Assembly (NCBI GenBank): GCA_002269645.1
Contig: NIVC01004232.1
Location: 1-53,940, forward strand
Direction: 5' to 3'
Length of the DNA stretch: 53,940 nucleotides
Source of the DNA: Macrostomum lignano
Taxonomy: Eukaryota
The notes below the pieces were generated by a model. That model ran no database searches and was not told the origin of the DNA. It worked only from the letters and a program-made list of their open reading frames with translations. Shown piece after piece: positions 1 through 53,940 of the stretch. Within the stretch, counting starts at the first letter, position 1. Each line of letters starts with the position of its first letter. Both the position numbers and the translations under genes were made by a program.

Positions 1-3000
1 CACCGACTCGCCTTAATTAGGGCAGTCAATGAGCCGCCGGGTACCTGGGGTGCAAAACAAAAGTTCAATTTTAATCATGTGCCGCAAAGTGGAGAGCTCG
101 CAACGGTAAAGACTGTCCTAAGTTTAGGGCAGAGCAGCTCAGCGGTAAACACGTCCAACTCTCGCCGCACGAAGCCCTGTTCGATTCCTGGAAGTCAGAG
201 CCGCTGTGCACCCTGTGTGAGCGAGTGCACGAGTGCGTGCCTGCGCACAGTATTGGCGCGCTTGTGTGTCCTCAAGAGTCAGCGGAATGGGGCAGAATTG
301 CCGTCAGCGCGCCTCAGTTGCCAGTTGCCTCAATTGCTACAGGCATATTAGTAGCAAATTGTCGGTAGCAAAATGAAGTGACACATTTTGGCTCTAGAAA
401 GCTCCCATCCAGATGGAATGTATTTTAACCAACGAATGCGCTCCAACTAGCAAAAGCTGAAGACACGACCCCAACCTCAACCAATGAAAAACAGCTATGT
501 ACCATCCAACGCGATCAAGACTGAAAAGTACTATAAAAGCTCATGTTAACTAAGCAAGAAGCTCGCCTGGCCTCGCCTCTCTTCCGCCTCTCTTTTCCTT
601 CCTCGCCATTCTAGCTTACCTCCTTTGACTACTTTTGATTGACACTGCTAGGGTCTCAACCCAAACACTAAAACTGATAATTGACTCACTAAAACTAAAA
701 CAACAACCAACCCACGTTCCACAATAGACTTCCACAATAGGTTCACCCGAACACTTAGAAACCCCTTGGAACTCGAACAAAACGAGCTTCTTATTTGGAA
801 TTCCATCTTAGACATTATATTTTGTAAGATAACATCTCGAGATTGTGACCATCAAATACAACGGTCTGTAAGTTACCATCAAGTGTTTGCATCATCAGGA
901 AAGTCAATTGAATCCGTCGCCTCAGTTATTTGGCTCTCAAATTGATATTTGAAATAGACATAGAGCCATAGAAGTGAGAGACCAGAAGAACGAGAACATA
1001 TATTTTAAAATATTTCAAAAACTTTTATCATTTCGTAAGACGAGAGAGAAACCCGGTTAGGGAGGTAGCAAAAAAATAAACTTTTGAAATAAACTACATG
1101 TAGGTTTTTGACCTTGTACAGTCGCCATAGTCGTCATGGTTTAATTCTCTAAGATGGTCTTCCCGCTACGTAAGCCTCTGATATGGCGTCAATATCTATT
1201 ATTTTTCAAAACAAAAGTTTTTCGCAAGTGCTATTCAAGTATAACTGAAGGTTTATTCCATATATATACCGTACTCAGCAACGTTGAAAACCGCCATTCT
1301 AGACCCGGTGCGCCTGAGAGGGGTTGGAAAATCTTGCGTCACTTGTAGTGTAGCGAGCTGAAGTCAGTCCAGCATTCGGTCATTTGGGACTACTTCATAG
1401 GACGCTACACTCGAAATCGTGCAAATTTGATTGGAGGCCAGTTTTCGTTGCAAACTTACGGAACGCCACGAAGTGTGACAATTTTTAAATGATTCATTTT
1501 TGTTAATCTCATTTACCTATTAAACCTTAACAAGTGCAATCATAATCAGCACCGCGCTCTCACCTGTTCCATGAAGATCTTGACAACGCCAGCTCGGACA
1601 CGGAGCCCAGCAGGCCAACAATATTCCGGTGGTGCAGCCGGCTCTGAAGTCGGATCTCCTCGTGCAGAGCCTGCACATGGGCACCCGGTCCTCAGAGATC
1701 TCCTTCACGGCGATCTTCATCTGCAGAGCGGCAAAGTTGTTTGCGGAAATTTAGTCGTCTTTATTTATTAGCGATCAACACGCGCACGCACATAGACACA
1801 GAGTCTTCCAAAAATGAGTTGTTGCATCATTGAATCACACCAGCTACTCATGTGCAAAGCAATGAAACTGCACAGTACAATACAAATCATCCATGCGACA
1901 CTAAACTAGCTCTTAAGGCTTGTCACACCGCCATCAAATACGGCCAAATTTTGTGTGATTACTTTGTACATTGGTCGTGTGACTCAGTGACTCATTTGAG
2001 GGCAAAGTGTATTGAGCCTTTAAAAACATCTTAAATATCACACAGAGATTGGCCTTCTTGAACTTTAGGTACGTAAAATACTTCCAATTTTTTTTTTGAA
2101 ACTTTCGCCAGAGTCTTAGAGTCTTAGAATTTTCCCTAGGACCCCCCCCCCTCAGTCTCCGAATTTATCTATCTAATCTTCAATAGACCTCCATGCTCTA
2201 CTGAAGTTTAGGTATGTAAAATAAATCCCATGAAGATTCTCCCCACCCTAACACCCCCATTCCCCATGCCTCGGTTGTTGGTAGTTGTCAGCCCCCCCTT
2301 GAGACTTGCCCCCCCCCCTGAGTCTCCGAATTTATCTACCTAATCTTCAATAGACCCCTATACCTCTATTGAAGTTTAGGTACGTAAATCGATCCCCATG
2401 AAGATTCTCCCCACCCTAAACCCCCCCATTCCCATGCCCAGTGGTTGGCTTTAAGCTACAAAAAATGAAGCTCAAATTTGAAATCAGCACCATCAAAAAC
2501 CCCTATAGAGAGAAAATTATGATCCTATTGAAATTGCAACTATTTTATCTACCTAAAGTTCAAGAAGGCCCTAAGCTGAGACTTGTCGACAGCACCAACC
2601 TGTCGCTTCAGTTCGATGGCGCTGTACACAATTCCGAATGAGCCGCGGCCGAGCTCCCGCCTCTGTCCGGACGGCGTCAACTCGTAGTCGAAATTCAACA
2701 CCGGCTCGAAGCCGCCGCTCCGCAGGCCGGGCTCGGCGCCGCGCGCCACCCGGGCAGGTGGGCGGCTACGGCAGCGTAGAAGGCGGAGCGCGCCGGCCGG
2801 TTTGGAAAACAGCAGGCGCAGATCGTCGCACAGAGTGAAAACGAAGGCGGCCCGGCGATGGCGCTGGGCCAGGCAGACCTGGCGCACCTGGTCCTCCGAC
2901 AGGTTTAGGCGGAACTGGCCGCCGGACTTCGCGTCGACATCGCTGCTTGATTCAGTCGCAACTTCTATGGATTCACTGACGCCATGGACGACAGCCAGCC

Positions 3001-6000
3001 TCTGCGGACTGCGATTTGGGGATGTTTTATCGCGTTCGAGATGCTTCTGGCTAAACAGTTGCACTAGAAATGAGCTTCTCGGTGGCCATTGTAGCTTTAT
3101 TGTTTTTTTACGAAGAGCTACCTTTTCCTGAACCTGAGTTACAAGCCTCATTAGCGATAGCCATTCAATTGGCTTCCGGTATCCATTTGAACATATTAAT
3201 AATGAAGCCGGAGGCAACTGTGTCAAACTGGGTATTGTTTCTCAAATCATTGTTTTATGAGCGTCTATGATTCAACCTTAAATAACAAAATACAATAGAT
3301 AAGTTCTATGTAGGCTAACTTAATTCACTTCTTGCACGAGTGCAAAATCCAAGAATAGCTCCCTCAACACTCGTTCAACACTGGGTTCGTAAATAAACGG
3401 AATTAGAGTGGCTTACATGTACGATTGCGAATTCGAACTTAAATCTGCGTTCATAGAGAGTTCAGTTAAAATCCACCTGGCTTTGTCTCATTCAGCCCAG
3501 GCCAGTGCGATTAATAAAATATGAAAGATATTGGTTCCATTCCGTTGTGTTAAGTTAGCATAAAATCTCTATTTATTCCTAATTATCCCACAGACTGCTA
3601 GAAATATTGCTTAACATGTTTGCAGGTTCGGCACAAAATGGCCTGACCCGCTGGCTCTCAACAGAGTACGGAGGTAGTTGAGGCCGAGTAGTTCAGCCGT
3701 AACGCGCCGGACTCTTGCGGTCACAATAATTTGGGATCCGTACGGGGAAATTTGGCTCGAGGCTTTTTGTGTGATTCATGCCGCGAAGGCCAAGGCACAG
3801 AGTGTGTACCTGCACAGGCTGATTAATTCCCGCGAAGGCCAAGGCACAGAGTGTGTATGCACAGGCTGATTAATTCCCGCGAAGGCCAAGGCACAGTGTG
3901 TACCTGCACAGGCTGATTAATTCCCGCGAAGGCCAAGGCACAGAGTGTGTACCTGCACAGGCTGATTAATTCCCGCGAAGGCCAAGGCACAGAGTGTGTA
4001 CCTGCACAGGCTGATTAATTCCCGCGAAGGCCAAGGCACAGAGTGTGTACCTGCACAGGCTGATTAATTCCCGCGAAGGCCAAGGCATAGAGTGTGTACC
4101 TGCACAGGCTGATTAATTCCCGCGAAGGCCAAGGCACAGAGTGTGTACCTGCACAGGCTGATTAATGCTCGTGAGGGCCAAGGCACAGAGTGCGTTATCT
4201 GTGCATGCCACATGTGAAATCAGAGTCTGCGTACCTATCCGTGTGCGTGTGCATGCTCACAGGTCTTTGTAGCGGCATGACTGCTTGCCTCCTGTCTGAC
4301 TAACTGAAACTCACCAGAACTCGCACCGGCCACTCGTCCGACTCAGTCTCGGCTAGCAGGGCCAGAAACTCCGCAGTGGGCGCAGCTTCCAACTCCACCA
4401 GAGACTCTTCTCTCAGCTTCATCGTCGAGGCTGGGCGAGTCGGCCGCCATCTCCCGGAAATAGTCGAGCCAGAAGGTGAACAGCCGCGTCGGCTTGGGCT
4501 GTCGGAAGCGGTGAATCAGGGCCACCTTGTCCAGGGTGAGTCGCAGGTGCCACAGCGGCGGCTCCAGACGGTGCATACAGGCGGCGGCCTGGCAGGCCTT
4601 CGGATAGTTCTCCGTCAGCACGCTGACTTCAAAGAAGGACGCCACTAGCCAGTAGTCGGTGAGTGTCTCTACAGAGCCGCGGCGTCCCAGCATCCCGTTA
4701 ATTACCATGGCAACGTGCTGCAGTTCCTGGCTTTCGCCTTCGCCAGCGGCTAGCAGCATTGTGGCCAGGTTGATTCCTGAGAATTCGTTTGGCTGGGCCT
4801 GGAACGCCTGTCTGTACCTGCAGGGAGAAGATCAGCTTGTGCCAGATACGTGATAAACATTCTGTTCCTATCATACTTAAGAGTCAAAAGACCACTGGAG
4901 TTCAAGAGGTCAAGCTAGATAGATATAGGAAATTCGGATTTTTCGACACAAAATCCGGGACTGTGCGAGTCTTAAAAATTAAATATTCTCTCGCATATTA
5001 AATTATATTAAAGTCAAACAGACAAAGGACGCCTGAAGCCCCTGGACTTAAGTTTCGCCCCTTCGCAAAAATCCTATTGTTTAAAAAACTCAGTAGAAAA
5101 GCGTTTATGTTTATTGAAATTTGTTTTATAGAACTTATGCTGGATTTGACATCGTTTGTTGGATCTGGAGTAAATTTAGGATCTTTGGTAGGATACGAGC
5201 TATCGGATGTCTTCCTGTCTTATTAAACCCAATTTAGTTTTTTAATCGTTTCTAATCCAAGTGGTTTGGCGGTCCACTAGCCAAAACGCACCAGTGCAGC
5301 GACAAGCTGAGAGTTTCCTTGTCCTGGCAGTCCGAATCGGTGAAGAGGTCTTTGTAAATGCGGCCCAGCAGCGCCAACAGAGAGGGCACCGGGCGGTCGG
5401 CAGCTTCCAGAGCCGCGCTGGCTACTTGAAGCGCCCGCTGGCGATCGCCAGGTAGATTGCGACGGTTGAGAGCGAATGCGTAATAGTACTGGACCCCCTC
5501 GCTGCTGTTGTACTGCTCGCCAACGTGCTCAATAAGCGTCACCATGCCCGAGTAGTCTTGCGCCTTTCTGCGTAATCCGGTTTTATCAAACTCATTCAAA
5601 TAATAATCATGAAAATATTGTTGAGCTTCGATTTTCTTTTGCTAAGGATAGATTATTCGAACCTGTAAGCCAGCAGGGTGGTCAGCAGCACCTCCGTGGA
5701 AAGCAGATCCGGGTCGTCCAGACGTTCTCTCATTCCGGCCAGCCGGGCTCTCAGCTCGCCGGGCCTCATGCGCTGATTAAGAGCGGCTCGCACCTCCGCC
5801 AGGTAAGCAGCCTGGCGTCTGGAGGGAAGCGATGCAGCAGCAATGGTGGAGAGGGGAGACTTCCAGCGGAGGATTAGGAAGAGCAGATGAGGATCAAGAA
5901 GAGCAGATGAGGACCAAGAAGAGCAGATGAGGATCAGGAAGAGCAGATGAGGACCAAGAAGAGCAGATGAGGACCAAGAAGAGCAGATGAGGACCAGGAA

Positions 6001-8472
6001 GAGCAGATGAGGATCAGGAAGAGCAGATGAGGACCAAGAAGAGCAGATGAGGACCAGGAAGAGCAGATGAGGATCAGGAAGAGCAGATGAGGACCAGGAA
6101 GAGCAGATGAGGATCAGGAAGAGCAGATGAGGATCAGGAAGAGCAGATGAGGATCAGGAAGAGCAGATGAGGATTAGAAAGAGCAGTAGATGATCAGAAA
6201 GAGCAGTAGATGATCAGAAAGAGCAGTAGATGTTCAGGAAGGGCAGTAGATGATCAGGAAGAGCAGTAGATGACCAGAAAGAGCAACAGATGATCAGGAA
6301 GAGCAGCGGATGATCAGATAAGGCGAGTAGGACTCGAACCTGGCCAAGGCGGACCGTCGCTGCTCCTTCACCAGCCGTTTCAATCGGCCGTAGAGCCGAC
6401 CGCCGCCGCCGCCGGCGCCATCAGGCAGGACAATGCAGTGCCGCCGACCGCTCGGCCCCGTGCCAACCGAGCCAGTCGGGCTCGCGGCGGCCACGGTGTA
6501 GGCTACGAGACGGTCAGACTCAGACAGCATCGACTGTTTGACAGAAGGGATCATCGAGGTAGAAATTAGGAGAAGAGGACGATAAATCTTAGAACGCCAG
6601 GAGCTCGCTCAATGCACTATTACGTACAGCAATAAAGATTTGCTTAAGTGCGAATGCAGCGCTGAACTTAAAAATGTTCAAAAACTGCTAGCAAAATTTG
6701 TAGATCGAAATTTCCATATAAATTTTCGAATTTACTATGCCAGCATTGTGGGAGCTGTCACTCCCGAAACCGGAAATTTCATAAATCTGTAAATTTCGTT
6801 ACAACAAAATTGCCCCCACTTTGCATAATTCTGTCCATTCCGCTCACTCCCAGGCACATGCAAGCGCGCCAATGCTGTACGCAGACACGAACTCATGCAA
6901 ACGCTCACACAGGGTGTACAGCGGCCATTTGAATTTCGGATCGTCAGGCATGTACACTCTGTGTACCTTAGAGATTGGCGCTCATGGGTGTGAATCGCAA
7001 CATGTACCAACCGGCTAATTTTCGCGCACGGAATCGGTCAGACGCGCACGTTTAGCACTGAGCTGCCAGCTAATTCTGCACTCACCCGCACAGACTCCGT
7101 GTCCTCAGCGCCTGAGTGCCAAAGCAGAGCCACATTGCCAAGCAGTCCCATGCTGGTGCGAACCTTCATCTGGTGCAGCAGGGTTAACCGCTGTGCCTGC
7201 CCAATGGGACATAATCAGGAGGACGGAAAAGCAAGAAGTGACACTGCGCGTGCAATCTAAGGCAGTACATGGTTACAGACGATTAAGCAAAACCACGGAC
7301 CAGATTAATTGCTTCCGGGTTTATATTGTCAAGGAAAATGCAAGAGTACATGTAGTAATCACCTGCGTGTTATTATCTTACGTTTGATAAATTAGAAAAG
7401 CAAACACAGGAGTAACCAAGGTTAAAAATAGGAAATGAAGTTACGAAGTTAAGAGATCAGCGGAATTACTTTAAAAATTCAAACGTGTTTCAGCTGCTAC
7501 AAGCTGTTATAATAGTGCGTTTGCATGAAATCTGATGCATGCATATTCACTGCAGAGTGATCATTAGTGCTAGCATTAACCCTTAGAACTCGCTACATTC
7601 TTGACAGGGACTGAAGCACCTTCAGTACCTTGATAGTCATGTCCACAATGGCCACATCGGAATTGAAGAAATCCTGCAGCGCCTTCGTGCTACCATACTC
7701 AAGATGACTGTACTCAACCTTTCGGCAGGTGAGGCCAAGCCTGCAGAATGCAAATCATTATAAAATGCGAGGATTTTTGGAGCCAAGTTTATTGTTTCAA
7801 GCTGAAACTTGCGACCCTATAAAAGGTAGCTATTTGTTTACAGTATATCGATTGCAGAAATTACAGATACAAATGCATCAATTTTGCATGCCATCTATGT
7901 TTAGTGTCATAGCGTGTGTTATGAAAAAACAACTTTCATTTCGGCATCCTTAATTTGGACCCCACGGATGCCAAATTGGTTGCCTGTTTTCTGATCCGGA
8001 TGCCCATTAATATAAGTTCAGTATTTTCGCAACTTCAGTGGGGTCAGCAATGTACAGGGTAGGGTAGAGATGTTGGCATTTTTTATTTTAAAATTTTCTG
8101 GCCGATGTCAGCTGGCATACGGGTTTTCAATTCGGTATGCGGAATTTGATGCTGACGCTTGCACATAGCAGTAAATACATACATGGTACTTATTTTTTGC
8201 CTGGAAGCTCTTTGGTTGATAAAATGTTCGAGTGAATACTCGTTAGGGTTTCTTATTAAACCCCAGCATGCCATAGTTAGAAGCATTAGACAATAGTTAG
8301 GCAGCAGATTAGACACAGCAAATAGGCCCGAGATTAACACAGCGCGCACCAACCTGCTGCATATCAGCTGCACATCGGCCAAGGCCGTTCGCATGGCCAA
8401 CTGCAACCTGTCGCCATCGCCAACCGTCTGCTTCTGCTGGGTAACCACGCAAACCGTTTGCAGCAGCTCCAT
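1..8472 (-). CDS. MAP3K5: ASK1/MAP3K5-family MAP kinase kinase kinase, 10 exons in window, 3' partial, 3 apparent frameshifts
   Basis: Exons with consistent splice phases: 8472-8354, 7740-7629, 7196-7086, 6533-6340, 5818-5663, 5567-5292, 4817-4315, 3046-2600, 1720-1564, 44-<1. ASK motifs: FFNSDVAIVDMT, YAFALNRRNLPGDR, LGRIYKD, SGINLATMLLAAG, FWLDYF, FDYE..GQRRELGRGSFGIVY, KIAVKEI, LHEEI, KIFMEQ|VPGGSL. A similar paralogue (MAP3K15-type) cannot be excluded. Confidence 0.93.
120..350 (+). repeat. Dispersed intronic repeat, copy 1
   Basis: 200-300 aligns with the reverse complement of 6821-6925; also similar to 3690-3720 and 4215-4255. Confidence 0.7.
2142..2438. repeat. Direct duplication of about 130 bp in ASK intron
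   Basis: 2142-2270 and 2309-2438 share agtctccgaatttatcta...gaagtttaggta...catgaagattctccccacccta. Confidence 0.85.
3776..4195 (+). repeat. 49-bp minisatellite (about 8.5 copies) inside copy 2 of the intronic repeat
   Basis: Unit gattaattcccgcgaaggccaaggcacagagtgtgtacctgcacaggct, with two 47-bp variants. Confidence 0.95.
5870..6310 (+). repeat. 20-bp minisatellite in ASK intron
   Basis: About 22 copies of gagcagatgaggatcaggaa. Confidence 0.95.
6790..7075 (-). repeat. Dispersed intronic repeat, copy 3 (inverted relative to copies 1 and 2)
   Basis: Reverse complement matches 120-300 and contains a single relative (aaggtacacagagtgtacatgc) of the 49-bp unit. Confidence 0.7.
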
Positions 8473-9233
8473 CTAGCTCGGATCGAGAGCAATCGAGTGG
8501 CGCTACCGGCACGTCAGTCAGACGGAAGCATGATTTTGATAGACAAATGCAGTGTCTAATCATCGGCTTACTTTTTTAAAGATCTATCGGCCTATCGATG
8601 ACCTACTGGTGGTTAGAATTTAATCAAGACGTTTTTGGAAATGTCGCTTAACCCATAAAAAACACTACTGAGATACTGAGATATGAGACTTACTTATTTT
8701 CTCAACACAAAAATACGAGCCCGTAGCAACAGTTCTTAAAGAAAGCCTTAAAATCTTTTCTACGTAATGTCCCTGAAATTAATTAGCAACGAGATGCAAT
8801 TCTGATTACGGGGGCACGTTAACACAGGTCCTGAGCTGGCTAAAACTTTGAAAACTAACACTAACCTTGGGACCGGACTGCTGGCTGGACCTAGTCCACA
8901 TAATTAATAGCACTTCTGGGACAGTCGGATAAAATCAAATAAGCCATAAACAAGGTAACACGAAAAAACTTTTTTTTTCACTTCAATTCACGAAAGACTC
9001 GCGAAGCCCTCGTCTATTTTCGGGCAGATTTTTCATTATTTCCCAAAGAAAAACTCAGGGAAAATTTTAGAAAAAGGGCAGAACGCGCAAGAAACGCCAG
9101 TCGCTAAACTTTGCTTACTATTTTTTGTTTCAGTGAATTTTTCTCTTTTTTATACTCGTATCAGAATGCGATTTTGCAACTTTTTCATATGGTCTCCCCG
9201 CGTGAAGAACTAGCTGCAGAGCACACGCAGAGC

Positions 9234-10010
9234 CTAGCCAATCAGAAAGCAGTCGCCAATAGCCAACACAGTTGGCGACTCGTCTGGGATCAGCTGTTGC
9301 AATCGTTGAACACTGCTGGAACTGGCGTGGCCAAACTGCTGCTGCTGCTGTTCCGGCTGTACTGGGCGATGCCGCTGAGTTCCGGACAGCCGGCGCACGT
9401 AGCTGGCATCCGACTCCAGCTGGGCCAATAAAGCACGCAGCTTGCTAACCCGTCGGCGAGCTTTAATCTGAGCTATAGTGTTAGCCAGATAGGCCGCCGT
9501 CTCTGTTAGTATCTTGCGGTGCGTGGCCCGCTTAATGCCCTGCAGATTCGGCACGGCCGTCTGCAGCTTCCCATAAAGATCGATGAAGCGCTCTCGCCTG
9601 ACGCGCTCGCGATGATGCGAATAGGTCCGGTTGCTACCCGAGCCGCGGCTCGATTGGCGGCCGGCGCTGTTCTGCTGATTAGCGTCGTTTCCTCGAGCTC
9701 GTCCGGCGCCGTTTCGACGCCGCTGACGCCCGCAGCCGTTGGCGGCGGCTGCTGCCGCGGCGGCGGCCGCGAAAATCTCCGGATCGTTGACAAACTCGAT
9801 GCCGTCGTCGATGCGACCGCTGGTGCCAAGGAAAGCAGCGGCCGCGGCAGCCGCTTCAGCCTCGTTGCCGGCCGCAGCGACGTCCAGTTGGAATTCTTCA
9901 TCGTCGTATTCTGCCTCGTCATCTTCCTCCTCTTCGGGGTCAGAGTTGTCGCGAGGGCAGGCCTCGGACGATGACACGGAGCAGGCGCCGCTGTCTGACG
10001 TCAGGCTCAT
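9234..10010 (-). CDS. Intronless bHLH-leucine-zipper transcription factor, Myc/Max-network-like (258 aa)
   Basis: Basic-HLH RTYSHHRERVRRERFIDLYGKLQTAVPNLQGIKRATHRKILTETAAYL resembles Max ([26 protein letters not shown]) and Myc; N-terminal acidic tract; short zipper RRRVSKLRALLAQL. Confidence 0.8.
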   Translation of the reverse strand: MSLTSDSGACSVSSSEACPRDNSDPEEEEDDEAEYDDEEFQLDVAAAGNEAEAAAAAAAFLGTSGRIDDGIEFVNDPEIFAAAAAAAAAANGCGRQRRRNGAGRARGNDANQQNSAGRQSSRGSGSNRTYSHHRERVRRERFIDLYGKLQTAVPNLQGIKRATHRKILTETAAYLANTIAQIKARRRVSKLRALLAQLESDASYVRRLSGTQRHRPVQPEQQQQQFGHASSSSVQRLQQLIPDESPTVLAIGDCFLIG

Positions 10011-10700
10011 CCTTCCACTTCTGTGGGCGGGGTGGCGTTAGTCAACTTTAACTAAAAACCGACAAAAAGTTGTATCCTAGAACGGGAATTCCCCAGCTAA
10101 GTTTAGTGGCTACCGAACAGAGGGACGAAAGCGTGTATAAATACGAGTATTCGATGACACAGGCTAGTTAGTTGGGCAACCCGCCGCCAGCGAGCAGGTC
10201 AAGCAGTCACGGCAGTCATCGTCGGAAAGTGTGAAAACGCTCCGCACCTTGGGAGTTGGCCCTCAATAGAGACGTGTGCGTGGTCAAGCCCAGGTAATTT
10301 GGTGCGAGAATCAGATACGTTGCCGCGGTTACATTTGGTCTCTTGTGCCGTAGTACTCCTGTCTTATGACTAAGCAAAAATGCACCAACTTGTTAGCCTA
10401 AACACTAATAATAAATGAAAAGACAAAAAATAAAAAATCAGCAACGATAAAATTGATAACTTGACAGAACAGTGACTGTTCGCTTTGCTTTCTGAGCACG
10501 GTATAATATAGGTGAAGACTAAAGTAATCGGCATAAATCTAATGAGCAAAGGTGCTTGAGTAAACATGCTACATTACTCAAGTAGAATACAACAATACCA
10601 AGCAAAAGCATTTTCATCAGAAATTCAAAACAGCATATGACAATCTGTTTGCTAAAAATGACAAGTAGCTCGTATCAGAAATATCCTTCAGTCCCCTCAG

Positions 10701-11471
10701 TCACTGCCGGGCATCGGGCGGCCTTTCCCCGCCGGGAGACTCCAGCCGACTCTCCAGCCGTTCAAACTCTTCTCGGCCCAATCGCTCCAAGTCGTCCTCG
10801 TCGTCAACAGATTCAACGGCTTCCACCTCGGGTACGTAGAACTGCAGCATGTTCTGCACGCCCATCTTGAGTGTCACCGTGCTGCTGGGGCAGGAGGTGC
10901 AGGCGCCCTGCAGCTTCAGCCGGACAACTCCGCGTTTGTAGCCACGAAAGAGAATGTCGCCACCGTCTTCTTGAACTGTTGGCCGGATGCGAGTGTCTAG
11001 GAGCTCCTTGATCATTGCCACGGTGTCGGCGTCTTCTGGTGACACGGGCTCCTCCGTCTCGCCCGCAGCTCCGGCCGCATTGCCGCCAGCACTGTCCGAC
11101 TCTTCAGCAATGACCGGCTGTCCGCTAGCGTAGAAGTCCATGATGGCAGCGAAGGCCTCGGCTTTGATGACTTTCCAATCAGCAGAGTCAGCTTTGGTCA
11201 CTGTAACAAATTCCGGGCCAAGGAAGACGCCAGAGACGCCCTGGACGCGAAACAGACGCCTGGCCAGGGGCGACGCCTGCGCTGCTGACCGGCTGGGAAA
11301 GTCGCGAGTTGAACCAGCCGGCAGCACCTCTTTGCCAGGCAACAGCTTCACGCTGTTAGGGTTCGGCGTGTCCTCAGTCTGGATGAACAACAGGCGGCGG
11401 CCCAATGCTGAGAGCCAGGGCTGGCAATTCTGGGCTCGCAGCAGGCATTGACTTGCACGAGATGACAGCAT
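10701..11471 (-). CDS. NFU1: Mitochondrial NFU1 iron-sulfur cluster scaffold, intronless
   Basis: Transit-peptide-like N-terminus, [44 protein letters not shown] (CxxC). True ATG at 11471. Confidence 0.97.
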
Positions 11472-12714
11472 GGTAGCGTTGCTTAGCACTGAAGTTGAGT
11501 CATAATGCTATCAATGTAGAAACCTGTTGGCTTAGGCCTTAAGCACAATTAGTATTTTTATAATATCTGTAGATTTTAGCTTTATGTTCAAGCTTAATAC
11601 TTACTAGTAATAAGCAAAGCTTTTGAATCTTAAAATAAGTTTGAAGGAGATTTAACAGCAGATAGTAGTCCACTTTTCTGAAGGGTTATTTTAAATTTCA
11701 TATAAAACTGCAGTGTGTATTCTCACTAGAATAAAAATAGTTCTATAAATAAAAGTCATTTGCCATTAGTGTAATTAAGAGCCTTATCTTTAATATAGGC
11801 TAAAGTGTTTAGGCCTACAAAAATATAGTTAGGGTTAATAAAAATAATAAATAGGAAAAATGGGTTTTACCTTTTTTAAATATACACAAGCAATTTTTAA
11901 ATATATTAATATATATACACATAACTTTTGTGTCTAAATGTATAAGTATATTATCTTTATATTAGCATTATATCAAAATGATATACTCCACTTATCTATA
12001 GATATTATATAAGAAATTTGTTTGTTGCAGGGCCTAGGATTTAATTTATACACCTTACCTTTAACCCCCTAGTCAATAATTAGGCCTATCTACATAAAGT
12101 ATTACTACTATTAACTACTATTAGTAACACAATGAGCACTTGCATAGAATTTTACCTTTTTATTCAATTTTAAAATATGAAAGCTACTATTTCTTCTATT
12201 TTAGTTACATAGTTTTAATGAAAAAGATAACATCTATATACTAAAAATGAATATGTCTGTGTGTAAATGACAGCCTAGAAGAAAAATGGCTAGATGGATT
12301 TTCACCTGACTCGAGCCAATGGATTGGAAATATTATGCAGAGTGTCAATGTGGGGTTTAAATGTTTAATTTCAATTAAGAAATTGGTGAAAATGTACAAA
12401 AACCTGTTTTTCCTATCTAATTAGTGTATTTTTCTTGCAGCTAGTGAGAGCTCAATATGTCTATGGCCACAGACTAAACTTCAATTTCTTGAGCTGATGC
12501 TACAAGCTATAAATAATTAAATATTTCTCACAGTGAGAGCTCAATAAAATAATAATATGTCTATGGCCATAGAATAAGCTTCAACTTATTTAGCTGATGC
12601 TACAAGCTATAAATAATTAAATATGAGGATTCAAAAATATTTTGCATAAGGGAAAGATATCAGCCAATGCATTTTGAAAGTATTGAAGTAGTGCGCCACA
12701 ATGTCTGAGGGATA

Positions 12715-13210
12715 CTTTCTATCTGGAGGATGCTTGCTGTCAGGGGGATGCTTGCTGTCTGGGGGATGCTTGCTATCTGGGGGATGCCCACTGTCTGGGG
12801 ATGCTTGCTGTCAGGGGGATGCTTGCTGTCTAGGAGATGATTGCTTTCTGGGTGATGCTTGCTGTCTGGGGGATGCTTGCTGTTAGGGGGATGCTTGCTG
12901 CTATCTGGGGATGCTTGCTATCAAGGGGATGCTTGCTGTCTGGGAGATGCTTGCTGCTATCTAGGGGATACTTGCTGCTATCTGGGGGATGCTTGCTGTC
13001 TAGGGGATGCTTGCTACATTATATCATTACATTCTTTCTTTGCTCTGCTGTCTGGGGGGAGCAATGCTGTTTGGAGGATGCTTGCTATCTAGCTCTGGGG
13101 GATTGCTTGCTATCTAGGGGATGCTTGCTGTCTGGGTGCAAAGAGATTCGGGGGATTACAGGGGATGCTTGCTGTCTAGGGATGCTTGCTATCTGAGGGA
13201 TTGCTTGCTA
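12715..13210 (+). repeat. 18-bp minisatellite (unit 0)
   Basis: gatgcttgctatctgggg repeats. Confidence 0.9.
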
Positions 13211-13852
13211 CATTAAATAATTACATTCTTTCTTTGCTCCCCAATGGGGGACATACATTGCATAACAAACATCTTTGTCCCTGACAATTTTACTTGAATC
13301 CATTCCATATACTAAAAATGGTCTGTCGGTATGTGTGTGTGTGTATGTGTGTGTGTGTGATCGATTTTAGCAAAAACGGCTCAACCGATTTTCTTCGAAC
13401 TTGCACTGTTCGATCAGAAATTTTCCCGTGACAGTACATGCATCGTGGCTAAGAAATTGCTTGATGCTAAAGGGATTAAATATTCGAAAAACATGCTTTT
13501 TTGCAAAGGTCAAGCAGCTCTTTCGACTTGAAATGCATCGTAAGAATGCTAGCAGAAAAACTGACTGGTTGAATTCTGATTCTGAAATAGATTGCATCAC
13601 AATACACTTTATTTATCGTCTGTGTACTGGCTGAATTTGACACTCAATTGAATTGCGTCACAGCTTTGAGTGTGAAAGCATAGCGCAGTACTGAATTTAT
13701 ATTACGTAACCATATTGTAAACTTTCATAGACACTGGTACTGACTTGCCTAAGAAATTGATTATGTCATAACTGCTTCGTGAGACTTTTTACTCTACCTG
13801 ACTTGGTGTGAGTGTTGAATTATATAAGTGGTACAACATCACTGATAACTTC

Positions 13853-13950
13853 GATGAGAGCTAGCCTAGAGCTGAACAGACCAGACTGCTAATGCAGCGA
13901 CCTAGGTTCGAATCTAAGTAGTTTAAAAGTAGTAGTGTAAATTTTTTTAT
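13853..13950 (+). other. tRNA(Ser)-like Pol III module, degenerate (unit 1; homologues at about 17700, 21390, 25470)
   Basis: A-box-like tagcctagagc, anticodon-loop-like gactgctaat (GCT), B-box ggttcgaatc, downstream T7 run. Not a complete cloverleaf. Confidence 0.55.
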
Positions 13951-13984
13951 TAAAAGGTTTTATTAAAGGACTAAATAAAAACAC

Positions 13985-16465
13985 TTAGATTACTGCACTC
14001 GATAAGCCAAGGATTATTGCTATTAATAAACCAAGGACTACTGCACTCGATAAACCAAGGACTATTGCTCTTGGCAAACCAAGGATTACTGCACTCAAGA
14101 AGCCAAGGATTATTGCTATTAATAAACCAAGGATTACTGCACTTGGAAAACCAAGGATTACTGCACTCGATAAACCAAGGACTATTGCTCTTGGCAAACC
14201 AAGGATTACTGCACTCAGGAAGCCAAGGATTATTGCACTTGGAAAACCAAGGATTACTGCACTCGATAAACCAAGGACTATTGCTCTTGGCAAACCAAGG
14301 ATTACTGCACTCAAGAAGCCAAGGATTATTGCTATTAATAAACCAAGGATTACTGCACTTGGAAAACCAAGGATTACTGCACTCGATAAACCAAGGACTA
14401 TTGCTCTTGGCAAACCAAGGATTACTGCACTCAAGAAGCCAAGGATTATTGCACTTGGAAAACCAAGGATTACTGCACTCGATAAACCAAGGACTATTGC
14501 ACTTGATAAACCAAGGAATATTGCACTTGATAGGCCAAGGATTACTGCACTTGATAAACCAAGGATTATTGCACTTGATAGGCCAAAGATTACTGCGCTT
14601 GATAAACCAAGGATTATTGCACTTGATAAACCAAGGATTATTGCACTTGATAAGCCAAGGATTACTGCGCTTGATAAACCAAGGATTATTGCACTTGATA
14701 AACAAAGGATTATTGCACTTGATAAACAAAGGATTATTGCACTTGATAAACAAAGGATTATTGCACTTGATAAACCAAGGATTATTGCACTTGATAAGCC
14801 AAGGATTATTGCACTTGATAAGCCATGGATTATTGCACTTGATAGTAAAGAATGTTGCACTTGATAAGCCAAGGATTAATGCACTGGATTATTCAAGGAT
14901 TATTGATATTAATAAACCAAGGACTACTCCACTCGATAAACCAAGGATTATTGCTCTTAATAAACCAAGGATTACTGCACTTGGAAAACTAAGGATTACT
15001 GCACTCGATAAACCAAAGACTATTGCACTTGATAAACCAAGGATTATTGCACTTGATAGGCCAAGGATTACTGCACTTGATAAACCAAGGATTATTGCAC
15101 TTGATAGGCCAAAAATTACTGCGCTTGATAAACCAAGGATTATTGCACTTGATAAACCAAGGATTATTGCACTTGATAAGCCAAGGATTATTGCACTTGA
15201 TAAACCAATGATTATTGCAGTTGATAAGCCAAGGATTATTGCATCTGATAAACCAAAGATTATTGCACTTGATAAACCAAGGATTATTGCACTTGATAAA
15301 CAAAGGATTATTGCACTTGATAGGCCAAAGATTACTGCGCTTGATAAACCAAGGATTATTGCACTTGATAAACCAAGGATTATTGCACTTGATAAGCCAA
15401 GGATTATTGCACTTGATAAACCAAGGATTATTGCAGTTGATAAGCCAAGGATTATTGCATCTGATAAACCAAGGATTATTGCACTTGATAAACCAAGGAT
15501 TATTGCACTTGATAAACCAAGGATTATTGCACTTGATAAACCAAGGATTATTGCTCTTGGCAAACCAAGGATTACTGCACTCGATAAGCCAAGGATTATT
15601 GCTCTTAATAAACCAAGGATTACTGCACTTGGAAAACTAAGGATTACTGCACTCGATAAACTAAGGATTATTGCTCTTGGCAAACCAAGGATTATTGCAC
15701 TTGATAGGCCAAGGATTACTGCACTTGATAAACCAAGGATTATTGCACTTGATAAACCAAGGATTATTGCACTTGATAAGCCAAGGATTATTGCACTTGA
15801 TAGGCCAAGGATTACTGCGCTTGATAAACCAAGGATTATTGCACTTGATAAACCAAGGATTATTGCAGTTGATAAGCCAAGGATTATTGCACTTGATAAA
15901 CCAAGGATTATTACACTTGATAAACCAAGGATTATTGCACTTGATAAACCAAGGATTATTGCACTTGATAGGCCAAGGATTACTGCACTTGATAAACCAA
16001 GGATTATTGCACTTGATAGGCCAAAGATTACTGCGCTTGATAAACCAAGGATTATTGCAGTTGATAAGCCAAGGATTATTGCACTTGATAAACCAAGGAT
16101 TATTTCACTTGATAAACCAAGGATTATTGCACTTGATAAACAAATATTGCACTTGATAAACCAAGGATTATTGCACCTGATAAGCCAAGGATTACTGCGC
16201 TAGATAAACCAAGGATTATTGCACTTAATAAACCAAGGATTATTGCACTTAATAAACCAAGGATTATTGCACTTGATAAACCAAGGATTATTGCACTTGA
16301 TAAACAAAGGATTATTGCACTTGATAAACCAAGGATTATTGCACTTTATAAGCCAAAGATTACTGCACTTGATAAACCAAGGATTATTGCACTTGATAAA
16401 CCAAGGATTATTGCACTTGATTAATCAAGGATTATTGCTATTAATAAACCAAGGATTATTGCACT
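13985..16465 (+). repeat. 24-bp satellite (unit 1)
   Basis: About 100 copies of ccaaggattattgcacttgataaa. Confidence 0.97.
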
Positions 16466-16589
16466 AGCTGAGAAGCTGATTACTGCGCTGTCTAAAAAAG
16501 AGATTATTGCGCTCGCTGAGACGTGAATTGTTGCACAACCTGAGAAAGCGATTATTGCATTAGCGGAAGTAACATTTGCACTAGCTACT

Positions 16590-16990
16590 TGCTGTCTCGT
16601 GGATGCTTGCTCTCGAGGGGGGATACTTGCTATTTGGGAGAGGGGGTACTGGCTACATGCATGGGATTCTTTCTATCCAGGGATGCTTGCTATTCAGGGA
16701 TTCTTGCTATCTGCAGGATGCTTGCTATTTAGGGATTCTTGCTATCTGCAGGATGCTTGCTATCTGGGTGGATGCTTCTATAATATCTGGGGGGTGCTTG
16801 CTATCTGCAGAATGCTTCTATAATATCTGGGGGTGCTTGCTATCTGCAGAATGCTTGCTATCTGGGTGGATGCTTCTGGGGGGTGCTTGCTAATCTGCAG
16901 ATGCTTGCTATCTGTGGTGATTCTTGCTATGAGCATTAGAGGATGCTTGCTATCTGCGATTGTTCACTTTTGGAGGGGGTTGCTTGCTGT
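16590..16990 (+). repeat. 18-bp minisatellite (unit 1)
   Basis: Same family as 12715-13210. Confidence 0.88.
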
Positions 16991-17821
16991 CTTGGGAATA
17001 TTTTCTATTTAGGGAAACGATATTTTGTTGACTGTTTGTTAATTTTAGAGAAAAAGTGATTTTTTAATTTTGCAAACATCTTAGTCCGTGACAATTTTAC
17101 ACGAATAAGGTGATTTTTAAAATGTGAAGAAGGAATTAGTGTTTAAGAAAATGTGTTTTTTTATTGTTTTCCATGAACTATTTTTGCTCCTTTCTTATTG
17201 GGCGCCCCGAAGGGGGGCCGCACTAGATTGCTATCTGTATGTATGTATGTATGTATGTATATGGGTATGCGATTGATTTCAGAAAAAACGGCTCAACCGA
17301 TTTTCTTCAAACTTGCACCATTTGATCAGAAATTTTCCTGGGACGGTACATGCATCTTGGCTAAGAAATTGCTCAATTTTAAAGGGATTAAATATTCGAA
17401 AAACATGCTTTCTTGCAAAGGTCAAGCAAAATTTCGACTTGAAATGCATTGTAAGAATGCTAGAGAAAAAGCTGACTGGCTGAATTCTGATTGTGATAAA
17501 GATTGCATCACAACAAGTTGAAAACAGTGCCGAAGAAATGCACACACGACTTGATTTAAATTGCGTAACCAATATTGCTAACTCAAATTGAGACTGATAC
17601 TGGCTGACTGAGAAATTGATTATGTCATAACTTTTTACTTCAATTGACTTGCAGTAAGAATTGAATTATAAGGGCCACAATTCATGTTCTCCAATTGAAA
17701 AGAGATAGCCAAGATGCGAACAGAATGGAATGCTAATGTAGCGACCTGGGTTCGAATCTTAGTAGTGCAAAAGGATTTTTTTATCAAAACACCTTAAAAA
17801 CACAACAAAACTGCTAAACAT

Positions 17822-20400
17822 AATAGAAGCGCAATGTCAAACATAGAAGAGCCACCATGTCAAACATAGAAGAGCCACTATGTCAAACCTAAACAAGCCA
17901 CCACGTCTAACATTTAAGAGCCACCATGTCAAACATTTAGGAGCCACCATGTCAAACATTTAAGAGCCACCATCTCAAACATAAAAGAGCCACCATGTAA
18001 AACATAAAAGAGCCACCATGTCAGACATTAAAAGCCACCGTGTCAAACATAAAAGAGCCACCAGGTTAAACATTAAAAGCCACCGTGTCAAACATAAAAG
18101 AGCCACCAGGTTAAACATTAAAGAGCCACCATGTCAAACAATAAAGAGCCACCATGTTGAACATAAAAGAGCTACCATGTCAAACATTTAAGAGCTACCA
18201 TGTCAAACATTTAAGAGCTACCATGTCAAACATTTAAGAGCCACCATGTCAAACATTTAAGAGCCACCAAGTCAAACATTTAAGAGCCACCATGTCAAAC
18301 ATTTAAGAGCCACCATGTCAAACATATATGTGATTTTATGTCAAACTTTAAAGAGCCACTATTTCGAACATTAAATAGCAACTTTGTCAAACATTAGAGA
18401 GCCGCCGTGTCAAACATAAAAGAGCCACCAGGTTAAACATTAAAGAGCCACCATGTCAAACAATAAAGAGCCACCATGTCAAACATAGAAGAGCCACCAT
18501 GTCAAACATAAAAGAGCCACCATGTCAGACATTAAAAAGCCACCGTATCAAACATAAAAGAGTTACCATGTAGAACATTAAAGAGCCACCATTTCAAACA
18601 TTAAAGAGCCACCATTTCAAACATAAAAGAGCCACCATTTCAAACATTAAAGAGCCACCATGTCGAACATAAAAGAGCCACCATGTCAAACATAAAAGAG
18701 CCACCATTTCAAACATTAAAAAGCCACCATGTCGAACATAAAACAGCCACCATGTAGAATATTAAAGAGCCACCATGAAGAACATTAAAGAGCCACCATG
18801 AAGAACATTAAAGAGCCACCATGTCAAACATTTAAGAGCCACCATAAAGAACATTTAAGAGCCACCATGTCAAACATTTAAGAGCCACCATAAAGAACAT
18901 TTAAGAGCCACCATGTCAAACATTTAAGAGCCACCATGTCAAACATTTAAGAGCCACCATGTCAAACATATATGTGACTTTATGTCAAACTTTAAAGAGC
19001 CACTATTTCAAACATTAAATAACCACTTTGTCAAACATTAGAGAGCCGCTGTGTCAAACATCAAAGAGCCACCAGGTTAAACATTAAAGAGCCACCATGT
19101 CAAACAATAAAGAGCCACCATGTCAAACATATATGTGACTTTATGTCAAACTTTAAAGAGCCACTATTTCGAACATTAAATAGCCACTTTGTTAAACATT
19201 AGAGAGCCGCCGTGTCAAACATAAAAGAGCCACCATGTCAAACAATAAAGAGCCACCATTTCAAACAAAGAAGAGCCACCATGTCAAACATAAAAGAGCC
19301 ACCATGTCAGACATTAAAAAGCCACCGTATCAAACATAAAAGAGTTGCCATGTAGAACATTAAAGAGCCACCATTTCAAACAGTAAAGAGCCACCATGTC
19401 AAACATAAAAGAGCCACCATTTCAAACATAAAAGAGCCACCATTTCAAACATTAAAAAGCCACCATGTCGAACATAAAACAGCCACCATGTAGAATATTA
19501 AAGAGCCACCATGAAGAACATTAAAGAGCCACCATGTCAAACATTAAAGAGCCACCATGTCAAACATTTAAGAGCCACCATGAAGAACATTTAAGAGCCA
19601 CCAAGTCAAACATTTAAGAGCCACCATGTCAAACATTTAAGAGCCACCATGTCAAACATATATGTGACTTTATGTCAAACTTTAAAGAGCCACTATTTCG
19701 AACATTAAATAACCACTTTGTCAAACATTAGAGAGCCGCCGTGTCAAACAGTAAAGAGCCACCATGTCAAACGTAAAAGAGCCACCATGTAGAATATTAA
19801 AGAGCCACCATGAAGAACATTAAACAGCCACCATATCAAACATTTAAGAGACACCAGGTTAAATATTAAAGAGCCACCATGTCAAACAATAAAGAGCCAC
19901 CATGTCAAACATATATGTGACTTTATGTCAAACTTTAAAGAGCCACTATTTCGAACATTAAATAGCCACTTTGTTAAACATTAGAGAGCCGCCGTGTCAA
20001 ACATAAAAGAGCCACCAGGTTAAACATTAAAGAGCCACCATGTCAAACAATAAAGAGCCACCATTTCAAACAAAGAAGAGCCACCATGTCAAACATAAAA
20101 GAGCCACCATTTCGAACATTAAAGAGCCACCATTTCAAACAGTAAAGAGCCACCATGTCAAACATAAAAGAGCGACCATGTCAAACATTAAAAAGCCACT
20201 TTGTCTAACATTAAAGAGCCACCATGTCAAACATAAAAGAGCCACCATGTCAAACATAAAAGAGCCACCATGTCAAACAATAAAAAGCCACTTTGTCTAA
20301 CATTAAAGAGCCACCATGTCAACTTAAAAGAGCCACCATGTCATCATAAAAGAGCCACCATGTCAAACAATAAAGAGCCACCGTGTCAAACATAAAAGAT
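17822..20400 (+). repeat. 22-bp satellite (unit 2) with a recurring variant block
   Basis: aaagagccaccatgtcaaacat repeats; variant block catatatgtgactttatg recurs near 18320, 18965, 19125, 19655, 19910. Confidence 0.97.
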
Positions 20401-20479
20401 ACACAATTTCCAACGTAAAAGTAAGCGAATTTTAAAGGAGCCACTATAATGCTAAGGAAATTGTCGCACTAGCTACTTA

Positions 20480-20760
20480 TTGTCTGGTGGATGCTTGCTA
20501 TTTGGGGATGCTATCTATCTGGGGGATGCTTGCTCTCTGGAAGATGCTTGCTATCTGGGGGATGCTTGCTATCTGGGGGATGCTTGCTATCTGGGGGAAG
20601 CTTGCTATCTTGGGGATGCTTGCTATCTGGGGGATGCTGGCTATCTGGGGGATGCTTGCTATCTGGGGGAAGCTTGCTATCTTGGGGATGCTTGCTATCT
20701 GGGGGATGCTAGCTATCTGGGGGATGCTTGCTATCTGGGGGATGCTTGCTGTCTTGGGAT
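20480..20760 (+). repeat. 18-bp minisatellite (unit 2)
   Basis: Homogeneous gatgcttgctatctgggg. Confidence 0.92.
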
Positions 20761-21524
20761 GATTTCTTTTTGCATTGCACTTCATTTAAGTATTTTGTCT
20801 GTTTTCTTTGTGATTGTGAATGCTTTATTTGGCTATCTTTTTGTTACTTGTAGAGAGCAGAGATTCTATACAGATGTCCCCCAACGGGGGGCGAATATTG
20901 CTAGTCATATCCAATATACTAAAAATGGTCTGTCTGTGTCTATGTGATCGATTAGAGAAAAAATGGCTGGACCGATTTTGTTCGAACTTGCACTGTTCGA
21001 TCAGAAATTTTCCCGTGACGGTACATGCATCGTGGCTAAGAAATTGCTCGATGCTAAAGGCATTAAATATTCGAAAAACATGCTTTTTTGCAAAGGTCAA
21101 GCAAACTTTTCGACTTGAAATGCATTGTAAGAATGCTAGAGAAAAAACTGACTGGTTGAATTCTGATTCTGAAATGATTGCATCATAACTGAATTGTAAC
21201 TCCGACTTGAATTGAAAATGCAGTGTGAAGCGTAGCACCAGACTTGATTTAAATTGCGTAACCATATTGTTAACTGATACTGACTGACTGAGAAACTGAT
21301 TATGTCATAACTGCTTCGTGTGATTTACTCTATGCTTGGATTTTAAAGTGTTGAATTATATAAGTGCAAAATTTGATGTTATCAAAACGATGAGAGCTAG
21401 CCTAGAGGTGTACAAACTGAACTGCTAAATGCAGTTTGGTTCAAATTGGTTCGAATTTTCATAGAGTATAATTTTTTTAATTAAAGCTTTTCAACGTCAG
21501 GAAAACTAAAAGACTTTTTAAAAA

Positions 21525-23800
21525 GAAGCGTCATATAAAAATCATAGAAGCGTCATGTAAAAAATCATAGAAGCGTCATTTAAAAAATCATAGAAGCGTC
21601 ATATAAAAATCATAGATGCGTCATTTAAAAAATCATAGAAGCGTCATGTAAGCAATCATAGAAGCGTCATGTAAACAATCATAGAAGCGTCATGTAAAAA
21701 ATCATAGAAGCGTCATGTAAACAATCGTAGAAGCGTCAATTAAAAATCATAGATGCGTCATTTAAAAATACATAGAAGCGTCATGTAAAAAATCATAGAA
21801 GCGTCATGTAAAAAATCATAGAAGCGTCATGTAAACAATCATAGAAGCGTCATTTAAAAATCATAGAAGCGTCATTTAAAAAATCATAGAAGCGTCATAT
21901 AAAAATCATAGATGCGTCACTTAAAAAATCATAGAAGCGTCATACAAAAATCATAGAAGCGTCATTTAAAAAATCATAGAAGCGTCATGTAAACAATCAT
22001 AGAAGCGTCATGTAAACAATCATAGAAGCGTCATGTAAACAATCATAGAAGCGTCATGTAAACAATCATAGAAGCGTCATAAAAAATCATAGAAGCGTCA
22101 TTTAAAAAATCATAGAAGCGTCATTTAAAAAATCATAGAAGCGTCATGTAAACAATCATAGAAGCGTCATGTAAACAATCATAGAAGCGTAATGTAAAAA
22201 ATCATAGAAGCGTCATGTAAACAATCGTAGAAGCGTCATGTAAACAATCATAGAAGCGTCATGTAAACAATCATAGAAGCGTCATGTAAAAAATCATAGA
22301 AGCGTCATGTAAAAAATCATAGAAGCGTCATGTAAGCAATCATAGAAGCGTCATTTAAAAATCATAGAAGCGTCATTTAAAAAATCATAGAAGCGTCATA
22401 TAAAAATCATAGATGCGTCACTTAAAAAATCATAGAAGCGTCATACAAAAATCATAGAAGCGTCATTTAAAAAATCATAGAAGCGTCATGTAAACAATCA
22501 TAGAAGCGTCATGTAAACAATCATAGAAGCGTCATGTAAACAATCATAGAAGCGTCATGTAAACAATCATAGAAGCGTCATACAAAAATCATAGAAGCGT
22601 CATTTAAAAAATCATAGAAGCGTCATTTAAAAAATCATAGAAGCGTCATGTAAACAATCATAGAAGCGTCATGTAAACAATCATAGAAGCGTCATGTAAA
22701 AAATCATAGAAGCGTCATGTAAACAATCGTAGAAGCGTCATGTAAACAATCATAGAAGCGTCATGTAAACAATCATAGAAGCTTCATGTAAAAAATCATA
22801 GAAGCGTCATGCAAACAATCATAGAAGCGTCATGTAAACAATCATAGAAGCGTCATGTAAACAATCATAGAAGCGTCATGTAAAAAATCATAGAAGCGTC
22901 ATGTAAACAATCGTAAAAGCGTCAATTAAAAATCATAGATGTGTCATGTAAACAATCATAGAAGCGTCATGTAAACAATCATAGAAGCGTCATGTAAACA
23001 ATCATAGAAGCTTCATGTAAACAATCATAGAAGCGTCATGTAAAAATCATAGAAGCGTCAAGAAAAAAATCATAGAAGCCTCATTTAAAAAATCATAGAA
23101 GCGTCATGTAAAAAATCATAGAAGCGTCATGTAAACAATCATAGAAGGGTCATTTAAAAATCATAGAAGCGTCATGTAAAAAATCATAGAAGCGTCATGT
23201 AAACAATCATAGAAGCTTCATGTAAAAAATCATAGAAGCGTCATGTAAACAATCATAGAAGCGTCATGTAAACAATCATAGAAGCGTCATGTAAACAATC
23301 ATAGAAGCGTCATGTAAACAATCATAGAAGCGTCATGTAAACAATCATAGAAGCGCCATGTAAACAATCATAGAAGCGTCATGTAAAAAATCATAGAAGC
23401 GTCATGTAAACAATCATAGAAGCGTCATGTAAACAATCATAGAAGCTTCATGTAAAAAATCATAGAAGCGTCATGTAAACAATCATAGAAGCGTCATGTA
23501 AACAATCATAGAAGCGTCATGTAAACAATCATAGAAGCGTCATGTAAACAATCATAGAAGCGCCATGTAAACAATCATAGAAGCGTCATGTAAAAAATCA
23601 TAGAAGCGTCATGTAAAAAATCATAGAAGCGTCATGTAAACAATCATAGAAGCGTCATGTAAACAATCATAGAAGCGTCATGTAAACAATCATAAAAGCG
23701 TCATGTAAACAATCATAGAAGCTTCATGTAAAAAATCATAGAAGCGTCATGTAAAAATCATAGAAGGGTCAAGAAAAAATCATAGAAGCCTCATTTATAA
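21525..23800 (+). repeat. 23-bp satellite (unit 3)
   Basis: aatcatagaagcgtcatgtaaac repeats. Confidence 0.97.
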
Positions 23801-24702
23801 ACTAATGAAAGTGTCATTTAAAAAATTAAGAAGCGTCACGGTAGAATAAAAGAAGCATCATGTCAGACATGAAGGGTGTCATGTAAAAATTAAATGCAGC
23901 TATAATGCTGTGCTGGGGAGAAAAACTGAGACGTCAAGGCTCTCAGAGAATAACTGAGATTATGGGGGGGGGGGTTTCTGAGATGTCAAAGCAAAAGTCA
24001 GAAGCTACTTCAAAGTTCATGTACTTTACTCAATTTTTTTATTGCATTCTTTGTTGGCTCGCCATGGGGGGGCGCTGATAGAAGAAGAGTCATGTAAAAA
24101 ATAAAAGTAGCACTATGTATACATGAAAGAAAAGTCAGGTCGAAGTTAAAAGATTCATTTGGGAATTGCTACGATGTCAAAGCTTGGTGGAAATCGTTAT
24201 AGTGCTGTGATTCTTAAAGAAGGAATCACTAAAATGTCAAGGCTTAGGGGAGAAGAATTGCTGAGATTTCAAGGCTTTAGGTTGGGTTAAAGTTAGGTTT
24301 AGGTCAGGTGTGGGTTGAGGGTTATATTTTATCGGGTTTCAAGGTTAACAGAATAACAGGGGATTTTTAGATTTCAAGGTTTATGGGGGCTATCGCTGAC
24401 ATGTTAAGGCTTACGGGGGGGATAGCTGAGATGTCAAGGCTCACGGGGGTATAAATGAGATTTCAAGGCTAAAGTCAGAAGCTACATGTAGTTTATTGAA
24501 AACTTTTTATTACATTATTTGATGCCTCCTCAGGGGAGGGATCGCTGATAAAAAAGCGTAATGTAAAAAATAAAAGAAGCTTCATGTCGAAGTAAGAAAT
24601 TCATTTGGGAATCCCTACGATGTCGAGGCTTGCAGGGAATCGCTATAATGCTGTAGTAGTGCTATAATGACTCTTAGAGAGAATTACTGAAATTTCAATG
24701 CT

Positions 24703-24764
24703 TTAGGGTTAGGTTAGGGTTAGGGTTAGGGTTAGGGTTAGGGTTAGGCTAGGGTTAGGGTTAG
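24703..24764 (+). repeat. Interstitial telomeric repeat (TTAGGG)n
   Basis: About 10 TTAGGG or variant units. Confidence 0.92.
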
Positions 24765-25604
24765 AAGGTTGACAGATATTTTTAGATTTCCAAGACTTAT
24801 TGGGGGCATTGCTGAGATGTCAAGGGGGGAAGTTGATATGTTAAAGCTTGTGGGGGGGGGAATTACTGACATGTCAAGGCTTACAAGGTTTGACAGGAGA
24901 TTTTTTAAGATTTCAAGGATACATGTAGCTTATTAAAAAACGTGTATTGCATTTCTTTGGCTCCCCAACGGGGGGCGTAGATTGCTAGTCCAATATACTA
25001 AAAATGAAAATCTTGCTTGCTTGTAATCGATTAGAGAAAAAATGGCTTAACCGATTTTCATGAGACTTGCACTGTTCGATCAGAAATTTTCCCGTGACGG
25101 TACATGCATCGTGGCTAAGAAATTGCTCGATGCTAAAGGCATTAAATATTCGAAAAACATGCTTTTTTGCAAAGGTCAAGCAAACTTTTCGACTTGAAAT
25201 GCATTGTAAGAATGCTAGAGAAAAAACTGACTGGTTGAATTCTGATTCTGAAATAGATTGCATCATAACTGAATTGTAACTCCGACTTGAATTGAAAATG
25301 CAGTGTGGAAGCGTAGCACCAGACTTGATTTAAATTGCGTAACCATATTGTTAACTGATACTGACTGACTGAGAAACTGATTATGTCATAACTGCTTCGT
25401 GTGATTTACTCTATGCTTGGATTTTAAAGTGTTGAATTATATAAGTGAAAAATTTCATGTTATCAAAACGATGAGAGCTAGCCTAGAGGTGAACAAACTG
25501 AAATGCTAAATGCAGTTTGGTTCGAATTGGTTCGAATTTTCATAGAGTATAATTTTTTTAATTAAAGCTTTTCAACGTCAGGAAAACTAAAAGACTTTTT
25601 AAAA

Positions 25605-27560
25605 AGAAGCGTCATGTAAAAATCATAGAAGTGTCATATAAAAATGATAGATGCGTCATTTACAAAATCATAGAAGCGTCATATAAAAATCATAGATGCG
25701 TCATTTAAAAAATCATAGAAGCGTCATGTAAACAATCATAGAAGCGTCATGTAAACACTCGTAGAAGCGTCATGTAAACAATCATAGAAGCGTCATGTAA
25801 ACACTCGTAGAAGCGTCATGTAAACAATCATAGAAGCGTCATGTAAACAATCATAGAAGCGTCATGTAAAAAATCGTAGAAGCGTCATATAAAAATCATA
25901 GAAGCGTCATGTAAACAATCATAGAAGCGTCATGTAAAAAATCGTAGAAGCGTCATGTAAAAATCATAGAAGGGTCATGTTAAAAATCATAGAAGCATCA
26001 TTTAAAAAATCGTAGAAGCGTCATGTAAACAATCATAGAAGCGCCATGTAAAAAATCATAGAAGCGTCATGTAAACAATCATAGAAGCGTCATGTAAAAA
26101 ATCGTAGAAGCGTCATGTAAACAATCATAGAAGCGTCATGTAAAAAATCGTAGAAGCGTCATATAAAAATCATAGAAGCGTCATGTAAACAATCATAGAA
26201 GCGTCATGTAAAAAATCGTAGAAGCGTCATGTAAAAATCATAGAAGGGTCATGTTAAAAATCATAGAAGCATCATTTAAAAAATCGTAGAAGCGTCATGT
26301 AAAAAATCATAGAAGCGCCATGTAAAAAATCATAGAAGCGTCATGTAAACAATCATAGAAGCGTCATGTAAAAAATCGTAGAAGCGTCATGTAAACAATC
26401 ATAGAAGCGTCATGTAAACAATCATAGAAGCGTCATGTAAACAATCATAGAAGCGTCATGTAAAAAATAGTAGAAGCGTCATGTAAAAATCATAGAAGGG
26501 TCATGTTAAAAATCATAGAAGCATCATTTAAAAAATCGTAGAAGCGTCATGTAAACAATCATAGAAGCGCCATGTAAAAAATCATAGAAGCGTCATGTAA
26601 ACAATCATAGAAGCGTCATGTAAAAAATCGTAGAAGCGTCATGTAAACAATCATAGAAGCGTCATGTAAACAATCATAGAAGCGTCATGTAAACAATCAT
26701 AGAAGCGTCATGTAAACAATCATTGAAGCGTCATGTAAACAATCATAGAAGCGTCATGTAAAAAATCGTAGAAGCGTCATATAAAAACATAGAAGCGTCA
26801 TGTAAACAATCATAGAAGCGTCATTTAAACAATCATAGAAGCGTCATGTAAAAAATCATAGAAGCGTCATGTAAGCAATCATAGAAGCGTCATGTAAAAA
26901 ATCGTAGAAGCGTCATGTAAACAATCATAGAAGCGCCATGTAAAAAATCATAGAAGCGTCATGTAAACAATCATAGAAGCGTCATGTAAAAAATCGTAGA
27001 AGCGTCATGTAAACAATCATAGAAGCGTCATGTAAACAATCATAGAAGCGTCATGTAAACAATCATAGAAGCGTCATGTAAAAAATCATAGAAGCGTCAT
27101 GTAAACAATCATAGAAGCGTCATGTAAACAATCATAGAAGCGTCATGTAAACAATCATAGAAGCGTCATGTAAACAATCATAGAAGCGTCAATTAAAAAA
27201 TCATAGAAGCGTCATATAAAAATCGTAGAAGCGTCATGTAAACAATCATAGAAGCGTCATTTAAAAAATCATAGAAGCGTCATGTAAACAATCATAGAAG
27301 CGTCATGTAAAAAATCGTAGAAGCGTCATGTAAAAAATCGTAGAAGCGTCATGTAAAAAATCATAGAAGCGTCATGTAAACAATCATAGAAGCGTCATGT
27401 AAACAATCATAGAAGCGTCATGAAAAAATCATAGAAGCGTCATGTAAACAATCATAGAAGCGTCATGTAAACAATCATAGAAGCGTCATGAAAAAATCAT
27501 AGAAGCGTCATGTAAACAATCATAGAAGCGTCATGTAAACAATCATAGAAGCCTCATTTA
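25605..27560 (+). repeat. 23-bp satellite (unit 4)
   Basis: Same monomer as unit 3. Confidence 0.97.
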
Positions 27561-28369
27561 AAAACTAATGAAAGTGTCATTTAAAAAATTAAGAAGCGTC
27601 ACGGTAGAATAAAAGAAACGTCATGTCAGACATGAAGGGTTCATGTAAAAATTAAGTGCAACTATAATGCTGTGCTGGGGAGAAAAACTGAGACGTCAAG
27701 GCTCTCAGAGAATAACTGAGATTACGGGGGGGGGGTTCTGAGATGTCAAAGCAAAAGTCAGAAGCTACTTGAAAGTTCATGTACTTTACTCAATTTTTTT
27801 ATTGCATTCTTTGTTGGCTCGTCACGGGGGGGGCGCCGATAGAAGAAAAGTCATGTAAAAAATAAAAGTACCACTATGTATACATAAAAGAAAAGTCATG
27901 TCGAAGTTAAAAGATTCATTTGGGAATTGCTACGATGTCAAAGCTTGGTGGAAATCGTTATAGTGCTGTGATTCTTAAAGAAAGAATCACTAAAATGTCA
28001 AGGCTTAGGGGAGAAGAATTGCTGAGATTTCAATGCTTTAGGTTGGGTTAAAGTTAGGTTTACGTCAGGTTTGGGTTGAGGGTTAGATTTTATCGGGTTT
28101 CAAGGTTAACAGGGGATTTTTTAGATTTCTAGGTTTATAGGGGCTATTGCTGACATGGTAAGGCTTACGGGGGGAATAGCTGAGATGTCAAGGCTCACGG
28201 GGGTATAAATGAGATTTCAAGGCTAAAGTCAGAAGCTACATGTAGTTTATTGAAAACTTTTTATTACATTATTTGATGCCTCCTCAGGGGAGGGATCGCT
28301 GATAGAAAAAGCGTAATGTAAAAAATAAAAGAAGCTTCATGTCGAAGTTAAGAGATTCATTTGGGAAGG

Positions 28370-28430
28370 TTAGGTTAGGGTTAGGGTTAGGGTTGGGTTA
28401 GGGTTAGGGTTAGGCTAGGGTTAGGGTTAG
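28370..28430 (+). repeat. Interstitial telomeric repeat (TTAGGG)n
   Basis: Paralogue of 24703-24764 in unit 4. Confidence 0.92.
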
Positions 28431-28740
28431 AAGGTTGACAGATATTTTTAGATTTCCAAGGCTTATTGGGCATTGCTGAGATGTCAAGGGGGGAAGTTGA
28501 TAATATGTTAAAGCTTGTGGGGGGGGGTAACTGACATGTCAAGGCTTACAAGGTTTGACAGGAGATTTTTTAAGATTTCAAGGATACATGTAGCTTATTA
28601 AAAAAACGTGTATTGCATTTCTTTGGCTCCCCAACGGGGGGCGTAGATTGCTAGTATATACTAAAGTTGAAAATGTTTGTTTATATAATCTGCATCTCTT
28701 TTCAAAGTGTTTGACATACAGACATGGGATTTGCACCTTA

Positions 28741-28915
28741 CAGTGACCAATGCCACTTTATAGACAATGACCAATGCCACCTTACAGACAATGACCAATG
28801 CCACCTTACAGACAGTGACCAATGCTACCTTATAGACAGTGACCAATGCCACCTTACAGTCACTGACCAATGCCACCTTACAAACAGTGACCAATGCCAT
28901 CTTACAGTCAATGCC
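28741..28915 (+). repeat. 24-bp minisatellite
   Basis: About 7 copies of gtgaccaatgccaccttacagaca. Confidence 0.9.
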
Positions 28916-29814
28916 AAAAGATTGCAGTAACCTACCAATCATCATCATTTCACTAAAAACTAATAGTATTCTATTGCCCCTTCCTCCACTCACAAATCCA
29001 ATGATGGCCATATCAACGTATATATTAATAAATGCTATAAAAATGCTACAAATAGCATTTTGCCTCCATCGTTCTTTCCCGTACTAATACAAAATGCCAT
29101 ATCATAAAATCAGCATTCATACAAAATTTCTTATATATTATTTTTTACTCATTACACCTGGCCTACAGCAAGTGGCCAGAGTTATAGCCATTAGCACAGT
29201 TGTAGCTTTCTGCATGCAGTGCGCAATGTGTCTAAGGGCTGTATATAGATGAATAGTCTTTCATTAACTAAGGGAGCCACCACACCCACTTAGAGTTAGT
29301 TGATCGGTATGGTATATTAACATCTTATATTAGACAGATTAGAGGTATAATACAATTGAATAAGAAATTCGGAACTTGTTAAGGGCCATTGCAAAATTCA
29401 ATTGTAGAGAAGCCTTTTGGTTAAGGCTTTTTGCTTCTAATTTATTATAACTATACAGTACTCTGCAAGATATTCCACTAGATGGGACACTGGATGGGAG
29501 ATGGGTAGATGGGACACCCAGAGGGTGGGGGTACCACCTAGTTTATCTCATCTTGACTAGGCCTAAATGAAAGCTAGATATAAATTTATAAAAAGTATTT
29601 TCTCTTCTTTTATCTACAGTTTATATTTGCTTTTCTATTCTATATAGCCTAGAATAATTGCATTGCGGAATTATTTGATTGCAAAAAATCTAATTTTTAT
29701 TTAATTTTAGACCTATCTCTCAGATTCCCTGTACAACTATATGCATATTGGAAAGTAGGCCCTAAGACCCTCACTCACTCACTGAAGTCCCTACTCATAG
29801 TCATAGTCATAGCC

Positions 29815-29926
29815 GGCAATCTTCAAGTTTCGTTCGTTTAATTATTTCCGGAATTATTTTCGCCCTCTATTCAAGGGTGGTGGGGGGTGGGTGTTGGAAT
29901 TAAACGAACGAAACTTGAAGATTGCC
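29815..29926. mobile_element. 112-bp Merlin-family MITE
   Basis: 29-bp perfect TIR ggcaatcttcaagtttcgttcgtttaatt; 8-bp TSD tcatagcc (29807-29814 and 29927-29934). Confidence 0.88.
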
Positions 29927-30963
29927 TCATAGCCCTATGGCCAAAGCCCATAGGACTTTATATAAAAAACAAAACCATTTTTTTCTTGAATCCTTGACCT
30001 CGATTTAAGGAAATTAGGCCTAGATTTTATAGGCCCATCCTAGGCCTATACAATAGCTAGAGTTAAAGTTTACAGGTCTAAATATGCAAATAGACACAGA
30101 CTTGAAAGTTGAAAGCCTGATTTGCATTCCATAGCCTAGGCCTATTCTAATTTCCTAAGGGGAAGGCACTAAAATGTCTTATCATTAGACAAAAAACTTA
30201 AATATATCTATACATGGTAACATGGACATACACACAGGGATGGATCCATCAAGGACTGCTTAAGTAGTCCTTGTGATCTATACATAATTAAGGTACGATT
30301 ATGACTGTCATTAATTAGATCATTCGATCACTACTCTTGAAATTGATATTATTTTTCCCCAAGTCAAAGTCATATATGTATGTATAAACTCAAGTCAACG
30401 ATTTACAGTTAAAAAGATAATTTAAACTCAACACTTAGTCAACAAAAGTTTAGAACACAATTTCGTGCCTACTCAAAGCACACAGAAAGGCTTAAAAATC
30501 TAATTAAGATAGGAAATTTTAATACAAATTAGTAAATATTTAAGTCCTGCGCACATCTTTTATGTGTTATATTTAGAAGCACGATTATTTTTTCTAAGAA
30601 ACATACAAGTTTGAAAAGTACAGTAGGCCTAACGTTCTTTTTCAGATTCACATCTTGTTGATTGCTAGCCTACCTAGCCTGATACGATATGAAAGAGGAT
30701 AAAGACGATCTACGCCTATCTAAGGTCAGTCTTGTCAGACTAGCTCTTCAGCTGACTTAGCTGCTGAATACATTTTTGTTTTCTATAAAAAACCATACAT
30801 TTCATTGCACAGTGTCAGTTGTACTCGTAGGGTGCAATCCTGTTACTGTTACTTCTTATCGACCCTAGACCTTGATAAGTGCAACAATGATATTTTAAGA
30901 AATTTCCAGTGGTGCACTATATAGTGTTTAGGCCTAGGTATATCTTTTATTGTACACTTTATA

Positions 30964-31833
30964 GGCAATCTTCAAGTTTCGTTCGTTAAATTATTTTTTC
31001 GATGATTTCTGAATTATCTTGCTCTGAGATGATTATTTTCGAGTTCTCCAGTGTGCCCAGCCCTTTCCTAGTTGAGAAAGTAGCAGTTTTGTTAATATTA
31101 TATATCTAATGTACCGTAAAGCCGGAAATAGGCCTATAAGATGCAAACAAGCAAAGCTAACATGTAACGCTGAGTACAAACAGACAGAAATAGTAACACA
31201 GTGGGGTACAACAGGGGCAGTAGTAGCAGTCCAGTTCAGTAGCAACAGTTTAGCACATAGAACTTAATGCTTAGACATTATAGTAATGTGCGATCCAGTA
31301 TAGGATGTTCCCAAATGGATTGACAGGGTGCAGACGGCGCCATATGAACTCATCCAGGTAGGTTTCAAACAGGGCCTGTGATGTACCGTGCATTGCCCTT
31401 AGCTTGGCTGCAGCTGGTTGCACTTGTGCTACTGGTACAATAAAAGTGGGTGCCGCTGGTCGTCCTGGCATAGTGTATTAGTCTTATAGTGTATTAGCTG
31501 CTTGTCTATTAACTGCTTATGATACTACTCCATGCCACTCCTAAGGCTAAAGCTGCGTACAGTAGCATCTTTATTCCCCATAGACGTTCTTTGCTAAAAT
31601 GCCACGTCAGTGAAAGCCACGTCATCATTACGTTACCCTAATATGGGCCATAGACATTCCTTTGCCTACCAACGGCTTTACAGTACATTAGAAATATAAT
31701 ATTAACAAAACTGCTACTTTCTCAACTAGGAAAGGGCTGGGTACACTGGAGAACTCGAAAATAATCATCTCAGAGCAAGATAATTCAGAAATCATCGAAA
31801 AAATAATTTAACGAACGAAACTTGAAGATTGCC
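30964..31833 (-). mobile_element. Internally deleted Merlin (IS1595-related) DNA transposon, 870 bp
   Basis: 161-bp TIRs with about 3 mismatches starting GGCAA; 8-bp TSD actttata; internal minus-strand remnant MHGTSQALFETYLDEFIWRR...FGNILYWIAHYY resembles the Merlin/IS1595 transposase C-terminus. Confidence 0.88.
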
Positions 31834-32271
31834 ACTTTATAGGCCTATGTAATGTTTTCTACAATAACAAACTTTATAGAAAAAGAATAGGCCTATAAAA
31901 AAGTAAGAATAAAAAGATGGCAAAAAGATACGAATAAAATGTAAGGAAAGTTCATAGGCCATATTATAAGGCTTGCTAAAAAGCCAATTTTTCAAAACCA
32001 TAAACCATTTAAAAGCCAAAGGCAAATGTCATACTCATAGGCCTAAAACAAGTTTTTGCCAAGGGAGTAGGAGTTCCCAAAACTTAAGCCTCAATATAAA
32101 TGCATAAAGTCTTAAGGTTCAAAATACTTGGTTATGTATAGATTAATGGTTGGGCTGATAATATATCTTAAGAATTTATGTTACAATTTTTATTTAGAAA
32201 AGTATAACATCAATAAATTAAGCCTACTTAAAAATTAAAATTGTTTTTTTATTCAAACAATGTGTTTAGTA

Positions 32272-33153
32272 CCTTTTAAACTTTGTCCAACTTGGAATAT
32301 TCCAACCATTATTCTAACTCGTAATGCAGTTAAATTATAAGTTAGAATAGTGGTCGGAATATATCATTCTGACTCTTATTCAGACTGATAATTTGGTCAC
32401 TGGTCAGATTGTCATATTCCATTTCATCATATCGGATGACAAAGTGATCAAAAGCAAAGTAGCTTGAAAAATAATATGACAAAGTGACCAAATATTTAGT
32501 TATGCTAGATACTTTGTCATCAATCAATGCAATCTATGTATGTAGGATTCGAGTTTGGATAAACTATTTTTTGTTTAATAACGATAAGTTGTGGCAAGCA
32601 GAATCGATTGACAGGTTTTATCAATCAAGATGACAAAACGACTAGGATCATTAAGATTCCAAGATAGGGCCTATGTTTGATTGTTACATTAATTCACTTA
32701 AAGTTAGAATTAATATGATTGGTGGATGACAAAATGACTCTTCAAGTAGTGCATGTTAATTAAGATGACAAAGTGACCATAGCTAAGGTGAGCACCCCAG
32801 ACACCCAGATGACAAAATGACTAGGAACTTGATAATTTAGGATGTTGCAAGAGTCTAAATATCATTCTAACTCCTAACCCAATCCATAATTTAATTTATT
32901 TTATTTTATTTTAAAATTTTAAGCAAACATTATTTTTTTAAAGTTTGCTTCATTCTGTGCATATTTTGTTGAAGTAAATATAAAAAATTCTGCATTCAAC
33001 AATCAGAATAATATTTAGACTCTTGCAATATGTGTTAAATAATCAGTCAAATAAGAGTCAAAACACTCCAACCATTATTCCAACTTGTAATTTAACTGCA
33101 TTATAAGTTGGAATAATGGTTGGAATATTCTGAATAGGATAAAGTTTAAAAGG
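32272..33153. mobile_element. Degenerate foldback/MITE-like element with TIRs of about 90 bp
   Basis: ta|ccttttaaactt...gaatattccaaccattattc is mirrored at 33065-33153|ta; nested inverted pair at 32845-32870 and 33003-33027. Confidence 0.6.
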
Positions 33154-33479
33154 TATGTTTAGTTGTGTTTAACTAGCAACAACTTGTATTGTATGTTTAA
33201 TATTGGTTTTTCATTTGCATTTCCTATTGTCGTCCTAGCCAAGGTCCAAATTGTACTAGGCCTAGATACTACCTTTTTCTGTGCTAAACTGCATTAGCAT
33301 GCAATATTATGCCTATATTACTAAAGGCCAATCTGCTAGACACTGTTCACATGGCCATTGCCGACAATAAAGCTCAAGAGATAGCATAGCACTCAGGTGT
33401 ATAATTAGCAATAGTCTAAGAAAAAGCCAGAAAATCTGGGCCCTTTATATCATCTTTATATAGGCCTATGTAACCTACT

Positions 33480-35450
33480 AATATATTAGAAGGTCAATGC
33501 TATATCATTGTTAAGCATATCCATACACCCAAGTTTTAATTCTACAAAGAGTGCTAAATATCCTCTAAACTGCTAACTACTTATTAAGGCAAAGTCAAGA
33601 TTAGCTTGAAAAGCTTCATGATTTAAGAACAAACTTGTAAGGCCAATAAGCTAGCAATTCAAAAATAGCAATAATATTGCTTAAATTTTTGCCTTGCAAT
33701 TGTCTCAAGTTTACCATATAACAATTAAAAATAACTTGAACAAAGCTTAGAATGAAGGTCATCAAGACAAAAGTCTTTTAATTAGACTTGCAAATTGTTT
33801 GCATTAGCCAGAATTTCTTTATTCAAATCATTTTGTTTTTGCTGCTTGCAGAAAAAGGGTCTCTATCTATTTTGCAATCCTCATTCTAGGCTAGTTAAAC
33901 CTAAAACCAAATGCTTAGATAAATATTTAAAATTTTATAAAAGTAAATTTCAGATTTTGCAGATCTTATCAGCAATAGCAACTTTTTATTTGTAGTCTAT
34001 CCATTTTTTAAATTCTTTATAAACTGACTAAGATCAACTATTGCCATACAATTAACTACATACTCAAATATAGTTCAAACAACTTTAACTCACTGATCAA
34101 TAATATATTATAATAGCCTAGCAACAATGTCAAAGAATTCTATATCTAGTAAAAGAAGTACATCATCTAATGAAAAGTTATATAGCATTTGTTGTTTGCT
34201 ATCTAGCCTAGAAGACAAACTTCTAGGCCTATTAGTACTTTGTATGATTCCTTTCTATTTGGTCTTTTATTGGAATTCATTCTAGAAAGCATGATAGGTC
34301 TTATCTTTGTGCATAGCAGTTACTAGAGTATCAAGTCCAGTTGTTATTCATTGCTGCAGCATTTGGAACCTTGCAGCATTGTTGTAAACATTTTTATTCT
34401 TTTGTTAAGAGCATTAGAAGTATGAATGTCAAAGAAGACTTAATTGTTTTTGCACATATTTCAGTAGACCTCTTGCTTTGGACCAGACATCTAGTGTAAA
34501 TGATTTAGTCTTCAACTATTGACTCAAATTTTAGCTAGAGTATTTGAGCACTTGCTAATTTTGCAAGTGAAAACCCAACAAATGTGAGTAATAGAACCCA
34601 ACATAAAAAATGCATAATGAATAAAGAAACTATCATTAATAACATTGAAAACAATATTACTAAAACATTTGAAATATAAGAAAAACTATGCTAATAAACT
34701 AATTTCAGGTTGGCAATGCCTCAACTTGTTACTTTATGATGGTTTACAAAGGAAACCAGTTTAGTTATGCAGCATGTAGCTACAAATTGGAGTGCTCCAG
34801 TTGAGCTGCTCTCTCTACTCACACTCAGTGTATTTGAGCCTTGTGGCTCTGCTCACTTTAACAAAAAGAGTACCACTTAATAGTTTTGGCCATAGAGTAT
34901 GCACTGTGGTAATAACTAACATAAGAGATTTTCTATAAACCATCTAAGCATCTAACACAACTCAATGTCAATAAGCCAATGTCAATGTCTATGGCATCAA
35001 AAACCATTTTTCCATTCACTTAAGTTAGGCCTTATGTAGACCATGGATGATTTAAAGAAGTCTATCATATATTTCTATGTTGCAAGACCATTCAAAAACT
35101 CTTTAGTCAGGAAAATTGATAAAAGTCTTATGTCTATCATACCTTTGTTTGCATTTAATAGATCAGTGATTGGATTAATGGCTAAAAACCCTTGGAATTC
35201 TGGCAGCCCATTCAGGTCAAACAATTTGTCATTTCCAAGGGCTATTTCAACCCATTATGTGGTTGCCTCATCTTTGCTCTCATCAGATTCTGAATCTATA
35301 TTTTCCAACTCTGTTTTTGACTCAATCTCTATTGAGTCATTGCTTGATAATGTATCTTCCAAATTGGAATTGAGTCTTTGTCTCCACAAAGTGTCACTTT
35401 TAGCTTTCTTTTTTAGGTGCATAGAATCCATTTATGGATAAAGAAGGTTT
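33480..35450 (-). pseudogene. Fossil hAT-type transposase with many stops and frameshifts
   Basis: Minus-strand fragments *RIFSTLCRIKTW (about 33525-33570; cf. hAT dimerisation ERSFSxLRRIKTW), KARGLLKYV (about 34455-34485) and EFFDIVARLL; upstream acidic tract. Boundaries approximate. Confidence 0.55.
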
Positions 35451-37046
35451 ATGCAAGGACTAGTAGAACTATATAGTATACTTTGCTTTTAGGGTATGCC
35501 TCTAATTAAGCAAAAAGACCAGTTTGTCTATAGCCTGCTCTGTGGGCCTTTTGGGCTTTTAAGCAATCTTTTAGAACTAAGCTTAAGTGCAAAGTGGTTT
35601 AAAGTATTTTTGTCTCTATTTTGATACTTGCTAAGACTAGCATTAGTGAATAGAAGACATTTTATATAATAGCAAATCTTAGCCTATCCCTAGTATAAAG
35701 GCCTTGCATAGTCAGAAGCAATTTTTTTATATTGGCTTTAGACAATAGGCCTTAGTATACACTATGTAGCCTACTAATTGCAACTGTTCAATTGTAGAGG
35801 GTAGTATTAGAGATGTGCTCTAGGGTCCAAAAGGTAGATACCAAAGTTGACACATAGCAAGGCCAAGTGTGCTAAGTCAAGCAACTTCTCTAGCACTCTA
35901 GCATTTCTTATGCTATCCTATAGTCTGAAAGATAGCATGTATATGGCAAAATAAAAATTTGCTTTGAAAAAACTATATGCTAGTATATAGCAAAAAATAC
36001 TTTCTAGTAATAAATGTTGCACCAAAAAATTGCAAAAGATTAAGGTAAACAAAATGAAGACTATATACTTAATACTAAGATTGCTATTTTTAATATTATA
36101 AATAGTAAACAATTTTTATATTAGCCAGCATTTAGAATATTAAAAATACTTAAAAAAAACAAAAAAACATTCCTAACATTATATCATGTATGTCATATCA
36201 CTTAATTTGTATGTCTAAAATTGCTATTTGCTAGTCTATATGCTAGCCACATTGATTTTTTATGTATGCCAATTTGTATGCCAAAGCTGTACCTCTAAAC
36301 CACTATGTACACTGAAAAATTCTGGCATATAGACTATCTTCAATACTATTATGGCTATCTAGGTCTAATGTTGTATATTAGAATAGTCTTAACCATTACC
36401 TAGAATAGCTAGGCTAGATAAGTCATGATAATTCACTATTAGTATTTGGCTATAGTGCTACGGTCTATTGTTTGAGTTAGCTCAGCATAGCCTAAAAAGC
36501 ATTATTTGATTATTCAAATGCTTGCCCATTAGGCTATTTTCCTTTAAATGAACCTAAGTATACAAGATAATCAGTTTATTAAGGCATGAGACATCTATAA
36601 TAGTGAGACATCTACTATTACAATTTAAGATTCATTAGCATCCTTGATAATGTGCTATTGAAGCTATTGTCCAATAATTGATACAAGTTTATTTTGCTAT
36701 ATTTATGGGCAAGTCAATGCTTTGGTTTGTTGAGATGTCTTGCTAGTTTTACATCTCTAGAGGCAGCCTTGAGTTAGAATGGGGCTCAAAATTGGTTGCC
36801 TTCGCCTTCTATGCATTCTATGTCAAATCTGAAGCTAAATAGTATAGATGTTTCTCATAATGACCACAAATCGGAACTTTCAGTTGTCTTGGCTATAAAA
36901 GCATAGTTGCACCCGGCTGCAAGCTTATATATCGACTCATCCTTGTCTGAATTAAATACCATGTAATTATGCCCATGCTTATATTATGCTTATGCTTAGC
37001 ACGCAATTACACACTCCAGACGTCTGCAAGCAAAAATTGGTCTCCA

Positions 37047-39849
37047 ATGTGGCGTCTGTTTTGGCGTCACCAACTTGCCATTTGCTGCGCTGTTCGCATC
37101 GGCCTAATTGCCTATAGCTACGCACACGACGCCCTATTTGAAGTGAAGTACACGGATATTGACTACCTGGTGTTTAACAATGCCTCGCGTCACATGCTCC
37201 AAGGCGGATCGCCTTATCTTGAGTCTGAGTACCGCTATACTCCGCTGATTGCGCTTGTCACTCTGGGCAATTTTCTGCTGCACAGCGGCTTTGGCAAATT
37301 TGTATTCGCCGCTGCGGATGTTGCCTGCGGCTGCCTGCTAGCCGGATTGACTGGCTGGCCAGCCGCAGCCGCCTGGCTGTGGAACCCTATCGTGCTGGGC
37401 GTGTCCAGCCGTGGCAGCGCTGAGCCTTTGATTCTGCTCTGCGTGCTGGCCTGTCTGCGCTGCCTGCTGGCTGGCCGCTTTGCTGCCTGCGGCTTGGCGC
37501 TTGGACTGTCGGTGAGGCTGGGACTGCTGGGCAGACTGTGGGATGCTGGGGCTGTTGATGAGGCTGTGGGATGCTAAGGTTGTTGATGAGGCTGTGGGAT
37601 GCTGCGGCTGTTGATGAGGCTGTGGGATGCTGGGGTTGTTGATGAGGCTGTGGGATGCTGCGGCTGTTGATGAGGCTGTGGGATGCTGGGGTTGTTGATG
37701 AGGCTGTGGGATGCTGCGGCTGTTGATGAGGCTGTGGGATGCTGGGGTTGTTGATGAGGCTGTGGGATGCTGGGGCTGTTGATGAGGCTGTGGGATGCTG
37801 GGGTTGTTGATGAGGCTGTGGGATGCTGGGGCTGTTGATAAGGCTGTGGGATGCTGGGGCTGTTGATGAGGCTGTGGGATGCTGTGACTGTTGATAAGGC
37901 TGTGGGATACAGACTGTTGATGAGGCTGTGAGCTGCTGGGAATGTTAATGAGGCTGTAGGATGCACAGGGACTGTTTATGAGGCTGTAGGATGCACAGGG
38001 ACTGTTTATGAGGCTGTCGGATGCTGGGACTGTTGATGAGGCTGTGAGCTGCTGGGACTGTTAATGAGGCTGTGAGCTGGTGGGATTGTTGATGAGCCTG
38101 TTTAATGCTCATCCGAGTAAAATTTAGCACCCGGATGATTTTTAAGTCAGCGAGGCTAGTCTATATCGAGGTACAAATAGAGTTGCTTAATTAACTGTTG
38201 GCTTTTTTAAACCGATGCAGGTGCACGCCAAGCTGTACCCGGTGATCTACTGTCCAGCGATCTGTCTGCATGTCTGGCGCACATCTGCCAGCGCCTCTCA
38301 AGCTGTTAGTCGCCTGATCCGCTTAGCCATCTGCGCCGCCCTCAGCTTTGGCGCACCGCTAGCGCTGTTCTATCATCTCTATGGCAACGAGTTTGTGTCG
38401 CAGGCCTACCTGTACCATTTCGGTCGGCTGGATCCGCAGCACAATTTCTCGGTGTACTTTCTGCCAATGCGACTGCTGGGGCCTCGGATTCTGCGCGCCG
38501 TGTCCGGCCTGGCGTTCGGCTTGCAGGCCGGCTCCGTGCTGCTGTTTTCCTGGGCTGTGCCGCATCAGGATGCCTGCTGGTTCTTTGTCACCTTCGGCTT
38601 TGTCAGTCTGAATAAGGTTCGAGCCTGTTCGAAATGGGTGTCCAAAATTAGTATTAGAACTCCCAGTATTTTACTTTTCTCTTTTCGTCAGCTGGTCTTC
38701 TTAATCACTGAGCCAGCGAACTCACCTTTGGGCGCATCTGTGCGACCTTTTTTTCGCATTATGTAAGAGATTAGGTGTCAGGGATAGTCCAGTACTGGAG
38801 TGGATGGACTGGGTGTCAGTATTACACTGGAGTGGATGCACTATGTGTCAGTATTATTCATATCTATACACTGGAGTGGGTGGACTGGGTGTCAGTGTTA
38901 CACTGGAGTCGATGGACTGGGTGTCAGTATTACACTGTAGTGGATGGACTGGGTGTCAGTATTACACTGGAGTGGGTGGACTGGGTGTCAGTATTACACT
39001 GGAATGGATTTATTAAGTGTCAGTGTTACACTGGAGTGGATGGACTGGGTGTCAGTATTACACTGGAGTGGGTGGACTGGGTGTCAGTATTACACTGGAA
39101 TGGATGGACTGGGTGTCAATATTACACTGGAGTGGATGTATTAAGTGTCAGTATTACACTGGAGTGGGTGGACTGGGTGTCAGTATTACACTGGAGTGGA
39201 TGGACTGGGTGTCAGTATTACACTGGAATGGATGGACTGGGTGTCAGTATTACACTGGAGTGGATGTATTAAGTGTCAGTGTTACACTGGAGTGGATGGA
39301 CTGGATGTCAGTATTACACTGGAGTGGATTGGATTAGGTGTCAGTGTTACACTGGATTGCATAGACTGGGTGTTGTGTTAAATATGAGTGCATTTGTGAT
39401 GCCTGGGAAACTGTGTTCGAGTTCCATTCTGTTTTGGATTTTTCAAACGTAGGTTGAAGAAAAGCAAATAGCTATGATACTACTCTAACTACTGAGTTCT
39501 TTCAGTAGCTTGGTAGCATATATACTGGATGTTTTACCCCCTCTGGCTTCAGGTAATAACTTCTCAGTACTTCCTTTGGTACCTGGTGTTCCTACCGCTA
39601 TTGCTGTACCGACTGGTCCCGTCCAGTGGCCGGTGGTTGCTATGCCAGCTGGCCATAGCTTGGCTGCTGCCGCAGGCTGTCTGGCTCGGCCTGGCCTACC
39701 TGCTGGAGTTTCGCCGCCTGCCTATAGTTGAATTAGTCTGGCTAGCCAGTCTGTTTGTGTTGCTAAGCAACGCCTGGATTGCCTGGCGCCTGTTTGATGC
39801 CTACAGACGGCGAATGCAAGGCGACAGTGAGGCGAAAAGGCGCGATTGA
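37047..39849 (+). CDS. PIGM: GPI mannosyltransferase 1 (PIG-M), 3 exons, about 385 aa
   Basis: Exons 37047-37511, 38221-38616, 39553-39849, all phase 0. Motifs VKYTDIDY (DxD), YRYTPL, SSRGSAE, S|VHAKLYP, YLYHFGRLDPQHNFSVYF, FVSLNK|VITSQYFLWY. Confidence 0.96.
37512..38100 (+). repeat. 28-bp minisatellite in PIG-M intron 1
   Basis: gatgaggctgtgggatgctggggttgtt. Confidence 0.93.
38775..39370 (+). repeat. 32-bp minisatellite in PIG-M intron 2
   Basis: gtgtcagtattacactggagtggatggactgg. Confidence 0.93.
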
Positions 39850-40129
39850 TTTTGCTATAACGTTGTACTTTTAAATTTAAATAGTGCATTTAATTGTCTT
39901 AAAAAGAAGCCAATTAACTGCTGAATTTATTGCTGCTAGAAACTTATTGCTACAGTTACCTGTACCTGGAATTTGTACTTTTCTCAGTCTTGCTGTTTAT
40001 AGTTTGTTATGAAATATAATTTTGTTGCCTAACTATAAATTCATGCTAATCGGCATTATTTCTTATTTGATAATTTCTAGTCATCATTTATTTTGGGAAT
40101 TACCAACAGTGTGTTCCATAAATTTGTTA

Positions 40130-41630
40130 ATGAGACTCTGGGCTGCTGGGGCTGTTGATGAGACTGTAGGATGCTGAGGCTGTTGATGGGACTGTAGGAT
40201 GCTGAGGCTGTTGATGATACTGTAGGATGCTGAGGCTGTTGATGGGACTGTAGGATGCTGAGGCTGTTGATGGGACTGTAGGATGCTGAGGCTGTTGATG
40301 AGACTGTAGGATGCTGAGGCTGTTGATGGGACTGTAGGATGCTGAGGCTGTTGATGGGACTGTAGGATGCTGAGGCTGTTGATGATACTGTAGGATGCTG
40401 AGGCTGTTGATGGGACTGTAGGATGCTGAGGCTGTTGATGGGACTGTAGGATGCTGAGGCTGTTGATGAGACTGTAGGATGCTGAGGCTGTTGATGGGAC
40501 TGTAGGATGCTGGAGTTGTTGATGAGACTGTAGGATGCTGGAATTGTTGATGAGACTGTAGGATGCTGAGGCTGTTGATGGGACTGTAGGATGCTGAGGC
40601 TGTTGATGGGACTGTAGGATGCTGAGGCTGTTGATGAGGCTGTAGGATTCTGGGTTTGTTGCTGAGACTGGGATTCTGAGGCTGTTGATATGATTTTTGG
40701 ATGCTGAGGCTGTTGATGAGACTGTAGGATGCTGGAGTTGTTGATGAGACTGTAGGATGCTGGAGTTGTTGATGAGACTGTAGGATGCTGGAATTGTTGA
40801 TGAGACTGTAGGATGCTGGAGTTGTTGATGAGACTGTAGGATGCTGGAGTTGTTGATGAGACTGTAGGATGCTGGAATTGTTGATGAGACTGTAGGATGC
40901 TGGAATTGTTGATGAGACTGTAGGATGCTGGAATTGTTTATGAGACTGTAGGATGCTGGAGTTGTTGATGAGACTGTAGGATGCTGGAGTTGTTGATGAG
41001 ACTGTAGGATGCTGGAGTTGTTGATGAGACTGTAGGATGCTGGAATTGTTGATGAGACTGTAGGATGCTGGAGTTGTTGATGAGACTGTAGGATGCTGGA
41101 GTTGTTGATGAGACTGTAGGATGCTGGAATTGTTGATGAGACTGTAGGATGCTGGAATTGTTGATGAGACTGTAGGATGCTGGAATTGTTGATGAGACTG
41201 TAGGATGCTGGAGTTGTTGATGAGACTGTAGGATGCTGATATTGTTGATGGGACTGTAGGATGCTGGAATTGTTGCTGAGACTGTAGGATGCTGGAATTG
41301 TTGATGGGACTGTAGGATGCTGGAGTTGTTGATGAGACTGTAGGATGCTGATATTGTTGATGAGACTGTAGGATGCTGGAATTGTTGATGAGACTGTAGG
41401 ATGCTGGAATTGTTGATGGGACTGTAGGATGCTGGAATTGTTGCTGAGACTGGGATTCTAAGGCTGTTGATATATTTTTGGATGCTGAGGCTGTTGATGG
41501 GACTGGACTGTAGGATGCTGGAATTTTTGATGAGGCTGTAAGATGCTGGGGCTGCTGATGAGGCTGTAGGATGCTGGGGCTGCTGATGAGGCTGTAGGAT
41601 GCTGGGGCTGCTGATAAGGCTGTAGGATAC
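40130..41630 (+). repeat. 28-bp satellite downstream of PIG-M (same family as intron 1)
   Basis: gatgagactgtaggatgctggagttgtt, about 53 copies. Confidence 0.95.
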
Positions 41631-41686
41631 TGTAAAGTATGGTTGTGTTAGAAATTTTAAATTAACGAGTCGCCACCTGGATTATT

Positions 41687-42229
41687 ATGGCTATGGGTAT
41701 GATGGATATCAGGATCTAAAATGCTCAAGCTTATTCGCTTCCGGTCAAGGCAACGCGCGGCTCGGGACGCTCAGGCGGTGCTGTCAGTTTGCATCGGCCG
41801 GCAGCCGCCGCCGCTCCAGCTTCCTCAGAGAGGCCCAGTCGGACGGCCGCTGCCGCCTCATCTTCAGCTCCCGGATTTCCTGGTCGCGGCGTTCGTTTGG
41901 CGCCTACGGTGGCGCCGCGACAGGCGCCGGCGCCAACAGTCGGCGCTAGAACGACGACTCGGGCGTCGACAAACGCAACGACTTCTAGTGCTGGCGGCGC
42001 CGCGAAGTCGTCGAATCTGCGTCGATTGGCGCCCGGCGGCCCGTCGGCGGCGCCAGCCGCTTCGCCGTCTGTTCGACGCGCGCCTCCTGCGCGAACTTCG
42101 GGCGCTGGGCGCGGTGGCGCCGCTGCTGGCGGCGTTGCTGAGAAGCGCCGGCGCGAGGAGATGCGCGCGGCAAATGCGGCATTCTTGGACAGACTGACTG
42201 CTAAACAGGGACAGCAGGAGGATAATTAA
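41687..42229 (+). CDS. Unidentified GC-rich coding region with two overlapping candidate frames
   Basis: Frame B: MAMGMMDIRI* then open to 42229 (Ala/Ser/Pro/Gly-rich, C-terminal EKRRREEMRAANAAFLDRL). Frame A: ATG 41721 to 42197, 158 aa, Arg/Leu-rich. The GC island ends at the frame B stop. Confidence 0.5.
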
Positions 42230-42829
42230 TTAATAATGAGGAAATCCGGGACATTCCACATATTTCTAGCGCTGATAAAGCCAAATCTTAAAACTGCAGA
42301 TTTTAGATTTCGTTCTGTTTTATAGACGAGTTAAATCTCCACTTAAATAGGCGAGATATCTCCGTCCCAGCTATAATTTATGAGTTTATTTATTTGTTGC
42401 CTTGATATTGAAACTAACTATTGCATTGTTCATTTTTGTTTGTTAATAGGAAATAAAAGTGCCTATTTTTATCATATGTTTTTTGTCAAACACTGGCTTT
42501 CAGTTTGACGAGAGCCTCTTAAAATTTATTATTGTCTCGATTCATAAAACCAATGAGTTGAGCAGTGTTATTTTTATGATTTTTAGGCACAGGACTTGTA
42601 GGTAGGATCTACTGTCTACTATCAAAATCAATTGCAAATTTTGTGCCGAAAAATGAAAACCTCCATTCTCCTTAATGTCTTTTTTCGGTAAAACCTGCCT
42701 CCTAGGAATTTCCAAGAAACGTAAATTATTAACGCTACATATCGGCTGACACTCTTTGGCAATCCAATGAGCATTTAAGCCCTTCCAGGATTAATAAAGT
42801 CGTTATTGGGTCGGGGCAGTCACGTGACA

Positions 42830-42893
42830 AAATCGATCACATACCTACATACCTAGATAGATAGATACCGACTGACCATTTTTAGTATATGGA
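42830..42893 (-). mobile_element. 5' fragment of the same Helitron-like family
   Basis: Reverse complement tccatatactaaaaatggtcagtcggtat...gtgatcgatttt matches 13304-13370. Confidence 0.75.
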
Positions 42894-43066
42894 AGTCAAG
42901 GTGCCGAGTGGGCTTGGTTTTCGACTTTCGAAAACCGGTAAACTAAATATAAAAAGCATCAGTGTCTCCTCATTGATTTCCTGCTGTCAAACACTCTCAC
43001 TGAGCCAACAGTTAAAGAGATTGAAAGAAAGACAATAGTTAGTGCTGCTTACAGTCGGCTCTCTTC

Positions 43067-46000
43067 ATGTTTCTCAGCGGCGGCACTGCCAGCGTCGCCG
43101 GCGGCGGCGTCGGCGGTTTCGGCGACCACGATCCGGCTGCTACGGCGGCGGCCGCGCAGCTGCACAGCGAAGACGATCTGGCTAGAGCGGCCGAGACCTA
43201 TCAGGAGTATCTGACTCCGCACAATGTGTGCATGTTTGTCATCATTAGAGAGTATCTGCAGCTGTGCCACACCACTAGCGGCTGCGCGCTGGACGGCTCG
43301 CAGCTGGCCTCCGTGTCGATGATGTCAGACGGAGCGGGAGGCGCCGACACAATCGGCCTTTCGGCGATGGGCCTGCAGCAGAAGCAGCAAGACTCCGGCT
43401 TAGCTCGAACGCCATTAGAGAAATTCGAACTGTTTAACTTCATTCTGGATCAGCTGGATGCTGAGCAGCTGTTTCCTATGGAGACGCTGATGTCGCGCGG
43501 TCGGGCTGTGATGAAGCCGACCCTGTGCAAGCAGGTGAGTCTCATCTATGATTGAATAAAGAAATAGTCTGTTGGGAATTGATTTATTCAAAGACAGTAA
43601 TCGTTTTATTGGGCCTCTTATCCTTCTTAGCCTCTTATCTGGGCCAGCTTACACATTCTTCCTCGCTACTGAGCTGAAAGTTGAGAAATTGTCCAGTATG
43701 CAAATATGGCTATGTGACCAATCTAGTTATCATAGTATCCGTGGTTATCGATGATTTTCCGTTGGAAAAAGTTAGTTACGAGGAGCTAGTTAGTCAGTTA
43801 GTTAATTAGTTGGTTAGTTGGTTAGTTAGTCAGTTAGTTAGTTAATTAGTTGGTTAGTTAGTTGGTTAGTTAGTTAATTAGTTGGTTAGTTAGTTGGTTA
43901 GTTAGTTAATTAATTAGTTAGTTAATTAGTTAGCTTGTTAATTAGTTAGTTAGTTAGTTAGCTAGTTAGTTAGTTGGCTAGTTAGTTAGCTAATTATTCA
44001 GTTACTTACCTAACTAGTTATATATTGCAGTAGTTAGCTAGTACTATAGCTCGCAAAGTGGGTCGGGAAAGCTGTCAGTTCTCTTGTCTGCTGTCTATCA
44101 ACTTAATATTCCAACTGTAACCAAATCCACCAGGTGGACAGACGCATCCGTCAATTCTTCATGAAGCAGCCGGCCAAAGAGACGCGCAGCCCGTTCCACA
44201 TGCTGGAGACCTACCTGTCTTCTCAGGCGCTTAATTCGCTTTACCGAGACGAAGTCCGCGGCGGCGGCAACGGCGGTCCCGGCCTGTCGCCCAGCAGCGT
44301 GTGCGGTGCTTTCATGCGCAAAGTTGTGTACGCGTTCCAGTCTAGGACGTTTGCCCAGGCCTATAACTTTGTTGGCCGACTGCGGATGTACTATTACGGC
44401 AGCGTGGACGCTAACGACACTTTCCCGGGGCCGGACGACCTCCGAAGGAGGCAGAATGAGGAGGTGGTGCGTGCCGAAATGGAAAAGGGGTTGAGAGGTT
44501 TAGGGTAGGGCTATGGGGCGGGTTTAGGCTAGGGCTATGGGGCGGGTTATGGGGCGGGTTTAGGGTAGGGCTATGGGGCGGGTTATGGGGCGGGTTTAGG
44601 TTAGGGCTATGGGGCGGGTTATGGGGCGGGTTATGGGGCGGGTTTAGGGTAGGGTTATGGTTAGGGTAGGGTTATGGGGCGGGTTTAGGGTAGGGCTATG
44701 GGGCGGGTTTAGGGTAGGGTTATGGTTAGGGTAGGGTTATGGGGCGGGTTTAGGGTAGGGCTATGGGGCGGGTTTAGGGTAGGGTTATGGTTAGGGTAGG
44801 GTTATGGGGCGGGTTTAGGGTAGGGCTATGGGGCGGGTTTAGGGTAGGGTTATGGGGCGGGTTTAGGGTAGGGTTATGGGTCGGGTTTAACCAACCAGGG
44901 GAACCAAAGAACTGAATTAGATTAAGGAATTGGGAAAATTCAGAAAGGTAGACAAAGAATAGCAGACATGCATTCACCTATGACTCTGCTGGGCAGCCAA
45001 GAGTGCAGCACTGTAAAACCATCCCCACGCCAGGAGCTTCACACGCACGGCCTGCTGGACACGAATCGGTTCCTGCCTGAGGACGAGCCTGACGCCTGGC
45101 AACTGGACAGGCGCCGAGCTGAGGCTCTGGTTGCTGAGCAGGCCTTCCTACTTGAGCACAATCCATCTGAAGCGGCCGATCCTAACGAATTGGAGGAGCG
45201 GCTAAGCCGGCTGTGCAGCCTGCACCCGGGCCTGGACTCGCTGCTGTTCCTGCGCTATCTCAATTCTGTCCGCCAGCGCGATCGGACCGGCGCTGAGCGC
45301 CATCTGCGCGCCTATTTCGATTTGCGCGGCGAACGCGGCGATGGCGGTTTAGGCAACGCCTACGACGTGATGGCGCTGGCGTCTATGATGCACTATTTCG
45401 GTTTCAGAGACGAGGCCCAGATGCCGCTTAAGGAAGCCCTGCTGCACTGCTTGGCCAGGGGCGAGGCCGGTCCCGATAGGGTGAGTAGCGTGGCTTTCCT
45501 GCAAATGTTCCGATTATACTCAAGAAGCCTGGGAAATCCCGATTTCAGTTAGGAACATCTGGGGAATCCCGATTTCAATTAGGGACATCTGAGAAATCCC
45601 GATTTTGATTAGGGACATCTTGGAAATCCCAATTTCGATAAGTTACATCTGGGAAATCCTGATTTCAATTGAGGACATCTAAAAAATCCCGATTTCAATT
45701 AGGGACATCTGAGGAATCCCGGTTTTGATTAGGTATATCTGGGGAATCCTGACTTTGATTTGGGACATCTGAGAAATTCCGATTTTGATTATGGACATCT
45801 GGGAAATCCCAATTTCGATAAGTTTCATCTGGGAAATCTCGATTTTGATTCGGGACATCTGGGAAATTCCGATTTTGAATAGGGATGCCTGGGAAATCCC
45901 AATTTTGATAAAGTACATCTGGGAAATCCCGATTTCGATTGGGGACATCTGGGAAATCCCGGTTTCGATTAGGGACATCTGGGAAATCCATATTCTATTG

Positions 46001-47866
46001 GGATGTCTGGGTAATCCCTTTTTTGATTAGGGACATTTGGGAAATCCCGATTTCGATTGAGGATGTCTGGGAAATCCCGATTAGAGACATCTGGGAAATC
46101 CCGATTTAGAAACACTGAATAATTCCCCGTCCGCCCGCAGGCCAGATCCCCGGCCGAGCTGGCTCTGTCGCAGATGCGTTCGGACGCTCGCCGTTTGCTG
46201 TCCTGCCCAGTTCCGCTGCGCGGCGTCCTCGCCCGCATCCTGCTGGACAAGGCCGGGGCTGCCGGCAAGCCTAAACTGATTGTTGCATCCACTGTGCAGC
46301 AGGTGCTGTCGGCCTGTCACCTGTTCGGGTTGCACAGCGTGTCCAGCGTGCTGGCCCAGGTGCTGCTGCTAACTGACCTGTCCGAGAGAGGCATTCCGCT
46401 GCTCAATGAGTCCGTGGCTGTGGCAGCTGCTCAACTGGCTGTCCAACTGGGCGAACAGGTGAGTGACTGAAGTAGGTAGAGGGTAGCAACGGGGATGGAT
46501 GAAGGGTAGCAACGGAGGGTGGATGGAGGGTAGCAACGGAGGATGGATGGAGGGTAGCAACAGAGGATGGATGGAGGGTAGCAATGGAGGGTGGATGGAG
46601 GGTAGCAACGGAGGGTGGATGGAGGGTAGCAACGGAGGGTGGATGGAGGGTAGCAACGGAGGGTGGATGGAGGGTAGCAATGAAGGGTGGAGAGATGGAT
46701 GGTAGCAAAGGAGGGTGGATAGATGGAGGGTAGCAAATGGAGGGTGAATAGATGGAGGGTAGCAAATGGAGGGTGAATAGATGGAGGGTAGCAAATGGAG
46801 GGTGAATAGATGGAAAATAGCAAAGGAGGGTGGAAAGATGGAGGGTAGCAAATGGAGGGTGAATAGATGGAGGGTAGCAAATGGAGGGTGAATAGATGGA
46901 GGGTAGCAAATGGAGGGTGAATAGATGGAGGGTAGCAAATGGAGGGTGAATAGATGGAGGGTAGCAAATGGAGGGTGAATAGATGGAGGGTAGCAGAAGT
47001 CACCTGACTCAATGATCAAGCGTCCCTGATTACACTTCCGCTGTCAGGGCGCCTCAGACTTGGCCAGCGACCTGCTGGATAGCCTGCAGCGCAATCTGCG
47101 CGAGCTGCGCTCCCCGCTAACCCAGGCGCTGGACACGGCCAGACGGGAGCTGCAGTTCCAGCGTGCCCTATTCAGCTCTGATCACGCCCGCGCCGCCTCC
47201 TTGGCCGCCGCCGCCGATGTCCAACAGCTTGGCGACGGTGGCGACGCCTGCATAGCGGCCGACTCGCTGCTGAAGCGGGCTGTCGCCCAGCTCGGCCTGG
47301 CTAACCTGCACACTGCTCACAGCCTGTGCGGCCAGGCCCTGGCCCTGCTCAGCTCCGACAAAGGCACCCCGGCTGCCGCTCTGGCCGTCAGGGCGCGCCT
47401 GCTGCTGTGCGAAGCGGCGCTTATTGGCCGGTGCCCGAGCCTGATCTACTCAGAGCTGGCTCAGTGCCGCCAGCTGATTGGCGACCGCCTGTTCAACTTG
47501 GACCCGCTGATTCGCCTGTACCAGGCTGCCGCTCTGCACGCCTCCGGCCGGCCGGCCGACGCCCTGGCCGAACTGGCGCCCGGCCGATGCTACCTGATGT
47601 CGCAGGCGTCGCTGTGCCTGCGCGCCCGACTGCTGCTGCTGGAAGCCCAGGCCCTGTCGGCTCTGGACCGGCTCCGGGCTGCTGTACGCCGGCTTCTGGC
47701 CGCTAGGCGAGGCTTCCGCGCGATTGGCTGCGTAGGCCGTCAGCGGCTCTGCTGTCTGCTGCTGGCGCACCTGTACCACCGGCTGGGGCTGGCCAGCCTG
47801 CGCAATCGGGCCGCTTCGGAGTTTGGCCGCCTGCCGGCTGTGCCCGATCCTGTTAGCGTGCTGTGA
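43067..47866 (+). CDS. ANAPC5: Anaphase-promoting complex subunit 5, 5 exons, about 794 aa
   Basis: Exons 43067-43534, 44134-about 44466, 45034-45480, 46141-46458, 47048-47866, all phase 0. EYLTPHNV, SSVCGAFMRKVVYAF and LLFLRYLNSVRQRD...HLRAYFD align by eye to APC5. Confidence 0.88.
43785..44040 (+). repeat. Degenerate (TTAG)n tract in APC5 intron 1
   Basis: ttagttagtt/ttggttag repeats. Confidence 0.9.
44497..44890 (+). repeat. G-rich telomere-like minisatellite in APC5 intron 2
   Basis: tttagggtagggctatggggcggg repeats. Confidence 0.9.
45530..46108 (+). repeat. 30-bp minisatellite in APC5 intron 3
   Basis: gggacatctgggaaatcccgatttcgatta. Confidence 0.92.
46478..46996 (+). repeat. 24/27-bp purine-rich minisatellite in APC5 intron 4
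   Basis: atggagggtagcaacggagggtgg grading into ggagggtagcaaatggagggtgaatagat. Confidence 0.92.
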
Positions 47867-48570
47867 CCCGCTGCTGCTAGTATTCCTACTATATAGTAGT
47901 CACTACTGCATTTCTCTGTGTGTATCTCAGTCAGCCAAATTGCATTATTTAGTGGAGGTCAAATCCAGGGTTTTAGCACCATAGACCATTGACCGTGAAT
48001 TGGCTTCCACTATGGTGTTTACGAGCTATGCTACAGCTACAGCTTCTGCAGCAACAGCTGATGTCTGTGGCCCAAACCCCGAGGTTTACTAGGCCACAGA
48101 GACTCAGATATTAGAATCTGTGGTTTATGCTGTGAGCATTCAGGCTCAGATTAAGTTGAGAAATGTGGCACTTTAATGTGACCATTTTTATATCTGATAC
48201 TTATTAAAGCATTTGCTCTGTTCTGTACGAAATATACATAAAGCATGACTTGCCGAGCTAACATTTGCGTAGCTATTTTGACTAAAAAAGTGAGTTCTTG
48301 GTTGAGTATACAAAATTTGTTGCTACAAGTATGATGCGTTCCAGCAGGCATAGCGAAAGCTACATGTATAGCTTCATGTAAATTTGCAATGGTATCAAAT
48401 AGTAAATAAAGGCCGCGCCATTGTACAACTTTAATCGCTCGAACGGAACAAAGACAGTAATTTTAGTCGTAGTTTATATTTGTATGTATAGTAGTACAAT
48501 ATAAGTAACACAATTTCTGCGATGAATTTATTAACACATGATAGACCAGGTATGATAGAATGTTCACAAT

Positions 48571-48899
48571 CAGGAGCGTCGCCATGTATTTTATGGTGGG
48601 GACCGGGGGACAAAGCCAAGAATTCGTTTTGTACGTGTACATGACTAAATTCCTACATGTACACTATTGGGGGAATCAGTGTTGTCAGCGCTCATTTTAG
48701 CGCCGCAGGCACTCATTTTGGCACCGCAGGCACTCATTTTGGTGCTGCAGGCACTATGTTTTGTCTCCATAAAGCAAAATTATTGATTTCCATAACCGGT
48801 CAACAAAGGTGGGTACGTGGTGGACAAAGAATTGGCATGTCCGCCCCATAACTTTTACTGGGGGGACATGTCCCCCCCCCCCCGGTGGCGACGCCCCTG
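48571..48899. mobile_element. hAT-type MITE, 329 bp
   Basis: TIR cagg(a/g)gcgtcgcca; 8-bp TSD ttcacaat (48563-48570 and 48900-48907); three internal 21-bp repeats. Confidence 0.87.
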
Positions 48900-48964
48900 T
48901 TCACAATAAGAGCACATAGAGTGTAATTAAGTCACGGTCTCTACCATTGATTCATTGGCTAGTG

Positions 48965-49621
48965 TCACTGGCAGCAGGACAGAGCACCTTGAATCTTCTG
49001 TCCAAGTCGGACAGTGGACGGCACCCCCACTGGCCGGGTGGCCGGACCGGGCAGCTTGGGCGCTGCCCCGGCGCCTCGGTTCAGAGGCAGCAGCTCCTGC
49101 CTCTTGGCCATGCCCAGCAGGACCTCCGCAATGCCAAGGAACATGTCCTGCACGTGTTCACCCGTGCGAGCCGACGTCTCGAAGAAGATCAGGCCGCGTC
49201 TGTTGGCAAATTCCTCAGCCTGCTGACGGGGTACCTGGCGCCGAGCCTCGGGCAGGTCGTTCTTGTTGCCAACCAGGTACTTTGGCGCCCCCGTGCAGCC
49301 GTACAGCTCGAATTCGGCTAGCCAGTCGGCCACCCGCTCAAAGCTGGTGTAGTCGGTGACGTCATAGACCACACAGAGCGCGCTCGCATTTCGGTAATAC
49401 TGTCTGGTTAGCGCCTGGAAGCGCTCCTGACCAGCCGAGTCCCAGATCTGTAGCTTCACCTGCTGACCATCGATGTTCACCTGCTTGATGCGGAAGTCGA
49501 CGCCGATTGTCGGTATGCCCACGGTCAGGAATTCGTCGTCCATGAATCGATGAAGCAGGCTGGTCTTACCTACTGAACTGCAGCCAGTGAGCACCAGCTT
49601 AAACAGATAGTCGTAGTCCAT
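48965..49621 (-). CDS. Intronless Rab-family GTPase (Rab1/Rab19-43-like, subfamily unresolved)
   Basis: GCSSVGKT, TIGVDF, WDSAGQERF, NKND, ETSAR, C-terminal CCQ prenylation motif. Confidence 0.95.
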   Translation of the reverse strand: MDYDYLFKLVLTGCSSVGKTSLLHRFMDDEFLTVGIPTIGVDFRIKQVNIDGQQVKLQIWDSAGQERFQALTRQYYRNASALCVVYDVTDYTSFERVADWLAEFELYGCTGAPKYLVGNKNDLPEARRQVPRQQAEEFANRRGLIFFETSARTGEHVQDMFLGIAEVLLGMAKRQELLPLNRGAGAAPKLPGPATRPVGVPSTVRLGQKIQGALSCCQ

Positions 49622-50430
49622 GAACTCTTTGGTAATTGCTCCTCGTTAAAGCGATTGTTGATTTCTGCGTAGCAGATCTTGCCTGCGTATGCCTTCTTGG
49701 TGTGCGCGCTGGCTGTAAATCCAGCTTAAATACTGTTTCTTGTTTGGATTCTGCCACGCTGGCAGAGGTTGAAAAGCAGTCATGGAGCCCCAGGCCGCCC
49801 AACTGCGGAGAGGGATTTCCTCTCTTGTGTCTATTTTTAGAACCTGACTGAATCTGTCTGTACATTGATGGGTGAATGGTCGCACTGGCCCGGATCTATT
49901 TTTAGCTCTCGGTGTGCAAATTGGGCCTTTTGTGACTCACGCGCTGACGCGTCTCTGCGCAATAGCATTAAACTAAATGGTCGACGTAGTCTTATTTATC
50001 CTTTGTGCATAAAAATCGATGTGGATTAACAAAGGCTTATATTCAAGCCAGATTAAGGCGGACGTCTTTATATTTTTAGCGTTATAGTATATCACTCGTT
50101 TTTATACATTTATAAAATGGCCACAGAGCAGCACCGTACTGAACAAGAGATAGTGTTCAAGTTGGCTCAATACGGTATTTGATCACTTGAAGAAGAAAAA
50201 GAAGTTTTCTAACTAAACAATGCTGTCTAGTGTACGAGAGACTCGTTCACATCGCAATTAAATAAGGCCAACTTTGCATACATTTACTTTTTCGTCGCTT
50301 TGCACTGCTAAAAAATACAACAGTGTGTGAAAGAGCCTCCAGCATTAAAATCCATAATTGGAATAGAATATGAGGCGTTCATCTGTCAATAAACATTAAT
50401 AAGTGTCTGATCTAACTATATTGTAGTATT

Positions 50431-51993
50431 TCAATTCGCCAAAGCAGCCACCACCACAGTTGTCAACTCTATCGCCGTTGAATTCGCCGTCGTAGTCTCA
50501 TTCAAGCTACCGCCGCCGTTGCCATTGTAGTAGACGTTCTGGGTGGCGACTCGGCCGATCACGCCAATCAGCAGGATGCCGAGGCAGGCCAGCCCGATAG
50601 CCAGTCGGGTCAGGGCCATGCGCCAGATCTTTTTTGGATCGCTAGCGTGCGGCTTAACGCGCAGCGGCACCACCCGGATGCTGCTCACGAATGCCGGGTT
50701 GCTCGGCATCCGCCGCCTGTGACGCCTGCCGCCGCCTGCTGATGCCGTTGACAGGCGTCTTGCACCAGGCGAGTCGTCCAGGAGGGCTGCGGAGGGCAGC
50801 GGACGAGGGGATTTTGGAGGATTTGGGAGTCGCTTAGAAAGCCTTGACTCCCATGTGATACAGTAATTCAATTGACTGATCGGGCGTACCGCAGATAGTC
50901 CGGAGCATCACTTCTGGTTCTTGCATTCTGGCGCTTAATTGCCGGCTCACAAATTTCTGCTACAGCAGCTCCACGGGCCACAGTTTGGTTCAATCAATTC
51001 TTAAATGGCTCTGCGCCGATGGGTTTGAGTAGGGGTTGGACTGGAAACTTTTTATCTCAAGGAAGGGCTAGATGGAGAATCTAGCGTATGACTGCGGGCC
51101 AGGGGGGGGGGAGGAGAAGAAAGGAGAGGAGAGAGAAAGAGAAGGGACAAGAGATTCGAGAAGGTATAGGAGAGAAGGGAGAGGAGAAAACGGAGAGAAG
51201 AGAAGGGAAAGAAGAGAAGGGAGAAGGGAGAAGAGAGAAAAGGGAAAAGAGAACGTGAGGGGAGAAGAGAGAGGGGAGAAGAGAGAGGGGAGAGGAGAGA
51301 AGGGAGAGGAAAGAAGGGAGAGGAGAGAAGGGGAGAGGAGTAAGGGGAGAAGAGAGAAGGGAGAGGAGAGAAAGGAGATAAGAGAGAAGGGAGAGAGGAA
51401 AGAAGGGAGAGGAGATTCTAGAGAAGGCTGAGAAGAGACACAAACCTTGAGTCGGGTTGCTACTTTGAAGTTTCAAAGACCGAGGGCCGGATAGAGAGGC
51501 TTGGCGGGCCGGAGTTTGCCAACCCCTTTGTTTGAGCGATCTCCGATCCTCGGAGCTACGAACGGTAATGCGAACTTGCACACATTGGTTAAACATCAGC
51601 TCACCTGTGGCTTCAGAGGCGGCCCGCTTAGCCTTGGTGGAAGGTGACCGCCCGGAGTCCTCCAGCTCGGCCTCGGTGTCGTACACCTGCTGCCGCTCCT
51701 CCGCCACCTGAATTCGCTCCTGGGCCAGCTCAGCCTGGCGGTTCCAGTCCTGCCGGCAGAGCAGGAAAATGTAGGTCGGAGCCGTGATGCAGATGCCGAT
51801 TAGCAGGCCGAGCCACAGGCCTGGTGGAAGATCGATTCGGGTATTTGTGCGTCCAGAGCTTCTGTTTTCACGGCAATTCACCCGCAAATTGTTTGATGAA
51901 TGCATGCCGCTTGTCTACCCTGCGCGAATATGTGCCGTCGTATGTACGAGTATCTGTGTGGGTGTGCGAGCTCCGATGGTGAAGAACTCTCTG

Positions 51994-52060
<67 letters not shown>

Positions 52061-53510
52061 GCTCATAACTGTATCCAAGCACACTCACCGAATACCCTCA
52101 ACGAGGTGGTGAGAGCCACCGGAATTCCGACGGGCAGACCGATGATGTAGTAGGCCGTGATGACCAGCAGGGCGCCGGTGGCTTGGCGGCCGCAGCCGCG
52201 CAGAGCGCCAGCTGAGATGCAGCTGATGCCGTCGATGAATTGGAACAGGCCGAGCACTGGGAATATGCCGGCAGCGATGGCGGCTATGTTCCTGCGGAGG
52301 AGGGAAAAGTGAAGATTGAGTCGGGCGAGAAACTTACTTTACTACTTACTACTTACTACAATACTCGTGAGAGACCCAGACCGGTCTCGTGAGTTTTCTA
52401 GCGCTCGTTCACGCCGAAAAAATCAAAGGAGCTATCGAGCCACACTACTGATGTACATAGTGGCCTTATTACTTGCAGCCTTCAACTGCCTATCTACATG
52501 TACATTTACGAACCTACTTATCCGTAGGCACCCGCGTATGACGTTCGAAGTTCAATCTAACTTTCTGCGTTTAACTTTTTTTTCGCTTGAAAATCCTTCT
52601 CGCTACTTGTTAATAGGCGATTCAATATTGCTTATACCAGGTATCAGTTGTTGAATAGCCCCGAGACTACACGCGAAACTGAAACACCAAACGACCTACT
52701 AGAAGGCAAAAGCGTTATATGAGATGCACTTTAGCAGTGATTAACGTACGCGTCGTTAGTAAACATGTAGGGCAGCAGGCTGCGGCAGGTGATGAAGATG
52801 ATGGTAGTGACGGTGGCCGAGCAGAGCAGGCAGCAGCAGCCGGCCAGCCACACCAGCTTGGCCCGGCTGCCGTTCAGAGCGCCCAGGCTCTGGCCAACCC
52901 GGATGTTGACCGCAATCGACAGGCCGAGAGCAATCTGCGGGTGCGTTTCGGAGTGTCACTTTAATCTATCTACCGTTAGCTCACTCGGGCTTGATGCCCC
53001 CAGAGTTGGGACTGGCTTACCATGAAAGTCCAGGTTTCAGTTTGAAATAGGATAGACTGAGCGCCCAGCTCTTCCTCGCCCATGTAGCCTGCGGAGAGAT
53101 TTTTATATCGTATGAGTGTGAGCCTGCGTGCGTGTCCGTGTGACTGCTCAGGAATGGGCATGGCTGCGTTAATTTCACTGTTTTTATTTTGACTCGAGAC
53201 TCTTGAGGAAGAAAGATTAATGAACCAGCTTTTCTGGTTTTTATAAGTGCACATTTAGAAGCTCAGTCAGTTGTTCGGCAGTTAGTCAAGCGCCACTCAC
53301 CGGCCACAAAGGTGCCAACCTCCCAGCAGAAGGTTTCCAAGCTGACCATTCCCATTCCCGCAGGGCCAGCTTGAGAAACTGCCACCAGTTGAAGAGCTCT
53401 CTACGTCCCAGCCATTCCAGGTCTCCACGTACACATGGCTGAAGACGATGTAACCAATCAGCAGGACGAACATGATGACGAAGGTCAGGGCCTGGCAGAC
53501 TGCGCTCGAA
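50431..53510 (-). CDS. SLC47A1: MATE/SLC47-family transporter, last 6 exons (5' part outside window), 2 apparent frameshifts
   Basis: Exons 53510-53301, 53088-53021, 52934-52750, 52291-52089, 51820-51605, 50786-50431. Motifs ELGAQSI, IRVGQSLGA, ALRGCGRQ, YYIIGLPVG, GLWLG, DW..QA, extra C-terminal TM helix. The symbol denotes the family, not proven orthology. Confidence 0.9.
51101..51430 (+). repeat. GA-rich low-complexity tract in MATE intron
   Basis: Almost pure purine on the plus strand. Confidence 0.9.
51989..52056 (+). repeat. (CT)n microsatellite
   Basis: About 33 CT units. Confidence 0.97.
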
Positions 53511-53714
53511 CTGGGCGAGAGTGAAATGGGGAGAGCTGGGATCGGGTTATCTGCAGCTGGTGCTGCGTGAGGCGCTGTTTGTGCATGTCATGCACAAACA
53601 CAACTTCCATGAAGTGGAAGGCAAAGAGAGGGTCAAACTTCGAATCAATGAGAATTTATTTAAGTGCCAGGCCAGAGGTGGGGTGGGGCAGACCTGAGGT
53701 AATATGAGTGTCCA

Positions 53715-53940
53715 TCACTTAGGGAAGTGCCCATATGGTGAGGTGTCCATAGGATTAGTGTCCTATAGGAGGGTGTCCTTGACTCAGGGGCGTGTCCATA
53801 GGGTGAGTGTCCTTGACTCGGGGGGTGTGTCCATAGGGTGAGTGTCCTTGACTCTGGGATGACTCTGGGGTGTTCTTGACTCGAGTCGCTCGGGGGTGTA
53901 TCCATAGGATGAGTATCCTTGACTCAGGGGTGTGTCCATA
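53715..53940 (+). repeat. About 35-bp minisatellite running off the window
   Basis: gtccatagggtgagtgtccttgactcgggg repeats. Confidence 0.8.

Follow-up and report, generated by a model that had tools for sequence, protein, structure and literature searches.

The window analysed here is the whole of contig NIVC01004232.1 (53,940 bp) from the flatworm Macrostomum lignano, assembly GCA_002269645.1. It encodes Rab and bHLH proteins and carries a run of repeat units of a single family, whose positions are collected in Table 1. The host region is duplicated, and a composite of four of these units sits in one copy of it.

Table 1. Repeat units at the locus and in paralogous contig L006 (window coordinates unless stated)
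Feature	Position	Strand	Head	Central satellite	Tail repeats	3′ hairpin	CTAG	Remarks
Composite insertion, units 2-5	13299-28654	+						15,356 bp, head-to-tail; empty sites in paralogs
Unit 1, old degenerate family copy	12233-13298	+			18-bp GGGGATGCTTGCTATCT array, 12702-13210	two 3′-like motifs		in all four paralogous contigs, outside the new insertion
Unit 2	13299-17233	+	13299-13987; GTCT/GT microsatellite 13322-13360	24-bp GATTATTGCACTTGATAAACCAAG ×103.5, 13988-16465, decaying until ~16575	18-bp array, ~16580-17000	17201-17219		3′ end degenerate
Unit 3	17234-20904	+	17234-17833	23-bp ATGTCAAACATTAAAGAGCCACC ×111.7, 17834-20399	18-bp array, 20483-20758	20878-20891	20901-20904	
Unit 4	20905-24988	+	20905-21523	23-bp AGAAGCGTCATGTAAAAAATCAT, 21524-~23830	sub-repeats; 29-30-bp repeats; (TTAGGG)n 24703-24764	24960-24976	24985-24988	starts TCATATCCAATATACTAAAAATGG
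Unit 5, close to unit 4	24989-28654	+	24989-25589	same as unit 4, 25590-~27600	(TTAGGG)n 28368-28430	28626-28642	28651-28654	starts TCCAATATACTAAAAATGA
Unit 6, old 5′ fragment of family	28655-28907	+		24-bp ACAGTGACCAATGCCACCTTACAG, 7 copies				in all paralogs; without TC
Isolated 66-bp 5′ fragment of family	42829-42894	-						common to paralogous contigs L005 and L007
Single unit, unit-3 type	L006 3194-7438			about 106.5 monomers			L006 7435-7438	4,245 bp; empty A/T site in window

A composite insertion abutting an older copy

Comparison of contigs revealed that the composite is exactly missing from two paralogs, L002 and L006. Their empty site reads ...CTTGAA/TATATAC..., i.e. CTTGAA/TATATACTAAAG (a slash marks the joint; wider context ...GACAATTTTACTTGAA/TATATACTAAAGTTG), and the filled site in the window reads ...CTTGAA[TCCATTCC...GATTGCTAG]TATATAC.... 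The inserted DNA starts with TCCATTCCATATACTAAAAATGG and ends in ...GGCTCCCCAACGGGGGGCGTAGATTGCTAG, between host bases A13298 and T28655; it thus extends from 5′-TC to CTAG-3′ at an A/T target, with zero target duplication. A sister contig, L004, matches window positions 1-17376 at 99.3% identity and includes unit 1, unit 2, the unit 2/3 joint and the entire 24-bp array; positions 17377-28654 are read from the window contig only.

Paralogs at this locus differ by 1-4%, the window and its nearest paralog by 1.5% (26/1741). Since L002 and L006 form the most divergent pair, and every window segment is closer to one or the other, the empty state is ancestral. These comparisons show that the 15,356-bp composite was inserted in the lineage of the window contig and its near-identical sister. 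Between the two empty paralogs (0 units) and the two filled contigs, no allele of intermediate unit number was seen.

A first-pass annotation, made from the window sequence, had described a 16.4-kb block of five joined units beginning at 12233. The paralogs correct both figures: 12233-13298 is older and present in all copies, and four units were inserted, flanked by two older, degenerate copies. Positions 12232 and 28655 are indeed A and T, as given there for the flanks, and the empty A/T allele that it proposed to look for was found in the paralog comparison, as two independent empty sites.

Unit 1, the upstream member of the older pair, begins with TCTATATACTAAAAATG and shares head homology over its first ~110 bp; neither a CTAG end nor a central satellite was found in it. 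The downstream member, unit 6, opens with the 5′ end-like TATATACTAAAG; its sequence TATATACTAAAGTTGAAAATG... shows homology with the 5′ end of unit 5, and it was at the 5′ edge of unit 6 that the new composite inserted. The unit 6 array has changed in place, with 24 copies in L002 against 7 in the window. The isolated fragment elsewhere in the window consists of TCCATATACTAAAAATGGTCAGTCGG, (CTAT)n and GTGATCGATTTT; the base before it, next to 42894, is T, not A.

One chassis with differing satellites

The units are built in one order: 5′ TC(N2-9)ATATACTAAAAATG, a short microsatellite of GTCT/GT/GTAT, a non-coding head of ~560 bp that closes with a T-run, a 23-24 bp satellite of ~100 copies spanning roughly 2.5 kb, an 18- or 29-bp array, and a GC hairpin followed after 8 nt by CTAG. 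The common head, put at about 650 bp in the first pass, was recovered as four heads aligning over ~600 bp. Over this length they are 74-78% identical between types and 95.8% identical between units 4 and 5, with a ~230-bp core at 87-93%. A T-arm-like motif, GGTTCGAATC, with the T-run closes each head. A tRNA gene or tRNA-derived SINE in the head was rejected: ARAGORN identified no tRNA and Rfam gave nothing even at E≤5. Head ORFs had no match in a protein homologue search, and no RepHel ORF was found in the window or in the fetched paralogous loci.

The arrays do occupy the same place after the head, as had been noticed, although the 22-bp period ascribed to the unit 3 satellite is in fact 23 bp (×111.7). 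Likewise, the idea of one chassis stands and that of wholly different cargo does not, the two 23-bp satellites being diverged relatives by sequence comparison and by their array edges. In unit 4, the tail contains three sub-repeats, each closed by a hairpin-like motif. Unit 5 differs from unit 4 by 2.3-3.2% substitutions beyond the first 30 nt and has 14 monomers fewer; a further 12 differences cluster in the first ~33 nt.

At the 5′ end, the window contains exactly five occurrences of ATATACTAAAAATG, four inside the block, which agrees with the TC..ATATACTAAAAATG starts first reported. At the 3′ end, units 3, 4 and 5, like the element in L006 described below, have a GC stem of 5-7 bp whose end lies 8 nt short of CTAG. 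The pattern CCCC-N-GGGG-N-CTAG gave five overlapping matches at four sites, all within the block, against a chance expectation of 0.08. Individual hairpins folded weakly better than shuffled sequence (z of -1.3 to -1.9). What exceeds chance is the recurrence of a hairpin at a set distance from CTAG, not the single folds, and in this form the earlier observation of 3′ GC hairpins 8 nt before CTAG is upheld. The consistency of termini and cargo was assessed on six 5′ ends and four intact 3′ ends in ~130 kb of sequence (the ~54-kb locus and its paralogs).

The CTAG/TC joint between units 4 and 5 (24988/24989), already singled out as perfect, is exact, as is that between units 3 and 4 (20904/20905). 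The unit 2/3 joint (17233/17234) is not CTAG/TC: unit 2 ends in ...CACTAGATTGCTA, with CTA lacking the final G, and the following 5′ end lacks its first ~17-20 nt, unit 3 beginning without the terminal ATATACTAAAAATG inside its (GTAT)n microsatellite.

A single unit inserted independently

L006 harbors a second insertion, a single unit of unit-3 type. The filled site reads GCAAA[TCCTATATACTAAAAATG...CCCCCAACGGGGGGCGAAGATTGCTAG]TATAAACT and the empty site in the window GCAAA/TATAAACT. The termini of this element match those of the composite, with TCCTATATAC at its 5′ start and a CTAG abutting the T of the empty site, and no bases were duplicated at the target. Its body is ~94% identical to that of unit 3. 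As two independent insertions of this type have arrays of 112 and 106.5 monomers, the long array travels with the element. This demonstrates that single units are mobile and carry a long satellite array along, confirming the family as the satellite carrier initially suspected; it may also be the satellite 'generator' suggested with it. In L006, a 793-bp 5′ segment occurs in two copies, 99.6% identical, with the joint ...ATTAAA/TCCTATATAC.

Canonical Helitron features

The elements have the structural features of canonical Helitrons: a 5′ TC, a 3′ CTRR in the form CTAG, a 3′ hairpin, for which about 10-12 nt from the end is the usual place, an A/T target and no TIRs. TC directly after CTAG starts units 4 and 5, and is also set by the empty sites (window 13299, L006 3194). 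The initial assignment to Helitrons is borne out by two independent empty sites, both giving an A/T target, 5′-TC, CTAG-3′ and no target duplication. We conclude, with a probability of about 85%, that four non-autonomous Helitrons, canonical (Helitron1) in structure, make up the composite block. It is very unlikely that the elements are instead non-autonomous Helentrons (HINE/DINE-1-like, Helitron2 group) like those of oysters and Drosophila. Their internal arrangement of GTCT/GT/GTAT/CTTG runs, central arrays and hairpins does reproduce that of DINE-1 and Cg_HINE (5′ terminus, GTCY-type microsatellite, central tandem repeats, 3′ stem-loop), a likeness of layout only. Helentrons, by definition, include subTIRs (PMC4067079, PMC7492417), which measure 11-15 bp; in the flatworm elements, inverted matches of the first 60 nt with the last 90 nt reached 6-7 nt at best, within the range of shuffled sequence. 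Helentrons moreover insert at TT dinucleotides or T-rich sites and have T runs at their ends, whereas the targets at both empty sites are A/T, not T/T, and the termini are TC and CTAG.

Canonical animal Helitrons such as Helibat and Helraiser (PMC4778049, PMC4067079) share the 5′-TC, CTAG-3′, A/T insertion, a 3′ palindrome about 8-12 nt from the end, and the absence of target duplication and TIRs, a likeness tested on the two insertions with empty sites. Their hairpin is usually quoted as 16-20 nt, whereas that of the flatworm is shorter (14-17 nt with the loop); they carry captured gene fragments, whereas the flatworm body is a fixed non-coding head and two tandem arrays. In this respect the closer parallel is Cg_HINE of the Pacific oyster (PMC7492417), with a central satellite-like array, a 3′ stem-loop and, behind the 5′ end, a GTCY-type microsatellite, in groups that share flanks around unrelated repeats, some with two consecutive arrays; its authors regard these elements as a means of spreading tandem repeats. 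Cg_HINE has 11-12-bp subTIRs and a TT target preference, both missing from the flatworm elements, and longer monomers, usually in up to 10 copies with up to ~90 reported (PMC10048060), compared with 23-24 bp and ~105-112 copies here. DINE-1/DINE-TR1 elements of Drosophila (PMC4067079) follow the same order of terminus, microsatellite, conserved core, central repeats and 3′ stem-loop and are likewise non-autonomous with high copy potential; unlike the flatworm elements, DINE-1 belong to the Helentrons, target TT, and have subTIRs of 13 bp as well as an inverted repeat close to the 5′ end.

Head-to-tail copies, and elements with duplicated 5′ termini, are known from FoHeli of Fusarium and Metarhizium (PMC5148889), a study which also cites tandem Helitrons in bat, Drosophila, rice and maize and explains them either by entry of a new copy at a resident Helitron's 5′ end or by rolling-circle over-replication. 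The flatworm stack differs in joining different subfamilies with different satellites, and in that insertion at a resident 5′ end is documented by paralog empty sites. A Helitron is similarly linked to dispersal of the Tyba satellite arrays of Rhynchospora; as far as the account in PMC10048060 goes, Tyba is a repeat of plant holocentromeres for which a centromeric role has been proposed, and the flatworm arrays have no indicated function. Identical flanks with different tandem repeats, and tandem Helitron insertions, have thus already been published (PMC7492417, PMC10048060, PMC5148889); the flatworm block is a clear new example of satellite-carrying, tandemly inserted Helitrons, not a new kind of element.

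Formation of the block

The insertion hit the 5′ edge of an older copy exactly, which suggests stacking at the 5′ ends of resident copies. The first-pass annotation had placed such insertion at the 'CTAG/T end'; the documented target is instead host A and the T at the resident 5′ edge. In the insert-free window, a same-strand 5′ motif follows within 10 nt at only 3 of 2,813 AT sites (×2 orientations), and one of these three was the site of the insertion. A 3′-truncated copy followed by a 5′ end recurs at unit 1/unit 6 and in the 793-bp duplication of L006. We propose that a RepHel rolling-circle transposase would move the elements in trans, and that new copies would integrate at the A/T formed by host DNA and the first 5′ T of a resident copy ('5′ stacking'). 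Stacking of this kind would yield exact CTAG/TC joints and 3′-truncated copies immediately 5′ of full copies; arrays would later vary in copy number in place, the subfamilies diverging via concerted evolution. The unit 2/3 joint is imperfect, and the stacking model needs an additional deletion there. For Helraiser, A/TC and CTAG/T junctions, circles with exact TC-CTAG joints and bypass of the 3′ end have been described (PMC4778049).

Alternatively, the composite was built elsewhere and came in by one transposition and not by four successive insertions here, the transposase either starting at the 5′ end of unit 2 and bypassing three internal 3′ ends or mobilising an existing head-to-tail array, a history to which we give somewhat less than an even chance. 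Paralogs are either empty or, in the filled contigs, have every unit that falls within their span, and bypass of 3′ ends has experimental precedent in Helraiser. Since the unit 2/3 joint leaves no usable 3′ and 5′ ends, units 2 and 3 can only move together; and since units 4 and 5 are 2.9% apart (46/1614), more than the window and its nearest paralog, these two separated before the latest possible date of insertion. Against this, moving a 15-kb element would require reading through three internal termination signals, all of them intact, a lone unit is demonstrably mobile, and the insertion lies at a resident copy's 5′ edge, as stacking predicts at every step. A single arrival would also move assembly of the composite to another locus and leave the mechanism in place.

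Tandem duplication at the site itself, through unequal crossover or through rolling-circle over-replication of a single circle, with later divergence and replacement of satellites, appears an unlikely source of the units. Units 4 and 5 would fit, being 96-97% identical and collinear save for 14 monomers, with an exact CTAG/TC joint that resembles a circle or concatemer junction; the L006 5′ duplication shows that local duplication occurs. However, this accounts for the unit 4/5 pair at most, and even there 12 of the first ~33 nt differ. Head identity among units 2, 3 and 4 reaches only 74-78%, and their arrays differ, so simple unequal crossover does not explain them, as had been argued from the outset; and because the block is younger than the 1-4% paralog divergence, units 2-4 did not diverge in place. 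Most improbable of all is an assembly artefact in all or part of the block, through chimeric joining or a wrongly resolved repeat. The arrays here are long and homogeneous, a tandem of 4-kb units at ~97% identity is a typical setting for misassembly, and one contig supports everything downstream of the stretch shared with L004. Yet that independent contig repeats the whole 24-bp array and the joints of units 1/2 and 2/3, the outer junctions agree with the empty sites to the nucleotide, and the independent single-unit insertion in L006 has equal architecture.

Returning to stacking, we tentatively raise the possibility, short of a probable one and slightly less so than arrival in one transposition, that this family integrates preferentially at the 5′ boundary of resident copies, the transposase self-targeting its own 5′ end sequence. 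If this is true, different satellite-bearing subfamilies would stack head to tail, each step adding one unit, into multi-satellite blocks tens of kilobases long. This would constitute a transposase-driven route to complex satellite loci, separate from unequal crossover and from simple concatemers.

Empty sites define the insertion

A slash marks a junction in the sequences below. The first-pass annotation had proposed a search for an empty A/T allele of the Helitron block, and such an allele was found in two paralogous contigs, L002 and L006, from which exactly 13299-28654 is absent. Both read ...GACAATTTTACTTGAA/TATATACTAAAGTTG, whereas the window reads ...CTTGAA[TCCATTCCATATACTAAAAATGG ... 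GGCGTAGATTGCTAG]TATATACTAAAGTTG. Comparison of empty and filled sites thus defines an inserted segment of 15,356 bp, which starts with 5'-TC, ends with CTAG and lies between A and T with no target duplication. In each segment compared, L002 and L006 were the most divergent pair, the window being closer to one or the other; since both are empty, the empty state is ancestral, and the block was inserted in the lineage leading to the window and its near-identical sister contig, L004. Deletion from the paralogs by recombination between repeated ATATACTAAA motifs was rejected, because the TC and CTAG termini, not positions within the repeat, mark the exact breakpoints. The empty paralogs lack TCCATTCC yet retain the T of the downstream copy, and the emptiness of two divergent paralogs also argues against deletion. 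Support for window 17377-28654 comes from one contig.

The block limits first proposed (12233-28654) were revised. The segment 12233-13298 (unit 1) occurs in all paralogs and so lies outside the insertion, and a sixth, older piece directly after the block (unit 6, 28655-28907), likewise in all paralogs from 28655 onward, had been overlooked. Unit 1 had been counted as an equal member, but it is homologous to the head over its first ~110 bp only and has no central satellite. Units 1 and 6 are older, degenerate copies of the Helitron family, paired head to tail. At the 5' end of unit 1 (window 12236), the window and L006 have A/TCTATATAC, and L002 (reverse complement ~13085) has A/TCTTCTATATAC. 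This orthologue comparison shows that the bases just before the ATATACTAAAAATG core vary by in-place slippage, which may explain the diverse 5' starts TCC, TCCA, TCCATTCC and TCATATCCA.

Four related units with different arrays

TRF, alignments and pattern counts confirmed that the shared heads, arrays, terminal motifs and CTAG/TC joints originally noticed are real. The four units of the composite (units 2-5) each carry a ~600-bp head in front of their array. These heads can be aligned throughout, with 74-78% identity between types and 95.8% for the last two, and a core of ~230 bp is 87-93% identical. The arrays do follow the heads as described, except that the unit 3 monomer is 23 bp by TRF and not 22 bp. 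Exact matches to ATATACTAAAAATG were detected in the window at 12236, 13307, 20914 and 24993 (+) and once at 42877 (-). The pattern CCCC-N3-6-GGGG-N4-20-CTAG matched at 4 sites, each of them within the block, with 5 overlapping matches in total where 0.08 were expected. Since the hairpins are short and singly weak (z -1.3 to -1.9), the signal is their fixed position, not individual fold strength. Of the head-to-tail joints reported, two are exact CTAG/TC (20904/20905 and 24988/24989); the unit 2/3 joint at 17233/17234, ...CACTAGATTGCTA/TCTGTATG, is without the final G and without the initial ~17-20 nt of a 5' end.

Units 4 and 5 contain TTAGGG telomere-type runs in their 3' tails, which are thus interstitial telomeric repeats carried by a transposon. 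Each head ends with a tRNA T-arm-like GGTTCGAATC, preceded by a D-arm-like AGCTAGCCTAGAGCT, after which come 7 T in a row; a tRNA/SINE origin of this end was rejected, as ARAGORN, Rfam at gathering thresholds and Rfam at E<=5 were all negative, for tRNA and for other RNA families alike.

Features of the composite, its surroundings and the paralogous contigs
Feature	Contig	Coordinates	Strand or orientation	Details
Units 2, 3, 4, 5	window	13299-17233, 17234-20904, 20905-24988, 24989-28654		
24-bp array, unit 2	window	13988-16465		103.5 copies (TRF)
23-bp array, unit 3	window	17834-20399		111.7 copies (TRF)
Other 23-bp repeat, units 4 and 5	window	21524-~23830, 25590-~27600		TRF
tRNA-arm-like head ends	window	13893-13950, 17738-17790, 21440-21480, 25520-25570		
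TTAGGG runs, unit 4 and 5 tails	window	24703-24764, 28368-28430		~10 repeats per run; degenerate stretch 24260-24330
Palindromic miniature element	window	29815-29926		113 bp; missing from L002 and L006
Insert	window	30966-31833		867 bp; missing from L002
bHLH protein gene	window	9234-10010	-	
Rab protein gene	window	48965-49621	-	single-exon
Minisatellite arrays of flanking genes	window	3781-4192, 5869-6317, 37536-38101, 38794-39373, 40124-41632, 44497-44889, 45529-46107, 46479-46995		
L004	NIVC01004957.1			99.3% identity to window 1-17376, where the contig stops; includes units 1 and 2 plus the unit 2/3 joint
L002	NIVC01000984.1			497 kb; collinear with window, 96-99% identity; lacks exactly 13299-28654
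L006	NIVC01002523.1			165 kb; collinear with window, 96-99% identity; lacks exactly 13299-28654
L006 element	NIVC01002523.1	3194-7438	opposite	4,245 bp; site intact in window (29625/29626) and L002
Insertion within old unit 1	NIVC01000984.1	13401-14307 (reverse complement)		~900 bp; orthologue of window ~12550

A single unit inserted independently

L006 carries a unit-3-type element of its own. The empty site in the window reads GCAAA/TATAAACT and the filled site in L006 reads GCAAA[TCCTATATACTAAAAATG ... GTCCCCCAACGGGGGGCGAAGATTGCTAG]TATAAACT. The head of this element is ~94% identical to that of unit 3 outside the 5' microsatellite, and its array is built of the same 23-bp satellite (106.5 vs 111.7 copies). 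Next come the post-array segment found in unit 3, an array of 18-bp repeats and a 3' end showing a single mismatch. This insertion shows that single units are mobile and that they inherit the ~2.5-kb array as cargo instead of regrowing it at each insertion, which bears out the earlier view of the family as a satellite carrier. The first 793 bp of the element (5' end, head and ~10 monomers) are doubled (3194-3986 and 3987-4779, 99.6% identity), creating two 5' termini, with the joint ...ATTAAA/TCCTATATAC.

Canonical termini, DINE-1-like layout

Canonical Helitrons have 5'-TC, 3'-CTRR, a palindrome ~11 nt before the 3' end and A/T insertion without duplication (PMC4067079), features demonstrated experimentally for Helraiser (PMC4778049). 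All of these terminal and target features were present on two insertions with empty sites, where TC and CTAG termini, an A/T target and no duplication uphold the original assignment to Helitrons. Inverted repeats, terminal or subterminal, do not exceed chance in these elements and insertion is not into TT, so that what defines Helentron/HINE elements is absent. Their internal layout does resemble that of DINE-1/Cg_HINE: the 5' end is followed by a GTCY-type microsatellite, then by tandem repeats at the centre and another array, and a 3' stem-loop completes the order. The elements are non-coding: a protein-database search found no homologue of the head ORF. The sequence examined comprised about 130 kb of the M. 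lignano genome (one locus and its paralogs) and held no RepHel gene, nor did Pfam searches on ORFs of neighbouring AT-rich DNA and extra loci reveal one. Exact-pattern scans of metagenome contigs for a head 23-mer and the 5' motif gave no matches.

Satellite turnover

The unit 2 24-bp repeat had no significant similarity to other satellites. Its match to the unit 3 post-array chassis segment ATTGTCGCACTAGCTACTT scored 11, a value equalled by 23/500 shuffles, so that derivation from this segment is only suggestive. Both 23-bp repeats contain AGAAG..CATGT(C/A)AAA, a similarity matched by 9/300 shuffles, and array-edge monomers are intermediate; the two look like diverged forms of one ancestral array, separately homogenised in each subfamily. 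The arrays of units 4 and 5 are too homogeneous for collinearity between them to stand out (92.8-93.0% identity in register, 91-92% when shifted). The 24-bp array of old unit 6, ACAGTGACCAATGCCACCTTACAG, has 7 copies in the window (28740-28907) and 24 in L002 (5017-5599), indicating expansion or contraction in place. The further claim that the family generates satellites is one we infer from satellite turnover between subfamilies.

Origin of the head-to-tail block

Units 2, 3 and 4 share 74-78% identity, compared with paralog divergence of 1-4%, and hence cannot have diverged in place since insertion. Outside the arrays, the divergence of units 4 and 5 is 2.9%, compared with 1.5% for the window and the paralog closest to it; the two units also differ in their first ~30 nt. 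The target of the composite is the A/T immediately ahead of TATATACTAAAG, the 5'-end-like sequence of old unit 6, and only 3 such positions before a 5' motif exist among 2,813 AT sites x 2 orientations. In both unit 1/unit 6 and the L006 element, a 3'-truncated copy directly precedes the 5' end of another copy. The target at unit 6, the A/T logic and this recurrent pattern suggest that new copies integrate at the 5' edge of resident ones. A host A and the first 5' T of the resident together form a canonical A/T target, and insertion between them would create exact CTAG/TC joints. Alternatively, head-to-tail copies may have been produced by rolling-circle over-replication; this process and 5'-end insertion have both already been discussed for fungal and other Helitrons (PMC5148889). 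No allele intermediate in unit number was found among the window and paralogous contigs. The four units may have stacked at the site or may have arrived together, with internal 3' ends bypassed.

A locus in recently duplicated chromosome copies

The host, M. lignano, belongs to the free-living flatworms, and many regions of its genome exist in several recently duplicated copies. The Rab and bHLH proteins are annotated on contigs of assembly GCA_002269645.1 (Mlig_3_7, accession prefix NIVC), of which the window is the complete 53,940-bp contig NIVC01004232.1; the cluster of the Rab protein includes 'hypothetical protein BOX15_Mlig028542g3 [Macrostomum lignano]'. Here, the bHLH protein is encoded by three contigs and a variant of the adjacent NFU1 protein by a fourth. 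Paralog divergence is mosaic: window 11490-12232 is nearer L002 (1.35%) than L006 (3.6%), whereas 12233-12520 and 28910-29625 are nearer L006 (1.1-1.8%) than L002 (2.5-3.7%), which suggests recombination or gene conversion between duplicated chromosome copies. No further family insertions were present in L005 and L007, which are paralogous to the window's right half. The flanking genes (MAP3K-like, PIG-M-like and a 794-residue gene without Pfam match) are packed with apparently intronic 20-49-bp minisatellite arrays, which have no sequence relation to the Helitron satellites. The 113-bp palindromic element, with ends GGCAATCTTCAAGTTTCGTTCG..., and the 867-bp insert, which starts with the same end sequence, represent another polymorphic transposon family within this intergenic region. 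The ends of the ~900-bp insertion in L002 are inverted-repeat-like, and its 122-aa ORF, for which a protein database search found no homologues, gives only a weak QRICH1-domain match.

Significance

Helitron/Helentron elements carrying tandem repeats have been published, among them groups whose flanks agree while their repeats differ, as well as elements bearing two arrays (PMC7492417; review PMC10048060), as have tandem Helitron insertions and multiple 5' termini (PMC5148889). The literature searched contained no report of Helitron-satellite elements from Macrostomum or any other flatworm. Particular to the present case are canonical Helitron termini with a DINE-1-like layout, heterologous stacking, clean empty sites from paralogs, and short monomers repeated in very long arrays (~105-112 copies); previously reported arrays in such elements usually have up to 10 copies, and up to ~90 in oysters. 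These insertions provide a nucleotide-exact, empty-site-verified case of Helitrons transporting 2.5-kb satellite arrays, a length not previously reported, and of distinct subfamilies accumulating at one nucleotide beside an older copy. They are also a natural experiment on how dispersed satellites originate and change, with 7 vs 24 copies between paralogs and 112 vs 106.5 between independent insertions. Such composites are likely to cause collapsed or mis-classified repeats in M. lignano assembly and annotation, and the polymorphic insertions are handy markers for a genome whose chromosomes exist in several, recently duplicated copies.
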